DNA of 64,000 nt, taken from Streptosporangiaceae bacterium (GTDB taxonomy: Bacteria; Actinomycetota; Actinomycetes; Streptosporangiales; Streptosporangiaceae). Of the stretch, positions 1-64,000 are shown piece after piece; the stretch's first letter is position 1, and each line of letters begins with the position of its first letter. The translations under genes and the position numbers were made by a program. The stretch covers positions 27,744-91,743 of the forward strand of contig JBEKIF010000013.1 in NCBI GenBank assembly GCA_050011895.1. Direction: 5' to 3'. The notes beneath the pieces are model-generated. The model had not been told where the DNA came from. It saw only the letters and a program-made list of their open reading frames with translations, and ran no database searches.

Positions 1-519
1 GCGACGAGACTGTCCGTCGTCTGCACATGCTGGCCGCTGTAGAGCGTGAGCGACGTGCTGCCCGACCCTCCGACGGCGCCGCAGCCGGCCAGCAGCCCGC
101 CGCCGATGACCATCGCGGCGACGACAGCGGCCCGGCGGCTCACCACGCCGGGCCAGCCGAGAGCGCGCCGATCCGGTCGCTCGCCATGGCGGCTGGCTCC
201 CTGCTGCGCCGCTGCTGCCGTTGATACCGAAGAACTGCCTGGTATTCCGTGATCATCGTCCCGTCCGGCGGTGGGGTCATCAGCGATTGAATTAGCTTAG
301 GCTAACCTAATAACGGGTCGATGGCGGGCCCTTCCGACTGAGCGGAGCTTTGGCTGCGAGCTCCGGGCCGCCATCGCGTACGGGCCCCGACCAGGTCCTC
401 CGCTGCCAGTTCCATCTCAAGGCCGGACCGGCCGCGCTGCAGAAGACCGTGGCGCGGTGGCGTCGACCACCACGCGCAGCCGCTGGCCGATCCGTGAGAC
501 CACCGGCCCGCCGGGTCCT

Positions 520-720
520 GGCTGCCCGCGCGGCCAGCCTGCCGCCCGCGCGGCCAGGCTGCCGCTCGCGCGGCCCGCCTGGCGCTCGCGCGGCCAGCCT
601 GCCGCCCGCCTGGCGCTCGCGCGGCCAGCCTGCCGCCCGCCTGGCGCTCGCGCGGCCAGGCTGCCGCCCGGGGAGTCCGGCCGCTCGCGCGGCCAGCCTG
701 CCGCCCGGGGAAGCCGGCTG
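520..720. repeat. GC-rich degenerate tandem repeat array (unit ~31 bp, cgcgcggccagcctgccgcccgcctggcgct, about 6 copies)
   Basis: Read directly: the units cgcgcggccagcctgccgcc and cgcctggcgct recur head-to-tail. Overlapping ORFs in three frames (302..823-, 350..832+, 457..861+) are all repeat-driven Ala/Arg/Pro-rich, so coding status is doubtful. Confidence 0.7.
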
Positions 721-855
721 GCCTACGAGCTCGGCCTCGGCGGTCGCCGGTACCGGGGGAGACGAGATCGCGGCCCGCGCTGTCACCGAGTCCAAGATCG
801 TCGCCTCGCCCGAAGTCCGGCAATCTGGCTGAAACTGCTCTCCAAAGTCAAGATC

Positions 856-938
856 ATCTAGAACCTATACCGGATTTAGTGGGAATATAACGGACATTAG
901 GCCCATGCAAGCCACCAAATCCGGTATAGGTTCGAGCT
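856..938. repeat. AT-rich imperfect inverted repeat / stem-loop
   Basis: Arm aacctataccggatttagtgg (862-882) is complementary to ccaccaaatccggtataggtt (912-932) at 20 of 21 positions. A 29-nt loop separates them. The flanking tctagaacc / ggttcgag extend the dyad imperfectly. It sits in a locally AT-rich patch between the two GC-rich arrays. Confidence 0.6.
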
Positions 939-1308
939 GGCCAGTTCTGGTAAGGGGTCAGGCCTCGTTTAGGCCAGCCGAATCGAAGCCGCATGGTCGA
1001 GTGTCACCCTGCTCGATCAACCGCCGGGCAGGAGCCCGGCGTGGTGGGTTTCGCAGGCAACATCGTTCTCGTGTCCCTGAGCGACATCGCCGCGGACCAC
1101 AGACTACGCATTGTTCGACTACTGCCGGGCATGTCACCTGGGGCGCCGCCGCCGCCGCTTGCCGGAGGCTCGGCCGGCCTGCCGGGCGGGCTGGCCGTCG
1201 GCGGGCGGGATCGCTGAGCCGGGAGGCTCTGACGCCCCTGGACGGGTGGCGCGGCCCTCGTGCTTCGCCCCGGCCGCCCCGACCAGCGGACCTTGCCGGG
1301 CGGCTGGG

Positions 1309-1440
1309 CTGGGCTGGGCGGGCTGGTTTGCGCGGTTCGGCTGGGCGGGCTGGTTTGCGCGGTTCGGCTGGGCGGGCTGGTTTGCGCGGTTCGGCTGGGC
1401 GGGCTGGTTTGCGCGGTTCGGCTGGGCGGGCTGGCTGGCC
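1309..1440. repeat. Tandem repeat, 27-bp unit ggctgggcgggctggtttgcgcggttc x ~5
   Basis: Five near-perfect consecutive copies read directly. Minus-strand ORF 958..1812 translates them as PARPAEPRK x5 and ORF 1134..1691 as QPAQPNRAN x5, so any coding would be repeat-only. Confidence 0.75.
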
Positions 1441-2046
1441 TTGCGGGGCAGGCTGGCGCGCCCGGCTCCGCTGACTTGCCGGCCCTGGCTGACCCGCGGA
1501 AGCCGGCTGACTGGCGCGGGCCGGCTGGCTGGCCGGGTCTGCCGGGCCCCCGGAGGCTGGCTGGCGTGCTTGGCGCCGGCTTGGCTGTCCTGGCGGGCCG
1601 GCGCCGACGGCCTGGGCGTCGCGGTCGCGCGCCTGTCCTTCATGCTCGGCATGCGGCCTCGACACGTCCCTGGCCCGCATAGCCGCGTCAACTGTTACCT
1701 TCATGCCTGTCATAGCGGTCCATCCCGGCTCGCGATCGGGTAGGGGCAAGAAAATCGCCGCACACCATGGCGCTGGATTCCATGACGGCGCGGTGGAGCG
1801 TGGGCAGGGCACCCGGCCGCGGTCCGGCCACTAGGCCGTGGTGCCCGGTTGGTATTCAGGATATGGTCCGTCACTTTGATGACCTGGTCTACCTGGCAGG
1901 CGCAGTACCCTGCCGCGCGCCCGCCCCGCGGAATGTCGACCCGCCAGACCCGCAGCCCGTCGGTCAGCCGCGCCGGCCCTGCTTCGCGCGGCTAACGGGT
2001 TCGCAGCGGGTGGATATCCCGCATCTACCGGTACAGTGCCGGCATC

Positions 2047-3147
2047 ATGGTTCATCACGTCCCGCACCGTTTCATGGCCGCGGCGCAGGCAGCGCTGTTC
2101 CGGCTACGCGGCGTGATCCGCCGGCAGTTCATCACCAGGAACCGGCGGCTGGCGTTCGGGCTGGCGATCTCCGTGGTGGCGATCGGCGCGGCAGCGGTCC
2201 GGGTGTCGGTGTCGTGGTTCTCGCCCGGCGTGATGATCCTGCCCATCCTGGCCGGCGGCCTACTGCTGTGGCCGCGGGCGCTGCGAATCCTGTTCTGCGT
2301 GGTCGCTGTGATGCTCGGCTACGACTGGCTGGAGGGCCGCGCTGAGCCTGGCATCGTCGCCACCATCGTTGTCACTGCCCTGATTGCCGATGTGCTCGCC
2401 AGGACCAGGGAGAAGCTTGGCGTCCAGGGACTGCGCGGCGACCAGATGCTGATTGAGCTGCGGGACCGGATCCGTGCCCAGAGCAGGCTGCCCGAACTGC
2501 CTTTTGGCTGGCAGTCCGTTTCGGTGCTCAGGCCAGCAGGGGGCTCGTCGTTCGGCGGCGATTTCGTGGTCTCCGCATGTGACGGGAAAACACTCGAAGT
2601 CGCGCTGGTGGACGTGTCAGGTAAAGGTATCGACGCCGGGACCCGCGCGCTGCTGCTGTCCGGCGCGTTCGGCGGGCTTCTCGGCTCGGTTCCTGCCGGG
2701 CAGTTCCTGGCCTGCTGTAATGCCTACCTGCGGCGCGGCGCCGTCACCGAGGGCTTCGTAACGGCGGTGCACCTAGCGCTTGACCTGGGGACCGGAGAAT
2801 ATGTGGTTGACTCAGCCGGTCACCCGCCAGCGGCGCATTTCGAGGCTGGCAGCGGCAAGTGGCGGCTTACCCAGGCCAGCGGCGTGGTGCTTGGCGTGGT
2901 CCCTGATCTGCGCAGCGTCCCTGAGGGCGGCGCGCTGCGGCCTGGAGATGCGCTGATGCTCTATACCGACGGGCTCGTCGAGGCGCCGGGCCGGGACATC
3001 GACGTGGGCATCGACCGGCTGCTCGGTGCGGCGGACCGGCTGGTGACATCGGGCTTCGGGGCGGGTGCCGCGCGCCTTGTCCAGACGATGCAGGAAGGGG
3101 AGCGCAGCTCCGACGACTGTGCGCTGGTGCTTATCTGGCGGGGCTGA
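2047..3147 (+). CDS. Membrane-anchored PP2C-type (SpoIIE-like) serine phosphatase
   Basis: The N-terminus carries ~3 hydrophobic helices (LAFGLAISVVAIGAAAV, VMILPILAGGLLLW, ILFCVVAVMLGY). The C-terminal PP2C/SpoIIE motifs are GGDFVV, VALVDVSGKGIDAG and LYTDGLVE. The 3' end overlaps cvnD convergently by 17 bp. Confidence 0.75.
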   Translation: MVHHVPHRFMAAAQAALFRLRGVIRRQFITRNRRLAFGLAISVVAIGAAAVRVSVSWFSPGVMILPILAGGLLLWPRALRILFCVVAVMLGYDWLEGRAEPGIVATIVVTALIADVLARTREKLGVQGLRGDQMLIELRDRIRAQSRLPELPFGWQSVSVLRPAGGSSFGGDFVVSACDGKTLEVALVDVSGKGIDAGTRALLLSGAFGGLLGSVPAGQFLACCNAYLRRGAVTEGFVTAVHLALDLGTGEYVVDSAGHPPAAHFEAGSGKWRLTQASGVVLGVVPDLRSVPEGGALRPGDALMLYTDGLVEAPGRDIDVGIDRLLGAADRLVTSGFGAGAARLVQTMQEGERSSDDCALVLIWRG

Positions 3148-3745
3148 CGTAGCCAGGATCCAAGCTGAGCAGGTTGATAGCGTGCTCCACGAGAGCGATC
3201 AGGACATCGCGCGACGATGCCCGCTGGCGCGCATCGCACAGCACGACTGGCACATCGGGATCTAGGTCGAGCGCGGTACGGACGGCGCCCTCGGGAAAGC
3301 GCTTCGCTCCGTCGAAGCAGTTCACCGCCACGATGAAAGGTGTCCCTTGGCATTCGAAGTAGTCAACTGAGGCGAAACAGTCAGCGAGCCGCCGGGTGTC
3401 CGCCATGATCACCGCACCGAGGGCCCCGAGTGCGAGGTCGTCCCACATGAACCAGAACCGGCGCTGGCCTGGCGTGCCGAACAGGTACACGACCAGGTCC
3501 TCGCGGATGGTAATGCGCCCGAAGTCCATCGCGACCGTGGTGGTGGTCTTGTGCTCCACTCCGTCGGTCAAGTCGATATGCGCGCCCGGCTCGCTCAGGT
3601 GCTCCTCGGTCCGCAGCGGCCGGATCTCGGTCACGGAACTCACCATGGTGGTCTTGCCGGCCCCGAAGCCGCCCGCGACGAGGATCTTGATTCCCACCGG
3701 CGTTGGGTGCGAATAGGCACCCTGATCAGAGCTTGCGTAGGCCAT
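3131..3745 (-). CDS. cvnD: Conservon GTPase (CvnD-like, Ras-like ATP/GTP-binding protein)
   Basis: P-loop KILVAGGFGAGKTT and ~200 aa length; it is the last gene of the HK-roadblock-DUF742-GTPase operon typical of Streptomyces conservons. Confidence 0.75.
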   Translation of the reverse strand: MAYASSDQGAYSHPTPVGIKILVAGGFGAGKTTMVSSVTEIRPLRTEEHLSEPGAHIDLTDGVEHKTTTTVAMDFGRITIREDLVVYLFGTPGQRRFWFMWDDLALGALGAVIMADTRRLADCFASVDYFECQGTPFIVAVNCFDGAKRFPEGAVRTALDLDPDVPVVLCDARQRASSRDVLIALVEHAINLLSLDPGYVSPAR

Positions 3746-4097
3746 CTGCCACCTCCCGCAGCAGTCGCGGGTCGGTCAGCCTCATCGGTACCGGGTGATG
3801 AACTGCGACGAGGCCGCCTTCTCGCAGGTCGGCGATCAGGATCCGGACCACGCCGAGCGGAAGGTCAAGATCGGCGGCCAGGTCAGCCACCGAGATCGGG
3901 AGGCGGCACCGGTGCAGCACGACCAGGTGCTCGGGCTCGAGGCCCAGGGGGTCGGCACGAGAGCCGCGGATTGCGACCACCATGGAGACCAGGTCGAAGC
4001 TCTCACCACTCGGCCGGGTCCGGCCGCCGGTCAGCGCATAAGGGCGGACCACCGGGCCGGCGTCGCCGTCAAGCCACCTGTCTGCGGCCGGGGACAC
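3726..4097 (-). CDS. cvnC: Conservon DUF742 protein (CvnC-like)
   Basis: 123 aa with an RPYALTGGRTRP motif and a C-terminal HTH-like LADLDLPLGVVRILIADL. It sits between the roadblock and GTPase genes and overlaps cvnD by 20 bp. Confidence 0.7.
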   Translation of the reverse strand: MSPAADRWLDGDAGPVVRPYALTGGRTRPSGESFDLVSMVVAIRGSRADPLGLEPEHLVVLHRCRLPISVADLAADLDLPLGVVRILIADLREGGLVAVHHPVPMRLTDPRLLREVADGLRKL

Positions 4098-4103
4098 CGG
4101 AAC

Positions 4104-4511
4104 TCACTTCGTCCCTGCGCCGGTGGACACCGGCCGATGGGCCACAGTCAGGTGCTCGCCTACCCGTTTGACGAGAACCGCCATCTCATAAGCGACCAGA
4201 CCGGCGTCAGCCGAGGCCGTGGTCAGAACGGCGAGGCAGCTGCCCTCGCCGGCGGCGGTCACAAACAAGAACGCGAAATCCATTTCGACAATGGTCTGCC
4301 GCACGTTACCGCCGCCGAAATGCGCACCAGCCCCCCTGGCCAGGCTCTGGAAGCCGGCCGCGACCGCGGAAAGGTGCTCGGCGTCCTCTCGGCTCAGCCC
4401 GGCCGACGCGCCGATAGCAAGGCCGTCCCTGGACAGAATGGCGGCCTTGTCGATGTGGACGACCCTGGCGACCAGGTCATCGAGAAGCCAGTCAAGTTCG
4501 CTGACGCTCAT
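4104..4511 (-). CDS. cvnB: Roadblock/LC7 domain protein (CvnB-like)
   Basis: 135 aa with roadblock-like sequence (LDWLLDDLV...VVHIDKAAILSRDGLAIGAS...), immediately downstream of the sensor kinase. Confidence 0.7.
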   Translation of the reverse strand: MSVSELDWLLDDLVARVVHIDKAAILSRDGLAIGASAGLSREDAEHLSAVAAGFQSLARGAGAHFGGGNVRQTIVEMDFAFLFVTAAGEGSCLAVLTTASADAGLVAYEMAVLVKRVGEHLTVAHRPVSTGAGTK

Positions 4512-4553
4512 GGGATGCCCCCCTGGTGGTCTGGCCCGCTGCTGATTCGCGGG

Positions 4554-7142
4554 TCACTCATCGCTCCGCGCCGTGCTGGCCTCATCGAGAGGCTCTGGGC
4601 TCAGTACTGTCCCGGATGCAGGATCCGCGGTGCCTGATGCGGACCGGCCACGTTCCCAGCCCCGTTGAAGGGCCGAGACCGTGCTGCGTGCCGCCTCCGG
4701 CGACGGCCCTCGCGGGCCGTTCTCGGGGGCCGCGAATCCGCCGCGATCCCTCAGTTGAGGCGCCAGGCTGGCCTGGCGAACTCGTACCGGCAGGCCCAGG
4801 TCGGTCAGTTCGGTGGTCGTCCCCCCCGGGTCCATGGCCGCTGAGTCGCCATGCTCGTCCAGTAGCTGGCCCGGGCCAAACGCAAGCGAGCCGGCTGCGG
4901 CCATTGCCGGTTCCGTGTTAGCCAGCGGCGCGAGGTCGCTGGCCCGGGTTGAGCTCGGCCCGGGAGTGGCGGAGACCCGGCCGGCCGGGATGACCCATGG
5001 ATCGAAGGCCGGTTCAGGCGAAGGATCGGCTGGCCGGCCGGCTGCCAGGGCGGGTGCGGGATCGACGGTCAGTCCCGGTGGCGGGGTGCCGGCCGGTTCT
5101 GGCGGCTGAGCCGCGCCCGATGACAAAGCGCTTGGCTGCGCCAGGGCAGTCGGCTCGAGACCGGCTCCCTGATGCAGCGCAGCAGGCCGGCCGGTGAGCC
5201 GCATCGCACGGTCGGCCGCCGACCCGGGCTCAAGTTCGAAGCCAGCCTCTACTTCGAAGATAAGCGCCTGCGGGATCAGCACGATCGCCGTAGTGCCCCC
5301 GTAGGGTGATGGCCGCAGGGATATCTGGATCTTGTGCCGTCTGGCGAGCTGCCCGGCAATGAAGAGGCCGAGCTGGTCACTGCCCGACAGGTCGAATGGC
5401 GCCGGGTGGGCGAGATTGTGATTGATCTCGGTGCGCTTCTCATCGGGGATGCCGAGGCCGCGATCCTCGATGTCAATGGCGAATCCTCTGCCGACAACGT
5501 CACCATGGATCCGGACCGGGGTATTGGGCGGTGAGAAGATCGTCGCATTCTCGGCCAGTTCCGCGATCAGGTGAATGACGTCGGCGACCGCCGAGCCGAC
5601 CAGCGCTGCCCGGGTGCCGGTCGTGACCCGGATCCTGGTGTAGTCCTCCACTTCGGCGACAGCGGCGCGCAAGACGTCGGCGAGCGGCACTGGGTTGCGC
5701 CAGCCGCGGCCTGGCGACTCGCCAGACAGGATGATCAGGCCCTCAGAGTGCCTGCGCATCCGGGTAGTCAGATGGTCGATGCGGAACAGGTCCTCAAGCT
5801 CGCCAGGCTCGGTGGCGCGCCGTTCCATGGCGTCGAGCAGTGCTAGCTGGCGGTGCAGTAGCGACTGACTGCGCCTGGCCAGGTTGCGGAAGACGTCGCT
5901 GATGCCGCGCCGTACTCTCGCCTCGTCCACCGCCGCCTCTACCGCGGTCCGTTGCACCGCGTTGAAGGCTTCTCTGACCTGGCCGATTTCATCAGAACTC
6001 GATTCCAGCTGTGGTGCCTCCGCAGACACATCCACGTCCTGGCCCGCGCGCAACCGCTGCACCAGGCTCGGCAGGCGTTCGTTGGCCAGTTCCAGGGCGG
6101 ACTTCCTGAGGCCCGCCAGCTGGCTGACAAGTCCGCGGCCGATCCAGATCGACATGATGATGGACAAGATGATCGCCAACAGCCCGAGACCGCCGGCCAG
6201 GATGAGCCGTCGATAGGTCGCGTTGGCGACTGGCTGTGCCCGGATCGTCAGCTCGTTAGCCGCCTGGTCACTCGCCTGCGAGAGGCCGGCCGATACTCCC
6301 CCCACCGCGCTGGTCCAGGCTGCCGGGGACACCGGCGGCACGCTGCGCGGACGCGGGTCATTGATGACGTCGTCTTCGAGCGCAGCGAGTTTGGCGGAGG
6401 CCCGCGGACTGACGTCCTTCAGGTAGTAGCCACGGTAGACCGGATCGAGATCGGGCAGCGTCTGGGCGTAAAGAGCCCGGCGCGCTCCGGCAAGCTCGGT
6501 AAATATCTGCCGGTCAGCAGCGTTGAATGAGCCTGCGGCCAGATCGCCGGTGAGAAGCGCGTCCTCCTGCAGCAGCATCTCCTCCGATTTACCCATGCCG
6601 ACCAATGCGAGTCCCTGGGTAGTTAGCGGGACATTGGTCTGCTGGAGAATGATCTTATTCAGCACTGCGCTGGCGCCGGCGATAAGAGTGTTGTATCCAT
6701 TCACCGCCTCCGGCCTGCTGATGCTCCGCGAGGTGATCCGGGAGCGGAGCGCTCCGAGGCCCGCCATGTCCTTGAGCAGCACCGCGAATGCCTGTTTTTC
6801 CGGTGCGGAGGCGCTACCCATCGTGGCGGGGGAGTTGACCGCGGTGCTGAAGACCGACAGGGCCTTGCCCGTCCTCACCTCCTGCGTGTGCAGCGCCCCC
6901 AGTATCAGCGGGTTAGGGCTGGCCAGGTAGACCACCGCGATCAGTCGCTCGGCGTCGACCTGGGCCTCAAGCTGTCCGGTCGGCAAGCCAATGGTGTTCT
7001 TCACCGTCTTGGACCGGGCGAGGTTGATGGCGTCGCTTGCCGTGATGCTCACGGCGAATGCATACAGCCCGATCAGAGACAGAATGGGGATGAGGACCAG
7101 CAGGAAGATCCTCAGACGAATGGACCGGCGGTGCAAACCCAT
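4554..7142 (-). CDS. cvnA: Conservon sensor histidine-kinase-like protein (CvnA-like; N-terminal TM, nitrate/nitrite-sensing-like periplasmic region, HAMP, HATPase_c)
   Basis: 862 aa. An N-terminal TM helix (IFLLVLIPILSLIGLYAFAV) and a second TM (LILAGGLGLLAIILSIIMSIWI) precede the HATPase region (LIAELAENATIFSPPNTPVRI, DIEDRGLGIP). The C-terminal third is long, Pro/Ala-rich and low-complexity. Confidence 0.8.
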   Translation of the reverse strand: MGLHRRSIRLRIFLLVLIPILSLIGLYAFAVSITASDAINLARSKTVKNTIGLPTGQLEAQVDAERLIAVVYLASPNPLILGALHTQEVRTGKALSVFSTAVNSPATMGSASAPEKQAFAVLLKDMAGLGALRSRITSRSISRPEAVNGYNTLIAGASAVLNKIILQQTNVPLTTQGLALVGMGKSEEMLLQEDALLTGDLAAGSFNAADRQIFTELAGARRALYAQTLPDLDPVYRGYYLKDVSPRASAKLAALEDDVINDPRPRSVPPVSPAAWTSAVGGVSAGLSQASDQAANELTIRAQPVANATYRRLILAGGLGLLAIILSIIMSIWIGRGLVSQLAGLRKSALELANERLPSLVQRLRAGQDVDVSAEAPQLESSSDEIGQVREAFNAVQRTAVEAAVDEARVRRGISDVFRNLARRSQSLLHRQLALLDAMERRATEPGELEDLFRIDHLTTRMRRHSEGLIILSGESPGRGWRNPVPLADVLRAAVAEVEDYTRIRVTTGTRAALVGSAVADVIHLIAELAENATIFSPPNTPVRIHGDVVGRGFAIDIEDRGLGIPDEKRTEINHNLAHPAPFDLSGSDQLGLFIAGQLARRHKIQISLRPSPYGGTTAIVLIPQALIFEVEAGFELEPGSAADRAMRLTGRPAALHQGAGLEPTALAQPSALSSGAAQPPEPAGTPPPGLTVDPAPALAAGRPADPSPEPAFDPWVIPAGRVSATPGPSSTRASDLAPLANTEPAMAAAGSLAFGPGQLLDEHGDSAAMDPGGTTTELTDLGLPVRVRQASLAPQLRDRGGFAAPENGPRGPSPEAARSTVSALQRGWERGRSASGTADPASGTVLSPEPLDEASTARSDE

Positions 7143-7330
7143 GACGTTGCCTCGGCGTGAGATGTAACAAGCGAACCCCGATGCTGGGGACGTTCCCCCA
7201 GGAAGGTCTGCGAGCCTAACACCGCAATATCAAGATCACTAGCAAAAAGCGGCATGTCACGATCAAGCATCAGAAATCAGCAAATTGCATTCCTCATATC
7301 TCAGACTTCATCATGCCGTCCATGGAAGCC
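7143..7330 (-). promoter_or_regulatory. AT-rich putative promoter/leader region of the conservon operon
   Basis: Local AT enrichment (atatcaagatcactagcaaaaagcggcatgtcacgatcaagcatcagaaatcagcaaattgcattcctcatatctc) lies immediately upstream of the cvnA start in an otherwise ~72% GC context. No explicit -10/-35 was assigned. Confidence 0.3.
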
Positions 7331-7560
7331 AGGCCGGGGTTCACGGAATCCCCCGAGTCTGATGCCACAGCCGAGAGTGCCATAGGCACCCAAATCATCC
7401 CAAGGTCGCTCAGGTTCTGAGTTCAGGGCTGCCAGGTGCGTGGCGGGAGGCCGACAAAAGTTGGTGCTGGCCACGCGAGGTCCGCCCGGATCCTGCCGAG
7501 GCCGGCTAGGTTGCCCCGGCCGGCTGGGATGCAGCCGAAGTCGGTGGGTTCTGGCTCGGC

Positions 7561-7698
7561 GGGCCGGGACTCTGGGTGGCGGCGGGCCGGGACTCTGGGT
7601 GGCGGCGGGCCGGGACTCTGGGTGGCGGCGGGCCGGGACTCTGGGTGGCGGCGGGCCGGGATTCTGGGTGGCGGCGGGCCGGGATTCTGGCGTGGTGA
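7561..7698. repeat. Intergenic tandem repeat, 23-bp unit gggccgggactctgggtggcggc x ~6 (last copies attctg variants)
   Basis: Read directly. The 23-bp period is not a multiple of 3. Overlapping ORFs on both strands show 23-aa (69-bp) periodicity, which is consistent with repeat artefacts. Confidence 0.75.
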
Positions 7699-7989
7699 GT
7701 TCGCTGCGGAGCGTCCTCGTTACTTGTAGCCACCGCCCGGGCCGTGCTAATAGAGTAACGATGTCCGGGGCCAGTGTGACGTGGGCGTCAGTTATGGTCC
7801 CCGGGCGGCAAGAACGGGATTTGGACTTGGCGGTACCGGGAAGAACGACCCAGGTGCGGCAAAGGCGCAAATGGGTGCTGCTGATGGGGGAAGGCGCCGT
7901 GGTCCGGCCGCCGGAAGGCGACACCCACGTCATCTGACGGCCGTGTCATTATTTGCTTTTCAAATGAGAGCTGTGCAGAAATATGGAAC

Positions 7990-8988
7990 GTGACGCGCGA
8001 CGGGATGCGAATCAGCGGCGGGTTCCTTGAGGGGGCTCAAGTGCCGCCGACAACAGCGGACGCGCTGGCCATAAGGGCTACGCGCGAGAACTTCCCTGTC
8101 GCGCTGCGGCTGCTGCCCGCACGCTACCGGCGGCATCTGATGGCTGTGTACGGCTTCGCCAGGACAGCCGACGACATCGGTGACCAGGCGCCAGCCGGTG
8201 ACCGGCTGCGCCTGCTCGACGAACTTCAGACCGACTTGCTTCGCCTGTACGCGCAACGGGTCGATGGCGGGGAAGGCGCTGGTCTGGTCAGCAGTGGCGG
8301 CGGGAGTGCTGGTCTGGTCGGCAGCGGCGGCGGGAGCGCCGGCCCGCTGGGCAACGACGGCCCGGCCGAACGGCCGAGGATCGACGTGGTCCGCGCGCTC
8401 GGGCCTGCCGTCGCCGAGTGCGGGATCCCGATGCAGCCCTTCGTGGACTTGATCAGGGCCAACCAGCAAGATCAGGTCGTCAGCGAGTACCGGACCTTCG
8501 AGGACCTGGTTGGCTACTGCCGTCTGTCGGCCAACCCGGTCGGCCGGATCGTGCTATACGTTTTCGGCAGCTATACCGAGCCACGGGCCGAGCTGTCCGA
8601 CGCCATCTGCACCGCGCTCCAGCTGGCCGAGCACTGGCAGGATGTCGCGGAAGACCTGCACGCGGGTCGCGTCTACCTGCCCGCCGATGACATGGAACGC
8701 TACGGCTGCTCGGCGCGGGACCTGGCCGCAGAGTCGGCCGGGGCACCGGTCCGCGCGCTGATCGCGTTCGAAGTCGCGCGTGCACGTGCGCTGCTAGATA
8801 CTGGGGCACCGCTCATCGGGTCATTGCGCGGCGCCGCGCGGGCAGCGGTGGCCGGGTACGTGGCTGGCGGTCGCGCCGCGCTCGCCGCCATTGCGGCGGC
8901 CGATTACGACGTGCTGCGCGGTACGCCGGTGGCGCGCCGCCGCCGGGTCGCCGGTGAGCTAGCGCTGGCCGTTACGAGGGGGCGGTGA
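7990..8988 (+). CDS. hpnC: Squalene synthase HpnC (squalene/phytoene synthase family)
   Basis: Has ENFPVALRLLP, YGFARTADDIGD and YCRLSANPVGRIVL motifs and is the first gene of the hpnCDE-shc order. It carries an in-frame Gly/Ser-rich tandem insertion (GAGLVSSGGGSAGLVGSGGGSAGPLG). Confidence 0.85.
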   Translation: MTRDGMRISGGFLEGAQVPPTTADALAIRATRENFPVALRLLPARYRRHLMAVYGFARTADDIGDQAPAGDRLRLLDELQTDLLRLYAQRVDGGEGAGLVSSGGGSAGLVGSGGGSAGPLGNDGPAERPRIDVVRALGPAVAECGIPMQPFVDLIRANQQDQVVSEYRTFEDLVGYCRLSANPVGRIVLYVFGSYTEPRAELSDAICTALQLAEHWQDVAEDLHAGRVYLPADDMERYGCSARDLAAESAGAPVRALIAFEVARARALLDTGAPLIGSLRGAARAAVAGYVAGGRAALAAIAAADYDVLRGTPVARRRRVAGELALAVTRGR

Positions 8989-8989
8989 G

Positions 8990-10048
8990 GTGATGAGGGA
9001 CGGCCCCCCCGCGATCCATGCCGCATACCGGCACTGCGAGCAGGTGACCAGGAGTCAGGCGCGGAACTTCTCCTACGGCATCCGGCTGCTCCCGACGCCG
9101 AAGCGACGGGCCCTGTCGGCCGTCTACGCATTCGCGCGCAGGATCGACGACATCGGCGACGGCACGTTGCCGGCCGCGGACAAACTCGCCGCGCTCGCCG
9201 AGGTCCGCGCCCAGCTGACAGAGCTGGCCAGCGCCTGCGGCCGGGCTGGGCGCCCTGAGCAAGCCGGGCAGGACGATTCAGCCGGGCGGGCTGAGCGGAC
9301 CGCGCGCGCCGGGCAGGACGATTCAGCCAGGCGGGCTGGTCTTGACGATCCGGTGCTTGTCGCGCTCGCGGATGCCAGCCGCAAGTATCCGATCCCCCTC
9401 GGCGCCTTTGGCGAGCTGATCGACGGCTGCGAGGCCGACGTGCGCGGCACCGCCTACGCCAGTTTCAGCGAGCTGGAGTATTACTGCAGGTGCGTGGCAG
9501 GCTCGATCGGGCGGCTGTCACTTGGCATATTCGGCAGCCGCGAGGCCGGGGCCGCGGAGCCGCTGGCCGACGCGCTCGGCGTCGCGTTGCAGCTGACCAA
9601 CATACTCAGGGACATCCGCGAGGACTACGGCAACGGCCGGGTGTACCTGCCCGCGGATGATCTCTCGCGATTCGGCTGCACGCTCGCATCTGGCGGCCGC
9701 GACGGCCCGGGGAGTCCGGCCGGGCTGCAGGCCAGTTCAGGGCTGGAGGATCTGGTACGTTTCGAGGCGCGGCGGGCCCAGCACTGGTATGCCGTGGGCC
9801 TGCGGCTGATGCCGCTGCTTGACCGGCGGAGCGCCGCTTGCACGGGCGCCATGGCCGGTATCTACCTGCGGTTGCTTGAGCAGATCGCGGCAGAGCCTGG
9901 CGCCGCCCTGCGGGGCAGGATGTCGGTGCCGCCGCGGGCCAAGGCAATGGTGGCCGTGAGGTCGCTGGCCGGCCTGGCGCCCCGGCCCGCTGGCCGCGGC
10001 GGGACGGCCGGGCCGGACACGATGACCATCGAGGGGGCTCGGCCATGA
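8990..10048 (+). CDS. hpnD: Presqualene diphosphate synthase HpnD
   Basis: Has YRHCEQVTRSQARNFSYGIRLLP, YAFARRIDDIGD and YCRCVAGSIGRLSL motifs. It is the second squalene/phytoene synthase paralog, immediately after hpnC, and carries an in-frame tandem-repeat insertion (AGQDDSAGRAERTARAGQDDSARRAG). Confidence 0.85.
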   Translation: MMRDGPPAIHAAYRHCEQVTRSQARNFSYGIRLLPTPKRRALSAVYAFARRIDDIGDGTLPAADKLAALAEVRAQLTELASACGRAGRPEQAGQDDSAGRAERTARAGQDDSARRAGLDDPVLVALADASRKYPIPLGAFGELIDGCEADVRGTAYASFSELEYYCRCVAGSIGRLSLGIFGSREAGAAEPLADALGVALQLTNILRDIREDYGNGRVYLPADDLSRFGCTLASGGRDGPGSPAGLQASSGLEDLVRFEARRAQHWYAVGLRLMPLLDRRSAACTGAMAGIYLRLLEQIAAEPGAALRGRMSVPPRAKAMVAVRSLAGLAPRPAGRGGTAGPDTMTIEGARP

Positions 10049-11616
10049 CAGCTCGCACCGTGGTTGTCATCGGCGGCGGCCTGGCCGGCGTGACCGCAGC
10101 CATCGCGCTGCGTGAGGCAGGCATGGGCGTCACGCTGGTGGAGGCCCGGCCGTGGCTGGGCGGGGCAACGTGTTCCTTCTCCCGCGGCGGGCTGGTCATC
10201 GACAATGGCCAGCACGTGTTCCTGCGGTGCTGCACGGCCTACCGGGAGCTGCTGGCGAGGCTCGGCATGACGGGCTCCGCCACCATCCAGGAACGTTTTG
10301 ACGTCACCGTGCTGTCCGGGAGCGGCCGTGGCACACGTGGCCTAGGTGACCCCGCCGGTGCTGGCCGCGGCGCGGCTGCCGGCGGCGGTCCGGGCCAGGC
10401 CAGGCTACGGCGGACCGCGCTGCCTGGTCCGCTGCACATGGGCAAGGCGCTGTCCGGTTACTCCTTCCTTACCCCGGCGGAACGGCTCCAGGTGATCCGC
10501 GCCGCGCTCGCCATGCGGTTTGCCGATCCTGCCGCGGCCGAGCTGGACCGCCAGCGGCTCGGCGACTGGCTCGCCGCCAGGGGCCAAAGCGAGCGAGCCC
10601 GGCGCAGGCTGTGGGACCTCTTCATCGTCTCGGCGCTGAACATCAATGGCGACGACGCGAGCACGGCGCTGGCGGCGACCGTGATCAAGAAGGCACTGCT
10701 TGGCGGCAGGGCCGCGGCGGACGTCGGCGTGCCGGCCGTGCCGCTCGGCGAACTGCACGGGCGGGCCGCGGCCAGCCTGCTGGGCAGGCTCGGCGCGAAC
10801 GTGCGGCTCGGGACCAAGGTGACAGCGGTCGAGGCGGGGCCAGGCGGCGGGTTCCAGGTCCGGATCAGCTCGGGTACCGATGCGGCGGCCAGCAGGCCTG
10901 ATGGCGAGGAACCGGCTGGCGGCGCGGATGACCCGGTCGAGCGGCTGCCCGGCGATGGTGCAGGCACGCCCGGCAGCACGAACGGCGCGGTGATCAGCGC
11001 GGACGCGGTGGTGCTCGCGGTCCCGCACGGGCCGGCCGCACGCCTCGTGCCGGCCGCCGCGGCCAGCGGCTCCGCGCGGTGGGCGGAACTCGGTGCGGTC
11101 CCGATCGTGAACGTGCACGTCATCTACGACAGCAGGGTAACCAGGCTGCCGCTGGCCGCTGCGGTCGATTCGCCGGTTCAGTGGGTGTTCGACAAGACCA
11201 GGCCGGCAGGCGTGCAGACGGGCCAGTACCTGGCGGTGTCCGTATCTGCCGCGGACAGCTACATCGACGCCCCGGTCGCGAGGCTGCGGGAGCTGTTCCT
11301 GCCTGCGCTCGAAGAGCTCTTCCCCGCGGCGCGAGATGCCCGCGTTACCGATTTCTTTGTCACCAGGGAGCGGCGGGCGACGTTCCGCCAGGGACCAGGC
11401 TGCGGGTCGCTCCGCCCGGGCGCCGCGACCTCGTTGCCCGGATTCGCGCTTGCGGGCGCATGGACCGATACCGGCTGGCCAGACACGATGGAGGGTGCCG
11501 TGCGAAGCGGACACAGCGCTGCACAGGAACTGATCCGCCAGCTAACTGCCGTGCCTGCAGCGCAGCAGGCAGTTCCGGCGACCGCCGCGCAGGCGCCGGT
11601 CCGGGTCTCGTCATGA
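10045..11616 (+). CDS. hpnE: Hydroxysqualene dehydrogenase HpnE (FAD-dependent amine-oxidase family)
   Basis: Rossmann motif VVVIGGGLAGVTAAIAL at the N-terminus and conserved cluster position. It overlaps the hpnD stop by 4 bp. Confidence 0.85.
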   Translation: MTARTVVVIGGGLAGVTAAIALREAGMGVTLVEARPWLGGATCSFSRGGLVIDNGQHVFLRCCTAYRELLARLGMTGSATIQERFDVTVLSGSGRGTRGLGDPAGAGRGAAAGGGPGQARLRRTALPGPLHMGKALSGYSFLTPAERLQVIRAALAMRFADPAAAELDRQRLGDWLAARGQSERARRRLWDLFIVSALNINGDDASTALAATVIKKALLGGRAAADVGVPAVPLGELHGRAAASLLGRLGANVRLGTKVTAVEAGPGGGFQVRISSGTDAAASRPDGEEPAGGADDPVERLPGDGAGTPGSTNGAVISADAVVLAVPHGPAARLVPAAAASGSARWAELGAVPIVNVHVIYDSRVTRLPLAAAVDSPVQWVFDKTRPAGVQTGQYLAVSVSAADSYIDAPVARLRELFLPALEELFPAARDARVTDFFVTRERRATFRQGPGCGSLRPGAATSLPGFALAGAWTDTGWPDTMEGAVRSGHSAAQELIRQLTAVPAAQQAVPATAAQAPVRVSS

Positions 11617-12644
11617 CGGCCACGATCCCGGTGGGCGTCGAGGCAGCCCGCGACCTGGTCGGGCCGGCCTTCGGTGCGGCCCTTGAGCGGCTGAGCCCGG
11701 AAGTTCGCGTCGTCGCTGCCTATCACCTCGGATTCGGCGACGCGGACGGCAATCCGGCCGGGACTGACGGCCGTTCCGGTGCCGCGGGCAAGGCGCTTCG
11801 TCCCGCGCTCGCGCTGCTGTCGGCGCGGGCTGCGGGTGCCGCGCCGGAGCGTGCGGTCTGCGCGGCGGCGGCCGTCGAGTTCGTGCACAACTTCTCGCTG
11901 CTGCATGACGACATCATGGACGGTGACGTCGAGCGCAGGCACCGGCCGACGGCGTGGACCGTGTTCGGCACGGGTGCGGCCATCCTGGCCGGCGACGCCC
12001 TGCTCGCCCTGGCCCAGGATCTGCTGCTTGAGGGGCCCGCGCCGCAAAACCTGTGGGCGTCCCGCTGCCTGTCGGCCGCCGTCCAGCGGCTCATTGCCGG
12101 ACAGGGTGCCGACCTGGCCTTTGAGCGGCGCGATGACGTGTCCCTCGCCCAGTGCCTGGAAATGGCCGGGGACAAGACAGCCGCGCTGATGGCCTGCGCG
12201 TGCAGCATCGGCGCCATCTACGTCGGCGCCCCGCCGGCCCTGGCCATGGGACTGGCCGGTTTCGGCGCGCACGTCGGCCTGGCGTTTCAGCTCACTGACG
12301 ACCTGCTGGGCATCTGGGGCGCCGCCGAGACGACCGGCAAGCCGGTCCGGTCCGACCTGCGGGCCAGGAAGAAGTCGCTGCCCGTGGTCGCGGCACTGAC
12401 CAGCGGGACGCCGGAAGGCACTGAACTAGGCGCGCTGCTGGCCCGAGCCGAGCCACTCGATGAGGATGACCTGCTGCGCGCCGCGGACCTGGTCGCGACC
12501 GCGGGCGGGAAGAGCTGGACGGAGGCCGAAGCCGACGTGCAGCTGGCCTCGGCGAGCAAGTGCCTGGCCGAGACGGACATGCCGGACGATGTGCGGGCGG
12601 AGTTCACGGGGATCGCCGAGTTCATCACGGCGCGCCAATGGTGA
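11613..12644 (+). CDS. Polyprenyl diphosphate synthase (FPP/GGPP synthase family; HopD-like)
   Basis: Two aspartate-rich motifs, LLHDDIMDG and FQLTDDLLGIWG. The ATG at 11613 overlaps the hpnE stop (tcATGA). The ORF track starts at 11079, but that upstream part lies inside hpnE in another frame. Confidence 0.8.
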   Translation: MTATIPVGVEAARDLVGPAFGAALERLSPEVRVVAAYHLGFGDADGNPAGTDGRSGAAGKALRPALALLSARAAGAAPERAVCAAAAVEFVHNFSLLHDDIMDGDVERRHRPTAWTVFGTGAAILAGDALLALAQDLLLEGPAPQNLWASRCLSAAVQRLIAGQGADLAFERRDDVSLAQCLEMAGDKTAALMACACSIGAIYVGAPPALAMGLAGFGAHVGLAFQLTDDLLGIWGAAETTGKPVRSDLRARKKSLPVVAALTSGTPEGTELGALLARAEPLDEDDLLRAADLVATAGGKSWTEAEADVQLASASKCLAETDMPDDVRAEFTGIAEFITARQW

Positions 12645-12681
12645 CAGGCCTGGAGAGCAGCGAGATGACGGTGCTTCCCAT

Positions 12682-14796
12682 ATGACGGTGACGCAGGCCC
12701 GCCCGGCCGTGCAGGCCACGCAGGAGGCTGCGCGGACGGCGCTTGACCGGGCCGCCGGTCACCTGTCCGGCCTCCAGCATGAGCGCGGCTGGTGGCAGGG
12801 GGAGCTGGAAACCAACGTCACGATGGACGCGGAGGACCTGCTGCTCCGCGAGTTCCTCGGCGTGCGGACGGCGGAGCAGACCGCGGCGGCCGCCAGGTGG
12901 ATCAGGTCCAAGCAGCGGCCGGACGGGACCTGGGCCAACTACTACGACGGCACCCCCGACCTGTCCACCACGGTCGAGGCTTACGTGGCGCTGCGGCTGG
13001 CCGGCGACCCGCCAGGCGCAGCTCACATGGCCCGCGCCGCCAGCTGGATCACTGAGCGCGGCGGGATCGCGGCAACGCGCGTCTTCACCCGTATCTGGCT
13101 GGCCCTGTTCGGCGAATGGCCGTGGGATGACCTGCCGGTCATGCCACCGGAGATGATCTACCTGCCGACCTGGTTCCCGCTGAATGTGTACGACTGGGGG
13201 TGCTGGGCGCGGCAGACAATCGTCCCGCTGACCATCGTCGGCTCGCTGCGCCCGGTGCGGCCGCTGCCCTTCGGCCTCGACGAGTTGCGAGCCGGTGACT
13301 CGCGCCGGCCGGCCAGGCGCGGCTCGCGGGCCGGCTGGGCCGGGCTGTTCAACGGCATTGACCGGGGGCTGCACGTCTATCAGCGCTACGGCCTCAGGGC
13401 CGGGCCGGCGCGCGCGGCCAGGACGGCGGCCCTTCGCCGGTGCGCGGAATGGATAGTCGCGCGGCAAGAGCGGGACGGCTGCTGGGGCGGAATCCAGCCG
13501 CCGTGGGTCTACTCGCTGATCGCGCTCCACCTGCTGGGCTACGGGCTCGATCATCCCGTCATCCAGCGCGGTCTCGCGGGCCTGGACCGCTTCACCGTCT
13601 GGGAGGAGACCGCCGAGGGGCCGGTGCGCAGGCTGGAAGCATGCCAGTCGCCAGTCTGGGACACGGTGCTCGCGATGATCGCCCTCGCCGATGCGGGGCT
13701 GCCGCCAGACCATCCGGCGCTCCGGTCGGCGGCGCGGTGGGTGCTCGAGGAGGAGATCCGCGGGCCCGGCGACTGGCAGGTACGTCGGCCCGGGCTGGAA
13801 CCGGCCGGATGGGCATTCGAGTTCGACAATGACGGCTATCCCGACGTCGATGACACGGCGGAGGTGCTGCTGGCGCTGCGGCGGGTGGCGCTCACGGGCC
13901 ACCTGGGCTCAGCTGACGCCATGGAGCGGGCGGCTCGCTGGCTCACCGGGATGCAGTGCCGTGACGGCGGCTGGGCCGCCTTTGACGCGGACAACACCGG
14001 CACGCTGGTGACCAAGCTGCCGTTCTGTGACTTCGGCGAGGTCACCGATCCGCCGTCGGCTGACGTGACCGCGCACACCATCGAGGCCCTGGCAGCGGCA
14101 GGCCTGGCCGGGAGCAAGGCAGTGCGCAGGGGAGTGGCGTGGCTGCTGCGGGCCCAGGAGAGCGACGGTTCATGGTTCGGGCGCTGGGGCGCCAACTACC
14201 TGTACGGGACCGGTGCCGTGGTGCCCGCGCTGATCGCCGCCGGCGTGCTGCCAGGCAAGCCGCCGATCCAGCGGGCCATCGCGTGGCTGACCGCGCACCA
14301 GAATCCCGATGGCGGCTGGGGCGAGGACCTGCGTTCGTATGAGGACACAAGCCGGGCCGGCCGTGGCCCGTCGACCGCCTCGCAGACGGCGTGGGCGCTG
14401 CTGGCGCTGCTGGCCGTCGGAACGGCCGGAGGGGATGAGGCCGCGGTCAGCGTTGACCGGGGGGTGCGCTGGCTCGCCGAGACCCAGCGGCCGGACGGAA
14501 GCTGGGACGAGCCCCAGTACACCGGGACCGGGTTCCCCGGCGACTTCTACATCAACTATCACCTGTACCGGCTGGTCTTCCCGGTCAGCGCGCTTGGCAG
14601 GTTCCTGGGCGCCGCGGACCCGGCAGGCCAGGGCCCGCCCGGCCAGGAACCCCCCGGCCGAGGTCTGGGGGCTCCTGGGGTTGCGGGACGGGGGCTGGCC
14701 GGGCAGGAGCTTGCCGGGCAGGGGCTTGCGGACAACGAAGCAGCGGACCAGGGGCACGGATCAGCCGGCTACCGAGCAGCGGGCGGTGCGGCATGA
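12682..14796 (+). CDS. shc: Squalene-hopene cyclase (Shc/HpnF)
   Basis: Catalytic [10 protein letters not shown] (DxDD) motif and multiple QW repeats ([34 protein letters not shown]). The start was moved to the internal Met (MTVTQARP) because upstream ORF residues are Arg/Pro-rich overlap with the previous gene. It has an unusual ~60-aa Pro/Gly-rich C-terminal tail. Confidence 0.9.
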
Positions 14797-16340
14797 GCCC
14801 GGCCGCTGTGAGCAGGCCGGATGCGGCAGGCCGCTTGGTCGTCTGCTCGCCGCTGCGGCTGGAGGCCCGGGCGGTGCGTCGCGGCATCGGTGACAACGGC
14901 GAGGTCCTGCGGACCGGCTTCGGCGGCAGGAGATCCCTCGTAGCGGCCGACCGGCTGCGTGGCTCTGCGTTCGGGATGCTGGCGATCAGCGGTACTGGCG
15001 GGGGGCTTTCAGCAGACCTCAAGCCCGGTGATCTTGTGGTGGGGGCGGAGGTGGGCGCGCAAGGCAGCTCGCCAGCGGCCGCGCTCAGCTGCCCGTCGGC
15101 CCCGCTGCTGGCCGGCGAGCTGCGGCGGGCGGGCCTGCGTGCCCAGGCCGGCAAGATCGTCACTGTCGACCACCTGGTCCGCAGGTCAGAGCGGGCTCGG
15201 CTGGCCAGCGATGGCGCCGTCGCCGCTGACATGGAGTCCGCGATGCTGCTGACGGCTGCGGGCGGCCGCCCGTCGGTCGTGGTCCGGGCGGTCTCTGACA
15301 CCCCGGAGTGGCCGCTGCTGAGCCCGCGGGCGCTGGCAGGCGGCGCAGCGGCGCTCCGGTCGCTGAGGCTGGCTGGCCCCGTTCTGACCAGGTGGGCAGC
15401 CGCGGGCGGCCAGCGGCGCGTGCTGCTGGCCGGTCCGCGGTCATTCTGCGCCGGGGTGGAGCGGGCGATCGAGATCGTCGACCGGATGCTGGACCGGCGC
15501 GCCCAGCCGGTCTACGTCCGAAAGCAGATCGTGCACAACTCCCATGTGGTGACCGGCCTCGAGCGGCGCGGCGCGGTCTTCGTCGATGAGCTGAGCGAGG
15601 TACCCGACGACGCGACCGTGGTGTTCTCCGCGCACGGGGTGTCGCAGGCGGTGCGGACCGAGGCCGCGCGTCGCGGGCTCGACGCGATCGACGCGACCTG
15701 CCCGCTGGTCGCGAAGGTGCACGCCGAGGCCCGCCGGTTCGTGGCCGAGGGTTACCAGGTAGTCCTGATCGGCCATGCCGGGCACGAGGAGGTCGACGGC
15801 ACGCTCGGCGAGGCGCCCGGCGCCATAGTGCTGGTCGAGAGCGTCGAGGACGTGGCCAGGCTGCGGCCGGCCGACCCGGCCAAGATCGCCTACCTGATGC
15901 AGACGACGCTGTCCGCCGACGAGGCCCGCGAGATCGTCGACGCGCTGCATGAGAGGTTCCCCGCGGCCCGCGGACCGGGCAGCGACGACATCTGCTACGC
16001 CACGACCAACCGGCAGCTGGGGGTCCGCGCCGTGGCCCGCGAGGCCGACCTGGTGCTTGTCGCCGGCTCGGCCAACTCATCCAACTCGGTTCGCCTGGTC
16101 GAGACCGCGCAGCGGGCTGGCACCCCGGCATACCTCATCGACGGCCCGGAAGACATCGAGCTCAGCTGGCTCGCCGGGGCGTCCGTAGTCGGGGTTACCG
16201 CAGGAGCGTCCGCGCCGCCCGCGGCGGTCGGGCAGATCGTCGCGGCCCTCTCCGGTCTCGGCCCCATCGAGGTCAGCGAGCGCATCGTCGCCACCGAGTC
16301 CATCCGGTTCAGCCTTCCCAAGGAGGTCAGGCCAGCATGA
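14793..16340 (+). CDS. ispH: In-frame fusion of an HpnG-like nucleosidase (PNP/MTA-nucleosidase fold) with 4-hydroxy-3-methylbut-2-enyl diphosphate reductase IspH (LytB)
   Basis: The first ~205 aa resemble a hopanoid-associated nucleosidase ([16 protein letters not shown]...[14 protein letters not shown]). The rest is IspH ([43 protein letters not shown]). There is a single ORF with no stop or frameshift at the junction (..[24 protein letters not shown]..). Confidence 0.75.
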
Positions 16341-17338
16341 CCATGCCACTGCGCCAGAGCGTGCGCGTCGGCGCCTACCTGATGCGCCAGCGGCTAGCCA
16401 GGCGGGAGAAGTTCCCGCTGCTCGTCGAGCTTGAACCGTTGTTCGCCTGCAATCTCGCCTGCGCCGGCTGCGGCAAGATCCAGCACCCGGCCAGCGTGCT
16501 GAAGCAGCGGATGCCGGTGGAGCAGGCGCTCGCTGCCATCGAGGAATGCGGCGCGCCGATGGTGTCGATCGCCGGCGGCGAGCCGCTCATGCACCCCGAG
16601 ATCGACAAGCTCGTCGCAGAGCTGATCAAGCGAAAGAAGTACGTGTTCCTGTGCACGAATGCGCTGCTCATCCCTAAGAAGCTGGACAAGTTCACGCCGT
16701 CGCGCTACTTCGCCTGGGCGGTCCACATCGACGGGCTGGCCGAGCGGCACGACGCGTCGGTGTGCAAGGACGGCGTCTTCGACGATGCCGTCGCCGCGAT
16801 CAGGGAGTGCCAGCGGCGCGGCTTCCGGGTGACCACGAACACGACCTTCTTCAACACCGACACCCCGCAGACCGTCATCGACGTACTCGACTACCTCAAC
16901 GACGACCTCAAGGTCGACGAGATGATGATCTCCCCGGCGTATGCCTACGAGAAGGCACCCGACCAGGAGCATTTCCTCGGCGTCACGGAGACCCGCGAGC
17001 TGTTCCGCAAGGCGTTCGGCGACGGCAACAGGAAGCGGTGGCGGCTCAACCACTCACCGCTGTTCCTGGACTTCCTCGAAGGCAAGGCCGACTTCTCCTG
17101 CACCGCGTGGGGGATCCCGTCGTATTCGCTGTTCGGCTGGCAGCGGCCGTGCTACCTGATGAACGACGGGTACGCCAAGACCTACCAGGAGCTGGTCGAG
17201 ACCACCGACTGGTCAAAGTACGGCCGCGGGGCCGACCCCAGGTGCGCGAACTGCATGGCGCATTGCGGGTATGAGCCGTCCGCCGTGCTCGCCACGATGG
17301 GGTCGCTGCGGCAGTCGATCCGGGCGCTGCGCGGCTGA
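16337..17338 (+). CDS. hpnH: Adenosylhopane synthase HpnH (radical SAM)
   Basis: [14 protein letters not shown] (CxxxCxxC radical-SAM cluster motif) and a C-terminal Cys-rich region ([12 protein letters not shown]). It lies immediately after ispH, as in Streptomyces hopanoid clusters. Confidence 0.85.
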
Positions 17339-17380
17339 CACGGCGCTGCTGGCACGGCGCTGCTGGCACGGCGCTGCTGG
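17339..17380. repeat. 14-bp direct repeat x3 (acggcgctgctggc) immediately after the hpnH stop
   Basis: Read directly: cacggcgctgctggcacggcgctgctggcacggcgctgctgg. Confidence 0.6.
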
Positions 17381-17383
17381 GCA

Positions 17384-19075
17384 GTGTCCGCTGCTGCCTG
17401 CCAATCCATGGAGGCCCGACTCGTGACCCCTCGCAACACCCCGCCGCTGCTGGCGCCTTCGGCCGGCCCGGTCGCGGCCGCGGATGCCGGGACCGTCGGG
17501 GGGCCGCCGTTCGACGGCGGCCCGTTGTGGATGCGGGTGGTGCCGTCGCTGGTCATGCTCGGCTTGGCCCTGTGGGACATCACCGGGCCCTCCTACTGGC
17601 GGGACGAGGGCGCGACGCTGGCCGCGGTGCAACGCCCCTTCGGCCAGCTGGTGCGGATGATGGGCCACGTCGATGGGGTGCACGGCGTCTACTACATGAT
17701 CATCTGGCCGCTGGTGCGGGTGGCCGGCACCGGCGAGCTCGTCACCCGGCTGCCGTCGGCCCTGGCGATGGCGGTGGCGGCTGGGCTGGTGGCCGCGATC
17801 GGCCGGCGGCTCGTATCGCTGCCCGCCGGGCTGGCCGCCGGCCTGGTCTTCGCGGTGCTGCCGCAGATCAGCCTCTACGGGCAGGACGCCAGGTCCTATG
17901 CGATGGTGACCGCGTTCGGGACAGCGGGGAGCTACCTGCTGCTGCGGGCGATCGGCGCCCCGGGCCGCCGGCGGGGCTGGCTGGCCGGATACGCGGCGTG
18001 CATGGCAGCGATGGGCGCCCTGAATATCTTCGGGATCCTGCTGCTCGCGGCGCATGCGGTGACGGTCGCGCTGGCCTGCCTGCGCCGGGACGACGGCCGG
18101 GTCCGGTTGTCGGTGGCCGGGCTGCGCGGCGGGGAGGGCAGGGAGGGCGGGAAAAGCAGGGAGGGCGGCGGGGCCGTCAGGTCGCTGGCGCTCGGCTGGC
18201 TGGCCGCGGCCGCAGTGGCAGTGTTCGTGGCCAGCCCGGTACTCCTGCTCGGCATCGAGCAGCGCGGCGCGGTCAGCTGGATCAAGGCCCCGGGACCTCG
18301 CACGGTTGCGACCCTGTGGCAGCTGGTGGGGCCGCAGGCCATGGTCATCGCCATTTGCCTGCTAGCCGGCTGCGGGCTGGCGGCCAGCGCGCTCGCGGGC
18401 CGGGTGGCACTGCGGGCCAGCTGGCCGGCGATGCTGCCCGTGCTATCCGTTCCGTGGCTGCTGGTTCCTCCGGCGCTGCTGATCGGTGTCTCTTTCGCGC
18501 TGCCGCTCTACGTGCCCCGCTACATCCTGTACTGCCTGCCTGCGGTGGCGCTGCTGGCGGGCGCGGGGCTGGCCGCGCTCGGCCAGGCCGTCGGCACCGG
18601 GCTCGGCCGGGCGCCCGAGGCTGGGCTTGCCGCGCTCGGCTGGGCGACCGGCGCGGCCGCGCTGGCCGTGATCGCGGTGCTCGGATTCGGCGTACAGGTC
18701 AGCGAGCGCGGCCCGGCCGGCCACAACGACAACATCCGCCGCGGCGACCAGATCGTGGCGGCCAACATGCGGCGAGGCGACGCCGTCCTCTATGAGACAT
18801 TTGACAATCTCTGGGCCGCCTATCCGTACGGGCTGGCCAGGCTCGCCGACATCGCCCAGTACCAGACGCCTGCCCAGTCAGCGACGCTGGCCGGGACCGT
18901 CTTGCCTCCGGCGGTGGTCCGGCAGCGGATCGCGAGCACCTCCAGGCTGTGGGTCGTCGAACTGCGCCATCGCTCGCAGGTGCCGCTCCTGCAAGGGCTT
19001 GACCTGCGGCTCATCGGGACCTGGCACACCGCCGGCTTGTGGTTGTTCCTTTACGCGCACCGCTCGGCGTTCTGA
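17384..19075 (+). CDS. GT-C superfamily membrane glycosyltransferase (PMT/ArnT-like, GT39/GT83-type), paralog 1
   Basis: A first TM helix is followed by the loop YWRDE (the DE motif diagnostic of GT-C PMT/ArnT enzymes), then multiple TM helices over ~560 aa. It contains a Gly/Arg/Glu-rich low-complexity loop (GLRGGEGREGGKSREGGG). The true start may be an internal Met. Confidence 0.7.
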   Translation: MSAAACQSMEARLVTPRNTPPLLAPSAGPVAAADAGTVGGPPFDGGPLWMRVVPSLVMLGLALWDITGPSYWRDEGATLAAVQRPFGQLVRMMGHVDGVHGVYYMIIWPLVRVAGTGELVTRLPSALAMAVAAGLVAAIGRRLVSLPAGLAAGLVFAVLPQISLYGQDARSYAMVTAFGTAGSYLLLRAIGAPGRRRGWLAGYAACMAAMGALNIFGILLLAAHAVTVALACLRRDDGRVRLSVAGLRGGEGREGGKSREGGGAVRSLALGWLAAAAVAVFVASPVLLLGIEQRGAVSWIKAPGPRTVATLWQLVGPQAMVIAICLLAGCGLAASALAGRVALRASWPAMLPVLSVPWLLVPPALLIGVSFALPLYVPRYILYCLPAVALLAGAGLAALGQAVGTGLGRAPEAGLAALGWATGAAALAVIAVLGFGVQVSERGPAGHNDNIRRGDQIVAANMRRGDAVLYETFDNLWAAYPYGLARLADIAQYQTPAQSATLAGTVLPPAVVRQRIASTSRLWVVELRHRSQVPLLQGLDLRLIGTWHTAGLWLFLYAHRSAF

Positions 19076-19164
19076 CCAGCGGGCACCGGGCATACTATGG
19101 GAGTCGCCGCCGCGCTTCGCTATGTGGTCGCTTTATGCGCCCACGCTGATCGCGGGAGGACACC

Positions 19165-20835
19165 ATGACGTCGTCTGGGAGCCGGACTGTGCTCGGCCGG
19201 GCGCCGCAACCCAGCGGCGGCGGGCGAGACGGCTACACCGGCGGTCCGGCCTGGATGTGGTTCCTGCCGCCCGTCCTGATGCTCGGGCTGGGGCTCTGGG
19301 ACATCACGAGACCGTCATACTGGCGTGACGAGGCCGCGAGCCTGACGGCGGTGCACCGTTCCTTTGCCCAGCTCGTGCGGACGCTGGGCCATGTGGACGC
19401 GGTGCACGGCGTCTACTACATGATCATGTGGCCGGTGGTCCGGGTGGCAGGCTCGGGCGAGCTGGTCACCAGGCTGCCCTCGGTGGTCGCGATGGCGGTG
19501 GCCGCCGCCGGGGTGGCCGCGCTCGGCCGCCGGCTGGTCTCGCCCGCCGCCGGTCTGGCCTCCGGCCTGATTTTCGTGATATTGCCGCAGATCAGCCGGT
19601 ACGCGCAGGACATGAGATCGTATGCGATGGTGGCCGCGTTCGGGACAGTGGCTACCTACCTGCTGGTGCGGGCGATCGGCACCTCCGGCCGCAAGCGCGG
19701 CTGGCTGGCGGGGTACGCGGGGTGCATGGGGGTGATGGGCGCCCTGAACATCTTCGGGATCCTGCTGCTCGCCGCGCACGCGGTAACGGTGGCGCTGGTG
19801 TGCCTGCGCCGCGATGACGGCAGTGTCCGGCCGTCGCTGGCCCGACTGCGCGGCGAGCGGGGCGGGGACGGCGGGAAAGGCGGGGACGGCAGGGAAGGCG
19901 GGGACGGCAGGAAAGGCGGGGAAGGTAAGGCCGCGCGATCGCTGGCGGCCGGGTGGGTCGCCGCTGCCGTCGTGGCGGTAGCGCTGGCCAGCCCCATAAT
20001 CCTGCTCGGCATCGCCCAGCGCCAGACCGCCAGCTGGATCAAGCCCCCTGGGCTGCAGACGTTTGTGAAGCTGACGCAACTGGTGGGCCCGCTGCCGATG
20101 GCGGCGGCGGTGGTGCTTGCCGTGGCGCTCGGACTGGCCGCCAGCGCAGCCTCGGGACGCGCCGCGCTGCTGGCCGCCTGGCCCAGGCGGCTGCCCGCGG
20201 TGGCCGTTCCGTGGCTGGTCGTCCCCCCGGCGCTGCTGATCGGTGTCTCGTTCGCGCTGCCGCTCTACGTGCCCCGCTACATCCTGTACTGCCTGCCTGC
20301 GGTGGCGCTGCTGGCGGGCGCGGGGCTGGCGGCGCTCGGCCAGGCCGTCGGCACCGGGTTCGGCCGGGCGCCCGAGGCCGGGCTTGACGTGCTCGGCTGG
20401 GCGACCGGCGCGGTGGCGCTGCTGTTCATCGCGGTACTCGGGCTCAGCGCCCAGGAGGCTTTCCGCGCCCCGGCCGGCCACGGAGACAACATCCGCCGCG
20501 TCGACAGCATCATCGCCGGGCAACGGCGTCCCGGGGACGCCGTGATCTACGTCGGCTGGGACGCTCACTACTTCACCGCCGCCTACCCTTACGGGCTCCC
20601 GCAGCTGGACAACGTCGGGCAGGACAAGACACCCGCCCAGGCGGCCAACCTGACCGGGACCACGTGGCCAGCCGCGGTGGTGCGGCAGCGGCTGGCCGGC
20701 ATCTCCAGGGTCTGGCTCGTCGACGCGTCCGGTTACCCGAAATCGCGGGTCTTGTCCGGGCTCCACGTCACGCGCCTGCGGGCCTGGCAGATTGGCAAGA
20801 TCTGGCTCGTTCTCTACCAGCAAAAGCCGGTGTGA
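19165..20835 (+). CDS. GT-C superfamily membrane glycosyltransferase, paralog 2
   Basis: Has the same architecture as paralog 1, and its DITRPSYWRDE block and long stretches are near-identical to it. It carries a repeat loop (ERGGDGGKGGDGREGGDGRKGGEGK) encoded by a DNA tandem repeat at ~19857-19925. Confidence 0.7.
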   Translation: MTSSGSRTVLGRAPQPSGGGRDGYTGGPAWMWFLPPVLMLGLGLWDITRPSYWRDEAASLTAVHRSFAQLVRTLGHVDAVHGVYYMIMWPVVRVAGSGELVTRLPSVVAMAVAAAGVAALGRRLVSPAAGLASGLIFVILPQISRYAQDMRSYAMVAAFGTVATYLLVRAIGTSGRKRGWLAGYAGCMGVMGALNIFGILLLAAHAVTVALVCLRRDDGSVRPSLARLRGERGGDGGKGGDGREGGDGRKGGEGKAARSLAAGWVAAAVVAVALASPIILLGIAQRQTASWIKPPGLQTFVKLTQLVGPLPMAAAVVLAVALGLAASAASGRAALLAAWPRRLPAVAVPWLVVPPALLIGVSFALPLYVPRYILYCLPAVALLAGAGLAALGQAVGTGFGRAPEAGLDVLGWATGAVALLFIAVLGLSAQEAFRAPAGHGDNIRRVDSIIAGQRRPGDAVIYVGWDAHYFTAAYPYGLPQLDNVGQDKTPAQAANLTGTTWPAAVVRQRLAGISRVWLVDASGYPKSRVLSGLHVTRLRAWQIGKIWLVLYQQKPV

Positions 20836-20930
20836 CTGACAGGATCCATCCCGGGCATAATGCCGTAGTACAGACCACGCCCGTCTGAGGCGCTTGCGGT
20901 CGCTACTGCCTGCTTAGTCCGGAGGATGCC

Positions 20931-22565
20931 ATGACGCCGCCTGCTACCCGGGCCCCGCTGGCCCGGGCGCCCGGGGCGGCTGCCAGGCCTCCCGTGCGGC
21001 CGGGCCGGGCCTACGACGGCGGCCCGGTGTGGATGTGGCTGGTACCGCCGGTCGTGACGCTGGCGGTCACGCTGTGGGGGATTACCGGTTCGTCGTACTG
21101 GCGGGATGAGTCGGCGACGCTCGCGGCGGTGCATCGCCCCTTCACCCAGCTGATCCGGATGCTCGGTCACGTGGACGCGGTACATGGCGCCTACTACGTG
21201 ATCATGTGGCCGCTGGTGCGGGTGGCCGGCAGCAGCGAGCTGGTGACGCGGCTGCCGTCCGCGGTGGCGATGGCGGCGGCGGCGGGGCTGGTGGCGGCGC
21301 TCGGCAGGAGGCTGGTGTCGCCGTCGGCGGGGCTGGCTTCCGGGCTGGTCTTCGCCGTGCTGCCGGCGGTCAGCCTATACGGGCAGGATGCCCGCTCGTA
21401 TGCGCTGGTGACGGCGGCGGCGGCAGGAGCGAGCTACCTGCTGGTCCGGCTGATCACAGCGACCGGCGGCAGGCTTGGCTGGCTGGCCGGGTACGGAGCG
21501 TGCCTGGCGGCCGTCGGCCTGCTGAACATCTTCGGGCTGCTCCTGATCGGCGCGCACGCGGTGACTGTCGCGACGGCCTGCCTGCGCCGGGCCGGCCGGC
21601 CGGCCCGGCGGTCGCTGGCGCTGGGCTGGCTGGCCGCCGCAGCCGCGGCAGCGGCGGTGACCAGCCCCATCGTGCTGCTGGCCTGGACCGAGCGCAGCCA
21701 GCTGGCCTGGCTCACTAAGATCAGCCAGATCCAGAGCCTGGTGGCGCTGCTCGGCGCGGGGGAGATGCCCGTCGCGCTCTGCGTCATCGTCGCTTGCGGC
21801 GTGCTGGCGAGCGCGCTGAGCGGGCGGGCCGCGCTGCGGGCAGGCTGGCCGCTGATGCTGCCCGCGCTCGCCGTGCCCTGGCTCGTCGTGCCGCCTGCGC
21901 TGCTGATCCTGATGTCGCGGTTCACGCCCCTTTACACGTTCAGGTACGTGGTGTTCTGCCTGCCAGCCGGAGCCCTGCTGGGCGGCGCGGGACTGGCCGC
22001 GGTCGGCCGCGCGATAGCCACCGGCCTGGGATGGGCGCGCGGCCGGGCAGACGGCGGGGGGGACGGCCGGGGGCCGGGCGCGGGGCAGGCCGGGTGGGGC
22101 CGCTGGCCGCGGGTGGCGCTGACTGCACTGGGCTGGGTTACCTGCGCTGCCGCGCTGGCGATGGTGGCGCTCTTCGGGCTCGGTGCGCAGCGCAGCGCGC
22201 GCGCGGCCAACGGTCACCTGGACGATATCCGGCGCGCGGACCAGATCGTCGCCGCGAACATGCGGCCCGGTGATGCCGTCATCTACGACACGCCAGCGGA
22301 TGAGAACCTGCGGACCGCCTATCCCTACGGGATGGGCAAGCTGACCGATATCACGCAGGCGCAGTCGCCTATCCAGTCCGGGACGCTGTCCGGGACCAGC
22401 CTGCCATTGGCGGCGGTGCGGCAGCGGGTCGGCGGCGTCTCCAGGCTGTGGGTCATCGAGGTGCACCAGGTCACGCAGCTGCCGGTGCTGCAGGGCCTCG
22501 GGCTGCGGCAGCTGCGGGTCTGGCACCCGGCCAACCTGTGGCTGTTCCTCTACCTCGTGCACTGA
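20931..22565 (+). CDS. GT-C superfamily membrane glycosyltransferase, paralog 3 (more diverged)
   Basis: Has the SSYWRDE motif and the same TM topology. Its Gly/Arg-rich insertion is at a different position (GRADGGGDGRGPGAGQAGWGR). Confidence 0.7.
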   Translation: MTPPATRAPLARAPGAAARPPVRPGRAYDGGPVWMWLVPPVVTLAVTLWGITGSSYWRDESATLAAVHRPFTQLIRMLGHVDAVHGAYYVIMWPLVRVAGSSELVTRLPSAVAMAAAAGLVAALGRRLVSPSAGLASGLVFAVLPAVSLYGQDARSYALVTAAAAGASYLLVRLITATGGRLGWLAGYGACLAAVGLLNIFGLLLIGAHAVTVATACLRRAGRPARRSLALGWLAAAAAAAAVTSPIVLLAWTERSQLAWLTKISQIQSLVALLGAGEMPVALCVIVACGVLASALSGRAALRAGWPLMLPALAVPWLVVPPALLILMSRFTPLYTFRYVVFCLPAGALLGGAGLAAVGRAIATGLGWARGRADGGGDGRGPGAGQAGWGRWPRVALTALGWVTCAAALAMVALFGLGAQRSARAANGHLDDIRRADQIVAANMRPGDAVIYDTPADENLRTAYPYGMGKLTDITQAQSPIQSGTLSGTSLPLAAVRQRVGGVSRLWVIEVHQVTQLPVLQGLGLRQLRVWHPANLWLFLYLVH

Positions 22566-22804
22566 GGCCGCCACGGGCGGCCCGAGATGGTGCCTGGACG
22601 GCAACTCGGGCGGACGGCGAACCGGACGGCGAGCCGGGCGGCCGGGACGGCGAATCCGGCAACCTCGCAGTCCCCCTTCAGGATCCATTCAGAATCCATC
22701 GCCATCATGATGACCGGCGCATGTCTTGCGCCCGGCGCGGATAACCCGCCGCCGTCAAGAGCCCGGCGCACCTGGCCAGGCCCGCGGTTTGCCGAGGAGC
22801 CCGA

Positions 22805-24316
22805 ATGTTCTTTACCTACCTCCGGCGTGAGCTGCGCCGGCGGATGCGCCAGGCCATCTTGATCTCGCTAGGCCTCGCGGTCGGGATCGGGCTGGTCATC
22901 ACGGTGACGGCGCTATCGACCGGAGTGAAGGACGCGCAGGGCACGGTACTGCACTCGCTCTACGGCGTCGGCACCGACATCACCGTGTCGCAGGCGCCCG
23001 CGGCCGGCTCGGCAGGCGGTTTCGGGGTCGGATTCAGCGGATCCGCTGGCTCGCGCACCCGGCCCGCGCCCGGAACCACCATCCACGCGAATACGCTGCG
23101 CGCGTTCGCCTTGGCGCCGCTGGACTCCTCGGCAGTGACGGCCATCGCCAAGATGCCGAACGTCGCCGGCGCGGCAGGCGGGCTGACGCTCACCGACTCG
23201 ACGGTGTCGGGGAAGATCCCGTCGTTCTCCGCGGGCGGCGGCGGATTCGGCGGTGGCGGCGGCAGCGGCGGCAGTGGCGGCGGGTTCCGCGGAGCGTTCA
23301 ACGTCAGCTCGTTCGGGGTGCAGGGAGTCGACATATCCGAGGGTGAACTCGGGCCGCTCAGCTCCGGCAAGATCACCACAGGCCGCACTTTCACCGCCGC
23401 GGACGCCAATTCGAGCGTCGCGCTGCTTGACTCCACCTACGCGACGCAGCAAAAGCTCAAGCTCGGCTCCGCGGTTACGGTGGCCGGCCAGAGCTTCAAG
23501 GTGATCGGCATCGTCGCGGAGCCACAGGGCGCGAGTCCGTCCGATGTCTACATCCCGCTGGCCAAGGCGCAGAGCCTGACCACCCCCAGCCTGACCGGCA
23601 AGGTCAACTCGATCTATGTGGCCGCCGCCAGCGCCTCGGATATCACCCCGGTGTCGAAGGAGATCTCCAAGGCGCTGCCCAAGGCCACGGTGACGACGTC
23701 AAGTGATCTGGCCAGCGAGGTGACCGGCTCGCTCGCCAGCACCTCCAGCCTGGCCAACAACCTAGGGAAATGGCTGGCGATCGCGGTGCTCATCGTCGCG
23801 TTCCTGGTGGCCAGCCTGCTGACCATGGCGGCGGTCTCGCGCCGGGTCAGGGAGTTCGGCACCCTCAAGGCCCTCGGCTGGCGCAGCCGGCGCGTGATCG
23901 GCCAGGTCATGGGTGAGTCCCTGGTGATCGGCATCGCGGGCGGGATCATCGGCGTGGGGCTCGGCTACCTCGGCACGACCCTGATCACCAGGCTGTCATC
24001 GCCGCTGACCGCGTCGATCGGCCAGACGACCGGCAGCGCGACTCCCGGCGGCGCCCGCGCCTTCGGCGGGGGCGGTGGCGGTGGCGGCGGGTTCGGTGGC
24101 GGTGGCGGTGGCGGCGGCGGGTTCGGCGGCGGCTTCCGGCGGTTCGCCGCAACCGCGGCTCACACCGTGGACGTGCACCTCACCGCGCCGATGACGATCG
24201 GCATTGTCATCGCCGCGGTGCTGCTGGCGATCGCCGGCGGCCTGATCGCCGGACTATTCGGCGGCTGGCGCGCGGCGCGGCTCAGACCCGCCGCGGCGCT
24301 GGCGCGGGTCGAGTAG
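22805..24316 (+). CDS. ABC transporter permease, FtsX/MacB-like, with a large extracytoplasmic domain
   Basis: TM1 (ILISLGLAVGIGLVITVTAL) is followed by a long periplasmic domain, then three C-terminal TM helices (FtsX fold). Two Gly-rich inserts, GGGGFGGGGGSGGSGGGF and GGGGGGGGFGGGGGGGGGFGGGF, are present. Confidence 0.7.
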   Translation: MFFTYLRRELRRRMRQAILISLGLAVGIGLVITVTALSTGVKDAQGTVLHSLYGVGTDITVSQAPAAGSAGGFGVGFSGSAGSRTRPAPGTTIHANTLRAFALAPLDSSAVTAIAKMPNVAGAAGGLTLTDSTVSGKIPSFSAGGGGFGGGGGSGGSGGGFRGAFNVSSFGVQGVDISEGELGPLSSGKITTGRTFTAADANSSVALLDSTYATQQKLKLGSAVTVAGQSFKVIGIVAEPQGASPSDVYIPLAKAQSLTTPSLTGKVNSIYVAAASASDITPVSKEISKALPKATVTTSSDLASEVTGSLASTSSLANNLGKWLAIAVLIVAFLVASLLTMAAVSRRVREFGTLKALGWRSRRVIGQVMGESLVIGIAGGIIGVGLGYLGTTLITRLSSPLTASIGQTTGSATPGGARAFGGGGGGGGGFGGGGGGGGGFGGGFRRFAATAAHTVDVHLTAPMTIGIVIAAVLLAIAGGLIAGLFGGWRAARLRPAAALARVE

Positions 24317-24361
24317 ACCGGCCACCTGAGCAGACCGACCGGACACCGAGGAGAGAAGACC

Positions 24362-25201
24362 ATGTACAAGCTGACCGGCGTGACCAAGGTCTACCAGAAG
24401 GGCCGGACTCCGGTGCACGCGCTGCAGGGCGTGGACGTGGTGATCGAGGACGGCGAGTGGCTGGCGATCCAGGGCCCCACCGGGCACGGCAAGACCACGC
24501 TGCTGCAGATGCTCGGCGGCCTGGACCGGCCCACGTCAGGAACCATCGAATTCGACGGCCAGGACCTGGCGCAGATGCGGGAGAGCCAGGTCACGAAGGT
24601 GCGGGCCACCTCGATCGGGTTCATCTTCCAGACCTTCAACCTGATTCCGACGCTGAGCGCGCAGGAGAACGTGGAGACCGCGCTGGTGCCGTTGCACGTG
24701 AGCGCGGGGGAGCGGCAGGCGAGGGCCCGGCAGGCGCTGGAGGACCTCGGACTCGGGGACCGGCTCAGGCACCTGCCCGCCGAGCTGTCCGGCGGCCAGC
24801 AGCAGCGGGTCGCGATCGCCCGGGCGCTGGTGAAGGAGCCCAAGGTGCTTTTGGCCGACGAGCCGACCGGCAACCTTGACGAAGGGACCAGGGACGAGAT
24901 CATCGGGCTGCTGGAGAAACTCTGGCGGGACCGCGGCCTGACCATGGTCCTGATCACTCATGACAGCTCCATCGCGCGGCGGGCCGAGCGGGTCGGCGTG
25001 ATGAAGGGCGGCAAGCTGACCATCAAGCAGGACACCAGGCGCCGGGCAGCGGGAAGCCGGCAGGCCGGGGCCAGCGTGGCCGACCAGTACCCGGCACCCG
25101 TGGACGATGCGGCCGGGGTCAGCGAAGCGGGCGTCAGCGGAGCCGGGCAGTACCCGGCACCCGGGGACGACGCGGTGGGAGCCGAGCGGATCGAGTTCTA
25201 G
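24362..25201 (+). CDS. ABC transporter ATP-binding protein (MacB/LolD-type)
   Basis: Walker [10 protein letters not shown], signature [15 protein letters not shown] and Walker [12 protein letters not shown]. The C-terminal ~60 aa is a duplicated low-complexity tail ([35 protein letters not shown]). Confidence 0.85.
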
Positions 25202-25255
25202 CCGTCGGCTACGCCGCCGGGTACGCCGCCGGGTACGGCTCAGGACCCCGGCGAT

Positions 25256-27394
25256 TCAGGACCGGGGCAGCGACAGCTCGCACCAGACGACCTTGCCCGA
25301 TGCCGTCCGCCTGGCGCCCCAGCGCTGCGCCAGCTGGCTGACGACCTGCAGGCCCCGGCCGCGCTCCTCCTCGGCGCCCGGGTGCCTGAGCCTGGGCAGT
25401 GCGGCGGAGTTGTCGAACACCTCGCAGACCAGTCCCTCCTCCAGCACCAGGCGGAGTCCGATCGGCCCCTGGGCGTACCGCACCGCGTTGGTAACCAGCT
25501 CCGAAACGAGCAGCTCGGCGAGGGGGATCAGGTCGGCCAGGCCCCAGCGGCGGAGCGGCCGGCCGATCAGGAAGCGCGCCCGGCGGGACGCGGTCAGCTC
25601 GGCGCGCAGGGTCCACGTGACATGGTGGTCCGCCGGGAGCTTGCGCAGCCTGGCGATCAGTACCGCGATGTCATCGCGCTGATGATCTGAGTAGACACCG
25701 TCCAGGGTGGCCTTGCAGAGATCCTCTAGCGGGCGGTCGGCGGAACCAGGGCCGAAAACCTCGCGCAGCCTGGTCAGACCCTCGTCGATGTCGGCGGTGC
25801 GCTTCTCGACGAGCCCGTCGGTGTAGAGCACGAGCAGGCTGCCGTCCTCGATGTCGAGCGTCCTGCTCTCGGTGGGCCCGGCGCCGATGCCGAGCGGCGG
25901 GGCCGGCAAGACGTCGAGGAACTCGTTGGTGCCATCGGGCCGGACCAGCAGCGGCGGCAGGTGGCCGGCCGAGGCGACCTCGCAGGTCCCCGTCACTGCG
26001 TCGAAGATCGCGTAGATGCAGGTGGCGAAGTGCGGCTCGCGTACGCCAAGCTCCTGCATCAGCTCGTCAAGCTGCTGCAACGTCTCGACGGGCGGCAGCT
26101 CGAGCCGGGCGAGGGTGTGGATGGCGGTCCGCAGCCTGCCCATCGTGACCGCCGCGTGCACGCCGTGGCCTGCCACGTCACCGACGACAAGAGCGACCCG
26201 GCCGCCGGGCAGCGCGATCGACTCATACCAGTCGCCGCCGACCTCGATCAGCTTGCTGCCCGGCAGGTAGCGGTGGCGCACCTCAACCGAGGACGGCGCG
26301 GACAGCCCGGTCGGCAGCAGGCTGCGCTGCAGGGTCAGGGCGGTGGCCCGCTCCCTGGAGTACCTGCGGGCGTTGTCCATGAAGATCGCCGCGCGGGTGG
26401 CGAACTCCATGCCGATCTCAGTGTCGTAGGCATCGAACCGGCGGTAGCCCGCCTTCCTGATGCACACCAGGAAGCCGAGCATGGTGTCCCTGGCGACCAG
26501 CGGCAGCAGCAGCATCGAGACGCCGGACAGCAGCCTGGCCACCGGCTTGCGCAGCCAGGAGTTCGCGATGCGGGTGGCGGTGTCGGCCGCCACGCTAACC
26601 TCGCGGACCGGCTGCTCGGTGTCCATGCACGTCGTATACGGCGTTCCCGGCGGGTAGCGGAGGATCTCGCCGACCGGGAAGGCGGCTTCCCAGCCCGGAT
26701 CGCCGTCGTCGTGGGCGATCGCCAGCCGCCGGACCGCGTGCGACCCGTGGAGTTCGTCGGCGGGCGGGTCGTCCCCGCCGACCAGGCTCTCCAGCACCAG
26801 CAGGCCGCTCGCGTTGCAGAAATGCGGAACGATGATATTGATCAGCTCAGGTGCCATCTGATCGAGGTCGAGCGCCCCCCCGGTCCTGCGCACAGCGCCG
26901 TCAAGCAGCGCATGCCGCATCACGGCCGGATCGAGGAACCGGCCCTCGGACAGCGGCGCGATCCGGAGGATCACCAGCGCGGCGAGGTCAGCGTCGGCGG
27001 ACCGGACCGGCTGGACGGTGACCACCGCGTCGGCGTGGTCACCGTTGCCCAGCCTGATCGTCAGCACGGCGGTGCCCTCGCGATCGGCACAGGCCGAGCC
27101 GATGAGCTCGGTCAGCGCCACGACGTGCGCGGGGTTGGTGATCAGGCGGCCGAGTTCGACCCCGAGCAGCGCGCCAGGACCGCTGCCGAGTACCTCGGCA
27201 GCGTTGCGGTCATGCTGCAGGATCCGGCCGGCCTTGTCGATACCGAGGATCAGGGTCCGCGCGGAGGTGTTCGACACGAGCGCTGGGAAATCGGACGCCG
27301 TTCCGGCTGGCATGACCCGGTGCACTCCCTTCGGCGCGAGGCATGACCTGTTCGCCTCATTATGAAGCAGGTTCCCGCACATTGAGCAGAACAA
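25256..27394 (-). CDS. Multidomain regulator: PAS/GAF sensor, PP2C (SpoIIE) phosphatase and HATPase_c (RsbW-like kinase)
   Basis: PP2C block GGDWYESIALPGGRVALVVGDVAGHGVHAA...LYTDGLVE. HATPase block ELVTNAVRYA...GRGLQVVSQLAQRWG. The true start may be the internal Met28 (MPAGTASD). Confidence 0.7.
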   Translation of the reverse strand: MFCSMCGNLLHNEANRSCLAPKGVHRVMPAGTASDFPALVSNTSARTLILGIDKAGRILQHDRNAAEVLGSGPGALLGVELGRLITNPAHVVALTELIGSACADREGTAVLTIRLGNGDHADAVVTVQPVRSADADLAALVILRIAPLSEGRFLDPAVMRHALLDGAVRRTGGALDLDQMAPELINIIVPHFCNASGLLVLESLVGGDDPPADELHGSHAVRRLAIAHDDGDPGWEAAFPVGEILRYPPGTPYTTCMDTEQPVREVSVAADTATRIANSWLRKPVARLLSGVSMLLLPLVARDTMLGFLVCIRKAGYRRFDAYDTEIGMEFATRAAIFMDNARRYSRERATALTLQRSLLPTGLSAPSSVEVRHRYLPGSKLIEVGGDWYESIALPGGRVALVVGDVAGHGVHAAVTMGRLRTAIHTLARLELPPVETLQQLDELMQELGVREPHFATCIYAIFDAVTGTCEVASAGHLPPLLVRPDGTNEFLDVLPAPPLGIGAGPTESRTLDIEDGSLLVLYTDGLVEKRTADIDEGLTRLREVFGPGSADRPLEDLCKATLDGVYSDHQRDDIAVLIARLRKLPADHHVTWTLRAELTASRRARFLIGRPLRRWGLADLIPLAELLVSELVTNAVRYAQGPIGLRLVLEEGLVCEVFDNSAALPRLRHPGAEEERGRGLQVVSQLAQRWGARRTASGKVVWCELSLPRS

Positions 27395-27410
27395 CCCAGT
27401 GGCTTAGCGT

Positions 27411-28931
27411 GTGCTAGTTCGATTAATGCGGCGGCCAGCTGGAGGATGCGTGATTATTGCGCGCGATGACAGCATTGTCATCGTGGGGGCGGGGCCGACC
27501 GGGCTGGTGCTTGCTGGCGAGCTCGCGCTGGCCGGAGTGCGGTGCCTGGTGCTCGACCGGCGGGACGCGCCGCGGTCTGACTCGCGGGCCATCTGCCTGC
27601 ACGCCCGCAGCATGGAGATGCTCGACCTGCGCGGCCAGGCAGAGGTGTTTGCGGGTGCTGGGCTGCCGGTTCCGTCGTTCCCGCTCGGCCCGAAGGGCAC
27701 CATGATCAGGTTCGGGGTGCTCGACTGTGACTTCCCCTACCTGCTGGACATGCCGCAGAGCCAGATCGAGCTGCTGCTGGCGGTCAGGGCGCTCGACCTC
27801 GGCGCCGAGATCCGCTGGGCGTCGCGGGTAACCGGGATCGAGCAGGACGGTACCGGGGTGAGCGTGACCACCGGTGACGGCACGGTGACCCGGGCCGCGT
27901 ACGCGGTGGGGTGCGACGGGGTGCACAGCTTCGTCCGCAACGCCATCGGGATGCCGTTTCCCGGCTTCCCCAATCCTGGCTCGGTTATCCTGGCCGACCT
28001 GCACCTGGACGGGCTGCCGATGACCAGCGCGTACGGCGATCTGTCCAAGGACGGCATGCTGCTGATGTTCCCGTTCAGGAATGGTTCTTGCCGGGTGGTC
28101 CTGTATGACTACGCGCGCGCGGACGCGGCCGTCACCGAGCCGGTCACGATCGAGGAGGTGCGGGCCGCCCTGCTGCGGATCACCGGCCACGATTTCGGGC
28201 CCCGGGACATGTACCGGGCGGCCCGCTACCGCAGCGAGAGCCGTCAGGCGCCCCGCTACCGAAGCGGCCGGATCCTGCTGGCCGGCGACGCCGCGCACGC
28301 GCACTCGCCGGCCGGAGCGCAGGGGCTCAACACCGGGCTGCAGGACGCGATGAACCTGGGCTGGAAGCTCGGCGCCGTCATGTCCGGCTGGGCGCCCGGC
28401 TGGCTGCTCGACTCGTATCACCATGAACGCCATCCGGTGGGCCGGGCCGTGCTCGCCTTAACCGGACGCCAGTTCAGGCTGAACACGGCGCGGACCCTGG
28501 GACGCCGGGCGCTGCGCTGGGCGGTGCACCGGCTGGTCGTGCCGCTGCCGCCGGTGCAGGCCCGGCTGGCCCGCGACTACTCCGGCGTCTCGATCAGCTA
28601 CCCGCAGGCGGATGCGTCGGCGCATCCAATGGCAGGGAAACGGCTGCCGCGTGGCATGGTCAGGCTGCCCGGCGGATCGGCCGTCCGGCTTTACGAGCTG
28701 TTTCGTGACGGCCGCTTCGTGCTGCTCGGGCCGTCCGGCGGCTCGCCGCCCCGTGATCTTCCCGGGCATGTCAAGGTGGTCACCTACGCCCAGGGCAGCC
28801 CGCCGATGCTGCCAGCCGAGGTGCTCGTCCGGCCGGACGGGTACGTGGCGTGGGCGTCCGATGAACGGGATCAGGCTGCCCGCGACGCTGCCGTCGGGGC
28901 GGCCGTCGCCGCCTGGTGCGGTCCCGGCTGA
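27411..28931 (+). CDS. FAD-dependent aromatic-ring monooxygenase (PheA/TfdB family)
   Basis: Dinucleotide-binding motif IVIVGAGPTGLVLAGELALAG and FAD-contact motif LAGDAAHAHSPAGAQGLNTGLQDAMNLGWKL. Confidence 0.8.
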   Translation: MLVRLMRRPAGGCVIIARDDSIVIVGAGPTGLVLAGELALAGVRCLVLDRRDAPRSDSRAICLHARSMEMLDLRGQAEVFAGAGLPVPSFPLGPKGTMIRFGVLDCDFPYLLDMPQSQIELLLAVRALDLGAEIRWASRVTGIEQDGTGVSVTTGDGTVTRAAYAVGCDGVHSFVRNAIGMPFPGFPNPGSVILADLHLDGLPMTSAYGDLSKDGMLLMFPFRNGSCRVVLYDYARADAAVTEPVTIEEVRAALLRITGHDFGPRDMYRAARYRSESRQAPRYRSGRILLAGDAAHAHSPAGAQGLNTGLQDAMNLGWKLGAVMSGWAPGWLLDSYHHERHPVGRAVLALTGRQFRLNTARTLGRRALRWAVHRLVVPLPPVQARLARDYSGVSISYPQADASAHPMAGKRLPRGMVRLPGGSAVRLYELFRDGRFVLLGPSGGSPPRDLPGHVKVVTYAQGSPPMLPAEVLVRPDGYVAWASDERDQAARDAAVGAAVAAWCGPG

Positions 28932-28949
28932 GCGGCGGGCCCGGGAGGC

Positions 28950-29972
28950 TTGATGGAAGGACGTCCGCGGCTGACCGTCCTCGGCAGCCTGAACATGGAC
29001 ATCTCGGTCGCGGTCGAACGGCTGCCCGCGCCCGGGGAGACGGTGCTCGGGCCGGCGGCGGTCATCGCGCCCGGCGGCAAAGGCGCCAACCAGGCGGTCG
29101 CCGCTGCGCGGCTCGGCGCGGCTGTCCGGATGGCTGGCTGCACTGGCGCCGACGACTTCGGCGGCGCGCTGGTGGCCGCGCTGGCAGCCGAGGGCGTGGA
29201 TGTCGGTGCGGTGCGCGCGGTCGCCGGATATGCGACCGGGATGGCGCTGATCACGGTCGACGCGATGGGGGAGAACGTGATCACCGTTGCGGCCGGGGCC
29301 AACGGGCAGGCCGGTTCTGCGGAGGCCGAGGCTGCCCTCGGCAGTGCCTGCGACTTGCTGATCGTATCGGCGGAGATCCCGGTGGCCGTGGTGGCGGCCG
29401 TCTTGACCGGAGCCCGTGCCGCGGGCACCCCGTGCCTGCTCAACCTCGCGCCGGCGCCCCGCGATGCGGCCGGGCTGCTGTCGGGCGGGGTTGACTGGCT
29501 GGTCGTGAACGAGTCCGAGGCAGCGGCGATCCTAGGCCGGCCCGTGGCGGGCATGACCGGGGCGCTGACCGCAGCCGGGGACCTGCGCCGCCTGGGTGCC
29601 AGGAACGCGGTCGTCACGGCCGGGGCCAACGGGGCCGCGCTGGCCAGTGACGACGGAGCCGCGCCGGGTGGCGGGGGCGCGGCGCCGGGCGGCCTGGGTG
29701 CCGCGCCGGGGCGCGGCCAGCCTGACCGCGCCGGCCTTGTCGCGGTTGCCGGGCTGAGCGTGCGCAGTGTCGACGCCGTAGGTGCGGGCGATGCGTTCGT
29801 TGCGGCTCTCGGAGTGACCCTGGCGGCTGGACTGCCCGCCGTCCAGGCGGCACGGGCGGCAGGTGCGGCGGGCGCCACCGCGACGACCCGCCACGGCACC
29901 CAGGATGCGTTGCCACGGCCGGGGGACATCTTCGCCGCCACCGGCCTGGCCTGGCCGCTGGCCCCCCGCTGA
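28950..29972 (+). CDS. Ribokinase / PfkB-family sugar kinase
   Basis: GGKGANQAVAAARLG and the C-terminal DAVGAGDAFVAAL anion-hole motif. Confidence 0.75.
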   Translation: MMEGRPRLTVLGSLNMDISVAVERLPAPGETVLGPAAVIAPGGKGANQAVAAARLGAAVRMAGCTGADDFGGALVAALAAEGVDVGAVRAVAGYATGMALITVDAMGENVITVAAGANGQAGSAEAEAALGSACDLLIVSAEIPVAVVAAVLTGARAAGTPCLLNLAPAPRDAAGLLSGGVDWLVVNESEAAAILGRPVAGMTGALTAAGDLRRLGARNAVVTAGANGAALASDDGAAPGGGGAAPGGLGAAPGRGQPDRAGLVAVAGLSVRSVDAVGAGDAFVAALGVTLAAGLPAVQAARAAGAAGATATTRHGTQDALPRPGDIFAATGLAWPLAPR

Positions 29973-29990
29973 CCTGCGCTGGGCGACTGG

Positions 29991-30785
29991 CTAGTTGTCT
30001 CTGGCCGGCTCGCCGTGGCCTGCGTTGGCGCGACCGCGGCCCCAGTACGCCTTCGGCGAGACCTGATCCGGCCGGAGCCCGCGGCTGGCCAGCACGTCAC
30101 GCAGCCGGGACACGACCGTGCCCTCGCCGAGCAGATAGGCATGGCCGGCGCCGGGGAGCAGTTCGACTTCGGCTGCCTCGGCGGCCAGCAGCCCGGCCTG
30201 GCCTGCGGGATTTCCGCCCCGGTGCAGCCAGCTGAGCCGGGTCCGGGCCGCCGCGGCGAGATCCTGCTCGTCGCCTGGTTCAGGGACCTCGATGATGAGC
30301 GTGGCAACCGAGTCGCCGGGCAGCGACTCGGTCATCGCGAAGATCGCCGGGAGCGCTGACTCGTCGCCGATGAACAGGTGCCAGTCGGCCGACGGTGACG
30401 TCGTGATCTTCCCGCGCGGCGCGATGCCCTCGATCTTGTCGCCCGGGCCGGCCGCGCGCACCCACCGCTCGCCGGGGCCGTCGCCGTGCAGGACGACGTC
30501 GATGGTCAGGAGCCGGCTGGCCGCAGCCAGCGCCCGGATGGTGTAGCGCCGCCGGACCGGGCGGTTTCCCTCCGCGGCGACCAGCAGCATCACGTCCTGG
30601 CCCGGCTGGTAGCCGAACCCGTCGAGCTGCGGCGCGGTGAGCTGCAGCCGGCGCATGTGCGGGGTCAGCGCCGCGGAGCTGACCACCTCGAGGTCCAGCC
30701 GGCGGGTGCCCGACAGCGGGCCGGCGAGCTGGGCGAACGGGTCTTCCAGGCCAGCCCGGACAGCTTGCGGCAGTGCTTCAGCCAT
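29991..30785 (-). CDS. Siderophore-interacting protein (FAD_binding_9 plus SIP domain; ViuB-like reductase)
   Basis: RRYTIRA FAD-binding motif and GDESALPAI. The start was placed at the internal Met (MAEALPQ); the ORF track extends to 30980 with an unlikely Arg-rich leader. Confidence 0.65.
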   Translation of the reverse strand: MAEALPQAVRAGLEDPFAQLAGPLSGTRRLDLEVVSSAALTPHMRRLQLTAPQLDGFGYQPGQDVMLLVAAEGNRPVRRRYTIRALAAASRLLTIDVVLHGDGPGERWVRAAGPGDKIEGIAPRGKITTSPSADWHLFIGDESALPAIFAMTESLPGDSVATLIIEVPEPGDEQDLAAAARTRLSWLHRGGNPAGQAGLLAAEAAEVELLPGAGHAYLLGEGTVVSRLRDVLASRGLRPDQVSPKAYWGRGRANAGHGEPARDN

Positions 30786-31119
30786 GGCGCCCGCCTTCCT
30801 CTCCATCGGCGCCGCTAGTCGTCGGCAGCGCTCTTCGTCGGTACGCATGACGACGCCCCCGGAGCGATGCTCGCGAGGGCGTGCCAGGTACCAGTGTGCG
30901 GTCGCCTCTCGGCGAGTGGCACAACGCGGCTCCAGCCAGACGGTATTCCGCGAAGGCAGTAGTTGCGGCCCGGGGGACACAACACACTGGCACAGAAGGT
31001 GAACTCACCAGCGCCTCCCGCTATTCCGGGAGGCCTGCAGAATCTGCTCGGTCGCCCGGCATGTGGGACAGAGATAAGGTGAGCACTCTAGCTCGGGGCG
31101 GTTTGAGGAGCGGCTGCCG

Positions 31120-31368
31120 GTGACCCAGGACACCTCGCTTGTAGGCAGCATCGGCGTACTCACCGTGGCCACGCGAGGCCAGGCCGGACCCGGTGAGGTG
31201 CTGGTCAAGATCAGGGGCGGCTCCGAGTGCTACATCGCCTGGTCGCTGACCCCGATACCCAGGGGCGCGACCGTCCTGGTCATCGAAACCCGGGGGACCA
31301 GGACCGTCGATGTGAGCGCGTGGACCGATCCGCTCGATCCCTTCGCTGGCGGCTGGAATGTGCAATGA
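31120..31368 (+). CDS. NfeD-like OB-fold protein (short form, no TM)
   Basis: 82 aa with the pattern G..G.VLVKIRGG.E...AWSL..IPRGATVLVIE..G.R.VDV typical of the NfeD C-terminal beta-barrel. It is immediately upstream of an SPFH gene. Confidence 0.6.
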   Translation: MTQDTSLVGSIGVLTVATRGQAGPGEVLVKIRGGSECYIAWSLTPIPRGATVLVIETRGTRTVDVSAWTDPLDPFAGGWNVQ

Positions 31369-31411
31369 CCTCCCGGGCGGCGGCCCCGGGACGACCCCCC
31401 ATTGGAGATGA

Positions 31412-32587
31412 ATGATGCTCGGCTATCGTGTTCCAGCGCCTGACGAGGCGATGCTGATTTCCGGCGGCCGGTACGGGCGCAGCGGCGCGCCCTTCAAGGT
31501 CGTGACCGGTCACGGCGCCTTCGTGCTCCCGTTCGTGCGCAAGGCCAGTTTCCTCAACCTGTCCATGTACGAGGCTGAGGTTGCTGAGACCTGTGTCACC
31601 AAGCAGGGCATCTCGCTCAACGTCCGCTCGGTGATCGCGTTCAAGGTCGGCAACGACGAGGAGAGCATCGTCAACGCAGGACAGCGGTTCCTGTCCGACC
31701 AGGATCAGATGTCCACGCTGACCGGCCGGATCTTCGCCGGGCACCTGCGCTCGATCATCGGCTCGATGACGGTGGAGGAGATAGTCACCGAGCGGCAGAA
31801 GCTGGCCAGCGAGGTGCTCGACGGATCCAAGGCGGAGATGGTCAAGATCGGCCTGACCGTCGACTCGCTGCAGATCCAGTCGATCGACGACATGAACACC
31901 GGTTACATCGACGCGATGGCGGCGCCGCACAACGCGGCGATCCAGCGGCAGGCCCAGATCGCGCAGGCCCAGGCCAACCAGGCCTCGGCGGAGGCGCAGC
32001 AGCAGTCGCAGCGGGCCCAGGCGGAGTACGCGCGGCAGACCTCCGTGGTCCAGGCGCAGTACAAGGCAGAAATCGACAAGGCCCAGGCCGAGGCCGCTCA
32101 GGCGGGCCCGCTGGCGCAGGCCCAGGCGCAGATGAATGTCATCGCGGCCCAGGCCGACCTCGCGCAGCGCCAGGGCGACCTGCGCCAGCGACAGCTGGTA
32201 GCCGAGGTGATCAAGCCCGCCGAGGCCGAGGCGGACAAGGTGCGCATCCTGGCCAAGGCCGACGCCGAGCGCGTTCAGCTCCAGGCCGAGGCGGCGGCCT
32301 CGCACAACCGCATCGCACTCGACCGGATGCTGATCGATCAGCTGCCGCAGATTGTCAGGGAGGCCGCTGCTGGCCTGGCCGGCGCCAACATCAGCGTGCT
32401 GAATGGCGCGGATGGTCTCAGCGAGATAGCAGCTGGCCTGGTGGGCCAGGGCCTGACGATCCTGGATTCGGTGAAGAAGAGCCTCTCCGGATCGGCTGAC
32501 CGGATTCTCACCCCGGGTACCGAGCCCGTTACCGGGCAGTACGCGGACGGCAATGCCGCGCCTGAGCCGGGGCGCCCGCTGGGGTGA
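31412..32587 (+). CDS. SPFH/band-7 domain protein (flotillin-like, YqiK/FloA-type)
   Basis: SPFH core (ISLNVRSVIAFKV...TVEEIVTERQKLASEV) is followed by a long AQAQA coiled-coil (QAQIAQAQANQASAEAQQQSQRAQAEYARQ...). Confidence 0.75.
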   Translation: MMLGYRVPAPDEAMLISGGRYGRSGAPFKVVTGHGAFVLPFVRKASFLNLSMYEAEVAETCVTKQGISLNVRSVIAFKVGNDEESIVNAGQRFLSDQDQMSTLTGRIFAGHLRSIIGSMTVEEIVTERQKLASEVLDGSKAEMVKIGLTVDSLQIQSIDDMNTGYIDAMAAPHNAAIQRQAQIAQAQANQASAEAQQQSQRAQAEYARQTSVVQAQYKAEIDKAQAEAAQAGPLAQAQAQMNVIAAQADLAQRQGDLRQRQLVAEVIKPAEAEADKVRILAKADAERVQLQAEAAASHNRIALDRMLIDQLPQIVREAAAGLAGANISVLNGADGLSEIAAGLVGQGLTILDSVKKSLSGSADRILTPGTEPVTGQYADGNAAPEPGRPLG

Positions 32588-32844
32588 TTCCGGCGCAGCC
32601 GGGACTTCACGGCTATTCCCGGTCGCTGATCTGGCAGTTCAGCGAGTGCGGCCTAAATAGGCGTCTTTAGTTATTCGGCATATCATTTCGCTACGTTGCG
32701 TAGTCCGGTGACAACCATTCGTGACAGTCGCACGTCTAGTTGTTGTGAGGCTGTAGCGCTAAGTCAAGAGGTAGCTACTCATCGCCAGAAAGCTGCCGAT
32801 TTGCGGCCTGCAGCAGCTGCCCGAGCAGACCGGAGGAAAGACGA

Positions 32845-33630
32845 ATGGCTAGTCGCTTATCCCGCGCGGCTGGCGCCCTGGCGGGCGCCATCGCCGGCAT
32901 CACCGCGCTGAGCCTCGTTCCTGCGGGCGCCGCCACCGCCTCGTCACGGCAGGCCGGGCCGGCCGGATCGACGCGGCAGGCCGGGACGGCCGGATCGACG
33001 CGGCAGGCCGGGCGCCGGACCCCGGCGCGGCCGTCCCAGCCCGCCGCCAGGCCAGACGCGAGCGTGCCATGCGGTGCGTTCTGCGCGAGCTACTTCACCG
33101 AGAAATACGGGCCTGAATTCGTGCTGAACGATTTCCGCGGCCGCCAGGCCACCGGCACCCGGGTAACCCTCCGCTATGCCAGTAATAGCGACCCTGCCGA
33201 AGATTGGAGCATATGGCCGACTGGAACGGTCCGCCAGCTTGCCGCTTTCGGTATCGTCAGCCGGGCACTGGCCCTGCACTATGGCGCGGACCAGGCCTTC
33301 GAGGCCGAGTTCGCCCCGTACGGCACGCCTACCGGGCTGTGCGCCGGGCTGGCCGGCGGCGCGGCCAGCGGCGAGAGCGTGACGCTGCAGTGGTGCGGGC
33401 AGAGCGGCAAGACAGTCTGGGTTACCGACGCAGCAGATCAGGCCGGCAACTACGCCCCGCTGATCAACGGGTCAGACCGCAATTTCAGTGATCCGCAAGT
33501 GCTGACCGAGCCCGGCTGGCCGACTCGCTGGCCGCGTCCGCAGCTGATCAGCGACCGGCTGCAGAAGTTCGCTGACGGGACCGTCTACGACGATCAGATG
33601 TGGGACAACACCACCGGCGTGCTGCCCTGA
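32845..33630 (+). CDS. Secreted beta-trefoil (ricin-B-like) lectin-domain protein, paralog A
   Basis: Signal peptide (AGALAGAIAGITALSLVPAGAA). An STRQAG x2 linker repeat. A mature domain with three QxW-like elements (EDWSIW, LQWCG, TVWV). It is paralogous to the next gene. Confidence 0.5.
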   Translation: MASRLSRAAGALAGAIAGITALSLVPAGAATASSRQAGPAGSTRQAGTAGSTRQAGRRTPARPSQPAARPDASVPCGAFCASYFTEKYGPEFVLNDFRGRQATGTRVTLRYASNSDPAEDWSIWPTGTVRQLAAFGIVSRALALHYGADQAFEAEFAPYGTPTGLCAGLAGGAASGESVTLQWCGQSGKTVWVTDAADQAGNYAPLINGSDRNFSDPQVLTEPGWPTRWPRPQLISDRLQKFADGTVYDDQMWDNTTGVLP

Positions 33631-33932
33631 CGCCCGGACCTGCGCGGCCTGGCCGGGCGGTCGCGCGCCGTCTTTCGCCGGCCAGACCGGGCACGGCGGG
33701 CAGCGTACGCTGCCCGCCGCAAGGAGGCCAGGTCAGGCCGCCTGGCCGAGCGGCGCAGCGTACTGTTGCGACCCAACTACTCGTGGTAACGTGCTAACTA
33801 CTAACTGGCAGGGCGGGATTACAGAACGCTACCAAGCCAGGCATTATTCGATCAGCCGCGACCGGCCATTGCTTGACCGCCCAAGCCGCCGGAGTAGGCA
33901 GTCGGCCCCGCAATTCACAGGAAGGAATCACC

Positions 33933-34628
33933 ATGCCTAACCGCTTTACCAAGGCGTGCTACGCGATGGCGGCTGGCGTTGCCGTCACAGCGGCAATCGG
34001 CCTTACCGCGGCTGGCGCGGCAAGCGCGTCCACCAGCAGCGTCAAGCCGGACGCCACCCCGCCGTGCGGCTATCACTGCATCAACCCGTACACCGCGAAG
34101 TTCGGCCCGGGCTGGGTGCTGCAGAACTACCGGGCGATCAACGCCGTCGGCAACCCGCTGAAGCTGCAGTACGCCAGCAACACCGCTCCCGGCCAGGACT
34201 GGACGATCTACTTCCAGGGCTCGGTGAACTGGTTCTATCACCACGGCCTGGTGAGCGCGAGGCTCGCGCTCCACTACGGCCATGAGCCCGCTTATGAGCT
34301 GCAGTGGTCGCCCTACGGCGTGAACACCGGCCTGTGCCAGGGGACCAGCGCGCCGGCGGCCAACGGCCGCAAGGTCAACCTCCAGGAGTGCGGCGACAAC
34401 GCCAACACTGTCTGGGTGCTCGATTTCCAGGACGCTCCTCCGCACATCGGGTTCGTCCCGGTCATCGCTGGCTCGACGACCAACTTCAGCCAGCCGCAGG
34501 TGCTGACCGCCGGCACGCCGCCGACGGAGCAGCTGTACACCTACCGCATCCACACCTTCGCGGATGGATCGGTTGCCAACAACCAGCTCTGGTGGGCCTT
34601 CCCGGGCATGATCGGCCCGGCCATCTAG
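33933..34628 (+). CDS. Secreted beta-trefoil (ricin-B-like) lectin-domain protein, paralog B
   Basis: Signal peptide (MAAGVAVTAAIGLTAAGAASA). Same Cys pattern (PCGYHC) and QxW-like elements (QDWTIY, LQECG, TVWVLD, QLWW). The start is set at the internal MPNRF. Confidence 0.5.
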   Translation: MPNRFTKACYAMAAGVAVTAAIGLTAAGAASASTSSVKPDATPPCGYHCINPYTAKFGPGWVLQNYRAINAVGNPLKLQYASNTAPGQDWTIYFQGSVNWFYHHGLVSARLALHYGHEPAYELQWSPYGVNTGLCQGTSAPAANGRKVNLQECGDNANTVWVLDFQDAPPHIGFVPVIAGSTTNFSQPQVLTAGTPPTEQLYTYRIHTFADGSVANNQLWWAFPGMIGPAI

Positions 34629-34821
34629 TTGGCGCATGACTGAGGTGCCGGGACCGGGCCAGGCAGCGCAAGGCCACCCGGTCCGGCACTCCAGCCAGGT
34701 CAGGGCGCAGGCGTACCTGTCACGCAGGTCGCCAGCGGCCAGGCCAGGACCGCAAGGTGCCCCTCCGCCAGACCGGCGGGGGGGCATCTGCCGTTCCGGA
34801 GCCCGCTGGTAGAGAGGATCC

Positions 34822-35589
34822 GTGCGAGGTCTGAGTGAGGTGGCCCCGGGGATACTCGTCGCTACCGGTGAGCTGTATGTGACCAACACGACCGCCGTAG
34901 CCGGCCGCGGCGGCTGCCTGCTCATCGACCCGGCTGTGACACCGGGCGAGCTCCGGCTGCTCGCGGCGGACCTGGCAGCCCGGGGGCTGCGGCCGCAGGC
35001 GGGCTTCGCGACGCACGCGCACTGGGATCACGTGCTGTGGTGCCGGGAGCTCGGGAGCGCGCCGAGATACGCGACGGCGGCGGCGGCCCGGGCGGCCCGG
35101 CGGGACCGGGCGGCCCTGATCACCGCCGTCCAGGCTGCCGCTCCCGGGCACGACCTCGAGGTATTCGGCAGGCTGCGGCCGCTCGAGCCCGGCCAGGACG
35201 AAGTCCCGTGGGACGGCCCGCGGGCGCGCCTGCTGGCGCACAACGGGCACGCGCCCGGTCACGCTGCCATCTTCCTGCCTGACGCAGGCGTGCTGGTGGC
35301 CGGCGACATGTGCTCCGACATCGAAGTCCCGCTGCTCGACCTGGACGCCACCGATCCGCTCGGCGACTATCGCGCCGGGCTCGAACAGCTGGCCGGTCTT
35401 TCCGGGGTGCGGTGGGTCGTTCCTGGACACGGCTCCGCCGGGGACGCGGCCGCCTTTCGCGCCCGGGTGGCAGCAGATGTCGCCTATCTGGACGCTCTCG
35501 AGCGAGGCGACGGCTCAGCCGATCCCAGGCTGGCCCTCGACTGGCTGCGGGGCGAGCACGAACGGCAACAGGGGCACTTCCGGCGCTGA
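34822..35589 (+). CDS. MBL-fold metallo-hydrolase
   Basis: ATHAHWDHV (HxHxDH) and the downstream HGS ligand motif. The long opposite-strand ORF 35120..36688 is a GC shadow ORF. Confidence 0.7.
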   Translation: MRGLSEVAPGILVATGELYVTNTTAVAGRGGCLLIDPAVTPGELRLLAADLAARGLRPQAGFATHAHWDHVLWCRELGSAPRYATAAAARAARRDRAALITAVQAAAPGHDLEVFGRLRPLEPGQDEVPWDGPRARLLAHNGHAPGHAAIFLPDAGVLVAGDMCSDIEVPLLDLDATDPLGDYRAGLEQLAGLSGVRWVVPGHGSAGDAAAFRARVAADVAYLDALERGDGSADPRLALDWLRGEHERQQGHFRR

Positions 35590-35812
35590 GACCCGCGGCG
35601 GTCACGTTGCGGTTAATTGCCGTGCGCCTGACGTGCTGTCCGGAAATAATCGGCGGAATGGCACCGTCCCCAGGTCCGCTCGCCGGGCTGCGCCCCGCGC
35701 TGTTGCGGCGGCTGCGGCTGGACCGGGCAACCTGGCAGGCCACCCGCCGCATCCTGGTGAGGATCGACGGCCACGGCCTGACGGGCTGCCCGCATTGCTC
35801 CGGCCGGCCCGG

Positions 35813-36457
35813 GTGACTGGCGTGAGCGGGGTCAACGCGGTGGTGTTCGACCTCGGCGGAGTGCTGCTGGACTGGGATCCCCGTTATCTCTACCGCAAGC
35901 TCTTCGCTGGCGACGAGGCAGCGATGGAGCAATTCCTGACCGACGTGTGCACGCGGCAGTGGCACGCCGCACATGATCTGGGCGGCAGTGTCACGCAGGC
36001 CTGCGTGGAACTTGCCGCCCGCCATCCTGAGCAGGCCGAGCTGATCAGGGCCTGGGCAGAGCGGAGCGAGGAGATGGTAGCTGGCCCGATACCGGGCAGC
36101 GTGGCGATCCTGGCCGACCTTCAGCGCCGCGGCGTTCCCTGCTATGCGCTGAGCAATATGGAAGCGGAGACCTTCCCGCTCCGGTTGCAGCGGTTTGCCT
36201 TCCTGCGCTCGTTCGACGGGCACGTGATCTCTGGCCTGGAGGGGATGGTCAAACCGGACCCTAGGATCTACCGCCTGCTGCTGCGGCGATACGACCTTCC
36301 TGCCGCCCGGACGCTGTTCATCGACGACAACGCCGACAACGTGACCGCGGCCCGTGCCGCCGGGATGCGCGCGGTCCGCTTCGAGTCCCCGCTGGTCCTG
36401 CGCGGTCAGCTCGAGTCGATAGGCCTGCTGGAGCCAGGTTCCGCAGCCGCCGACTGA
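35813..36457 (+). CDS. HAD-superfamily hydrolase (subfamily IA)
   Basis: Motif I VVFDLGGVLLDWD near a GTG start at 35813. Motif S(N) CYALSNM. A C-terminal DD motif, LFIDDNADNV. Confidence 0.7.
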   Translation: MTGVSGVNAVVFDLGGVLLDWDPRYLYRKLFAGDEAAMEQFLTDVCTRQWHAAHDLGGSVTQACVELAARHPEQAELIRAWAERSEEMVAGPIPGSVAILADLQRRGVPCYALSNMEAETFPLRLQRFAFLRSFDGHVISGLEGMVKPDPRIYRLLLRRYDLPAARTLFIDDNADNVTAARAAGMRAVRFESPLVLRGQLESIGLLEPGSAAAD

Positions 36458-36707
36458 TCGGTAGCGGGCGCCGCGCGAGGCTGAACGCGATGGATGCGGC
36501 GTGCAGGCTGCGTCGAGCTGATTGTCCCGCTGCGCGACTGGCCACGCCCGTGAACGACCAGGAGCACTCCCGGGCGGCAGGGCCCGTCCCGCGGCGTCGG
36601 ACCAATGCGCCGCGCCGATGCGAGATCGTGATCCTGGAGTTGTATTCGCGGGGAGTGGATCGTCGTCATAGCAGGTGACGGGAGCCAATCCGGAAAGGAA
36701 TCAACCG

Positions 36708-37145
36708 ATGAGATTCAATCGCGTGCGGGTCGTTCTGGCGGCTGGGCTGATGACACTCGCCGGGACGACGTCCGCGGCCGTGCTGGCCGCAGGTCCGGCG
36801 TCGGCCAGTTCCAGCCAAGTGGTCGTGGTGAACTGCGGCCAGGGCCAGGTCCGGCCAGCCCAGTACGACATCGGCTGCATGGCCTCCCAGGAGTTCCTGG
36901 CCGGGCTGCGCTGGACGAGCTGGCGTTCGGTAGCCTTCGGCGGCGGCGTCCTGAAGGTGAACGACTGCACGCCAAGCTGCGCGAAGGGCACGTATATCAA
37001 GTACCCGGTCCTGACCGTCCTGTGGCGGGCCAGGCCGTGGCCGGCGCACGCCGGCCGGCGGTACTTCAGCCGCCTCACCCTTATTTTCACCGGCAAGCGC
37101 CCCGCCCATGTCCCGGTGACCCAGACCATCACGCTTCCGGCCTAG
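36708..37145 (+). CDS. Secreted hypothetical protein (signal peptide, 4 Cys)
   Basis: MRFNRVRVVLAAGLMTLAGTTSAAVLAAGPASA signal peptide. The mature domain has CGQGQ...GC...DCTPSC pairs. No family was recognised. Confidence 0.45.
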   Translation: MRFNRVRVVLAAGLMTLAGTTSAAVLAAGPASASSSQVVVVNCGQGQVRPAQYDIGCMASQEFLAGLRWTSWRSVAFGGGVLKVNDCTPSCAKGTYIKYPVLTVLWRARPWPAHAGRRYFSRLTLIFTGKRPAHVPVTQTITLPA

Positions 37146-37488
37146 GCGCGGCCGCCAATGCCATTCGCTGCCCTGGCGCGGGCTTGCGCGTAAGAAGCTG
37201 GTCCAGGTGCGCGGGCGCGGTGCGCGGTCGTTCATGGCATCTTCGCCGACGAGCGACCCCGTGCACCGCGCCCGTGCTGACCGCGCATGCCGCGCGGTCA
37301 GCAGGGGCGCAGTGACAGGCTGTGGTCCGTGCCTGTCAGGATGAAGTGGTCAGCACTGCGATGATTGGGGGCTGTCATGACGGGAGCCATGGGAGCCGGC
37401 TTCAGCATGCTGCGCAGCGGCAGGGTCGTCGGCTGGCACCGGAGGCCGAGGTGATGTTCAAGTATGCGGGCCCGCGGCGTGGTCACCG

Positions 37489-38484
37489 GTGCTGGATATG
37501 AGTTCAGCTGCGGGATCGCAGCCGGGGCTCCGGAGCTCGCGCGGCATCCGGCGGTTGTCGGCGGGGGAGGGCCGGGCCGAGTCGCGGCGCGGGCAGCTGT
37601 CTCCGGAGGCCACGGTAAGCTTCGCCGCCGAGCGCGGCGCTGCGGGCATCGACGACGTCTTCGCGGCCCTCGACCGCGAGCTTGTCGGCCTTGTGCCGGT
37701 CAAGAAACGGATCCAGGAGATCGGGTCGCTGCTCCTAGTTGACCGGGTTCGGCAGCGGTTCGGGCTGGCGGCACCCCGGCCGAACCTGCACATGTGCTTC
37801 ACTGGCGCCCCGGGGACCGGCAAGACCACCGTCGCGCTGCGGATGGCTGATCTCCTGCACCGGCTCGGTTACCTGGAGCGCGGTCAACTCGTGCATGCCA
37901 TGCGGAACGACCTGGTCGGCGAGTTCGTCGGTCAGACCGCGCCGAAGACCAAGAAGGTCCTCGACCGGGCGATGGGCGGCGTGCTGTTCATCGACGAGGC
38001 ATACTACCTCTACCGGACTTCGGACTCGCGGGACTACGGCCAGGAGGTTATCGACATCCTCCTCCAAGTGATGGAGAACGAGCGCGGCAAGCTCGTGGTG
38101 ATACTCGCTGGCTATAAAGACCGCATGGACACCTTTTTCGCGTCTAACCCCGGGATGAATTCCAGGATTGCTCATCACCTAGATTTCGCCGACTATGAGA
38201 CTGGCGAGCTGATAGCGATCGGGCGGCTGATGCTCGAGCAGGCCAGCTACTACCTCTCCGCGGAGGCAGAGATAGTGTTTCGTGACTACCTCATGCGCCG
38301 GATGCACCTGCCGCACTTCGCCAATGCCCGCAGTGTCCGCAACGAGCTGGAGCGGTCCCGGCTACGGCACGCGCACCGTCTTGCCGCCGACCTGCACCGC
38401 AGCTGGAGCCGGGATGATCTCATGCGCATCGAGCCCGTGGATCTCCTGGCCGGCGATGTCTTCTCGCTGCCGGTCACCGATTAA
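37489..38484 (+). CDS. CbbX/CfxQ-family AAA+ ATPase (SpoVK/EccA-C-terminal-like)
   Basis: Walker A GAPGTGKTT and Walker B VLFIDEAYYL, plus the CbbX-type regions VMENERGKLVVILAGYKDRMD and NARSVRNELER. The true start probably lies downstream of 37489. Confidence 0.75.
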   Translation: MLDMSSAAGSQPGLRSSRGIRRLSAGEGRAESRRGQLSPEATVSFAAERGAAGIDDVFAALDRELVGLVPVKKRIQEIGSLLLVDRVRQRFGLAAPRPNLHMCFTGAPGTGKTTVALRMADLLHRLGYLERGQLVHAMRNDLVGEFVGQTAPKTKKVLDRAMGGVLFIDEAYYLYRTSDSRDYGQEVIDILLQVMENERGKLVVILAGYKDRMDTFFASNPGMNSRIAHHLDFADYETGELIAIGRLMLEQASYYLSAEAEIVFRDYLMRRMHLPHFANARSVRNELERSRLRHAHRLAADLHRSWSRDDLMRIEPVDLLAGDVFSLPVTD

Positions 38485-38588
38485 TCCGAACGGGGCGTTA
38501 GAGCTGCTGGTGACATCCTGGCTGGACGCGGGCGGGCAGCATGGTGCGGGTAAGGCTGGTAGCAGATAGGGAGGCTGGGAGCACAAGG

Positions 38589-39251
38589 ATGCGGAAGCTT
38601 GTTCTTCAGATCGCCGCGATCTCCCTCGACGGCTACATCTGCGAGGAGGGCACAGAGTTCTGGCGGTCGTTCGGATCTGCGTCCCTCCCGCCAGCACCGG
38701 ACGATAACGAGTATGAGGACTACTTCCTTACGACACTGCGGCGCGCGGGGACCCACATCATGGGCCGCGTGACCTACGAGTCAATGGCAGATACCTGGCC
38801 GACGTCCACAGACCCGGTAGCCGCCATCATGAACGACATCCCGAAGGTCGTGTTCTCCAAGACCCTGCCTTCCGCAGACTGGCCGGAGGCACGGATCGCT
38901 CGCGGTGATACGGCCCAGGAGATTGCCCGGCTTAAGGCCGAGCCGGGCGGCGAGGTCGTCGCACACGGGGGCGCCCTGTTCGCGCAGTCCCTTGCGCGGC
39001 TCGGCCTCGTGGATGAGTACCGCTTGTATGTGCTTCCGGTGGCGGTGGCAAGCGGGAAGCCGCTGTTTACTGACGTCGGCCGTCCCCAGGGCTTGCGCCT
39101 GGTGTCGGGCCGGGTGTTTCAATGCGGTGTGCTCGCGCTCGAGTACCGGCCGATGACCGTCCAGGAACTGGAGGCGGTCGTCCCGATCCCGGACACCGGG
39201 AAGGAACTGCAAGCCAGGCTCGATGCGGCGCGATCCGGATCGGCTACCTAG
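38589..39251 (+). CDS. Dihydrofolate-reductase-like (RibD C-terminal domain) family protein
   Basis: MRKLVLQIAAISLDGYI start and the C-terminal motifs VVAHGGALFAQSLARLGLVDEYRLYVLPVAVASGKPLF. Confidence 0.7.
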   Translation: MRKLVLQIAAISLDGYICEEGTEFWRSFGSASLPPAPDDNEYEDYFLTTLRRAGTHIMGRVTYESMADTWPTSTDPVAAIMNDIPKVVFSKTLPSADWPEARIARGDTAQEIARLKAEPGGEVVAHGGALFAQSLARLGLVDEYRLYVLPVAVASGKPLFTDVGRPQGLRLVSGRVFQCGVLALEYRPMTVQELEAVVPIPDTGKELQARLDAARSGSAT

Positions 39252-39336
39252 ACAGGCTGCGGAAGACCAGCACCTGGCGAGTCAGGCCAGGCAGTTGCGG
39301 CTGGTGATCAGCCGCGTAAAGGGGGGAACAGCAATG

Positions 39337-39724
39337 GCGCATCCCAACGAGGACCTGCTCAGGCGGGGATACGCGGCGTACAACTCCGGCGACATGGACA
39401 CCGTCCAGGCCCTGTTCGATGACGACATCGTCTGGCACGCCGGAGGATCCAACCAGACCACTGGTGAGTACCGCGGCTTCCAGGAGATCATGGGCTTCTT
39501 CGGCAAAGTGATGGAGCTAAGCGGTGGCACCTTCCGCACAGAGATCCACGACGTCCTGGCCAACGACAGGCGCGGCGTCGTACTGGTGGACCTTCCATGC
39601 CGAGCGGGACGGGCAGACGGTGGCGCTCCGGTCGGCCGACATCTGGCATCTGGCAGACGGTAAGGTCACGGAACACTGGTCATTCTTTGAGGACCAGGCC
39701 GCCGCTGACAAGCTCTTCAGCTGA
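39337..39724 (+). pseudogene. SnoaL-like / NTF2-like protein disrupted by a +1 frameshift near 39590
   Basis: The N-terminal half (MAHPNEDLLRRGYAAYNSGDMDT...HDVLANDRRGVVLVD) is in one frame. The C-terminal half (FHAERDGQTVALRSADIWHLADGKVTEHWSFFEDQAAADKLFS) continues in the +1 frame. Deleting one C in gtggaccttccatgcc would restore a contiguous VVLVDFHAERDG reading. Confidence 0.65.
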
Positions 39725-40043
39725 CCCGCCCGGGCACGGCCTCTTCGTCCCGAAGCCAAGTTCATGGGTTCTCAGGCTGGGCGCATGTGGCACCTGACCT
39801 GCTGAGTTTGTTCGCGAGCGTCCGCGGGAGTCCAGGCACGAACGTCCCGATCGTCACTCAGTTGGTCACTCGGTTCAGCCAGCTAGGCAAAAGGCTGGGA
39901 CCTCTTCCTTATCAGGGTGTCGGCCTGGCAGCGCGAATAAGCTTCGGCCGCCTGTGACCTGGTGTCGTGAAGCGGCGGCGGCCGTGACTGCCCCCTCCGG
40001 TGACCTCCATATTCCTGGCTGCCCTAGGGCCAATGTAGGGCTA

Positions 40044-40085
40044 GCCCTAGGGGATCCTTGATTACCCCTAGGGGATCCTTGATTA
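40044..40085. repeat. Perfect 21-bp tandem direct repeat x2 (ccctaggggatccttgattac), iteron-like
   Basis: Read directly. The repeat contains the palindromic hexamers CCTAGG and GGATCC. A further cctagggc/gggctagccctagg dyad lies just upstream (40022-40048). Confidence 0.7.
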
Positions 40086-40227
40086 CTCTGCCAGACAGGC
40101 TCCGGCGGCGGTAGGTCGGCTGTGCCTTTGGCAGCGCGGCTGGCAGAGCTCACATGACTAACTTAGGGTTTCCGCGTCTGGTCCGCGAGCACCGGACGGC
40201 TGATCGTCTGCCAGGGCGCCTTGCGCT

Positions 40228-40275
40228 GTCGCTCTTGACAGCGTCGATATCATAGTGATATCATTTTAATAGGTG
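40228..40275 (+). promoter_or_regulatory. Candidate sigma70-type promoter with an embedded perfect palindromic operator
   Basis: The sequence TTGACAgcgtcgatatcatagtgatatcatTTTAAT has a TTGACA -35-like hexamer. It has a perfect 7-bp inverted repeat, GATATCA-tag-TGATATC. It has an AT-rich -10-like hexamer ~20 bp upstream of the ATG at 40288. Confidence 0.45.
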
Positions 40276-40287
40276 GTCGGATAGCCA

Positions 40288-40617
40288 ATGCCGCAGCTGA
40301 CGGGAAGTGTCCCGATGAACGCACAAAATGACAACACCGCTCCGAGCGGTCTGCGCGGGTGGTGGGCATCTCCCCCGCGATCGGGCATGCGACGCATAAT
40401 CTGGCCATTCGAGTACCGCCACCTCCGCGCGTTCGGACGCGTGCGCACTGCCGCTGGAATCGTCCTGGTCGGCCTTGGCGTCGTTACCCTCGTGGGGGGT
40501 TCCTTTGCAGCGGTGGCTATCGCGTGGGGGATAGTGTTCCTGGCGGCGGCGGCGGCGAACTTGGCGTGGGCCGCCTGGCTGATGGCTATCGCTCGTTCCG
40601 CATCTGCCCGAACCTGA
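40288..40617 (+). CDS. Small 2-TM membrane protein (hypothetical)
   Basis: 109 aa with a basic N-terminus and then two hydrophobic helices (IVLVGLGVVTLVGGSFAAVAIAW, IVFLAAAAANLAWAAWLMAIA). No family was recognised. Confidence 0.45.
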   Translation: MPQLTGSVPMNAQNDNTAPSGLRGWWASPPRSGMRRIIWPFEYRHLRAFGRVRTAAGIVLVGLGVVTLVGGSFAAVAIAWGIVFLAAAAANLAWAAWLMAIARSASART

Positions 40618-40816
40618 GCCTAGGGCCGGTAATCGATGGAGGTTCGGCGCGCGCCGCGCGGTGGTTCGTCAGTGGCGCACGCTCCTCGTGAGTGGGCGGG
40701 CGGTCGGGATGTGTCGACCCGGAGCGTCAGGCACTCAACCGAGGCATGTATACGAGCGGGCACGCCGAACTCGCGGATTAAAAGGCGGGCTCGGCCACGG
40801 TCGACCCGGTCTGAAT

Positions 40817-41062
40817 TCAGGTGAGTCGGCTGGGACGGCTTGGTGTGGGCCTAACGCGTTGTCGCCAGGTGAGATAAGCCCAGACGGCGTTTGCCACCGC
40901 GCCCGCGATCGTCAGTATCGCCCAGCCCCAGTAGCCGTAGGCCAGCAGGACGCCGGTCAGGGCGAGCAGCCAGGCCGTGACCAGCACGCGGATGACTATC
41001 ACGCTACGCGGATGCCTGCCGCCGAAGCGTGTAAGAGTGGCATGCTCAGTCGCGGTATTCAT
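40817..41062 (-). CDS. Small 2-TM membrane protein (hypothetical; distant paralog of 40288..40617)
   Basis: Same architecture and a shared AANxxWAxW-like motif (AVANAVWAYLTW vs AAANLAWAAWLM). The start is set at the internal MNTATE. It is convergent with the previous gene. Confidence 0.4.
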   Translation of the reverse strand: MNTATEHATLTRFGGRHPRSVIVIRVLVTAWLLALTGVLLAYGYWGWAILTIAGAVANAVWAYLTWRQRVRPTPSRPSRLT

Positions 41063-41189
41063 TACGCAGCCTCCTGTAGTGCCCGGGCACGCAGCCAACG
41101 AGTGGCGTGCAGTTACCGGGGTCCAGAGCAGCTATCTGCAGCGTACGCGTCCGGTGCGCGTCCGGGAAGTTCGTCGGGAACGGTGAATC

Positions 41190-42095
41190 TTGGCGACGCC
41201 GCCAGCCAAGTCCTGGTCGCGGCGCGGGGAGCGCCGGACGCGGCGCCGCAGGCGCCGCCTTGATACCGGCTCTCGCGCGGCGCGGCCGTTCGGGCCGGTT
41301 ACCGTGGCCAAGGCCTACCGGTTGCTGCATGCGATCTTCGAGACCGCGGTGGATGATCAGATGGTCCGCCGTAACCCCTGCCGGATCGAGGGCGCGGGCG
41401 AGGAGGATTCTCCAGAGCGCGAGGTCGTTTCGCTGCCCGTCGTGTTCGCGATCGCTGACGCGCTTCCTGTGCGCTACCGCGTGATGGTGCTGATGGCGAC
41501 TTTCGCGAGCATGCGCTGGGGCGAGCTGGTGGGCCTTCGCCGGGAGAACATCGACTTGGATGCGTGCGAGATCCGGATTGTCGAGACGACGGCTGAGCTG
41601 GACCGCGGAGACCTGCTGCCCGAGACGCCTAAATCGCGGGCAGGTCGGCGCACGGTGACGTTCCCGGCCGAACTGGTGCCCGAGTTGCGCTGGCATTTGG
41701 AACGGTTCGCCCAGCCGGGGGAGCGGGGCCTGGTCTGCGCCGGGCCGAAGGGCGCCACGCTGCGCCGGTCAAACTTCCGGCCGATCTGGAATGCCGCGTG
41801 CGACAAAGCAGGCATGCCCGGGCTGCACTTCCACGACCTGAGGCACGTGGGCGGGACGCTGGCCGCAGGTACCGGGGCGAGCCTTAAGGAGTTGATGGCC
41901 CGCCTGGGGCATTCGAGCACGCGCGCTGCGATGATCTACCAGCACGCGACCAGGGACCGTGACCAGGCCATCGCCAAGGCGCTCGGCGGCCTGGTCCAAC
42001 AGCTTCGGGCGACTACTGCGGACGGGCCGGAAGAGGTCAGCGGTGACGCGTACTTTCCGCTTGCTGTGGCCCGTATGTGGCCCGGCTCGGGCTGA
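41190..42095 (+). pseudogene. Tyrosine recombinase (phage-integrase family) lacking the N-terminal core-binding domain
   Basis: The catalytic domain is present (LHFHDLRHVGGTLAAGTGASLKELMARLGHSSTRAAMIYQH). The ORF begins mid-protein (..AYRLLHAIFETAVDDQMVRRNPC..) with an Arg-rich non-homologous leader. It ends 66 bp from the 3' end of tRNA-Gly. Confidence 0.7.
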
Positions 42096-42160
42096 GCTGA
42101 GCGAATCCTGACTGATCAGGGAGATGACCTGCTCTGGCCCAGCGACCTGGGCTTACGTGG

Positions 42161-42234
42161 TGGAGCGGGCGAAGGGAATCGAACCCTCATGACCAGCTTG
42201 GAAGGCTGGGGCTCTACCATTGAGCTACGCCCGC
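42161..42234 (-). tRNA. tRNA-Gly (anticodon TCC)
   Basis: The reverse complement reads GCGGGCGTAGCTCAATGGTAGAGC C CCAGC CTTCCAA GCTGG ... GGGTTCGATTCCC TTCGCCCGC TCCA. It has the cloverleaf arms and a TCC anticodon. Coordinates are from manual indexing, +/-1. Confidence 0.85.
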
Positions 42235-42368
42235 GGTACGTGGACCTCAGGCCGTAGCGTACCGCCTGTGGGAAGGCTCTCGCGTGCCGCCCGGCTGACG
42301 CGAGCGGGCTGGGCGCTGTTGCGCGCGGCCGCGCGATGCCGGAACACGGTAGGCTTCGGGTTGCCCGA

Positions 42369-42446
42369 CGGGATGTAGCGCAGCTTGGTTAGCGCGCCTG
42401 CTTTGGGAGCAGGAGGCCGCGGGTTCGAATCCCGCCATCCCGACCA
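42369..42446 (+). tRNA. tRNA-Pro (anticodon TGG)
   Basis: CGGGATG TA GCGC AGCTTGGTTA GCGC G CCTGC TTTGGGA GCAGG AGGCC GCGGG TTCGAAT CCCGC CATCCCG A CCA. It has U33, a TGG anticodon and G37. Coordinates are from manual indexing, +/-1. Confidence 0.85.
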
Positions 42447-42915
42447 AAAGTGCAGGTCGCAGGGCTTGCTGAGGACGGCCAAGTGGCTTCCAAGATCGTT
42501 TGAGTGTCCCGAACGTGGCGGGGGGCTCGATGTAAGTAGAGCCCTTTGATGCGGTGCTGCGTGGACGATGGAGGATTGTGGCCCTCCGGAGCCGCGCCCT
42601 GGTCAGCGTGGCGAGAGGGAGCTGCTCGCGGCAATTGCGAGCGTGCGCGGATTGCCGGATCGGTCGCAACCGGATGTGGCCCGGATCGAGCAGGCCGCGT
42701 GGCGACGCAGGAGGGGGCGCAGGCGAGCTGGCGTGAGCTGGCCGAAGCTACGCTCGCTTGCTGAACGTGGCACGCGACCACAGGTATCCGACGAGGGCGA
42801 TCCCGGCGCACCAGGTAAGAGCGGCGGCCGCGTAGCCACCCGACGGGGGTTCGTGGCCGCGTCCACCGGCAGCCACCGCTATATCCTTGACTACCCCGCC
42901 TGCGACTGGGACGCC

Positions 42916-43374
42916 ATGATCGCCACGCTGCTGACACTCCACGACCAGCAGCGCGAAGCGAACCTGGACACACGCCGCGGTCACCGCCCCCGGATGACTG
43001 CCCCCGGAACCGGCCGCCGCCCCGTCCTCACCCTCGCCGACCGGCTCCTGGCCACCATCCTCCACCAGCGCCTCGCCCTGCCCCAGGTCGCCATCGCCAC
43101 CTTGTTCGGCGTCCGGCCCGAGACAATCAACAAGCGCATCCGCGACATCCGCCAGCTCCTGGACCAGGCCGGATACACCATCCAGCCCCGGCCCGCACCG
43201 GCTCGCCAGCCTGGACGACCTTTACAGTCTCGCGACCGCAGAGGAAATCACCGTGCCTCCAGAGATCAAGACAGCGTGTTAATCATCTGCAAGCTCTTAG
43301 AACGGCTGCATTGGTGCCGGGGTATGGCGGGTGTCCGCAGAGGGGAGTTACCGTCGGCCCGTGACTCTTGCTGA
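42916..43374 (+). mobile_element. IS5/IS4-family (DDE_Tnp_4-type) transposase remnant: HTH_Tnp_4 region only, DDE domain missing
   Basis: PVLTLADRLLATILHQRLALPQVAIATLFGVRPETINKRIRDIRQLL matches the helix-turn-helix of DDE-superfamily transposases. The downstream sequence is non-homologous and has no DDE motifs. Confidence 0.55.
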
Positions 43375-44041
43375 CGCGTGGGAGGAGAATGCGCCGGATT
43401 GGATCGCGTGGGCGCGCGCTCCGCTGCATGACGGGTTCTGGGAGGGCACCTGGCCGACGCTGCGCGCGATCATGCCGGAGCCGGACGGCCCGGTCCTAGA
43501 TCTGGGCTGCGGGGAGGGCCGGGCGGCCCGGCTGCTTCTGGCGGCGGGGTGGCGGGTGATAGGCATTGAGCAGTCGGCGACGCTGGCGCGTGCTGCGGCC
43601 ACGGGTTCGCCGCCGGTGCCGGTCGTGCGGGCCGATGCCGCTGGGCTCCCCATCGCCGACCGGAGCGTCGGCCTGGTGGTGGCGTGCATGTCGCTGCTGG
43701 ATGTCGACGAATTCGAGGGCGCGGTCGCGGAGGCGGCGCGGGTCCTGCATCCGGGCGGGGTGTTCTGCATCGCGATCGTGCATCCATTCGACTCGGCTCT
43801 GGACGATCACGTCCCGGAGGGCGGCGCGTACCGGGTGCCGGGGCCGTACTTGCAGGCTCGCCGTTACGAAGATCACTTTGAGCGGGGTGGCCTGGCGATG
43901 ACGTTTGTCAGCATGCACCGGCCGCTCGGCGCCTATACCGCGGCCCTGTTCGGCCATGGCATGGTCATCACTGAGCTCCGCGAGCATGGCGACGGTGACA
44001 TCCCCTGGCTTCTGGTAATCCGCGCCCAGAAGCGCGGCTGA
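43331..44041 (+). CDS. Class I SAM-dependent methyltransferase
   Basis: Motif I VLDLGCGEGRAA, post-I acidic VIGIEQS and motif II-like LHPGGVFCIA. Confidence 0.7.
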   Translation: MSAEGSYRRPVTLADAWEENAPDWIAWARAPLHDGFWEGTWPTLRAIMPEPDGPVLDLGCGEGRAARLLLAAGWRVIGIEQSATLARAAATGSPPVPVVRADAAGLPIADRSVGLVVACMSLLDVDEFEGAVAEAARVLHPGGVFCIAIVHPFDSALDDHVPEGGAYRVPGPYLQARRYEDHFERGGLAMTFVSMHRPLGAYTAALFGHGMVITELREHGDGDIPWLLVIRAQKRG

Positions 44042-44553
44042 ACCGGGCACCTGGAGCAGGCGTCTGGCTGGGTGGACTGGTTCGTCGGCAAGCTCACCCG
44101 CCGCCAGATCCAGCCGGCGGTGTGGGACGCTGCGACAGCGTGCGCCTGCCTGCAAGCCGAGCGCGAGATCACCTGGGCTGATCGCCGCGCAGCCATGGCA
44201 GCTTCGTGTCATCGAGCAGGCCGACTGGCGGGCGTCAGGTGACTAGCACCCAGAACTCGGACGGATTCGGACCGTTCCCATCGTGGCCCGGGCCTGTCTC
44301 TTAATCGGTGGGTCGTAGCACCTCGCCGTCTGGGAGGGGGATCAGTCGGCCGACGACCCGGCGGCAGACCAAGAGCACGGGCAGCCGCACGCCCCTATAT
44401 CCGCAGCGCGCCAGGCTTCTGAGGTGCCCCGGTTTCGGCTAACCCTTGATACGGGGAGGAGCAGGCTACGATGGCAGACTCGCCACGGCGGTTGACCGGT
44501 GGCCGATGATCGCACCACGATTATGACGACAGTCATCTCAAAGGAGCGGTCGC

Positions 44554-44877
44554 ATGATCCTGATCAACATCAAGATGCCGATCCGGCCCGACAAGGTGGA
44601 CGAGTGGCTCGCACTAGCCGATTCCTACGCCAAGGATGTCAACTCCGAAGATGGCTGCCTATTCTTCCAGTTCGCCCGGAGCCTCACCGATAAGAACGAG
44701 TTCATCTGCATCGAGGGCTTCAAGGACGCCGAGGCGGGAGCCAACCACGTCAGGCAGCCGTACGTGAAGAGGTTCTTCGACACCGCGCCCGACCTCGTGT
44801 CTGCGCAGCCGCAGATCATCTACATCGACGCGCCGCATGACGGCTTCGGCCCGATGGGCGAGATCCAGCCTCGCTGA
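44554..44877 (+). CDS. Antibiotic-biosynthesis-monooxygenase (ABM) domain protein
   Basis: ~107 aa ferredoxin-like ABM pattern (MILINIKMPIRPDKVDEWLAL...CLFFQFARSLTDKNEFICIEGFKDAEA). Confidence 0.6.
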   Translation: MILINIKMPIRPDKVDEWLALADSYAKDVNSEDGCLFFQFARSLTDKNEFICIEGFKDAEAGANHVRQPYVKRFFDTAPDLVSAQPQIIYIDAPHDGFGPMGEIQPR

Positions 44878-45088
44878 CCGCCAACGGCAAGGTGCCGGAG
44901 CCTGACCGGATGCCTTCGGTTTACCTGATGAGGAAGAGATCCGATAGCTGTCGTGCTGCCTTCCCGATGGTGGTACCCGCCTGCGCTGGAAGACGTGATC
45001 GAGTTCTTGATCGCCGAGAAGCTCGCCAAACCGCGCGAGGGCTGGCGGAAGGTGCTCGACACGAGTCGTGACAACTTCGCCGGGCCTG

Positions 45089-45739
45089 CTAGGTGCCCGT
45101 CTGGCGGAAACGGGCAGCCAGACGGCCTACCCGCCCGGTAACGCCGCGCCTGCTGACCAGTCGCAGGCCAGGTATCAGTTTGGGCACCCGCTGGCGATAG
45201 CGCGGATAATCGCCAGGAAACTCGGCCTGCATGAGCCGTTCCTCGACGCGGATCTTGATCTCGAGAAACACGAGGAAAACAGGGAAGGGCAGGACCCATC
45301 GCCCGCCCCCGGCCAGCAGCAAGGAGCCGAGCATCATGCCCAGCATCCCGGTGTAGATGGGATGCCTGGTTACGCCGTACGGCCCGCTGGTACGGAGCTG
45401 GTGCTCCTGCTTCACCGCGGGTGCACCGCTCCACATCGTGCCGAGCGCGAGCCTGGCCCACAGCGTGAACGCCGTGGCCGCCAGCAGGATCGCCAGACCC
45501 AGGAGGCGAACCCAGGGCGTTAGGTGCACGGCCAGGGATTCCCAGTCTGCCTTGGGCACCGCGACCCACCCCACGCCCACGACGACCCAGCCCGATCGAA
45601 CGAACCACCTTCGGGTCCGTTCCACCGCCGGGGCGCGCGACTGGTTGTAAATCGCACCGGCGAGCCAGGTCAGCGCGAAAGCACCCCAGCACGCCGCGAG
45701 GCTGACCACGGCGAGCAGGTTCAGCTGCTGCGGCGTCAC
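45089..45739 (-). CDS. Isoprenylcysteine carboxyl methyltransferase (ICMT/PEMT) family membrane methyltransferase
   Basis: RHPIYTGMLGMMLGSLLL and a C-terminal EERLMQAEFPGDYPRYRQRV, with multiple TM helices. Confidence 0.7.
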   Translation of the reverse strand: MTPQQLNLLAVVSLAACWGAFALTWLAGAIYNQSRAPAVERTRRWFVRSGWVVVGVGWVAVPKADWESLAVHLTPWVRLLGLAILLAATAFTLWARLALGTMWSGAPAVKQEHQLRTSGPYGVTRHPIYTGMLGMMLGSLLLAGGGRWVLPFPVFLVFLEIKIRVEERLMQAEFPGDYPRYRQRVPKLIPGLRLVSRRGVTGRVGRLAARFRQTGT

Positions 45740-46049
45740 GCTGCAAACGTAGCCATGCCGCGACCTTTGTCAACAGTCTTTCCGTGCAGCACGACGGCGC
45801 GGCCACCGTGACGCCCGGCTGGCCTTCACCTGCGATCTGGCGCAGGTCGGGCAGCAGGTCGCGCAGTTCGGCGGCCACCGACTCAGACGGCTCGGCGAGC
45901 ACGATGAACACCGGGTCGCCGCCGGCGTCGGCTACCCAGGTCTCGGCGAGTCCTGGGCCCTGACGCGACCTACGGCAACGGTGCCTTGGTGGGCAGGCCC
46001 TGTTCCCGGCCGAGTGGCGGTGTCGGCACCGTAATGAGCCTGACGCTGA

Positions 46050-46346
46050 TCACGATGTCTCGGTTGCGCCGGCCTCGTCGCCCAGTTCGCTGGCCAGCGC
46101 GTCGGCGGCTGCCGCCTTGCGAGCGGCCAGCATCCTGGCCTTGCGTTCGATGTCCTCGATTTGGGCAGGCCCCCACGCATGCACCACCTCCGGCTCGACG
46201 GAGAGCCGCACAGTGAGCCGGCAGGAACCCGCATTGCCGTCGGTGACCATAGTCCGCGCGAGCCACATGTTGCAGCTGTCCGGCTGGAGCGCGACTGGGG
46301 CCTCGGCCAGCAGGGTCTCGCCCAGGGAGTCAAGCACGTCCAGCAT
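46050..46346 (-). CDS. Hypothetical small protein downstream of ugd
   Basis: 98-aa ORF with no recognisable motifs. It is on the same strand as the ugd operon. Coding status is uncertain. Confidence 0.2.
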   Translation of the reverse strand: MLDVLDSLGETLLAEAPVALQPDSCNMWLARTMVTDGNAGSCRLTVRLSVEPEVVHAWGPAQIEDIERKARMLAARKAAAADALASELGDEAGATETS

Positions 46347-46432
46347 CGCCCCGGGCCGGTCAGTAGAGCGGATATGCAGCTGACCATGAACACCCAGCTC
46401 ACGCGCCGTTAGCTGGCCGACGGCACGCGCAG

Positions 46433-47743
46433 TTACGCGCGTCCCAGGATCCGCACCGTCCAGCCAGCCGCCCGCCAGAACTTATCGTCGAGCGCGCACC
46501 TCGCGTCGATGATATTGCGCTGTGCGACTACCTTGCCGAGAGCGGCCGGATCGATGGCGCGATAGTCTGCCCACTCGGTGAGGTGCAGGACAACATCGGC
46601 GCCCCCGGCAGCCTCGGTGACCGTCTCGGCGTAGCGGAGGTCTGGCCTGGCCAGGGCGGCGTTGCCGGTGGCCACTGGATCGTGTACCTGCACGATGGCG
46701 CCCTCCCGGGTGAGCTGGTCGCAGACAGCGAGACTCGGCGAGTCCCGCACATCGTCACTGCCGGGCTTGAACGCAACGCCGAGCACCGCCACGCGCTGCC
46801 CGGCCAGCGTGCCCCCGACAACCTCCCGCGCGATGTCAGTGACCCGGGTCCTGCGGCTCAGGTTGATAGCGTCCACCTCGCTCAGGAAGCGATCGACGGA
46901 GCCGACTCCGAGCGCCCGCGCCGTGGCCCGGAATGCACGGATGTCCTTCGGCAGGCAGCCACCGCCGAATCCGAGGCCAGGCGACATGAACCTCCCGCCG
47001 ATGCGCTCGTCGTGCGCCAGCGCCGCGGCCAGCCGGATTACGTCGGCGCCCGACGCCTCGCAGACCTCAGCCATGGCGTTGATGAATGAGATCTTCGTGG
47101 CCAGGAACGAGTTGGCCGCAACCTTGACCAGCTCTGCTGTTTCCAGGTCCATGACCAGGCTAGGGGTTCCGTTGCACAGTGGCATGGCATAGGCGTCCCG
47201 CAGCCGGTCCGCGGACCACGACGACGTGACGCCGAAGACGAGGCGGTCCGGTGACAAGCTGTCCTGCACGGCCGTGCCCTCACGGAGGAATTCAGGGTTC
47301 CAGGCAAGCTCGACTTCGTCGCCGGCTGGTGCGTGCTCCCTGATGCGTGTGGTGAGCAGGCGTGCGGTACCGACCGGGACCGTGGACTTCCCGACTACGA
47401 GGCACTGGCGGCTGAGGTGCGGGGCGAGTGCGTCAACGGCAGCGCACACGTACCGCAGGTCGGCCGACGCATCCGCCGACTGGGGGGTCCCGACGCAGAG
47501 GAAGTGGACCTCCCCGAAGTCGCCCACCTCAGCGTATGAGGTGGTGAAGCGCAGCCGTCCGGCCTCGAGGTTCTTCCGCAGCAGGGGCTCCAGGCCCGGC
47601 TCGAAGAACGGCGCCTCGCCGCTCGCCGCCTTGGCCACCTTGGCCGGGTCAACGTCAAGGGCCAGGACATCGTGACCCAGGTCTGCCATGCAGACCGCAT
47701 GCGTGAGACCCAGGTATCCAATCCCGATCACCGTCAGGCGCAT
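46433..47743 (-). CDS. UDP-glucose 6-dehydrogenase (nucleotide-sugar dehydrogenase family)
   Basis: N-terminal Rossmann MRLTVIGIGYLGLTHAV. The catalytic Cys region is GGGCLPKDIRAF. C-terminal UDP-binding domain. The start is set at Met19 of the track ORF. Confidence 0.8.
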   Translation of the reverse strand: MRLTVIGIGYLGLTHAVCMADLGHDVLALDVDPAKVAKAASGEAPFFEPGLEPLLRKNLEAGRLRFTTSYAEVGDFGEVHFLCVGTPQSADASADLRYVCAAVDALAPHLSRQCLVVGKSTVPVGTARLLTTRIREHAPAGDEVELAWNPEFLREGTAVQDSLSPDRLVFGVTSSWSADRLRDAYAMPLCNGTPSLVMDLETAELVKVAANSFLATKISFINAMAEVCEASGADVIRLAAALAHDERIGGRFMSPGLGFGGGCLPKDIRAFRATARALGVGSVDRFLSEVDAINLSRRTRVTDIAREVVGGTLAGQRVAVLGVAFKPGSDDVRDSPSLAVCDQLTREGAIVQVHDPVATGNAALARPDLRYAETVTEAAGGADVVLHLTEWADYRAIDPAALGKVVAQRNIIDARCALDDKFWRAAGWTVRILGRA

Positions 47744-47781
47744 GCGGGGGAAAGGCAGAGTCATTGCCAGTCTCCTTAATC

Positions 47782-48885
47782 TTAGCTGTTCTGACATGGA
47801 ATGTTAGAAATCTGAGCGCTGGCCCTAGTGACGACATTATTGCAGGCGACTATGGTTTGCAGGTGACGGCTCTGCACGTAGATGCCATAACCAGCGCCAG
47901 GTACCGTTGCCTTGTTGCCCCGGAAGATATTTCCGATACCCCAGCCGGGGTAGACGCGGTGTACCTGAAATCCGTCACCGATGCTTTGCACGCCGGTGTT
48001 ATCCAGTATCTTCCAGTCGTTACCTTTCACGTTGACCCAGGCTGTCGCCGCCGATGCAACCATGCCCGTGCCGTTGAAGGTATTGCCGATTATGGTGCCG
48101 CCGGTCGTCCCTTCCTTGATATCTATATTCTCGGCGGTCGTGTCCGCGATGTTGTTGTCCATAAGGACGTTATAATTACTCGCGTCGGGGCGGCAGCCAG
48201 TGTATCTGCACCAGTTCTTGTGAGCGGAGCCGACGTATATTCCTTCGCCAAAGAACTGCTCGTCTAGTCCCGTGTCGCGCACGATGTTCTGGCTGACGAC
48301 GTTGTAGCTGCTGAAAGATCTGAGGTGAATGGCTTCATCTCCCGTCCCGTGCACGAACAGGCCGTAGATGAGATCGTGCGTGGCGCCGTCAGTCACGACG
48401 CCCTTCTGCCCGCCTTCGACGCTGAAGCCCTCCACCCGCCACCATGATGCCTTGTCGAGGTAGAAGGTGTAGCCATTAGTGATGCTCGTGCCCTTGAGCA
48501 CCGCGCTCCTGGCGCCGCACAAGGTGATGGGGGCGGCGGCGGTACCGGATGCGGTGGCCGCGAAGTCGCCGAGATAGACCCCCGGCGCCAGCAAGATCCT
48601 GGCGCCGGGCTGCGCGCGTGCCAGAGCCACTTGCAGCCCAGCGGCGGTCGATACGTTCGTGACCGCCGCCCCGCTGCCGCAGCGGACCACGTTCCCGCCG
48701 CCCGACCGCGATGCCGCGGTGGCTCCGCCGGGCCCAAGCTCGCTGGCGGACGCGGAATGCGTACCGGACGGGGCCGGCGCACCGGCCGGCGAGGATGTTC
48801 CGGCGCATGCGGCCAGCGCGAGCAGGAGGGACCCGGCCACCGCCGTCTGCGCGGCCACCCTCAAGGCCGCGGCGCGCGCCCTCAT
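47782..48885 (-). CDS. Secreted right-handed parallel beta-helix lipoprotein (polysaccharide lyase/hydrolase-like fold)
   Basis: Lipobox LLLALAACAG. There are many NxxxD/N-rich beta-helix rungs (NVVSQNIVRDTG, NVLMDNNIADTT, GNTFNGTG, NIFRGNKAT). The stop overlaps ugd and the start overlaps the upstream gene. Confidence 0.55.
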   Translation of the reverse strand: MRARAAALRVAAQTAVAGSLLLALAACAGTSSPAGAPAPSGTHSASASELGPGGATAASRSGGGNVVRCGSGAAVTNVSTAAGLQVALARAQPGARILLAPGVYLGDFAATASGTAAAPITLCGARSAVLKGTSITNGYTFYLDKASWWRVEGFSVEGGQKGVVTDGATHDLIYGLFVHGTGDEAIHLRSFSSYNVVSQNIVRDTGLDEQFFGEGIYVGSAHKNWCRYTGCRPDASNYNVLMDNNIADTTAENIDIKEGTTGGTIIGNTFNGTGMVASAATAWVNVKGNDWKILDNTGVQSIGDGFQVHRVYPGWGIGNIFRGNKATVPGAGYGIYVQSRHLQTIVACNNVVTRASAQISNIPCQNS

Positions 48886-51074
48886 GGCCGGTCGGCCACT
48901 CGGGGCAGCGGGCAGGTCGCGTCGATCTGCTCGGCGCTGCCATGCCGTGCCACCCGCGGGTACCCGCCGGCGTCCCGGCCATCAGGCAGGACGTACTCCA
49001 GCCTGCGGTCGTGCGGCACTCCGCCAGCCGGCCCCACCCGTTCGAAGGGCCTGCGGCCATCGGGCACCGTGGCGTCCGGCAACCCGGGATCGTAGAGCGC
49101 GCGGCCGTAAGCACCCGCACCCCTCGGCGAGGCATCGTGATTCCCGGACCATGACGGGCCGTCCGGCCCGCCCTTAGCGGCAGCCACCAGCACGGGAGCC
49201 TGCCTCCCCGGGTCGGCCGCCGGGCCGATCCACTGGGTGCTTTCCGGATAGGGATGCTGTGGCGGGCGGCGGCGGCGCGTCCAAAGCCCGCCAACGATCA
49301 CCAGGAAGACGATGCTCAGCCACAGGATGGCAAGCGGATGGAACTCAAGGTAAGTCAAGAAGGTGCCTTTCTCGTGAGGAGCCCAGTCGGCCGTGTTGCT
49401 TCCGGACAAGGCGGGTGGCACGGCGTCAGCGCGCACGTCCACGGCTCGGTAACCGGTCCCCGAGATCACGTTGTCCTTCCCGGAAACGACCGAGTTCGCT
49501 CCGCGGATCGAGATGCCGAAGACGGTGCCCTGGGTAATAAGGCTGTTGTCCACCTCGACGCTGCCGGAACTGCGCACGACGACCGCGATACGGGCACCTG
49601 AGACGGCGTTCCCTGAGACTAGTGTCGCGGGTGCGGTCGGCCCGATGGAGAGCCCGACCCTGGGGCCGCACCGGACGTCGTTGCCGTTCACGATCGTCTT
49701 GCTGGCTCCGTAGCGGAGCGCGATGCCGGTCTGCTTGGCGCACACCTCGTCCGCCTTGAGCACCGCTGCGGTCCCGCCCTCGACGAGGATGCCCGTCCCC
49801 GCGTTGCCGAGCGCGGCACTGTTCTCGATGCGCGTCCCCGACCCTGGTGCCACGGCGTTCCCGGAGGGGGAGGCGGTGCTGACGAGCGGACGTCCGTCGG
49901 CCACGAAGCCGTTGGCCGCGTTGTGCTGCGACACGTCGTCCTGCAAGACGGTCCCGTTGCTCCCGCGGTCAACGTGGAAGCCGTTCTCGCCGTTGCGCAC
50001 CGCCGAGCTCAAGGTGGCCGACGCGCCGACCGTGCCACGGTGGACGTGGAAGCCATCCAGCTGGTTGGACTCGAACAGGTCGGCCGAGAACCTGACGTCC
50101 TCAGAACGAGTCACGAATGCGCCGTACGTGTTGCCCGTGAAGGTCGTCGAGGTCGCACCGCCGGTGCTGGGGTAGTTGGCCAGTCCGGTCCAGGCGACAC
50201 CGCCGGTCCGGCCGCTCCAGAAGCCGAGAAAGGACGCGCGGACATTGGCGAAGGTCATCCGGCCGGCCACCTCACGGATGTACGGCCTGCCGCGGCCGGT
50301 GTCCTTTGCCGGTGTCATCGTCGCTTCGTCCCAGCCCTCCACAGTCAGGGGGCTGTTACTGGTTCCCCGGAACGCCAGGCTGCCTCGCCAGCCGACGATC
50401 GAGGCGGAGCCGGCCGGCGTGTCGTCAAGGTAGAGCGCCCGCACATCAGACGAGGAGAGTTCGAGGTGCGCCCCGGCAGCGACGAATATGTTGTCCTCCA
50501 GAAGCGCCGCGCCGTGCGGCAGTGGCACCAGCGCCCCGTACTGAATGAGATCAGTGGCGGTGTATGTGGGCGACGGTGCGGTGTCCGTGGCCACGCCGCT
50601 GGATGAGTAAGGCGCTCCAGACGTCAGCACGAGGGTGGGCAGCGAGCCGCCGTATTGGACGACCATGGGCTGGTAGGAGCGGAATGAGTCGTGCAGCATC
50701 GCCCGGAGCCAGTTGTCCTGCGCGCTGACCGCCGCCGCCTCCTGGGATTCGCTCACCCCGGGCAAGGTCGCAGGCGGCTGCCACGGGTCGACCGGCCTTG
50801 CGGCCGGCGGTAGCGGCACGCTGCTGAGTGCACTCGGGGCAGGGAGCAGCCGAATCCCGTCGCTGGACGCGGGCGGCGCGACATTGATCTTCAGGTGCAA
50901 GGCAGACAGGATCGTCGGAAGCCCGCCGAGGCACAAGAAGAAGGCCAGCGCGATCACCACGGTATATCCCCTGCGGCGCACTCCCCGGTCGCGGTCAGGG
51001 TGACGGTTCTTGGCCACGTCAGTTCTCCTATCGCAGCGACGCTGCGGACTGGGCCTCGCCACCGATGAGGTCAC
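48882..51074 (-). CDS. Membrane-anchored parallel beta-helix (NosD/CASH-like) protein with a cytoplasmic Pro-rich tail
   Basis: The N-terminal TM is VVIALAFFLCLGGLPTIL. There is a ~450-aa beta-helix repeat region (GNTYGAFVTRSEDVRF, ENGFHVDRGSNGTVLQDDVSQHNAANGFV, NGNDVRCG, SGNAVSGARIAVVV). The second TM is LAILWLSIVFLVIVGGLW. The C-terminal ~130 aa are Pro/Gly/Asp-rich and low-complexity. Confidence 0.55.
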   Translation of the reverse strand: MTSSVARPSPQRRCDRRTDVAKNRHPDRDRGVRRRGYTVVIALAFFLCLGGLPTILSALHLKINVAPPASSDGIRLLPAPSALSSVPLPPAARPVDPWQPPATLPGVSESQEAAAVSAQDNWLRAMLHDSFRSYQPMVVQYGGSLPTLVLTSGAPYSSSGVATDTAPSPTYTATDLIQYGALVPLPHGAALLEDNIFVAAGAHLELSSSDVRALYLDDTPAGSASIVGWRGSLAFRGTSNSPLTVEGWDEATMTPAKDTGRGRPYIREVAGRMTFANVRASFLGFWSGRTGGVAWTGLANYPSTGGATSTTFTGNTYGAFVTRSEDVRFSADLFESNQLDGFHVHRGTVGASATLSSAVRNGENGFHVDRGSNGTVLQDDVSQHNAANGFVADGRPLVSTASPSGNAVAPGSGTRIENSAALGNAGTGILVEGGTAAVLKADEVCAKQTGIALRYGASKTIVNGNDVRCGPRVGLSIGPTAPATLVSGNAVSGARIAVVVRSSGSVEVDNSLITQGTVFGISIRGANSVVSGKDNVISGTGYRAVDVRADAVPPALSGSNTADWAPHEKGTFLTYLEFHPLAILWLSIVFLVIVGGLWTRRRRPPQHPYPESTQWIGPAADPGRQAPVLVAAAKGGPDGPSWSGNHDASPRGAGAYGRALYDPGLPDATVPDGRRPFERVGPAGGVPHDRRLEYVLPDGRDAGGYPRVARHGSAEQIDATCPLPRVADRP

Positions 51075-52284
51075 TGCGGCGGGTGAGCCAGCCGTGGGTG
51101 TTCATCGTGACGAAGGCGTAGGTCTTGACCGGAAGCGCGACGATGATGGTCATGATCGCGACGAGCGGGAGGACCCAGATGTCACCGGGCCGCTGGAGCA
51201 GATGCGAGATCCCGCGCAAGGCCCGGCCGGCGAGCAGCCACGCAATGGCGATCGCGGTAACGTACAGCTGGGGATGGAGCAGCCAGACTGCGAGATAGGC
51301 CATGGCAAAGCCCATGGTCACCGGTGTGAGAATGATCTGCAGGACGCTGAGCTGGCAGATGAACGGCTGGCGCCAGAGCCAGCCCTTCCACATCGCCGTG
51401 AAATAGCAGCGGTAGGAGTTCCTGCTCCAGCGCAGCCGCTGCTTGAGGAAGGCCCGGCCAGTGTCGGGGAACATCGACAGCGCCCGCGCGGTGGACTGGT
51501 ACACGGTCTTGTAGCCGGACCCGAGGACAAGCCAGGTCAGCCGCCCATCGTCGCCTGCCACGCAGTGGCGGCCCAGGAAGAACTCGTCCTCCAGGTGCTT
51601 CAGCACGGGCAGCACGACGCTGCGGCGATAAGCCACGGTCCGCCCGGACAGGCAGGCGACTGCTCCAGCGCGGGACTGTGCCCGGACATAGTCGAGGTAT
51701 CGGACGTCGATCATCCAGTCGGCGACCCGCCGCCATGCGCTCGTTCTTGGCAGGTAGGCATTCTGCCGGGTGCCGACTCCGCCGACCTTCGGGTCCCTGA
51801 ATGGCGCCAGGACCGCAACGAGGAGCCCTGGCTGCCACATCGTGTCCGAGTCAGCGAGGACCAGGATTTCGGAGCTGGCCCTGCGGATGCCGACGCCGAG
51901 CGCCGAGCGCTTGCCCTGGTGCCGGAATGGGAGGACGGTGAGCCGGGAGTCGGCGCGGGCGCGCTGCTGCAGCAGCTGGATGACCTCGACATCGTCGACG
52001 TCGGGAACGACGATGACTTGCGTCGGATTCTCCGCAAGCCACGAGCGCAGGCAGCGGTCGAGTATGCCCGGGTCCTCGCGGTACGCCGGCACGACCACCG
52101 AAGTCGTGGCGGTGAACCCGGGCGGCACCGGGCGGTACACCCGCGACAGCGTGAACCGCAGGAGCCAGACCGACCAGGAGACGAGGCCGACGAGGCCGAG
52201 CGGGACCAGGTGACGCAGTTGCTGCAGCTGCAAGGTGCTGATCTTCGGCACCGCCAGCGCCGCATGGATGACCTGCGAGTGCAT
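51028..52284 (-). CDS. Processive family-2 glycosyltransferase, hyaluronan-synthase-like (HAS class I / chitin-synthase-like)
   Basis: N-terminal TM helices and DSD (LADSDTMW). Also GDDGRLT (compare HAS GDDRHLT), CLSGRTVAYRRS, the Q-R-L-R-W motif (QRLRWSRNSYR) and 4 C-terminal TM helices. Confidence 0.75.
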   Translation of the reverse strand: MHSQVIHAALAVPKISTLQLQQLRHLVPLGLVGLVSWSVWLLRFTLSRVYRPVPPGFTATTSVVVPAYREDPGILDRCLRSWLAENPTQVIVVPDVDDVEVIQLLQQRARADSRLTVLPFRHQGKRSALGVGIRRASSEILVLADSDTMWQPGLLVAVLAPFRDPKVGGVGTRQNAYLPRTSAWRRVADWMIDVRYLDYVRAQSRAGAVACLSGRTVAYRRSVVLPVLKHLEDEFFLGRHCVAGDDGRLTWLVLGSGYKTVYQSTARALSMFPDTGRAFLKQRLRWSRNSYRCYFTAMWKGWLWRQPFICQLSVLQIILTPVTMGFAMAYLAVWLLHPQLYVTAIAIAWLLAGRALRGISHLLQRPGDIWVLPLVAIMTIIVALPVKTYAFVTMNTHGWLTRRSDLIGGEAQSAASLR

Positions 52285-52439
52285 CCCGTCTCCCCGTTAA
52301 GCGATCATGCCGGTCGGCCGGGTCCTGCTGGCCCCGCCGCCTGACTGGCCCACGATCTGAAGCCCCCACCGGCCCCCGTCTGGGCGGTGGATATCTGTAA
52401 AGAGAGGCGTCGGGGCGATTCCGAACGGCGGACTAAATG

Positions 52440-52525
52440 AACTCCAGGTAAACTCTAGGTAAACGGTAAAGATCACGTTTATTCATTGGTTCAGCCCTTG
52501 AATGCACTGTGTTACCATTCATGAC
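52440..52525 (-). promoter_or_regulatory. AT-rich putative promoter/operator region upstream of the HAS-like GT2 operon
   Basis: Local AT-rich island with direct repeats GTAAAC..GTAAAC..GGTAAAG (52448-52470) and a dyad TGAATG-N11-CATTCA (52498-52520). Confidence 0.35.
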
Positions 52526-52636
52526 AAAGCGTGATTGCCGCGGCTCCGCGCTAGACGGCTCCGCGCTCCCGCGTTCCTGCAGAACACGGCCTCGATAGCG
52601 CTTCCACCGCTCGCGGAGCGGTGGAAGCGGAGCCGC

Positions 52637-53689
52637 TCACGAGTCGCGCCTGGATCCCGCAGCCGGGGATTTGTGCGCTGACCGGTCGGCGGTGCGGCGT
52701 GACGCGATGGTTCCGTTGTGGTCGATGGCGGCGTTCCCGCACCGCCCGGCCCGCTGCGGCGGACGCGATGCTTCCGGCGTCACCTGCTGAGGCGCGCGGA
52801 AGGAGGCGACCAGGCGGGCCACGAGCGTGGCGAGGAAGACCTGCCCAGTTATCGCCTCGATGACGGCGACCGCCTGTCCGCCGCTCTGCGCGGCCGTGAA
52901 GTCGCCGTATCCGAGGGTCGTCAGCGTGGTGAAGCTGAAGTACTGGAAAGTCTGAGTCGTGCCGGGGCGCCCGCCAGCGAAGAACTGGTCGCCGCCGAAA
53001 TGGAACATTCCAGCATAGAAAGCGGCGAACATCAGCCCGAGGATCAGGTAGGCGCTCACTGCGCCGTAGATGCTCTGGAGAGTGACCGTGCCCATTTTAA
53101 GGACGCGCTCGACAATGATCACGACAGTCAGCAGCAGCACCAGGCCGGTCCAGAAATTCGCGATCCCGTCGCCTATCTCGCTGATCCTGCTCAGCGCAAG
53201 CCAAGCGGAGATCGCCGAGCCGACCAGCGCGACGCCGATGACAAGCTGCACAGTCCGTCGCCGAAACCGGGACGCGCGCAAGGTGAGGATCGCCACGGTA
53301 ACAAACAGCACGATCTGGATGAAGTTTACCCAGCCAGCGCTCGTGAACGCTGACAGCAGATAGGTGAAGATCAGCAGCAGGAGCAGAAACCCGTATCGAC
53401 GACGCGGCAGCGGCACGCCAGGGCTGGGGCGTGCCGCGTGCCCCGCCCTGGGTGGCACCGTCGCCGCCTCCTCAAATTCACCCGATGCGCGATGGCCAGG
53501 TCGTGCCTGGCGCATTTCACGCTTCTGTGCGCCAGCGTGAGCGCCTGTGCCCCCGCGCCGCATCACCCCGTGCGGATGACGCGCGGCAGGTAACGACCGC
53601 CGCATCCTTGGCCTGCTGTCGGAGGCAGGTGCGACGACGCGCAGGCATGCAACAGGCGACGAGGAGCTAACTGATGGCTGAGCAGGCAA
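52637..53689 (-). CDS. Potassium channel (TLGYGD selectivity filter) with ~5 TM helices before the pore
   Basis: Pore helix plus filter FSFTTLTTLGYGDF, followed by an inner helix AVAVIEAITGQVFLATLVARLV. Several upstream TM helices are present. The first ~90 residues of the track ORF are Arg/Pro-rich, so the true start is probably downstream of 53689. Confidence 0.65.
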   Translation of the reverse strand: MPAQPSVSSSSPVACLRVVAPASDSRPRMRRSLPAARHPHGVMRRGGTGAHAGAQKREMRQARPGHRASGEFEEAATVPPRAGHAARPSPGVPLPRRRYGFLLLLLIFTYLLSAFTSAGWVNFIQIVLFVTVAILTLRASRFRRRTVQLVIGVALVGSAISAWLALSRISEIGDGIANFWTGLVLLLTVVIIVERVLKMGTVTLQSIYGAVSAYLILGLMFAAFYAGMFHFGGDQFFAGGRPGTTQTFQYFSFTTLTTLGYGDFTAAQSGGQAVAVIEAITGQVFLATLVARLVASFRAPQQVTPEASRPPQRAGRCGNAAIDHNGTIASRRTADRSAHKSPAAGSRRDS

Positions 53690-55860
53690 CCAAGGATCCG
53701 AGTGGGCGCAGCACCCGGGCCGGCACCGGGCGGCGCGAGGCGGCTAAAACGGCACCGCCGCGGCAGGGCGCGGCGCGGCCCGCGAGGCCCGTGGCGGCAC
53801 CAGCGCGACAACGCGCGGCGCGGCGCACCAAACCGGCCAAGCCGGCCAGGCCCAGGCCTCCGGGGACGGGGCAGCGCACGGCAGCGCACGCACCCGCAAA
53901 GCCCGCGGTACGGCGAACCCAGTCGGTCAAGCTCGCAGGCGCAACGACGGCCAAGCCCACGACGGTTACGCGCGCCGGGTCCGCCAAGCCCACGACGGCC
54001 GGGCCCACGACCGCTAGGCCCACGACCGCTAGGCCCACGACCGCTAGGCCCACGACCGTCGGCACGACCGCCAAACGCGCGGTGCGGCGCACTCCAGCCA
54101 AGCCAGCCGCGGCGGGCACGACTGCCGCCAAGCGCCCAGCCCAGCGCACGCCAGCCAAGCCAGCCAAGCCAGCCGCGGCGGGCACGACTGCCGCCAAGCG
54201 CCCAGCCCAGCGCACGCCAGCCAAGCCAGCCAAGCCCGCTGCGGCCGGGACGACGGCCGCCAAGCTCGCCGCCCGGCGCGCGCCCGCTAGCTCGCCCAGG
54301 CCCACGGCGCCCCGGACGACAGGACAGCGCACGGCGCGGCGTACTCAGGCCGCCAAGCCGGGCAAGCCCGCAGCGGCTGCGCGGCGCGGGGTAGCGCCAA
54401 CCGCGGCGGTAGCGGCGGCAGCGGCAGCACAGCCCGCGACGCGCCGGGCCAGGCCCGAGCCCTCGTCACCGCGGCTGAGCCCGGCCGAGCGCGTCGCACG
54501 CGGCAAGGCGGCGCGGGCCGCGGTGCCAAGGGAGGCCCACGCGACGCTCGATCTGCCCGCGGACCGGCCCGATCCGGTCGGCCTGCTCGAAAGCCAGGCG
54601 GCCTCACGGCTGCCTGGCCTGGTGCCGATCCGCTACGGCCGGATGCTCGTCTCCCCGTTCAGCTACTTCCGCGGCGCCGCGTTGCCGATGGCTTCCGACC
54701 TGGCCAGCACCCCATCGTCCGGCATCATCGTGCAGGCCTGCGGGGACGCGCACCTGTCGAACTTCGGATTCTTCGCTTCACCCGAGCGCCGGCTCGTCTT
54801 CGACGTCAATGACTTCGACGAGACGCTGCCTGGGCCTTGGGAATGGGATGTCAAGCGGCTGGCGGCCAGCCTGGAGATAGCCGGACGCGACAGCGGGTTC
54901 TCCGGCACGGAGCGGCGCCAGATCGTGCTGGCCGCGACCGGGAGCTACCGCAAGGCCATGCGGGAGTTCGCCGACATGAGCAACCTGGATGTCTGGTACG
55001 CCAGTGCCGACGTGGACCGGCTACGCGCGAACGTAGATGCGCAGGTGGACAAGCGGCGGCGCAAGATGCTGGCGAAGGGCGTCGCCAAGGCCCAGAACCG
55101 GACCAGCATGCAGGAACTCAGCAAGCTAACCGGCATGGTGGATGGTCGGCCTAAGATCATCGCCGACCCGCCGCTTATCGTCCCGCTGGCCGACCTGCTG
55201 CCAGAGCAGCTGGACGCCAGCGACATCGAGAGTCAGATCCGCGGCCTGATCGTCAACTACTCGCACACGCTCGAATACAGCCGCCGGATCCTGCTCAGGC
55301 AGTTCGAGTTCGCCGATATGGCCCACAAGGTAGTCGGTGTCGGCAGCGTGGGCACCCGGTGCTGGATCGTGCTGACGATGGGGCGCGACGAGACCGATCC
55401 GCTGTTCCTGCAGGTCAAGGAGGCCCAGCCGTCAGTGCTCAGCGCGTTCGCCGGAGCCAGCATATTCAGCAACGAAGGCGAGCGCGTGGTCACCGGCCAG
55501 CGCCTGATGCAGGCGGTCAGCGACATCTTCCTGGGCTGGCAGCGGGTCAACGGCATCGACGGGAAGACGCGCGACTTCTACATCCGTCAGTTGCGGGACT
55601 GGAAGCTGTCCGTTGAGATCGGCGAGCTGGTGCCCAATGGCATGCGCATCTACGGCGAGACCTGCGGCTGGACCCTGGCCCGCGCGCACGCCCGGTCCGG
55701 TGACCGGATCGCGATCGCCGCATACCTGGGCGGCAAGGACATCTTCGACCAGGCCATCGCCGATTTCGCGGCAGCCTACGCGGACCAGAACGAGAGCGAC
55801 TACCGCGCCCTGGCCGCCGCGCGCGAGCATGGCCGGATCATCGCCACGACGAACGTGTGA
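53674..55860 (+). CDS. DUF2252 family protein with a ~270-aa N-terminal Lys/Ala/Pro/Thr-rich histone-H1-like repeat extension
   Basis: The C-terminal 450 aa match the DUF2252 pattern (RGKAARAAVPREAHA..DRPDPVGLLE..PIRYGRMLVSPFSYFRGAA..CGDAHLSNFG..FDVNDFDETLPGPWEWDVKRL). The N-terminus has PTTARPTTARPTTARPTT and two copies of a 22-aa repeat (KRPAQRTPAKPAKPAAAGTTAA), each encoded by a 66-bp DNA repeat (~54112-54243). Confidence 0.65.
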   Translation: MAEQATKDPSGRSTRAGTGRREAAKTAPPRQGAARPARPVAAPARQRAARRTKPAKPARPRPPGTGQRTAAHAPAKPAVRRTQSVKLAGATTAKPTTVTRAGSAKPTTAGPTTARPTTARPTTARPTTVGTTAKRAVRRTPAKPAAAGTTAAKRPAQRTPAKPAKPAAAGTTAAKRPAQRTPAKPAKPAAAGTTAAKLAARRAPASSPRPTAPRTTGQRTARRTQAAKPGKPAAAARRGVAPTAAVAAAAAAQPATRRARPEPSSPRLSPAERVARGKAARAAVPREAHATLDLPADRPDPVGLLESQAASRLPGLVPIRYGRMLVSPFSYFRGAALPMASDLASTPSSGIIVQACGDAHLSNFGFFASPERRLVFDVNDFDETLPGPWEWDVKRLAASLEIAGRDSGFSGTERRQIVLAATGSYRKAMREFADMSNLDVWYASADVDRLRANVDAQVDKRRRKMLAKGVAKAQNRTSMQELSKLTGMVDGRPKIIADPPLIVPLADLLPEQLDASDIESQIRGLIVNYSHTLEYSRRILLRQFEFADMAHKVVGVGSVGTRCWIVLTMGRDETDPLFLQVKEAQPSVLSAFAGASIFSNEGERVVTGQRLMQAVSDIFLGWQRVNGIDGKTRDFYIRQLRDWKLSVEIGELVPNGMRIYGETCGWTLARAHARSGDRIAIAAYLGGKDIFDQAIADFAAAYADQNESDYRALAAAREHGRIIATTNV

Positions 55861-56512
55861 GCGCCGCTGCCAACGCGCCGCGCCGCCGTGCGGCACGGTC
55901 GGTCAGGCCGGTCATGGTCTGACCGATCGCCGCACCGACGATCGAGCCGGCCACTGCGTCACCCGGGTAATGAACGCCGGTGTGAACGCGGGAATAGGCC
56001 ACTGCCGCGGCGAGGAACCGCAGCGGAAGGGCCAGCCACGGCAGTTCGTGGCCGACCGCGGTCGCGAACGCGAACCCTGACGCCGAGTGCCCGGACGGAA
56101 ACGATCTCGACAGCGGCATCGGCACCTGACGGACGGCCGGAACGCCCAGGCCAGCGCGATCGGGCCGGGGCCGGTCATACAGGGACTTGATCCCGATGTT
56201 GACCAGCGCCGAGGTCAGCCCGATTGTGGTCGTCCCCCTGACCGCCGCGCGCCGCCCGGAGCCGCCACCGACGGCGGCCAGCCCGGCCGCGATGGCCAGC
56301 CAGATGGCCGAACGGTTTGCGGTCTGCGATAGCCGGCGCATCAGGCGATCGAGGACGGGGGTCGGTACCTGAGCGATGGCCTCATAAAGGGCCTGGTCGA
56401 CCGCTCCGAGTTCGCGCAGCACCTCCGCGATCTGAGCACGGGCCTGACGAGTCAAGCGCGGGCCGGCCGTGCTGCCGCTGGCGATGCTTGGTGGTCTGGC
56501 CACGCGCCGCAT
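55838..56512 (-). CDS. PAP2-family (type 2 phosphatidic acid / lipid phosphate) phosphatase
   Basis: The motifs KSLYDRPRP, SFPSGHSASGFAFATAV and RVHTGVHYPGD (KxxxxxxRP / PSGH / SRxxxxxHxxxD) are present. The start is placed at the internal Met (MRRVARPP). Confidence 0.75.
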   Translation of the reverse strand: MRRVARPPSIASGSTAGPRLTRQARAQIAEVLRELGAVDQALYEAIAQVPTPVLDRLMRRLSQTANRSAIWLAIAAGLAAVGGGSGRRAAVRGTTTIGLTSALVNIGIKSLYDRPRPDRAGLGVPAVRQVPMPLSRSFPSGHSASGFAFATAVGHELPWLALPLRFLAAAVAYSRVHTGVHYPGDAVAGSIVGAAIGQTMTGLTDRAARRRGALAAALTRSSWR

Positions 56513-56697
56513 GCTAGCAGCGCTGGCGGCTCTGGCAGCGCCGGCGGCTGCAGCCGCGGCACGGCGACGGCTGCACGGCGACCCGCCGCACGGCGACCTC
56601 CGGCACGTGACCGGCGGCACGGGACCAGCTACACACAGTCAGTGACGTGAAACCGGATATCTAGCGATGCGGACGGGGTACAGACAGATCAACCGGA

Positions 56698-58323
56698 TTG
56701 GTGCGAGAGAGCTGGGGAATGCACAGGGGACCCGGAAGGAACAAGCCGGAAAGCCAGCCAGATCGGCCCACGGCTGTTGAGCGCGCGGCCGCCGCGGTGG
56801 CGCTGCTCGCGCTGGCCGGTGCGCTCGCGCTATTGCTCATCGGCGTGGTCCGTCATTTCGTGGCGGTGATCCTGGCGATGATCGCAATGCTCATCTTCGT
56901 GACGGCGGGGTGGTACGCGGTATCGAGACGCGGCCTGGTCCGCGTCGTCGCGTTCGTCGCGATTGCGGTCGCGGTGGCGGGGTTCATCGCCACGATCGTG
57001 TTCGCGGACATCACTGCCGTTCGGCTAATCGCGGTCATCGTGCTCGCCGCGCTATCTATCGTGGCGGCGCGGCAGGCGCTGAACCGGACCACCAGGGCGC
57101 AGCGGGCCGCCTTGCACCGGCGGCTGAAACCGGCCGCGCGTCCGGCCCACCCGGTTCTGATCATGAACCCGAAGTCGGGTGGCGGGAAGGCCGAGAAGTT
57201 CAGGCTGGCGGAGGAATGCTCGAAACGGGGCATCGAGCCCATCGTGCTCCACCAAGGTGATGACCTGCTGCGGCTGGCTGAGGACGCGATCTCGCGCGGG
57301 GCGGACGCGATCGGCATGGCCGGGGGCGATGGCTCGCAGGCCCTGGTGGCGTCCGTCGCTGCCCGGCGCGGTGTACCGCACGTCTGCGTGCCCGCGGGGA
57401 CCCGGAACCATTTCGCGCTCGACCTCGGCCTGGACCGGGACGACGTGGTGGGCGCGCTCCAGGCGTTCAGTGATGGCGTCGAATGCCAGATAGACCTCAG
57501 CAGCGTCAACGGGCGGATCTTCGTGAACAACGCCTCGCTCGGCCTCTACGCGAAGGTCGTCCAATCACCCGACTACCGGGATGCCAAGGTCAAGACCGCC
57601 GGAACGATGCTTCCGGAGCTGCTCGGTCCCGACGCGGTCCCGCTGGACCTGAAATTCCGCGGGCCCGATGGCACCAGCTACCCGACGGCCCAGCTCATCC
57701 TCGTCTCAAACGACCCTTACCAGCTGGATCAGCCGGGCGGCCGGGGCACGAGGGAGCGGATCGACCTCGGTGTGCTCGGCATCGTCGCGGCCCGGGTAGG
57801 CAACGCCTCGGACGCGCGGCGGTTTGCGGCGCTGCAGGCAGCGGGCCAGCTCCGCCGGTTCCCGGGCTGGATGGAGTGGACCTCGAAGCGGTTCGAGGTT
57901 ACCTCCGGCGGTCCGGTGGAGATCGGCATCGACGGTGAGGCGCTGCTGATGGAACCGCCGCTGATCTTCGAGTCCCTTCCTGGCGCGCTACGGGTCCGGC
58001 TGCCGCGCACCGGCATCAGGCCGTCTCCGGCTGCCAGGGCGGTCCAGATTCTTTCGCGCTCGACAATCGCCCAACTCGGGCGGGTCACCGTCGGCCAGCA
58101 GCCGGACAAGGCAGCCGGACCCGCGGCGGTGAGTCGGCTCCCTGACCCGGATCAGTCAGGACAGCTGGAATCGTCGCCGGCGGACGCCGGCCCGCCCCGG
58201 CAGCTGGACCAGCCCGGCCAGGCGGAGCCGCAGCCAGCGGGCGCTGAGGATGCCGCTCTCCCTGGTCAGCCGGCAGAGCCGGCGTCGCCGCCCGCGGACC
58301 GCGCGCCGGACGGCGGCGCGTAG
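56698..58323 (+). CDS. DAGK_cat-domain lipid kinase (diacylglycerol/sphingosine-kinase-like, YegS/BmrU family) with N-terminal TM helices and a Pro-rich C-terminal tail
   Basis: N-terminal TM helices are present. The kinase core reads VLIMNPKSGGGKAEK...IGMAGGDGSQALV...CVPAGTRNHFA. The last ~80 aa are low-complexity (PADAGPPRQLDQPGQAEPQPAGAED). Confidence 0.7.
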   Translation: MVRESWGMHRGPGRNKPESQPDRPTAVERAAAAVALLALAGALALLLIGVVRHFVAVILAMIAMLIFVTAGWYAVSRRGLVRVVAFVAIAVAVAGFIATIVFADITAVRLIAVIVLAALSIVAARQALNRTTRAQRAALHRRLKPAARPAHPVLIMNPKSGGGKAEKFRLAEECSKRGIEPIVLHQGDDLLRLAEDAISRGADAIGMAGGDGSQALVASVAARRGVPHVCVPAGTRNHFALDLGLDRDDVVGALQAFSDGVECQIDLSSVNGRIFVNNASLGLYAKVVQSPDYRDAKVKTAGTMLPELLGPDAVPLDLKFRGPDGTSYPTAQLILVSNDPYQLDQPGGRGTRERIDLGVLGIVAARVGNASDARRFAALQAAGQLRRFPGWMEWTSKRFEVTSGGPVEIGIDGEALLMEPPLIFESLPGALRVRLPRTGIRPSPAARAVQILSRSTIAQLGRVTVGQQPDKAAGPAAVSRLPDPDQSGQLESSPADAGPPRQLDQPGQAEPQPAGAEDAALPGQPAEPASPPADRAPDGGA

Positions 58324-58353
58324 CGGTCCCGGATTACCCCGACCGGCGGTCGG

Positions 58354-58629
58354 CTAGGCGCGCTGGCTGGTCGTGGCGCCGTCCTGCCAGGCGCTGGTAC
58401 CCGCCGCGGTCGCGGCCTTGGCCTGCTCCCACTTCAGCCTGGCCAGCTCGCTCGGCGGTGCGTCCATCTGCTTGACCCACTTGCGGGTCGCGGCGATCAC
58501 CGTTGAACTGCAGATCGTCAGCCCGATCAGGCCCAGAACCCAGCCCGCCCCGATCAGCGCCGCCCCGAGGATCAGCGATCCCGACCTCAGCTGGAACGTC
58601 GTGCCGGATGACTCTGTGCTGCTACTCAT
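58354..58629 (-). CDS. Small membrane protein (hypothetical)
   Basis: 91 aa with a single hydrophobic stretch, ILGAALIGAGWVLGLIGLTICSSTVIAA. It is intergenic between DAGK and GH15. Coding status is uncertain. Confidence 0.25.
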   Translation of the reverse strand: MSSSTESSGTTFQLRSGSLILGAALIGAGWVLGLIGLTICSSTVIAATRKWVKQMDAPPSELARLKWEQAKAATAAGTSAWQDGATTSQRA

Positions 58630-58902
58630 GTCACCTTCCTTGATCTCGCGATTGCTCGTACTGTCGCCCGCGGCGGGGAGACCGACACCATCCGCGCGGG
58701 GTGATTGGGCCAGCAGCGCCGATGGCGCATCGGTGCGGCAACAGCGGTGCGGCGGGGGCGGCCTGGGTGCGGGCGGCGCGGACGGCGGCGTTCACCGGCG
58801 CGGACGGCGGTGTTCACCCGGCGAGGAGGGTGCGCTGGCTGAGCCAGCCCGGACAGGGTCGAAAGGTGACCGAACATGAGGGCAGTCACAAGGAGGAGAA
58901 AC

Positions 58903-60768
58903 ATGGCCCGCTATCCCAACATCAGCGACCACGGCCTGATCGGCGACCTGCAGACCGCTGCGCTGGTGACCGACGACGGCACGGTGGACTGGTTCTGCAG
59001 CCCCAGGTTCGACTCGCCGAGCATCTTCGCCTCGCTGCTCGACGCCGACAAAGGCGGTCATTTCCGGATCGCGCCCGACCGGGAATGTGCCACCAAGCAG
59101 CTGTATTTCCCGGAGACCGCGATCCTGATCACCAGGTTCATGACCCCGGACGGCGTCGGTGAGGTGCACGACTTCATGCCGATCGTGATGGGGAAGGCCA
59201 CCGACAGGCACCGGCTGGTCCGCCAGCTGCGGGTAGCCAGGGGCACGATGCGGTTCCAGATGGACCTGCAGCCGAGGTTCGACTACGGGCGGGCCCAGCA
59301 CACCATCGACGTCACCGAGAACGGCGCGGTGTTCCGGGCCGGTGACGGTCAGGAGCTCACCCTGCACACGATCGGCAAGCGCGGCCCAGGCAAGGATGAC
59401 CAGACCAGGCTGAAGCGGCACGGCAAGGGCCTGCAGGCGTCCTGGACGCTGCACGAGGGCGAGACCACCGGCGTGGTGATCGAGACGATGGGCGGCCAGC
59501 CCCAGCGGCTGCCGCCTGCTGAGCTGGCCCGGCTGGCCGACGACACCGCCGCCGCCTGGCGGTTGTGGCTGAAGCGCTCGACCTACACCGGCCGGTGGCG
59601 GGAGATGGTCACCCGGTCCGCGATGACCCTGAAGCTGCTGACCTACGCGCCGACCGGGGCGCCGATCGCCGCGGCCACGATGGGCCTGCCCGAGCAGGTC
59701 GGCGGTGAGCGCAACTGGGACTATCGCTACACCTGGATCAGGGACGCCTCGTTCTCCATCTACGCCCTGCTCGGGCTCGGCTACCAGGAAGAGGCCGCGG
59801 CGTTCGGTTTCTGGATGCGGGAGCGGGCCACCGAGCAGGCGGGCAACGGCTCGGGGCCGCTGAAGATCATGTACCGGGTGGACGGCTCGTCCGATCTCAC
59901 CGAGGAGACCCTCGACCACCTGGAGGGCTGGCGCGGCTCACGGCCGATCAGGCTCGGCAACGGCGCGGCCGACCAGCTCCAGCTCGACATCTACGGCGAG
60001 GCGCTCGACGCGATGTTCCTGGCCGACAGCAACGGCCTGCAGATGGCGCACCAGGGCTGGCTGGCGATCAGGGACATGATCGAGTGGCTCTGCGAGCACT
60101 GGGACCAGCCCGACGAGGGCATCTGGGAAACCCGCGGCGGCCGCAAGGACTTCACCTACGGCAGGTTCCAGTGCTGGGTGGCCATGGACCGGGCGATCCG
60201 GCTGGCCGGGCGCCACGGCCGGCCTGCCGACGTCAACCGGTGGACCACCGAGCGGGACCTGATCTACGAGCAGATCATGAAGCGCGGCTGGAACCCGAAG
60301 GTCGGCGGCTTCACCCAGCATTACCAGACCGACGTGCTCGACTCCTCGCTGCTGCTGATGCCGCTGATGGGCTTCGTGGCGCCCCGAGACCCGATGTGGC
60401 TATCCACGCTCGATGCGATGAACCGGGAGCTGGTCTCCGACAGCCTCGTGTACCGGTACAACCCGGGCGCCTCGCCCGACGGGCTCCGGGGGAGCGAGGG
60501 CACCTTCTCGCTCTGCACGTTCTGGTACGTCGACGCGCTGGCCAGGGCGGGACGGCTGGAGGAGGCGGGCCTGGTCTTCGAGAAGATGCACACCTACGCC
60601 AACCACCTCGGGCTGTACTCGGAGGAGATCAGCCAGACCGGCGAGCAGCTGGGCAACTTCCCGCAGGCGTTCAGCCACCTGTCGCTGATCAACGCCGCGA
60701 TCAACCTCGACTACCAGATGGACCACGGCGCCGGCTCGGTCGAACAGGTGCTGTCCCAGGGGCGCTAG
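58903..60768 (+). CDS. Glycoside hydrolase family 15 (trehalase/glucoamylase-like, mycobacterial TreH-type), paralog 1
   Basis: N-terminal beta-sandwich YALIGDLxTAALV..DGxIDWxCxPRFDS and (alpha/alpha)6 catalytic region (WDYRYTWIRDASFS, FPQAFSHLSLINAA). The start is set at MARYPNISDHGLIGD. Confidence 0.75.
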   Translation: MARYPNISDHGLIGDLQTAALVTDDGTVDWFCSPRFDSPSIFASLLDADKGGHFRIAPDRECATKQLYFPETAILITRFMTPDGVGEVHDFMPIVMGKATDRHRLVRQLRVARGTMRFQMDLQPRFDYGRAQHTIDVTENGAVFRAGDGQELTLHTIGKRGPGKDDQTRLKRHGKGLQASWTLHEGETTGVVIETMGGQPQRLPPAELARLADDTAAAWRLWLKRSTYTGRWREMVTRSAMTLKLLTYAPTGAPIAAATMGLPEQVGGERNWDYRYTWIRDASFSIYALLGLGYQEEAAAFGFWMRERATEQAGNGSGPLKIMYRVDGSSDLTEETLDHLEGWRGSRPIRLGNGAADQLQLDIYGEALDAMFLADSNGLQMAHQGWLAIRDMIEWLCEHWDQPDEGIWETRGGRKDFTYGRFQCWVAMDRAIRLAGRHGRPADVNRWTTERDLIYEQIMKRGWNPKVGGFTQHYQTDVLDSSLLLMPLMGFVAPRDPMWLSTLDAMNRELVSDSLVYRYNPGASPDGLRGSEGTFSLCTFWYVDALARAGRLEEAGLVFEKMHTYANHLGLYSEEISQTGEQLGNFPQAFSHLSLINAAINLDYQMDHGAGSVEQVLSQGR

Positions 60769-60860
60769 GCGGCCGTTCACCCGGGCCGGGTGATGCCGCG
60801 GCCGCCCAGAGCGCCGATCGTGCTGTCTGCCAGGAGCTGGCGGGCCCGGCCCGCCGCAGT

Positions 60861-61367
60861 ATGAGCGGAGATGTGATGGCGGCCCTGACGGTTTGGAAAT
60901 TCAGCTCGCCGGCGGGCGCCGACGAGGCGCTTGACACCCTCGGCAGGCTGCAGAACCAGCAGCTCGTCCGGGTGCATGACGCGGCCGTGGTGAGCTGGCC
61001 AGCGGGCGCGAGTAAGCCGGCCACTCACGAGATGCACAGCGCGAAGGGCGCGGGAGCGCTCGGCGGCGGGTTCTGGGGGCTGCTGTTCGGGCTCATCTTC
61101 TTCGTCCCGCTCCTCGGGCTCGCGATCGGCGCGGCGAGCGGGGCAATTCTCGGGTCGATGAAGGACGTCGGCATCAGCGAGACGTTCATCTCCGAGGTAC
61201 GCGACAAGGTGACCCCGGGGACGTCCGCGCTGTTCGCCTTCACCTCGGACGCTGTTCCCGACCGGGTGGCCGAGGCATTCAGCCAGACGCGTCCGGAGCT
61301 GATCAGGACCAGCCTGTCGGCCGATCAGGAAGCCAAGCTGCGCGAGGTATTCAGCCAGGAAGGCTGA
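60861..61367 (+). CDS. DUF1269-like membrane protein (general-stress-type, Gly-zipper TM pair)
   Basis: MSGDVMAALTVWKFSSPAGADEALDTL..., then a hydrophobic GGGFWGLLFGLIFFVPLLGLAIGAASGAILG. The ATG at 60861 is internal to track ORF 60084..61367, whose N-terminal part is a shadow of the GH15 gene. Confidence 0.6.
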   Translation: MSGDVMAALTVWKFSSPAGADEALDTLGRLQNQQLVRVHDAAVVSWPAGASKPATHEMHSAKGAGALGGGFWGLLFGLIFFVPLLGLAIGAASGAILGSMKDVGISETFISEVRDKVTPGTSALFAFTSDAVPDRVAEAFSQTRPELIRTSLSADQEAKLREVFSQEG

Positions 61368-61369
61368 CG

Positions 61370-61460
61370 CCGGGGCGGCGCCCGCACCTGCGGGGCTGGC
61401 GTCCGCACAGGCGGGGCTGGCGTCCGCACCTGCGGGTCTGGCGCCCTCACCTGCGGGGGG
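61370..61460. repeat. Intergenic ~20-bp tandem repeat x4 (ctggcgtccgcacctgcgggg variants)
   Basis: Read directly: ggctggcgtccgcacaggcggggctggcgtccgcacctgcgggtctggcgccctcacctgcgggggg. Confidence 0.6.
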
Positions 61461-61579
61461 TGAGGACGGCCCGGCCTGGTCTGGCGCAGACTGCGGAAAG
61501 CAGCGAGGATCCGGCAGGCCACCGCTGACCGGCCGGGCTCCTGCTCCGCGGCGGCCGCCAGGCTCGGGGAGGCTCGCGA

Positions 61580-63412
61580 ATGTCCCGCATGATCGAGGAT
61601 TACGCGCTCATCGGCGACCTTCACACAGCCGCGCTGGTAGCCAGGGATGGCTCGATCGACTGGCTGTGCCTGCCGAGGTTCGACTCGAAGGCGTGCTTCG
61701 CGGCGCTGCTCGGCGAGGACAGGCACGGGCACTGGCGGATCGCGCCGTCCGAGGCGGGCGCCCGGGTCAGCCGGCGCTACCTGCCGGACACGCTGATCCT
61801 CGAGACCGAGTTCGGCACCGGCTCAGGCGAGGTCAGGCTCACCGACTGCATGCCGCCCCGCTGCGGCGATCCGGTCCTGGTACGGATGATCGAGGGCGTC
61901 AGCGGCAGCGTCGAGGTGCGGATGACACTCGGGGCGCGGTTCGAGTACGGGTCGGCCCAGCCGAGGATCCAGCGCCGGGACGGCGCGCACTGCATCCTCG
62001 CGGGCTCGGAGACGCTCTGGCTGTTCGGGCCGGTTCAGCTGCGGAGCCGGCGGGGCGTCGCGGTGGCCGAATTCTCGGTCAGCGAGGGCGACCAGGTGCC
62101 GCTGGCCGCCGTCTGGCGGTCAGCGCGGGTGACCGCGCCCGCGGCGCCGTTTGTCCCCGCCGTGCTCGAGCAGGCCGAGCGGTGGTGGACCCGGTGGGTC
62201 GGCGGCCTCGACTGCGGCGGGGAATGGCGCGAAGCGGTGACCCGCTCGCTGATCACCGTCAAGGCGCTGACGTTCGCCCCGACCGGCGGCGTGGTCGCGG
62301 CGCCCACGTCCTCGCTGCCCCAGCAGGCGTCGGGTGCCCGCAACTGGGACTACCGGTACTGCTGGCTGCGGGACGCGGCCGCTGCCCTGCCGGTGCTGCT
62401 GAGCAGCGGGGCGCTCGGCGAGGCGAGCGCGCTGCTGCGGTTCGTCACGAACGCGTCCGCCGGGCTGCCGTCGCAGGTGCAGGGCCTGTACGGGATCGAC
62501 GGCCGCCGGTGGCTGCCGGAGATCGAGCTGGACTGGCTGCCCGGTTACGAGGGCGCGCAACCGGTCCGGGCCGGGAATGCCGCCGCCGCCCAGCGGCAGC
62601 TCGCCGCCTTCGGCGAGGTCATGACGGCGCGGCTGGCCGCCCGGATGGCGGGGATGCCAGGCGCCATCGACCCGTGGGAGCAGGAGGAGGTGCTCGGCTT
62701 CCTCGAGGCCGCCTGGCGTGAGCCTGATCCGGGAAACTGGGAAGTACGCGGCCCGCCGCGGCAGTTCGTCTACTCCAAGGTCATGGTCTGGGCGGCCGCT
62801 GACGCGGCGGTCAAGATGATCGAGCGGTTCGGCGATGCCGGGCCCGCCGACCGATGGCGCAGGCTGCGCGCCGAGGTGCGCTCCGACGTGCTGGAGCAGG
62901 GCTATGACGCCAGCGGTGAGACGTTCGTTCAGCACTATTCGGGAACCCGCGTCGACGCCAGCCTGCTGCGCCTGGCCCAGCTCGGTTTCCTGCCGCCGAG
63001 CGATCAGCGGATGACCGGCACGGTCGCGGCGATCGCGCGGCAGCTGGACCGGGGCGGGGTTCTGCTGCGTTACCAGCAGGACCCGGCGGACAGCCTGGAC
63101 GGCCTCCCGCCCGGTGCCGGCGGTTACGTCCCTGCCACCTTCTGGCTGGCGCAGTGTTACGCCCAGATGGGCCGGGCGGGCGAGGCCCGCCGGGCTTTCG
63201 CTGGCGGCCTTGAGCTGCGCAACGATGTGGGCCTGCTGCCGGAAGAGTATGACCCGCTGCGCAGGCGGTTCGCCGGGAACTTCCCGCTGACCGCCAGCCA
63301 CGCCGCGGCCGCCGCGACCGCCGCGGCGCTGGATTCGATGGACTCCACGGCCGGCGCGGCTAGGTTCACCCGCGCCGGGCGACGCGCTCGTCTTCCCACT
63401 TGGACACCGTGA
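61580..63412 (+). CDS. Glycoside hydrolase family 15 (trehalase/glucoamylase-like), paralog 2
   Basis: Has the same N-terminal signature (YALIGDLHTAALVARDGSIDWLCLPRFDS) and WDYRYCWLRDAA. It is ~610 aa and diverged from paralog 1. Confidence 0.75.
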   Translation: MSRMIEDYALIGDLHTAALVARDGSIDWLCLPRFDSKACFAALLGEDRHGHWRIAPSEAGARVSRRYLPDTLILETEFGTGSGEVRLTDCMPPRCGDPVLVRMIEGVSGSVEVRMTLGARFEYGSAQPRIQRRDGAHCILAGSETLWLFGPVQLRSRRGVAVAEFSVSEGDQVPLAAVWRSARVTAPAAPFVPAVLEQAERWWTRWVGGLDCGGEWREAVTRSLITVKALTFAPTGGVVAAPTSSLPQQASGARNWDYRYCWLRDAAAALPVLLSSGALGEASALLRFVTNASAGLPSQVQGLYGIDGRRWLPEIELDWLPGYEGAQPVRAGNAAAAQRQLAAFGEVMTARLAARMAGMPGAIDPWEQEEVLGFLEAAWREPDPGNWEVRGPPRQFVYSKVMVWAAADAAVKMIERFGDAGPADRWRRLRAEVRSDVLEQGYDASGETFVQHYSGTRVDASLLRLAQLGFLPPSDQRMTGTVAAIARQLDRGGVLLRYQQDPADSLDGLPPGAGGYVPATFWLAQCYAQMGRAGEARRAFAGGLELRNDVGLLPEEYDPLRRRFAGNFPLTASHAAAAATAAALDSMDSTAGAARFTRAGRRARLPTWTP

Positions 63413-63492
63413 GCACGGGACTGCCCTGCGGATCCAGGGCCGGTACCGGGGAGAGCCCGGGTACCGCGGCGCAGGACGGCAGGAGGTGACCA

Positions 63493-64000
63493 TTGACCGG
63501 CGCGACAAGCGATCGTGAACCCGCTGCGGTGTCGGCCCCGTCGCGCGACGAGCAGACCGAGCTCGAGCAGCTGCGGGCCGAGGTGCGGCGGCTGCGGGCT
63601 GAGGTGACCGAGGTCCGCCAGCCCGGCCCGGCCGCGGGCGCCGGCCAGGGCGACGGCGACGGGACGGCCGGGCGCAAGCGGCAGGTCAGCTGGCGGTCTC
63701 CGGTGTCCGCCGTGCTCATCGTGGTGGGCTGCGTGCTCGCGCCACTCGCGGTGCTGGCGGTCTGGGCCGCCAACCAGGTCTCCAATACCAGCAGATATGT
63801 GGCAAACGTGGCGCCGCTTATTCACCAGCCCGCGATCCAGGGGGCACTGACCGACAAGATCACGCCGCAGATCACCGGCAGGCTGAACGTGCAGGGCCTC
63901 ACCAATCAGGTGGCGACCGAGCTGGGCAGCCGCGGCCTGCCCAGGGTCGCCACCCTGTTGCACAGCTTCTCCGGCTCGATCGCCAGCAGCGTGGCGGGTC
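63493..64000 (+). CDS. Partial CDS (5' end only): membrane protein with an N-terminal coiled-coil
   Basis: The RBS AGGAGG (63481-63486) is followed at 6-nt spacing by a TTG. The open frame runs to the window end (..ELEQLRAEVRRLRAEVTEV.., TM VLIVVGCVLAPLAVLAVW). It is not in the ORF track because it is unterminated. Confidence 0.35.
   Translation, partial: MTGATSDREPAAVSAPSRDEQTELEQLRAEVRRLRAEVTEVRQPGPAAGAGQGDGDGTAGRKRQVSWRSPVSAVLIVVGCVLAPLAVLAVWAANQVSNTSRYVANVAPLIHQPAIQGALTDKITPQITGRLNVQGLTNQVATELGSRGLPRVATLLHSFSGSIASSVAG

What the first reader, a model, noticed from the sequence alone, without database searches (positions are those of the whole stretch)
300..1700. Composite repeat structure: two GC-rich tandem arrays flanking an AT-rich 21-bp inverted-repeat hairpin
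Array A (520-720, ~31-bp unit) and array B (1309-1440, 27-bp unit x5) sit on either side of an AT-rich patch. That patch contains a near-perfect 21-bp inverted repeat with a 29-nt loop (862-932). The reverse complement of the B unit (ccgcgcaaaccagcccgcccagcc) loosely resembles the A unit (cgcgcggccagcctgccgcccgcc), which hints at an overall inverted architecture. Long ORFs cross the arrays in several frames and encode only Pro/Ala/Arg repeats (for example PARPAEPRK x5), so protein-coding is doubtful. The arrangement resembles a MITE-like or recombination/regulatory element or a small-RNA locus more than a CRISPR array.
Basis: seen in the sequence. Interest (0 to 1): 0.55.

Follow-up and report, generated by a model that had tools for sequence, protein, structure and literature searches.

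The report
Three unrelated repeats, not one element
The "composite" is three independent things lying in a stretch of decayed genes: a coding repeat inside a real small-protein gene, an ordinary non-coding minisatellite, and one copy of a previously undescribed ~68-base palindromic element scattered between genes in related soil actinomycetes.

Summary
All three features are really there: array A, array B and the 22-bp inverted repeat. They do not form one element.

- **Array B** (1312-1434, 27 nt x4.6) is an in-frame 9-codon repeat on the minus strand. It sits in the linker of a conserved, uncharacterised small protein (N-terminus MxGMK[VI]TVDAAMRARDVSRP, poly-Arg tail). I found 186 homologues, and the gene is syntenic with the neighbouring PP2C/SpoIIE gene. 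The window lacks 14 nt at 1433, which frameshifts the gene.
- **Array A** (524-707) is a non-coding minisatellite of 20/31/37-nt units. Its length is 220, 226 and 297 nt in three near-identical strains. It lies where a YbaK-like gene has decayed.
- **A versus reverse-complement B:** the resemblance is no better than controls.
- **The hairpin** (855-939) is the interesting part. Twelve copies in unrelated intergenic contexts share the arms, an asymmetric loop motif and compensatory arm changes. Most lie 30-240 nt past a stop codon. No transposase, target duplication or Rfam family was found. It looks like a new REP/MITE-like family and probably forms a 3'-end stem-loop.
- **Open point:** 9-10 of these 12 copies have a GC-rich tandem array within 160 nt. 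This is suggestive and unexplained.

Overall interest is modest.

The parts
352..534 (-). Decayed 3' part of a YbaK/ProX-type (Pfam tRNA_edit) gene; the pieces lie in three different frames
   Evidence: blastn to the tRNA_edit genes of relatives: L009 1860-2007 (72%, E 1e-15) and L007 516-715 (67%, E 1e-10). tblastn finds TVFCSA.., GRSGLEMELAAEDLVGA and QRLRVVVDATA in different frames.
524..730 (.). Array A: non-coding GC-rich minisatellite (VNTR), 7 units of 20/31/37/45 nt starting CGCGCGGCCAG
   Evidence: Length is 220 nt in the window, 226 nt in L002 and 297 nt (10 units) in L023. GC is 0.83-0.93 at all three codon positions. No Pfam or NCBIfam hit for any crossing ORF.
855..939 (-). One copy of a dispersed ~68-nt palindromic element (conserved element 860-934; arms 861-882 and 912-933). 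The strand carrying the conserved loop motif ATGTCCGnTAT is the minus strand.
   Evidence: Covariance model R1 scores 80.2 bits on the - strand against 54.6 on the + strand.
1029..1119 (+). Remnant of a SET-domain gene (about 30 of 173 residues, frameshifted)
   Evidence: tblastn with the L008/L009 SET proteins: VGFAGNIVLVSLSDIAADHRL at 1044-1106 and TTDYALFD at 1096-1119 in another frame. blastn 1056-1123 to L009 2671-2749. The extension back to about 1029 rests on my own reading of the translation, not a tool alignment.
1134..1713 (-). Gene for a small Arg-tailed disordered protein with an expanded linker (start ATG 1713-1711; the ancestral stop at 1134-1136 follows ..GKRRRRRPR). It is frameshifted in the window by a 14-nt deletion after 1433, so the N-terminal frame actually runs on to the stop at 958.
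1312..1434 (-). Array B: in-frame 27-nt (9-codon) coding tandem repeat in the linker of that gene. It reads QPAQPNRAN in intact alleles and PARPAEPRK in the window's shifted frame. Copy number varies between strains.
   Evidence: Copies: 4.6 in the window and L003, 5.6 in L001/L002, about 2-3 in P0121 and L004.
1422..1537 (-). Imperfect 18-nt (6-codon) repeat, also coding, in the same linker (..SQPARASQPASAGQPGPAS..)
1750..1973 (-). Remnant of the C-terminal end of an Eis-like acetyltransferase gene. In relatives this gene is intact and sits between the SpoIIE gene and the small-protein gene.
   Evidence: tblastn: L007 acetyltransferase residues 313-353 match 1973-1848 (52%, E 1.6e-5) and residues 417-432 match 1797-1750 (81%). 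Context.
2047..3147 (+). Intact PP2C/SpoIIE phosphatase gene, the syntenic anchor used for the comparative work
   Evidence: Pfam SpoIIE 5.9e-30; orthologues.

Best explanation
The 1.9-kb stretch between an iron-transporter operon and the PP2C/SpoIIE gene is a decayed gene neighbourhood. It holds three independent repeat features that merely lie side by side.

(1) Array B is a coding minisatellite. Nine-codon units expanded by replication slippage inside the disordered linker of a conserved small protein on the minus strand. This protein has an N-terminal motif MxGMK[VI]TVDAAMRARDVSRP, a variable Pro/Ala/Gln-rich linker and a C-terminal poly-Arg tail. It is normally 59-76 residues long but 180-313 in this lineage. 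The linker tolerates gain and loss of units, so copy number differs between strains. In the window a 14-nt deletion between GGGCTG direct repeats shifts the frame and removes the Arg tail. This is either a broken allele or an assembly error.

(2) Array A is a non-coding, hypervariable GC-rich minisatellite of the kind common in this genome's intergenic DNA. It sits where the 5' half of a YbaK-like gene used to be.

(3) The AT-rich hairpin is one copy of a dispersed ~68-nt palindromic element of the REP/REPIN or MITE kind. Its consensus on the minus strand of the window is C[TC]TATACCGGATTTGGTGG - about 26 nt of loop containing ATGTCnGnTATG - [TC]CACCAAATCCGGTATA[AG]G.

What is shown: the element's dispersal, its intergenic and mostly 3'-of-gene location, arm complementarity kept through double changes, and a strong predicted stem-loop. 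What is inferred: that it spreads or once spread through a trans-acting enzyme, and that once transcribed it acts as a terminator-like or mRNA-stabilising 3' stem-loop for the upstream gene. In the window that upstream gene is the small-protein gene, which is on the same strand.
For: **Decayed neighbourhood.** Remnants of the YbaK-like, SET and Eis-like acetyltransferase genes lie in the same order as the intact genes of relatives.

**Array B is coding.**
- In 7 related loci an ORF with the same N-terminus ends in a poly-Arg run.
- A profile of the N-terminus finds 186 proteins, mostly 59-76 aa with an RRRRRR tail, in Actinomadura, Spirillospora, Thermomonospora and MAGs.
- The gene stays next to the SpoIIE gene as far out as cultured Thermomonosporaceae.
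- The unit is 27 nt = 9 codons, and strains differ by whole units.
- All three near-identical contigs carry the 14 nt that joins the two window ORFs into one.

**Array A is non-coding.** Unit lengths are 20/31/37 nt. Strain lengths are 220, 226 and 297 nt. There is no codon periodicity or coding score and no family hit. A second non-coding 23-nt array at 7557 also differs by one unit between strains, and about 20 arrays occur in the 64 kb.

**No A/B relationship**.

**Hairpin family.**
- One hit in a GTDB MAG and 20 metagenome contigs give 12 distinct copies including the window's. Two of them lie on one contig.
- Flanking genes are unrelated housekeeping genes.
- The element is always intergenic, usually 30-240 nt after a stop codon and often between convergent genes.
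- The model scores 70-87 bits on one strand and 25-30 bits less on the other.
- Arm changes are symmetric: CTTATA/TATAAG against CCTATA/TATAGG, and TGTACC/GGTACA. The covariation score exceeds all 500 shuffles.
- All copies fold at -27 to -43 kcal/mol.
Against: **Bias in the hairpin sample.** The hairpin copies were fished with a pattern requiring 12 exact bases in each arm. The invariance of those 24 positions is therefore built in, and the family's true diversity and copy number per genome are unknown.

**Mobility is not demonstrated.** No empty site, target-site duplication, transposase or RAYT was seen. Only one copy occurs in the 64-kb window and none in six related loci.

**No RNA-strand signal.** Folding energy shows no preference for the motif-bearing strand (6 of 12), so an RNA-level role is not supported over a DNA-level one. 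No T-run follows the stem.

**Adjacency may not be accidental.** 9-10 of 12 copies have a GC-rich tandem array within 160 nt, against 27% of control intergenic positions and 43% of control intergenic regions. The hairpin lying next to array A may therefore be more than chance.

**Weak coding statistics for the small-protein gene.** GC3 is not highest in the homology-supported N-terminal frame. The case for coding rests on conservation, not composition.
Confidence: 0.8

Rival explanations
1. The hairpin and a neighbouring GC-rich tandem array form a recurring two-part module. Either the stable hairpin provokes replication slippage and seeds minisatellites next to itself, or the element inserts preferentially beside such arrays. 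On this view the adjacency in the window is not accidental, even though array B and the specific units are unrelated.
For: 9-10 of 12 distinct hairpin copies have a tandem array within 160 nt, against 27% of control intergenic positions. 10 of 12 hairpin-holding intergenic regions have an array, against 22 of 51 control regions. In L018, L019 and L021 the array fills the whole gap between a stop codon and the hairpin. The stronger arrays (L010, L014, L018, L019, L021, L030a, L030b) all lie on the 5' side of the motif-bearing strand. In L012 a 21-nt tandem duplication straddles the end of the element itself.
Against: Array units differ completely between loci. The genome is generally rich in intergenic arrays: about 20 in 64 kb, including one at 7557 with no hairpin nearby. 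My gene calls for the control were crude, so depending on the base rate used the p-value is only about 0.001-0.03. Several of the counted arrays are weak two-copy repeats. In the window itself array A lies on the 3' side, the opposite of the trend. L011 and L026 have no array.
Confidence: 0.12
2. The hairpin is a locus-specific intrinsic terminator (or bidirectional terminator) of the small-protein gene and not a member of any repeat family.
For: It lies downstream of that gene on the same strand: 200 nt after the ancestral stop and 19-24 nt after the frameshifted stop. It forms a very stable stem.
Against: The same arm sequence, spacing (51-52 nt start to start) and loop motif occur at 11 or more unrelated loci. 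The orthologous genes in L004-L009 and L032-L035 have no such hairpin. There is no T-run. A terminator role is still compatible with the best explanation; only 'locus-specific' is rejected.
Confidence: 0.03
3. The palindrome is a conserved functional site or gene rather than a selfish repeat. It could be a binding site for a sequence-specific DNA-binding protein: two inverted half-sites plus a third partial copy in the loop. Or it could be a multi-copy small RNA or mini-ORF locus, since the motif-bearing strand carries ATG-TCn-Gnn-ATG-nnn-yCA-CCA-AAT-CCG-GTA-TAR, i.e. MSxMx[SP]PNPV-stop.
For: The two copies on one contig (L030) keep the arms and the motif while their loops have diverged to my rough estimate of about 60% identity by eye (not computed). 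The loop motif ATGTCCGGTATG resembles the right arm AAATCCGGTATA. A 10-codon frame ending in TAA or TAG is open in 9 of 12 copies, and its Ser codon appears as TCC, TCG, TCT and TCA. A 4-bp inner helix shows covariation.
Against: Arm conservation is partly due to how the copies were selected. The positions are mostly 3' of genes, which is odd for an operator. There is no convincing ribosome-binding site at the right distance. Variation in the putative codons is not confined to third positions. The stop codon is simply part of the palindromic arm. There is no Rfam match and no strand bias in folding energy.
Confidence: 0.1
4. The whole 300-1700 region is one composite MITE-like or recombination element with two inverted GC-rich arrays around a central hairpin.
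For: Only the layout in this one window: array A, then the hairpin, then array B.
Against: A versus reverse-complement B similarity equals the direct-orientation score and is below controls. The units are unique. Array B is coding in a conserved gene that exists without array A or the hairpin in relatives. Gene remnants separate the parts. The hairpin occurs elsewhere without these arrays.
Confidence: 0.02

Closest known systems
REP / REPIN elements (repetitive extragenic palindromes mobilised by RAYT transposases; PMC3116915, PMC3337134, PMC2817692)
   Same: A short, extragenic palindromic repeat in multiple copies. Two inverted arms are separated by a less conserved spacer and form one long hairpin (REPIN-like geometry). 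It is typically found at the 3' ends of genes or between convergent genes, with no target-site duplication.
   Different: Each arm is not itself a clear REP hairpin. No conserved GTAG-type foot was seen, and no RAYT was found in the flanks examined. Copy density seen here is low (1 in 64 kb) and genome-wide abundance is unknown. The host is a high-GC actinomycete. That REP/RAYT systems are mainly described in Proteobacteria is my own knowledge.
MITEs of the Correia / ERIC / RUP kind (small non-autonomous palindromic elements co-transcribed with neighbouring genes)
   Same: Tens of bases long, with terminal inverted repeats, no coding capacity for a transposase, dispersed in intergenic DNA, and predicted to fold into a stable RNA stem-loop that could affect termination or mRNA stability.
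   Different: No target-site duplication and no parental insertion sequence with matching ends were found.
Coding minisatellites/VNTRs in low-complexity linkers, and intergenic VNTRs such as mycobacterial MIRUs (own knowledge)
   Same: Array B is an in-frame unit (27 nt) with copy number that varies between strains inside a disordered linker. Array A and the 23-nt array at 7557 are intergenic GC-rich arrays that vary between near-identical strains.
   Different: Units are lineage-specific and unrelated to MIRU sequences. Array A has mixed unit lengths (20/31/37 nt).
Uncharacterised small Arg-tailed proteins of Streptosporangiales (for example 'hypothetical protein' SAMN04489712_106219 of Thermomonospora echinospora, P0205)
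   Same: The same N-terminal motif [KR][IV]TVDAAMRARDVSRP, an acidic or Pro/Ala-rich linker, a basic C-terminal tail, and the same position next to the PP2C/SpoIIE gene.
   Different: The linker is expanded three- to five-fold by tandem repeats in this lineage, and the window's copy is frameshifted and lacks the tail.

Membership tests
REP/REPIN | Short imperfect palindrome located outside genes | tested here: met
   All 12 copies are intergenic by ORF/GC3 calls and Pfam of neighbours. The stem has 18-22 bp.
REP/REPIN | High copy number within one genome (tens to hundreds) | not testable with these tools
   No complete genome of the host was available. I saw 1 copy in the 64-kb window, 2 copies on one 36-kb contig and 12 distinct copies in all. 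The single genome-contig scan used CTATACC.., which misses the commoner CTTATACC subtype.
REP/REPIN | Cognate RAYT (Y1/HUH transposase) gene, usually flanked by REPs | tested here: inconclusive
   None among the 20 flanking ORFs scanned with Pfam. The rest of the genomes could not be examined.
REP/REPIN | Two inverted REP units, each a hairpin with a conserved 5' tetranucleotide | tested here: not met
   The arms (CTTATACCGGATTTGGTGG) are not convincingly self-complementary, and no conserved GTAG/CTAC foot is present in alignment A1.
MITE | Terminal inverted repeats on a small element without a transposase | tested here: met
   18-22-nt inverted arms, ~68 nt overall, no long ORF.
MITE | Target-site duplication flanking each copy | tested here: not met
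   The flanks of the 12 copies show no direct repeat. The palindrome is at most extended by A...T.
MITE | Parental insertion sequence with the same ends; insertion polymorphism (filled versus empty sites) | tested here: inconclusive
   No isolated arms or transposase were found in 268 kb of loci. Relatives of the window locus lack the hairpin, but that region is also rearranged or deleted, so no clean empty site exists.
Intrinsic (rho-independent) terminator | GC-rich stem with a short loop followed by a T-run | tested here: not met
   The consensus scan finds none in 150-2100. The loop is 29 nt, the stem is AT-rich and there is no T-run.
Any Rfam RNA family | Match to a curated covariance model | tested here: not met
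   cmscan of 1-3000, both strands, E up to 1: no match.
Small Arg-tailed protein family (no Pfam/NCBIfam model) | N-terminal motif MxGM[KR][IV]TVDAAMRARDVSRP | tested here: met
   The window has MTGMKVTVDAAMRARDVSRP at 1713-1654(-). 16 columns are invariant in 7 sequences.
Small Arg-tailed protein family (no Pfam/NCBIfam model) | C-terminal poly-Arg tail in the same reading frame | tested here: not met
   In the window the tail (GKRRRRRPR, ending at 1134) is in another frame because of the 14-nt deletion. It is in frame in L001, L002, L004 and L006-L009. The window therefore carries a disrupted member.
Small Arg-tailed protein family (no Pfam/NCBIfam model) | Synteny with the PP2C/SpoIIE gene | tested here: met
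CRISPR array | Identical repeats separated by unique spacers of similar length | tested here: not met
   Both arrays are head-to-tail tandem repeats without spacers.

The most novel reading that the evidence does not exclude
The ~68-nt palindrome is a new, orientation-specific and structure-constrained class of intergenic element in soil Streptosporangiales-like actinomycetes, and it is mechanistically coupled to minisatellite formation. On this reading the stable hairpin, sitting just past stop codons, stalls replication or transcription and seeds the GC-rich tandem arrays that fill the gap between the gene and the hairpin. Adjacency of 'tandem array + AT-rich hairpin' would then be a reproducible genomic signature rather than coincidence. 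The conserved loop motif or 10-codon frame might reflect a bound protein or a translated mini-ORF.
Probability: 0.12. Interest if true: 0.55.

Novelty: new member of a known kind. Interest (0 to 1): 0.3.

Why it matters
For annotation. GC-rich coding repeats in actinomycetes are easily dismissed as non-coding, or called on the wrong strand. JGI called a '+ strand collagen' ORF here. Comparative evidence instead rescues a real, conserved small-protein gene and exposes a frameshifted allele.

For genome biology. The hairpin adds a REP/MITE-like family in a lineage where I found none described (sequence and keyword searches only). It gives a concrete motif and a covariance model for surveying complete genomes. 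It also raises a testable question: do strong intergenic hairpins and minisatellites co-occur for a mechanistic reason?

For strain typing. The two arrays studied here, and at least one other at 7557, carry most of the indel differences between near-identical strains. They are natural VNTR markers for strain tracking in peat metagenomes.

Tried and rejected
- **Rfam.** Scan of 1-3000: nothing.
- **tRNA/tmRNA.** None near the region.
- **Pfam and NCBIfam on every ORF crossing the arrays.** The only hits were a spurious 'Collagen' hit on the antisense Gly-X-Y frame and a sub-threshold Amelogenin hit.
- **Codon-usage and GC3 frame analysis.** It gave no clear coding frame anywhere in 150-2040, and it even favoured the wrong frame upstream of 1433. 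It was therefore set aside in favour of homology.
- **Full-length search with the intact small protein.** It was swamped by low-complexity words and returned 3 hits. The N-terminal profile worked instead.
- **A versus reverse-complement B relationship.** Rejected.
- **Hairpin arms as a remnant of the SET gene** (GFSGNI at 871-889). This is a chance match (E 0.55), because the same arm occurs at all other loci.
- **Hairpin in plasmid and phage collections.** No match. The viral-contig hit L031 and the AT-rich L015 score only 24-31 bits and look unrelated.
- **Literature search by sequence.** Nothing relevant for the hairpin or the protein motif. PDB: nothing meaningful.
- **Strand bias of folding energy or G-U pairs as a test of RNA-level function.** None found.
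- **Target-site duplications.** None found.
Full report
**Observation**

The window is 69.6% GC. Orthologues of its SpoIIE gene are named 'Streptosporangiaceae bacterium' in MAG records.

- Array B is exact: 1312-1434, 27 nt x4.6, 100% identity. There are four exact 27-mers and no other copy in the 64 kb.
- Array A (524-707 by TRF) consists of 7 head-to-tail units of 20, 20, 20, 31, 31, 37 and 45 nt, each beginning CGCGCGGCCAG.
- The inverted repeat has 22-nt arms at 861-882 and 912-933 with one mismatch and a 29-nt loop, extendable to 28 nt. It is the best short-range inverted repeat in the window.
- As RNA it folds at -40.6 kcal/mol on the + strand and -49.3 kcal/mol on the - strand, where the mismatch becomes G-U (z -4.6 and -6.4).
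- The surrounding patch is 48% GC.

So the features are real. The proposed resemblance between the reverse complement of B and A is not. Local alignment gives 49 in both orientations, other window segments reach 64, and dinucleotide shuffles reach 57.

**Surroundings**

The 1.9 kb between a minus-strand solute-binding lipoprotein gene (running off the left end) and the SpoIIE/PP2C gene (2047-3147) has no convincing coding signal by GC3 or codon usage. I fetched orthologous loci through the SpoIIE protein.

In relatives the order is YbaK-like tRNA_edit (-), SET (+), a small unannotated ORF (-), Eis-like acetyltransferase (-), SpoIIE (+) (L009, L008, L034). The window keeps only fragments of three of these genes:

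- tRNA_edit 3' end at 352-534, in three different frames;
- SET residues ~92-120 at 1044-1119, frameshifted, possibly extending back to ~1029 by my own reading;
- the acetyltransferase C-terminus at 1750-1973.

The region is a gene graveyard, and the three 'parts' of the composite are separated by these remnants.

**Array B**

Six-frame searches of all loci for DAAMRAR show one ORF type in every relative. It has the N-terminus M(T/P/A)GMK(V/I)TVDAAMRARDVSRP, a low-complexity linker with lineage-specific repeats, and a C-terminal RRRRR.R tail.

In the window the N-terminus (start 1713) is in the frame of ORF 958..1812(-), and the tail (..GKRRRRRPR, stop at 1134) is in the frame of ORF 1134..1691(-). 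Three near-identical metagenome contigs (L001-L003) carry 14 extra nucleotides after window position 1433. These join the two frames into a single ORF, and L001 and L002 also carry one more 27-nt unit.

In the intact frame the repeat reads QPAQPNRAN. PARPAEPRK is the shifted reading.

A profile of the first 43 residues finds 186 proteins. Most are 59-76 aa 'hypothetical proteins' from Actinomadura, Spirillospora, Thermomonospora and MAGs, all with a basic tail. The gene sits beside the SpoIIE gene even in cultured Thermomonosporaceae. No Pfam, NCBIfam, PDB or literature match exists.

Array B is therefore a coding minisatellite in an expanded disordered linker of a real but uncharacterised gene. 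The window's copy is disrupted, or mis-assembled, by a 14-nt deletion between GGGCTG repeats. The '+ strand collagen' gene called by JGI on L001/L002 is an antisense artefact.

**Array A**

- The unit lengths are not multiples of three.
- All three codon positions are about 87% GC.
- No crossing ORF has a family hit.
- The array measures 220, 226 (different unit order) and 297 nt (10 units) in the window, L002 and L023. The +77-nt difference would break any frame.

It lies where the 5' half of the decayed tRNA_edit gene would be. The genome has about 20 tandem arrays in 64 kb. A 23-nt intergenic array at 7557-7695 differs by one unit between the window and L001, and it is the only indel in 11 kb of 99.74% identity. 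Array A is an ordinary non-coding VNTR.

**Hairpin**

A two-arm pattern scan found one locus in 185,579 species genomes: L010, an uncultured Actinomycetota MAG with no other similarity to the window. It also found 20 metagenome contigs. After removing duplicates and the window's own locus (L023) there are 12 distinct copies, two of them on one contig (L030).

Oriented by the loop, they align over ~68 nt: C[TC]TATACCGGATTTGGTGG, a variable 10-12 nt, ATGTCnGnTATG, then [TC]CACCAAATCCGGTATA[AG]G. The window's minus strand is the motif-bearing strand.

- A covariance model scores 70-87 bits on that strand and 25-30 bits less on the other. It finds no further copy in the window or in relatives.
- Arm changes are symmetric (CT../..AG against CC../..GG in four copies; TGTACC/GGTACA in one).
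- A 4-bp inner helix covaries.
- The covariation score exceeds all 500 shuffles.
- Caveat: 12 positions of each arm were fixed by the search pattern.

Neighbouring genes are unrelated housekeeping genes and none is a transposase. The element is always intergenic, usually 30-240 nt after a stop codon and often between convergent genes.

No target-site duplication was found. There is no Rfam family, no T-run, no plasmid or phage match, no literature hit and no strand bias in folding energy.

The best description is a new REP/REPIN- or MITE-like palindromic family. A terminator or mRNA-stabilising role for the upstream same-strand small-protein gene is inferred, not shown.

**Is the adjacency accidental?**

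Mostly yes, because the specific arrays are unrelated to the hairpin. However, 9-10 of 12 hairpin copies have some GC-rich tandem array within 160 nt. The controls are 27% of intergenic positions and 43% of intergenic regions.

In L018, L019 and L021 the array fills the gap between a stop codon and the hairpin. The stronger arrays all lie on the 5' side of the motif-bearing strand. Units differ between loci, and my control gene calls are crude (p roughly 0.001-0.03). I leave this as an unexplained, testable association; it is the basis of the novel case.

**Verdict**

The composite interpretation is rejected. Array B is coding, array A is a non-coding VNTR, and the hairpin is one copy of a new dispersed palindromic family. 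Overall interest is modest.

Noticed in passing
window 292-310: TTAGCTTAGGCTAACCTAA matches the IdeR/DtxR iron-box consensus TTAGGTTAGGCTAACCTAA with one mismatch (consensus from my own knowledge; scan, 0 expected by chance). It lies about 150 nt upstream of a lipoprotein gene that starts an FbpABC-like ABC transporter operon (SBP, double permease, ATPase with TOBE domain; Pfam on L023). This is probably an iron-repressed promoter.
   Followed up: partly
window 1433/1434: The window lacks 14 nt (GCCTGCTGGGCTGC) that L001, L002 and L003 all have. The missing stretch is flanked by GGGCTG direct repeats. Its absence frameshifts the small Arg-tailed protein gene, so the ORF runs on to 958 and loses its poly-Arg tail. 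This is either a real null allele or an assembly error.
   Followed up: partly
L001 365-1183 and L002 896-1714 (window ~864-1682, + strand): The public gene call here is a 272-aa plus-strand 'Collagen' ORF. It is the antisense reading of the GC-rich coding repeat (GRAGLRGSA units) and is almost certainly a mis-annotation.
   Followed up: yes
window 7557-7695: A non-coding 23-nt tandem array (98% identical units) lies in the divergent intergenic region between the conservon histidine-kinase gene and the hopanoid/squalene cluster. The window has 5 full units and L001 has 6. This is the only indel in 11 kb of 99.74% identity. About 20 tandem arrays occur in the 64 kb.
   Followed up: partly
L012 898-938: A 21-nt tandem duplication straddles the end of the palindromic element (..CCGGTATAAGTACCTCGGTA|GCCGGTATAAGCACCTCAGTA), as if slippage occurred at the base of the hairpin.
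   Followed up: no
L022 495-1100: In a different 66%-GC organism, other palindromes are built on the same CCGGATTTG / CAAATCCGG core but with different outer arms (CACACATCCGGATTTGTG..CACAAATCCGGATGTGTG). There is also what by my own reading of the sequence is a tandem repeat of roughly 96 nt (period not measured by any tool) carrying the core, which hints at a wider superfamily or a shared binding motif.
   Followed up: no
window 860-934 (- strand) and the other 11 copies: The motif-bearing strand carries a 10-codon frame, ATG TCn Gnn ATG nnn yCA CCA AAT CCG GTA TAR (MSxMx[SP]PNPV-stop), open in 9 of 12 copies. The Ser codon appears as TCC, TCG, TCT and TCA. The loop motif also resembles a third copy of the right arm. 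This is probably incidental.
   Followed up: no
L032 (CP109432.1), L034, L008, L009: The small Arg-tailed protein gene keeps its place beside the PP2C/SpoIIE gene from MAGs to cultured Thermomonosporaceae, with or without the Eis-like acetyltransferase between them. The conservon (cvnA-D-like) and a hopanoid cluster flank the SpoIIE gene. This suggests a functional link between the small protein and the phosphatase.
   Followed up: partly
window 42161-42446: Divergent tRNA-Gly(TCC) and tRNA-Pro(TGG) genes. They are unrelated to the finding.
   Followed up: no

Follow-up and report, generated by a model that had tools for sequence, protein, structure and literature searches.

HpnI, the known hopanoid glycosyltransferase, does not have the GT-C fold and uses a nucleotide-sugar donor. 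It converts BHT into BHT-N-acetylglucosamine, is the only enzyme described to glycosylate the hopanoid side chain, and is usually encoded in hpn clusters, traveling with hpnK and hpnJ (PMC12583986). Actinomycetota are reported to have HpnH but to lack every known modification enzyme that acts after it (10.1101/2025.07.29.667474). Hopanoid tailoring and trafficking in actinomycetes are poorly understood, and a hopanoid-linked module of GT-C glycosyltransferases and an exporter, if real, would matter for both membrane biology and the use of hopanoids as biomarkers. Among enzymes of the GT-C fold, CapA/Rv1635c (MT1671) of Mycobacterium tuberculosis is the polyprenyl-phosphate-mannose-dependent alpha(1->5)-mannosyltransferase from which lipoarabinomannan receives its first mannose cap (PMC3229680).

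The locus described here lies in a 64,000-nucleotide stretch of Streptosporangiaceae DNA (the window). A first-pass annotation had proposed that three GT-C genes and an ABC exporter form a hopanoid or envelope tailoring system with the adjoining hpn cluster. The ORF map of the window recovered every gene it had described, each in the same place and all on the plus strand (Table 1); the three consecutive paralogs of about 550 aa after hpnH are present and intact, and a MacB-type permease and its ATPase follow in the same orientation. The ORFs opening at 17384, 19165, and 20931 encode 563, 556, and 544 aa, respectively. The first probably begins not at 17384 but at the GTG at 17423 (550 aa), since this codon has a GGAGG 8 nt ahead of it and the N terminus then matches those of the paralogs and orthologs in the alignment.

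Table 1. Features of the window around the hpn cluster, the GT-C genes, and the ABC transporter genes
Feature	Position	Strand	Basis or remark
Conservon-type operon: NIT histidine kinase, Roadblock, DUF742, ATP_bind_1	3131..7142	-	upstream backbone marker
hpn cluster	7990..17338	+	Pfam/NCBIfam matches, ORF coordinates
hpnC	7990-8988	+	Pfam/NCBIfam match
hpnD	8990-10048	+	Pfam/NCBIfam match
hpnE	10045-11616	+	Pfam/NCBIfam match
Polyprenyl synthase	about 11613-12644	+	Pfam/NCBIfam match
shc	about 12682-14796	+	Pfam/NCBIfam match
HpnG-like/IspH fused ORF	14793-16340	+	Pfam/NCBIfam match
hpnH	16337-17338	+	TIGR03470, 534 bits
Spacer hpnH/GT-C1, 84 nt	17339..17422	+	sequence, alignment with L003-L005
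GT-C1, PMT_2-family GT-C-fold glycosyltransferase	17423..19075 (ORF opens 17384)	+	Pfam, alignment
GT-C2, 556 aa	19165..20835	+	Pfam, alignment, structure model
GT-C3, 544 aa	20931..22565	+	Pfam, alignment
Conserved block upstream of FtsX, about 110 nt	22640..22740	+	19-locus alignment
FtsX/MacB-type ABC permease, 503 aa	22805..24316	+	MacB_PCD 58.8 bits, FtsX 54.4 bits
ABC ATPase partner, 279 aa	24362..25201	+	ABC_tran 127.9 bits
PAS/GAF/SpoIIE(PP2C)/HATPase_c protein	25256..27394	-	downstream backbone marker, convergent with ABC gene

Identity to GT-C1 was 62 to 65% in a three-way alignment, and pairwise identities among the three paralogs were 56 to 64%; GT-C3 is the most diverged and lacks the Gly/Arg-rich insert of GT-C1 and GT-C2. 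Because their dN/dS values against orthologs were 0.25 to 0.43, the paralogs are real genes rather than chance ORFs. The sequence SYWRDE is the same in all three (residues 51 to 56 in GT-C2), and its YWRDE core, including the Asp and Glu, is invariant across 28 family members and lies in the first loop after TM1, the position of the acidic motif in the GT-C superfamily. The positively charged N terminus suggests that this loop faces outward. The polytopic membrane domain, modeled for GT-C2, resembles solved GT-C enzymes in structure and thus has the superfamily fold, in agreement with the first-pass view of these genes as GT-C paralogs carrying a YWRDE loop.

The sole Pfam match of each paralog was PMT_2 (PF13231, 25 to 35 bits), and neither PF02366 (PMT) nor PMT_4TMC was matched in the paralogs, even at an E value of 10. 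Membership of the GT39 protein O-mannosyltransferases (Pmt) was rejected on these results, and membership of the GT53 Emb arabinosyltransferases was rejected against the Arabinosyltransferase N- and C-terminal domains and length of about 1,100 aa that define it. The best NCBIfam match was the CapA-type model NF052499 (120, 139, and 137 bits; E values of 1e-35 to 1e-40), against a curated cutoff of 900 bits. Assignment as a CapA/Rv1635c equivalog therefore failed, and by these scores the paralogs are distant homologs only of that enzyme. The PMT_2 match and the NCBI name of the protein ("glycosyltransferase family 39 protein") could be taken to mean that the paralogs are protein O-glycosyltransferases, mannosylating secreted or membrane proteins like Pmt/GT39 and each serving different targets. 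We consider this unlikely, given the unmatched canonical domains and a nearest curated model that represents a lipoglycan mannosyltransferase (PMC3229680).

In the translated permease, TM1 is followed by an extracytoplasmic domain (about 280 aa) and then by three TM segments with Gly-rich loops. Its MacB_PCD and FtsX matches and the ABC_tran match of the ATPase all exceed the Pfam gathering scores, which places the pair among the MacB-type (type VII) transporters, in line with the first-pass description. NCBIfam gave the permease only weak ADOP and LolCE matches, and the ATPase was nearest to the LolD, YbbA, MacB, and DevA types (200 to 217 bits, all under the equivalog cutoffs). No MacA- or DevB-type adaptor was matched among the permease, the ATPase, the upstream GT-C genes, and the downstream SpoIIE-type gene.

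We next consider whether these parts belong together. About 26 loci preserve the order hpn, one to three GT-C genes, FtsX-ABC, and SpoIIE; they all come from one clade of uncultured soil Streptosporangiaceae, and the arrangement therefore amounts to roughly one evolutionary event. Throughout the hpn-positive clade the genes stay adjacent and in the same orientation despite GT-C divergence to 41 to 57% identity, a persistence beyond what neutral synteny usually shows. FtsX-ABC is absent from four loci in which hpn and GT-C genes are present (L014, L059, L016, and L022), and it was lost at least three times. In a tree of the flanking SpoIIE gene, a sister clade of 12 loci shows the order conservon, one GT-C, SpoIIE, and SIP, with neither hpn genes nor FtsX-ABC at that site. 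The sister-clade GT-C genes are intact and under purifying selection (dN/dS of 0.11 to 0.22), and they fall within the hpn-adjacent clade of the GT-C tree, both trees being neighbor-joining trees without support values. In two hpn-less loci (L020 and L040) the GT-C gene is flanked by the same conservon-type operon genes as in the window, and a SpoIIE-type gene lies downstream of GT-C in both clades. One sister-clade locus (L024) carries an SHC-like ORF directly upstream of GT-C, a dead relic without the DxDD motif in the aligned stretch, and another locus (L035) retains only an hpnE-like gene, bringing to 13 the loci with an orthologous GT-C and no adjacent hpn cluster. These two remnants suggest that the hpn genes were probably lost from the site while GT-C stayed. 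Conversely, in one locus (L092) a complete hpn cluster gives way to unrelated genes, and neither GT-C nor transporter genes come after it.

More distant GT-C relatives, at 594 loci or more in species-representative genomes, lie beside unrelated housekeeping genes, including leuA, trpBA, methylmalonyl-CoA mutase, lysS, and NlpC/P60 genes, and no hpn genes were found within 10 kb of the family loci in Streptomyces, Actinomadura, Nonomuraea, Microbispora, Amycolatopsis, and Cryobacterium. A further locus (L036) has three tandem GT-C copies and no hpn genes nearby. Tested at the level of adjacency, linkage to shc or hpnH did not recur in independent lineages and was confined to the one clade. The earlier caveat that the family might prove to be conserved housekeeping protein O-mannosyltransferases at unrelated loci is thus half right, the family being widespread at such loci but not of the canonical Pmt type.

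The intergenic regions were also compared. Successive hpn genes abut or overlap by 4 nt, and the gaps ahead of GT-C1, GT-C2, GT-C3, and FtsX are 84, 89, 95, and 239 nt. Three tandem copies of CACGGCGCTGCTGG lie in the spacer after hpnH. Relatives carry the -10-like box GGTAGGCTACGGT in this spacer, but it is missing from that of the window, and no terminator was found between hpnH and GT-C1 in the window, where the RNA fold was no better than that of shuffled sequences (z of 0.95). With the box gone, a short gap, and no recognizable terminator, read-through from hpnH into GT-C1 is plausible in the window. A GGGCATA(A/C)T box is conserved about 65 to 75 nt upstream of the GT-C2 ATG and GGGCATAATGCCGTAGTAC upstream of GT-C3; such -10-like boxes upstream of GT-C genes are conserved in relatives, including hpn-less loci, and may have a promoter-like role. 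Conserved in 19 loci, the block upstream of FtsX comprises, in order, three TTC(G)CAG-type direct repeats, CCATCAT, and a GC-rich hairpin. It had no match in Rfam and may serve the transporter operon as promoter and operator.

Since the three parts come and go independently in related genomes, the association of hpn, GT-C, and FtsX-ABC is most likely a neighborhood rather than a hopanoid-tailoring system, and the proposal of a single tailoring system, together with the hpn/GT-C linkage expected from it in other lineages, is not supported by the comparison. On balance we favor the view that the GT-C genes arose by tandem duplication of a single resident gene for a GT-C-fold glycosyltransferase, with the hpn cluster and FtsX-ABC as separate neighboring units.

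Under the hopanoid alternative, the substrate of the GT-C enzymes would be bacteriohopanetetrol or ribosylhopane, glycosylated on the outer leaflet from a polyprenyl-phosphate sugar, with the MacB-type transporter then extracting or exporting the product. Extraction of lipid-anchored cargo is established for MacB-type transporters such as LolCDE and would suit this role, and the conserved adjacency and orientation in the one clade and the 84-nt, terminator-free junction after hpnH agree with it. GT-C enzymes can also use small secreted acceptors, as Ram29 does (PMC4635501), and the reported lack of known tailoring enzymes downstream of HpnH in Actinomycetota (10.1101/2025.07.29.667474) fits as well. 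Against it stand the purifying selection on GT-C where the neighboring hpn genes are absent or decayed, the hpn cluster without GT-C or transporter, the repeated loss of the transporter, and upstream boxes that point to separate transcription units. Moreover, the juxtaposition does not recur independently in other lineages, and a shc microsynteny survey reported neither PMT_2 nor FtsX families. We therefore regard it as unlikely. In a fuller version, likewise improbable, the transporter would move hopanoids or their glycosides, and the hpn-less sister clade would have repurposed the enzyme or would make hopanoids from genes elsewhere. If true, hopanoid tailoring would here have its first GT-C-dependent route, and single-membrane bacteria their first candidate hopanoid transporter; as the first-pass annotation had stated, no hopanoid-linked GT-C module was found in the literature searched.

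That the paralogs mannosylate an exported metabolite outside the cell, like Ram29, Dbv20, Tcp15, or MppH/I, with the ABC transporter as exporter, is very improbable. The architecture resembles that described for Ram29 (a membrane domain of about 430 to 450 aa and a C-terminal domain of about 120 to 150 aa), and actinomycetes that produce antibiotics are known to have enzymes of this kind (PMC4635501), but apart from hpn the 64-kb window contains no scaffold genes of the NRPS, PKS, or any other type, and the slot belongs to the conserved core genome, with family members beside housekeeping genes.

In the favored reading of a resident, duplicated glycosyltransferase, the slot between the conservon operon and the SpoIIE-type phosphatase gene is a conserved chromosomal position, in which tandem duplication within the lineage would have taken GT-C from one copy to two and then three. 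On the outer membrane face, each enzyme would use a polyprenyl-phosphate-linked sugar as donor, and fold and motif make polyprenyl-phosphate-mannose the most plausible one; none of the scanned window ORFs was seen to encode a polyprenyl-phosphate-mannose synthase. The invariant Asp-Glu of the SYWRDE loop may carry out catalysis, passing the sugar to an extracytoplasmic acceptor. By analogy with CapA/Rv1635c, a distant relative, this acceptor is most probably a glycoconjugate of the envelope, for example a lipoglycan or a wall glycopolymer, and the three enzymes probably form different linkages or serve different acceptors. FtsX-ABC is a MacB-type transporter with its own conserved, putatively regulatory upstream region, and it and the hpn cluster are neighbors in one clade only.

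The comparative evidence thus argues against the hopanoid reading and illustrates that long-lived adjacency inside one clade can mimic a functional module. It also draws attention to a large actinobacterial GT-C subfamily without a characterized member, present here as three tandem copies, whose members are candidate enzymes for envelope glycoconjugates yet to be described in non-mycolate actinomycetes.

Compared with known systems, the paralogs share with CapA the GT-C fold and an actinobacterial envelope-glycan setting (PMC3229680). NF052499 was the only curated sequence model to match all three, and the match falls in the N-terminal part with the acidic loop (profile positions 43 to 351 of 523 for GT-C3; best stretch about 45 to 212 for GT-C1 and GT-C2). 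Lipoarabinomannan is a glycoconjugate of Corynebacterineae and is not expected in Streptosporangiaceae, and the acceptor must therefore differ from that of CapA. As for HpnI, none of the scanned window ORFs matched it or its companions hpnK and hpnJ. Identity to the solved GT-C structures ArnT (GT83), AftA (GT85), Pmt (GT39), and STT3/AglB was 8 to 16%, and a family profile search found no solved relative by sequence; no single solved family stands out as closest, so the acceptor class cannot be read from the fold. The transporter resembles MacB, LolCDE, and DevCA in its four-TM permease with a large extracytoplasmic domain and in its separate ATPase, nearest LolD, MacB, and DevA, but its matches are far under the equivalog cutoffs, an adaptor gene of the MacA or DevB kind is absent from the locus, and the host is an actinomycete with a presumed single membrane. 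Ram29, Dbv20, Tcp15, and MppH/I, likened here by description only, likewise come from actinomycetes, combine a GT-C fold with an extracytoplasmic C-terminal domain, and set a precedent for small-molecule acceptors (PMC4635501), although their genes sit inside NRPS gene clusters. With mycobacterial embCAB, which encodes GT53 arabinosyltransferases, the locus shares its tandem arrangement of GT-C paralogs arisen by duplication.

Three GT-C paralogs, followed by a permease and an ATPase, had been described downstream of hpnH in the first-pass annotation, and the open reading frames and domain matches of the region bore out this description (table). The window is high in GC (64-75% in 2-kb windows), and adjoining hpn genes either abut or share 4 nt, giving a compact + strand cluster. 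The start of GT-C1 is most likely the GTG at 17423 rather than 17384, as judged from the sequence, since this start is preceded by GGAGG at a distance of 8 nt and brings the N terminus into alignment with those of the paralogs and orthologs. In the fused HpnG/IspH ORF, PNP_UDP_1 at residues 65-169 is followed by a complete IspH/LytB, and the phosphorylase part reached only 56.8 bits on TIGR03468, whose cut-off is 187. The fused gene, encoding 502-515 aa, was called in at least seven related loci (L003, L004, L005, L008, L089, L091, and L092), and no description of it was found in the literature searched on HpnG, IspH, and fusion. Two SpoIIE/PP2C genes and the conservon operon bracket the region as a backbone common to the relatives that lack hpn genes at the site. 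Between the conservon kinase gene and hpnC is an ORF of 210 aa (7301-7933, - strand) that matched no Pfam family and is oriented divergently to the hpn genes. Elsewhere in the window (46433-51074, - strand), a UDP-glucose/GDP-mannose dehydrogenase gene adjoins two right-handed beta-helix protein genes, which may form a polysaccharide-related cluster.

Coordinates of the hopanoid cluster, the GT-C and transporter genes, and the flanking genes in the window
Feature	Position (nt)	Strand	Setting
Conservon-type operon (NIT histidine kinase, Roadblock, DUF742, ATP_bind_1) and first of two SpoIIE/PP2C phosphatase genes	2047-7142
hpnC	7990-8988	+	hopanoid cluster
hpnD	8990-10048	+	hopanoid cluster
hpnE	10045-11616	+	hopanoid cluster
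Polyprenyl synthase	end 12644	+	hopanoid cluster
shc	end 14796	+	hopanoid cluster
HpnG-like phosphorylase/IspH fused ORF, 515 aa	14793-16340	+	hopanoid cluster
hpnH	16337-17338	+	hopanoid cluster
GT-C1 ORF, 563 aa	17384-19075	+	downstream of hpnH
GT-C2 ORF, 556 aa	19165-20835	+
GT-C3 ORF, 544 aa	20931-22565	+
FtsX/MacB_PCD permease	22805-24316	+
ABC ATPase	24362-25201	+
PAS/GAF/SpoIIE gene (second SpoIIE/PP2C)	25256-27394		convergent with ABC ATPase gene

The assignment of the three paralogs to the GT-C class is solid. GT-C2 and GT-C3 were 62-65% identical to GT-C1 in a three-way alignment (pairwise range, 56-64%), and GT-C2 was identical to an NCBI-listed protein from a Streptosporangiaceae metagenome-assembled genome. 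All three carry SYWRDE after the first hydrophobic helix, the Y, W, R, D, and E being invariant among 28 aligned family members. The HMM classification proposed in the first-pass annotation returned PMT_2 as the only Pfam match of each protein (25-35 bits), and the PMT, PMT_4TMC, GT87, and Emb models had no match even at an E value of 10; by these domain results, membership in the Pmt/GT39 and Emb families was rejected. The only curated NCBIfam model matching all three was NF052499 (CapA/Rv1635c mannosyltransferase), with scores of 120-139 bits, so far under the 900-bit cut-off that membership in the CapA equivalog was also rejected. A much weaker match to Agl23 was seen in GT-C2. A profile of the 28 family members found no solved relative in the PDB, and solved structural relatives were recovered by fold comparison only. 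The dN/dS values of GT-C1-3 relative to their orthologs (0.25-0.43) indicated purifying selection, and all three are therefore likely to be functional. Low-complexity inserts, either Gly/Arg/Asp-rich or poly-Gly, occur in GT-C1 and GT-C2 (about columns 235-272 of alignment A1) and at about residues 140-165 and 410-445 of FtsX; the GT-C loop insert, found in GT-C1 and GT-C2 and not in GT-C3, is predicted with low model confidence.

The arrangement was then compared across 92 related loci, onto which the window genes were mapped by tblastn. The loci were drawn from homologs on long contigs and from species-representative genomes, a scan of which detected relatives at no fewer than 594 loci and returned the best 80. 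Host relationship at the site was approximated by a neighbour-joining tree, without support values, built from the SpoIIE protein that flanks it. About 26 loci had the order hpn cluster, one to three GT-C genes, the FtsX-ABC pair (in most loci), and, on every contig long enough, the convergent SpoIIE gene. All of these loci came from genomes of uncultured soil Streptosporangiaceae or of unclassified Actinomycetota. The hpn/GT-C adjacency sought by the first-pass annotation is thus conserved, but in one clade only: the hpn-positive loci formed a single clade of the SpoIIE tree, with GT-C copy number (one, two, or three) following its subclades.

Twelve further loci, including L040 (CAVRGA01), L029 (CAWAPP01), L057 (CAWFVM01), L020 (CAVOJF01), L026 (CAVTUG01), and L039 (CAVTYS01), formed the sister clade in the same tree, and all 12 had exactly one GT-C gene, with hpn genes and FtsX-ABC absent at the site. 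The two viewed closely, L020 and L040, showed the window backbone, namely a SpoIIE-domain gene, the conservon operon, GT-C, a SpoIIE/GAF gene, and a siderophore-interacting protein gene. The GT-C genes of this clade were intact (dN/dS 0.11-0.22) and nested within the hpn-adjacent GT-C clade by neighbour joining without support values. Directly upstream of GT-C in locus L024, at the expected hpn position, was an intact 697-aa SHC-like ORF (7264-9357) with 37-40% identity to SHC, matching part of the C-terminal cyclase domain only. Its aligned stretch lacks the DxDD catalytic motif, and the ORF is either the remnant of a hopanoid cluster since lost or a protein put to a new use. In locus L035, an hpnE-like amine oxidase gene (6896-9019; 48% identity) was the sole hpn-type gene between the conservon kinase gene and GT-C, FtsX, and ABC. 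Given these relics, the most economical reading is that an hpn cluster was formerly at the site and was then lost, with GT-C retained under selection. Among at least 120 SHC homologs listed, all 76-99% identical relatives, none was linked to an hpn-less genome, a result that is uninformative as to hopanoid genes elsewhere in those genomes.

Separation was also observed in the other direction. Locus L092 has a full hpn cluster (5544-14642) that includes the HpnG/IspH fusion and hpnH, with an SHC 79% identical to that of the window, and the genes 3' of hpnH are unrelated, with no GT-C or transporter gene there; the cluster is preceded by genes for TetR and wax-ester synthase and followed by genes for SBP56, DUF5134, rhodanese, and cysteine dioxygenase. 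FtsX-ABC was missing from four loci with hpn and GT-C genes (L014, L059, L016, and L022), implying at least three losses and hence a dispensable transporter. Among more distant family members (30-36% identity) in Streptomyces, Actinomadura, Nonomuraea, Microbispora, Amycolatopsis, and Cryobacterium, no hpn genes were found within 10 kb. Closer paralogs adjoin leuA, trpBA, methylmalonyl-CoA mutase, lysS, or NlpC/P60 genes, and one genome has three tandem GT-C copies at an hpn-free locus. No recurrent partner gene, such as a polyprenyl-phosphate-sugar synthase gene, was seen among the family neighbours sampled. By the first-pass annotation, its reading would be refuted if the genes were housekeeping protein O-mannosyltransferases found at unrelated loci in relatives; the family does occur at unrelated loci, but no Pmt family domain was matched. 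Taken together, the single-clade order, the hpn-less sister clade, the relics, L092, the FtsX-ABC losses, and the hpn-free distant members indicate that the adjacency is roughly one historical juxtaposition retained in one clade and that all three components are separable.

The gaps before GT-C1, GT-C2, and GT-C3 are 84, 89, and 95 nt, and that before FtsX is 239 nt. The window, L003, L004, and L005 make up the three-copy subclade, in which a conserved GGGCATA(A/C)T box precedes the start codons of GT-C2 and GT-C3 by about 65-75 nt in otherwise variable spacers, with one substitution before GT-C3 in L005. The first GT-C gene of relatives has GGTAGGCTACGGT upstream, and a similar CGTGGCTACGATTGGG is found in the hpn-less clade. 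The hpnH to GT-C1 spacer of L003-L005 is 220-330 nt long and contains the conserved GGTAGGCTACGGT box, whereas the window lacks the box and has the spacer filled by three tandem copies of a 14-nt repeat, CACGGCGCTGCTGG (17341-17382). With the box stretch lost and repeats in its place, it is plausible that transcription runs on from hpnH into GT-C1 in the window genome. The RNA fold of this spacer was no better than that of shuffled sequence (z = 0.95); no terminator was found between hpnH and GT-C1, in a scan (5 sites versus 4.3 expected) that is uninformative for a high-GC actinomycete, and Rfam had no matches across 7-26 kb. A fixed-motif search for -10-like boxes in all loci recovered the three-copy subclade alone, the alignments being more useful. 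The region preceding FtsX has a stretch of about 110 nt (about 22640-22740) that was conserved in 19 of the 19 loci compared. Its elements are, in order, three direct repeats of the TTC(G)CAG type spaced by about 11-13 nt, the sequence CCATCAT, and a hairpin rich in GC (ACCGGCGCA-N6-GCGCCCGG); the stretch looks like a candidate response regulator binding site and promoter. The GGGCATAAT boxes and the site at about 22.70 kb are candidate internal transcription starts for separate units. The conserved upstream boxes and the gaps, with a promoter role read from conservation, suggest that the hpn, GT-C, and FtsX-ABC units each have their own promoter, and FtsX-ABC is a MacB-type transporter, apparently with regulation of its own.

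We conclude that tandem duplication within this lineage gave rise to the three genes from one resident GT-C glycosyltransferase. To our knowledge, every characterised GT-C enzyme uses a polyprenyl-phosphate-linked sugar; by analogy, each paralog would take such a sugar on the extracytoplasmic side of the membrane, and the Asp-Glu of SYWRDE may be the catalytic or donor-binding pair. Protein-, lipid-, and glycan-acting enzymes nearly tied in fold, and the fold therefore does not reveal the acceptor. An envelope glycoconjugate is the most probable acceptor by analogy, because the nearest curated relative is CapA, which moves mannose onto a lipoglycan (PMC3229680). Protein O-glycosylation is an alternative, as is mannosylation of a secreted metabolite, for which Ram29 and Dbv20 are precedents (PMC4635501). 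Hopanoid glycosylation, one of the roles suggested in the first-pass annotation, has the adjacency to hpnH on its side and is undercut by the separable parts, the hpn-less sister clade, and L092, so that a genuine hopanoid-linked GT-C module is improbable.

Such a module would be new, since HpnI, acting with HpnK and HpnJ, is the only described hopanoid glycosyltransferase (PMC12583986), and a recent survey of microsynteny at shc listed hpnL, hpnM, hpnS, and hpnT and neither GT-C nor FtsX families (10.1101/2025.07.29.667474). The same survey described Actinomycetota as without known downstream hopanoid tailoring enzymes (10.1101/2025.07.29.667474). As described here, the locus has an ordinary hopanoid cluster beside new, uncharacterised representatives of an established enzyme superfamily and of an established transporter type.

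Follow-up and report, generated by a model that had tools for sequence, protein, structure and literature searches.

The closest described systems are the pSAM2-type actinomycete integrative elements (AICEs), organised as Tra...RepSA-Xis-Int. pSAM2 and RepSA belong to the pC194 rolling-circle family, with the nick site 5'-CTTGAT-3', and RepSA elements are rolling-circle replicons with a nick-site origin, not iterons (PMC2440964). Sco3997 of S. coelicolor is a remnant of such an AICE in which the N-terminal half of RepSA is missing (te Poele et al. 2008, PMC2440964). Deletion at the nick site is a general point made for rolling-circle replicons (PMC5703833), also named with Ballester et al. 1989, and rolling-circle plasmids are reshuffled through aberrant replication events (PMC5703833). 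In laboratory plasmids such deletions have one end point at the origin nick sequence and another that is variable and in some cases nick-like. Michel and Ehrlich reportedly described deletion formation of this type in 1986 at the nick site of a rolling-circle replicon (pC194/M13).

Here we compare these systems with a locus in a 64,000-nucleotide stretch of DNA from a Streptosporangiaceae bacterium (the window). The locus shares with pSAM2-type AICEs the integrase family, its placement and direction relative to the 3' end of a tRNA gene, and an att identity block inside the tRNA; unlike them, it lacks repSA, xis, tra and attL, and its target is tRNA-Gly(TCC) where that of pSAM2 is tRNA-Pro (PMC2440964). 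Like Sco3997 it is an AICE that has decayed at its tRNA and is no longer mobile, but it is far smaller (about 1 kb) and one att site is gone; a relative, L071, resembles Sco3997 in that the N-terminal 200 residues of its RepSA are missing. Our analyses indicate that positions ~41200-42234 are probably the scar of a pSAM2-type AICE once integrated at the 3' end of tRNA-Gly(TCC) and truncated by RepSA.

The AICE remnant at tRNA-Gly(TCC)

The features of the remnant and its tRNA genes are as follows.

41200..41264, plus strand: left half of an AICE origin-like motif, the putative RepSA double-strand origin or DSO (nhmmer E=6.5e-7; junction alignments; DNA fold)
41259..42050, plus strand: 5'-truncated tyrosine integrase (Δint), residues 123-386 of 386 (Pfam, homologs, tblastn, alignments, dN/dS)
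42051..42143, plus strand: integrase-proximal arm of the former attP (int 3'-end alignment of the window, L004, L070, L071 and L006)
42144..42205, no strand assigned: att identity block, comprising 17 nt downstream of tRNA-Gly and the 3' part of the tRNA to the anticodon loop
42161..42234, minus strand: tRNA-Gly(TCC), intact (ARAGORN; Rfam tRNA, 70.9 bits; same tRNA beside intact relatives)
42369..42446, plus strand: tRNA-Pro(TGG), intact and divergent from tRNA-Gly (ARAGORN, Rfam)

Both tRNA calls of an earlier sequence-only reading were borne out, as was its integrase ORF without the N-terminal core-binding domain near tRNA-Gly: the open frame 41190-42095 (+) encodes only the Phage_integrase catalytic domain (Pfam, 63 bits) and its stop lies 65 nt from the tRNA-Gly 3' end. 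Integrase relatives are 386 aa long and have two further N-terminal domains. With a 92%-identical full-length relative as query, tblastn matched residues 117/123-386 only and the N-terminal 116 residues were absent from every frame across the whole window; hence the gene is truly truncated at its 5' end, and a frameshifted integrase was rejected, since neither three-frame translation upstream nor tblastn found an N-terminal remnant. The int stop has changed from TAG to TAC at 42051-42053, so that the first 45 nt of the attP arm are read as a 15-codon extension. The arm also carries the conserved direct repeats TGTGGCCCG at 42066-42074 and 42077-85, which are possibly arm-type Int sites.

Intact 386-aa relatives (77-84% nucleotide and up to 92% amino acid identity) lie in the same orientation, ~100 nt from tRNA-Gly(TCC) and with tRNA-Pro beyond, and the window is 76-88% identical in nucleotides to L001, L002, L004 and L006 over ~1 kb that includes the spacer between int and tRNA. 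The intact genes are preceded by Xis (HTH_17), RepSA and an FtsK/SpoIIIE-type Tra. Because these relatives carry Tra(FtsK)...RepSA-Xis-Int at the same tRNA, the window remnant is identified as a pSAM2-type AICE, as the sequence-only reading had supposed in proposing an eroded pSAM2-like element here. Both marks of a remnant of the RepSA-Xis-Int lineage at tRNA-Gly(TCC) are present, namely an orthologous int of matching orientation and spacing, and element-specific non-coding DNA. Across 64 genome loci, mostly Streptosporangiaceae, tRNA-Gly(TCC) is a hot spot with up to four att copies and many 5'-truncated int fragments, and in uncultured soil Streptosporangiaceae the tRNA-Gly(TCC)/tRNA-Pro(TGG) pair is a heavily used site of integration.

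The 3' 45 nt of tRNA-Gly(TCC) form the attachment site core (attR), and relatives have one to four additional copies of exactly the block 42144-42205. No second copy (attL) was found in the window by blastn-short with the tRNA regions or by an nhmmer profile of the relatives' aligned att copies, which gave chance-level matches only (15456 and 36661, E about 1); blastn-short with the 3' end of tRNA-Pro likewise returned only chance-level matches in the window. Pfam scans of the ORFs at 25-60 kb detected no RepSA, excisionase or FtsK/SpoIIIE transfer gene, and tblastn of the window's flanking and small ORFs against loci with AICE genes produced no AICE match; the absence of repSA is read from the ORF domain scans. 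The window thus has no full-length integrase, no attL and attR pair and no RepSA/Xis/Tra set, and the element has lost the ability to excise, replicate and transfer. The remnant is small, at about 41200-42205 or ~1 kb, and its surviving pieces appear from sequence comparison to be attR, the arm of attP next to int, the last two-thirds of the int gene and ~64 nt of a putative DSO.

The origin-like motif and the integrase break

New here is the identity of the 64 nt left of the int break, which by alignment correspond to the left half of a motif conserved among AICEs. The full composite motif consists of a GC inverted repeat, CTTGAT, an AT-rich stretch of 12-15 nt and AATTCGGCA; it occurs in 15 distinct loci, always on the plus strand, which is the repSA/int strand. 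In the window the inverted repeat (41240-41258) and CTTGAT (41259-41264) are retained, and int takes the place of the right half, starting exactly after CTTG(AT), the fusion lying at G41262/A41263, where intact int reads CTCGAT. Positions 41220-41262 are identical in 42/43 nt (97.7%) to L071 4238-4280. A feature of pC194-type DSOs is present, CTTGAT beside an inverted repeat being conserved on the rep strand among elements that encode the cognate Rep, and we interpret the motif as a putative double-strand origin; it could instead be a regulatory site. RNAalifold on the inverted repeat gave four invariant pairs with no covariation or compensatory changes, and the stability of the window hairpin does not significantly exceed that of shuffled sequences (z = -1.5). 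Literature searches for a mapped pSAM2 nick sequence yielded the pC194-family consensus only. A miniature mobile element of ~300 nt at the junction was considered and rejected: a conserved gene on the minus strand starts directly at the left edge of this region, which identifies it as an AICE intergenic region.

The most likely history of the locus is a cut-and-join deletion by RepSA. RepSA would have cut its nick site (CCTTG/AT), with the cut at the origin proposed on the GCCGCCTTGATCTAAG strand, and also a look-alike within int (CTCG/ATACC, codon 123). Joining of the two ends would then have removed tra, repSA, xis and the first 122 int codons, leaving a non-autonomous derivative with Δint beside attP/attR. 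The model leaves unexplained that <90 nt left of the nick are retained in both the window and L004, so that a second, uncharacterised event would be required to take the remaining left part and attL. These junctions share with the nick-site deletions of laboratory plasmids an end point exactly on the nick sequence of the origin and a second one that varies and is in some cases nick-like; they differ in being natural scars of chromosomally integrated elements, seen as a pattern in sequence.

That RepSA mediated the deletion is suggested by the recurrence of this junction type in other loci. L004 and L005 are broken at the same int codon, their DSO-left half being ~70% similar to that of the window by eye, and similar junctions occur in L013 and L028 (codon 233/234), L042 and L056 (about codon 283) and L071 (RepSA residue 201). 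The same remnant might instead have been truncated by ordinary illegitimate or microhomology deletion without RepSA, with CTTGAT at the junction by coincidence or through a fragile GC hairpin. Int break points in relatives are spread over residues 62 to 335, and CTTGA is missing at most of them (e.g. L008, L003 and L014); since ~85% of truncated int fragments lack it, other deletion routes dominate overall. The hairpin, moreover, is without covariation support. Against this, at least five independent site/locus combinations have the junction within 1 nt of CTTGA/T, CTTGA stands at the start of homology in 7/56 truncated int fragments (about 1.6 expected from a background of 2.9%), and the int partner site at codon 123 is one of just 4-5 sites within one mismatch of CTTGAT per 1161 nt of the closest intact genes. 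We regard an origin of the window junction in ordinary deletion as unlikely. The broader proposition, that RepSA-type AICEs are recurrently trimmed by their own rolling-circle initiator, we judge to be evenly balanced. It would have the origin nick site (CCTTG/AT) joined to look-alikes in int or repSA to give non-autonomous attP-bearing derivatives, origin-half/Δint scars accumulating at tRNA-Gly hot spots across Streptosporangiales, and int codon 123 (CTCGATACC) acting as a hot spot in at least two lineages independently.

The state of Δint raises the further question of whether it is retained under purifying selection as a possibly expressed, catalytic-domain-only recombinase, for example one that helps or inhibits AICEs arriving at the hot spot. 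Its catalytic residues are present and its 264 codons are free of frameshifts and internal stops; in comparison with another truncated copy that shares its break point, dN/dS is 0.11 at dS 0.385, and its lineage-specific changes (20 synonymous and 4 non-synonymous) are similar to those of intact lineages. Upstream of the break the reading frame stays open in the window and L004 alike, and includes a start codon. However, the core-binding and arm-binding domains and the original stop codon are gone, and truncation points are highly variable among relatives. The DSO-left half of the window also differs strongly from that of L004 while being 42/43 identical to that of L071, which favours independent truncations over a single ancestral one shared by the window and L004 with selection on Δint, the less likely case. 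Recent, independent truncations of functional genes would account for the low dN/dS without selection on Δint itself, and we consider a retained function very unlikely. The locus should best be annotated as a pseudogene remnant, and not as an island or replicon.

Neighbouring features

Four features near the remnant bear on its extent.

40045..40086, plus strand: perfect 2 x 21-bp tandem (CCCTAGGGGATCCTTGATTAC), outside the AICE remnant (TRF)
40098..40655, plus strand: conserved non-AICE module of a ~190-nt upstream leader/promoter and a gene for a 100-aa two-TM protein (40315-40617)
40817..41062, minus strand: small two-TM ORF, 81 aa from ATG or 93 aa from TTG, convergent with the 40315-40617 gene
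42874..43297, plus strand: 3'-terminal remnant of an ISAzo13-family IS, with the transposase C-terminal HTH region, a frameshift near 43200 and a stop at 43280-43282

The transposase fragment, described in the sequence-only reading as an IS5 stub with HTH_Tnp_4, is real but belongs elsewhere. Its match to HTH_Tnp_4 is sub-threshold (23.4 against the Pfam cut-off of 27 bits), and its best homologs are ISAzo13 transposases in which the region is C-terminal; IS5, in which an N-terminal HTH_Tnp_4 is followed by DDE_Tnp_4/DDE_Tnp_1, was rejected. Positions 42874-43197 match residues 426-534 of an ISAzo13-family transposase at 66% identity; this protein is 594 aa long and has its DDE domain at 95-401. 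With members of the family such as ISScl2 of Streptomyces clavuligerus the fragment shares 54-66% amino acid identity over the C-terminal ~110 residues, the stop region and the right inverted repeat (43278-43297, matching ISScl2 IRL/IRR); unlike them, it is frameshifted and has homology to residues 426-564 only, the DDE domain and left end being missing, and neither Pfam nor NCBIfam matched DDE_Tnp_ISAZ013 or another DDE domain in it. Because the stop codon and right terminal inverted repeat are kept, it represents the 3' end of an IS and not an N-terminal HTH. It stands past tRNA-Pro and so not on the att-bounded side of the AICE, and has no demonstrable link to that element.

The 21-bp repeats, too, are a genuine perfect tandem of two copies, where none is expected by chance, and CCCTAGGG is present a third time at 40022; the iteron role ascribed to them is not supported. 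The unit has two copies in the window and L072 but one in L073, a 99%-identical metagenome strain, and the tandem is found in 0/71 other comparison loci. It lies 1.1 kb outside the remnant, beside the conserved small-membrane-protein module. With the iterons of theta plasmids it has in common short direct repeats in non-coding DNA; iteron arrays, however, usually comprise at least three repeats, conserved in related replicons, with a theta-type Rep, whereas here there are two strictly tandem, strain-variable copies, no rep gene is nearby and the related elements replicate by rolling circle. CCTTGAT in each unit was also rejected as a second nick-like site: its 7 occurrences in the window against 3.6 expected are not significant, and the two tandem occurrences count as one by duplication.

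The 100-aa two-TM protein has 762 homologs and no Pfam domain, and its module recurs with 82-84% nucleotide identity in unrelated contexts (L076-L078). The ORF at 40817-41062, possibly its distant paralogue (hhalign, 63% probability), was not found in intact AICEs. Assignment of the two as AICE spread genes was rejected, since they have no match in intact elements and the 100-aa family occurs in ordinary contexts. The 21-bp tandem, both genes for small membrane proteins and the IS fragment lie near the AICE remnant without being components of it.

A large old island spanning positions from about 32.6 to 46.4 kb, marked by iteron-type replication or recombination repeats and an IS5 stub and carrying the surrounding genes as cargo, is highly improbable. 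GC content does fall to 0.63-0.65 at 38-41 kb and 44-45 kb, and both flanks of the tRNA pair are unlike those of the partly syntenic relative L044, which makes the neighbourhood variable. But the att block has a single copy in the window, at 42144-42205, and the want of a duplication tells against the island, not against the remnant itself; the flanks contain no AICE gene, the 21-bp tandem is a one-versus-two-copy strain polymorphism, RepSA replicons use no iterons, and the transposase stub is of another family and beyond tRNA-Pro. L044 has the lectin-like genes (32845-34628) in synteny, preceded by SpoIIE and SIP, and there they fall outside its attL-Δint-attR remnant; as judged by gene order they are backbone in a relative and not cargo. 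The GC3 values of genes in 32600-46400 (0.72-0.88) and of genes elsewhere in the window overlap, and the cargo span is not supported. Scarcely credible, finally, is a reading in which an IS110-family element inserted in int and then caused the deletion, its right end being the sequence at the int break: the L071 match of 41220-41262 does lie 40-80 nt downstream of an IS110-family transposase gene and DNA near such a gene in L001 is similar, but the same ~300-nt region is uninterrupted and transposase-free in L043, L013 and L040, the IS in L022 is without these flanks and the window has no IS110 transposase remnant, so that IS110 is an insertion into a conserved AICE region, not its source, and an IS110 right end at the junction was rejected.

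Implications for AICE decay

In itself the window remnant is a routine genomic scar, with modest mechanistic interest in its break point. That the break falls on a likely replication nick site suggests how AICEs get cut down, and the modest comparative value of the locus lies in break points whose sequence hints at a contribution of the elements' rolling-circle machinery to their own decay. If confirmed, this would give a large and uncharacterised AICE lineage a defined origin motif, and would also provide a means of recognising such AICE scars and a natural counterpart of the nick-site deletions known in laboratory plasmids.

Truncated integrase and parent element

The window (G+C 69.6%) carries the following features, the two tRNA genes being called in agreement by ARAGORN and Rfam:

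40098-40655: conserved module directly right of a 21-bp tandem, comprising a leader and the gene of a 100-aa protein with two TM segments
41190-42095: ORF with a Phage_integrase catalytic domain as its sole domain match
42161-42234, minus strand: tRNA-Gly(TCC)
42369-42446, plus strand: tRNA-Pro(TGG)

The ORF ends 65 nt from the 3' end of tRNA-Gly, confirming the proximity reported in the sequence-only reading. A large protein-database search returned 3742 integrase relatives, and close full-length ones are 386 aa long with Integrase_N_phage, Phage_int_SAM_3 and Phage_integrase domains. Residues 117/123-386 of P0002, a full-length relative (92% identical), align by tblastn to 41241/41259-42050, while residues 1-116 match nowhere in the whole 64 kb in any frame (tblastn with P0002; translations); the 5' truncation proposed earlier is therefore genuine, and we refer to the shortened gene as Δint. 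The stretch separating the int stop from the tRNA contains a direct repeat of TGTGGCCCG (42066-42074 and 42077-42085). The repeat is kept in every relative compared and is a candidate for an arm-type site of integrase binding.

On contigs bearing intact relatives, the integrase lies approximately 100 nt from tRNA-Gly(TCC), with tRNA-Pro(TGG) beyond, and upstream are a 75-aa HTH_17 excisionase, RepSA and an FtsK/SpoIIIE protein. This gene set is the module of a pSAM2-type actinomycete integrative and conjugative element (AICE; PMC2440964, PMC3218068), which bears out the earlier suggestion of an eroded pSAM2-like element: the object is an AICE remnant, of a known kind. A survey of one genome per species, the window's own genome not being among them, found 64 loci, mainly from Streptosporangiaceae isolates and soil MAGs, the closest integrases having 90% and 87% amino acid identity to that of the window. 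Many loci have between one and four additional copies of a block of 44-62 nt that corresponds to window 42144-42205, together with int fragments truncated at the 5' end, whose breaks range from residue 62 to 335. Together, the extra att copies and varied fragments identify tRNA-Gly as an integration hot spot, where elements accumulate and decay.

In the 10-16 kb part of each of five loci (L039, L020, L056, L013 and L014), tandem att arrays of up to four copies at tRNA-Gly(TCC) hold several partial integrase fragments, which indicates repeated integration and decay at a single site. In L002, a second, different tyrosine integrase (11683-12870) stands immediately past tRNA-Pro(TGG), so the tRNA-Pro side is also an integration site in relatives; the window contains no att repeat of tRNA-Pro. 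Loci L077/L078 hold a lone 81-aa Integrase_N_phage fragment (10233-10478), with IS110 fragments nearby, an N-terminal remnant complementary in type to the C-terminal piece in the window.

Extent of the remnant and unrelated neighbours

The att site is present in a single copy. The blastn-short matches in the window were 14 nt, at chance level, and an nhmmer profile of aligned att copies from relatives matched only tRNA-Gly (E = 4e-20), the next-ranked matches being the T-arm of tRNA-Pro and noise. No AICE genes were found among the ORFs scanned from 25 to 60 kb. Genes at 33.8-46.4 kb, previously proposed as possible cargo or remnants, have GC3 values of 0.72-0.88, overlapping the 0.81-0.95 of the remaining window. 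The partly syntenic locus L044 shares a SpoIIE phosphatase, SIP and two lectin-like genes with the window, and has its own 870-bp attL-Δint-attR scar (attL and attR being the flanking att copies) to the right of these genes. Since that scar sits outside the syntenic block, the lectin-like genes (32845-34628) are backbone and not cargo, and the remnant is much smaller than the large island envisaged. On either side of the tRNA pair the window departs from L044; the neighbourhood is therefore variable, and nothing ties this to the AICE remnant.

The transposase fragment beyond tRNA-Pro is real, but is not an IS5 N-terminus, and its earlier assignment to the IS5 family is wrong. Its HTH_Tnp_4 match falls below the Pfam threshold and NCBIfam gives no match; in a tblastn search of plasmids it is 66% identical to residues 426-534 of an ISAzo13-family transposase of 594 aa, whose DDE_Tnp_ISAZ013 domain occupies 95-401 and whose HTH_Tnp_4-like region occupies 478-523. 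A frameshift lies near 43200. The last transposase codons survive with their stop, as does a terminal repeat of 20 nt (43278-43297; GTTAATCATCTGCAAGCTCT) that matches both ISScl2 inverted repeats, so what is left here of an ISAzo13-family IS is its 3' end. The fragment is not on the side of the att site where the AICE lies, and is unrelated to the element.

The 21-bp tandem (40045-40086, two perfect copies) had been likened to iterons. An exact-match scan of metagenome contigs recovered two contigs of one peat population. One of them, L072, matches 39876-42168 at 99.3% identity and carries both copies; the other, L073, matches 39724-43075 at 99.0% identity and carries a single copy. Δint is identical in all three sequences. 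The strains otherwise differ by further short indels (one of 3 bp at 39997, one of GGCGGC at 40541 and one of 1 bp at 41182), and the 21-mer is absent from the 71 compared loci. RepSA replicons replicate as rolling circles from a nick-site origin; iterons are a feature of theta replicons (PMC2440964). The iteron interpretation is wrong, and the most plausible reading of the tandem is a recent duplication by slippage within an intergenic spacer. In the adjoining module, the 100-aa protein gene (40315-40617; 762 homologs, no Pfam family) follows a conserved leader/promoter of approximately 190 nt. The module recurs at 82-84% nucleotide identity in L076-L078, in unrelated and partly ordinary metabolic contexts, and its non-coding leader is highly conserved in nucleotide sequence.

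The SnoaL-like gene at 39223-39724 is a pseudogene, as previously described, split by frameshift into two ORFs (39223-39663 and 39524-39724) that both match SnoaL_2. The AAA+ ATPase at 37489-38484 reaches 435 bits against the CbbX equivalog, whose cut-off is 459, and no RuBisCO genes are visible in the window. At 52793-53077, a 285-nt stretch within an apparently non-coding or small-ORF region has 76% nucleotide identity to 18326-18610 of L044, a distant syntenic relative, with no Rfam match at gathering threshold.

The break point and a putative replication origin

At the integrase break, window 41220-41262 is identical to L071 4238-4280 at 42 of 43 positions. An IS110-family gene just upstream in L071 and L001 suggested an IS110 end here, which was rejected because the same region of approximately 300 nt is uninterrupted in L043, L013 and L040. 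The region, whose left edge adjoins the start of a minus-strand gene, is a conserved AICE intergenic region and a target of IS insertion. IS110-family elements occupy L071 2716-4222, L001 1789-3129 and L022 4416-5903; those of L071 and L001 are inserted in this intergenic region, approximately 50-60 nt to the left of the putative nick, suggesting that the position is a preferred target.

The right part of the region holds a composite motif: a GC inverted repeat, (C)CTTGAT, 12-15 AT-rich nt and AATTCGGCA. Fifteen distinct loci contain it, in every case on the strand of repSA/int; the inverted repeat shows no covariation and its hairpin stability is unremarkable. Because the pC194 family, in which pSAM2 is placed, has CTTGAT as its nick-site consensus (PMC2440964), we interpret the motif as a putative double-strand origin (DSO), with the sequence GCCGCCTTG/ATCTAAG at the putative nick. 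In the window the motif ends exactly after CTTG(AT), and int follows from ATACCGG; intact int reads CTCGATACC at this position, and the int pseudo-site is CGTCTCG/ATACCGG.

Each 21-bp unit also contains CCTTGAT (40056-40062 and 40077-40083), the heptamer found at the putative nick, and the palindromes CCCTAGGG and GGATCC stand before it. Occurrence of the heptamer in the window is not significantly enriched (seven observed, 3.6 expected), so this is taken as coincidence.

Possible origin and recurrence of junctions at the putative nick site

In the laboratory, pC194 and M13 are known to form deletions anchored at the nick site. By such a route, an excised, replicating circle would be cut at the putative DSO and at the int pseudo-site, and joining of the cut ends would yield two circles, one containing 3' int, attP, the left part of the element and the part of the DSO left of the nick (DSO-left), with exactly the junction seen; this circle could then integrate through Int supplied in trans. 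L004 has the full predicted structure: attL (7229-7290), 2.2 kb, DSO-left joined to Δint, and attR. The window would require a further event removing attL and all but approximately 64 nt left of the nick. General support for deletions of this kind is available (PMC5703833).

Δint might alternatively be a domesticated gene: it has no frameshift, its dN/dS against the Δint of L004 is 0.11 at dS 0.385, and its lineage-specific changes number 20 synonymous to 4 non-synonymous, similar to intact lineages. We consider this improbable: the window's int stop is mutated (TAG to TAC), the DNA-binding domains are gone, and its DSO-left half is dissimilar to that of L004 but nearly identical to that of L071. 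Recent, independent truncations of functional genes account for these three facts better than long-term selection on Δint.

Junctions at the motif recur at several positions.

Motif junctions in compared loci
L004/L005: same int codon as the window
L013, L028: int codon 233/234
L042, L056: int, approximately codon 283
L046, L055: int, approximately codon 223, judged by eye
L071: RepSA residue 201
L036: RepSA residue 35, possible only

CTTGA stands at the start of homology in 7/56 distinct truncated int fragments, against a background of 2.9% per 45-nt window (approximately 1.6 expected; P ~0.001 by our own Poisson estimate); most truncated fragments have no motif at the break. In the closest intact integrase genes only four to five positions come within one mismatch of CTTGAT, and codon 123, at which the window's junction falls, is among them. 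We regard the nick-site junction as a modestly interesting side result, and one that is testable.
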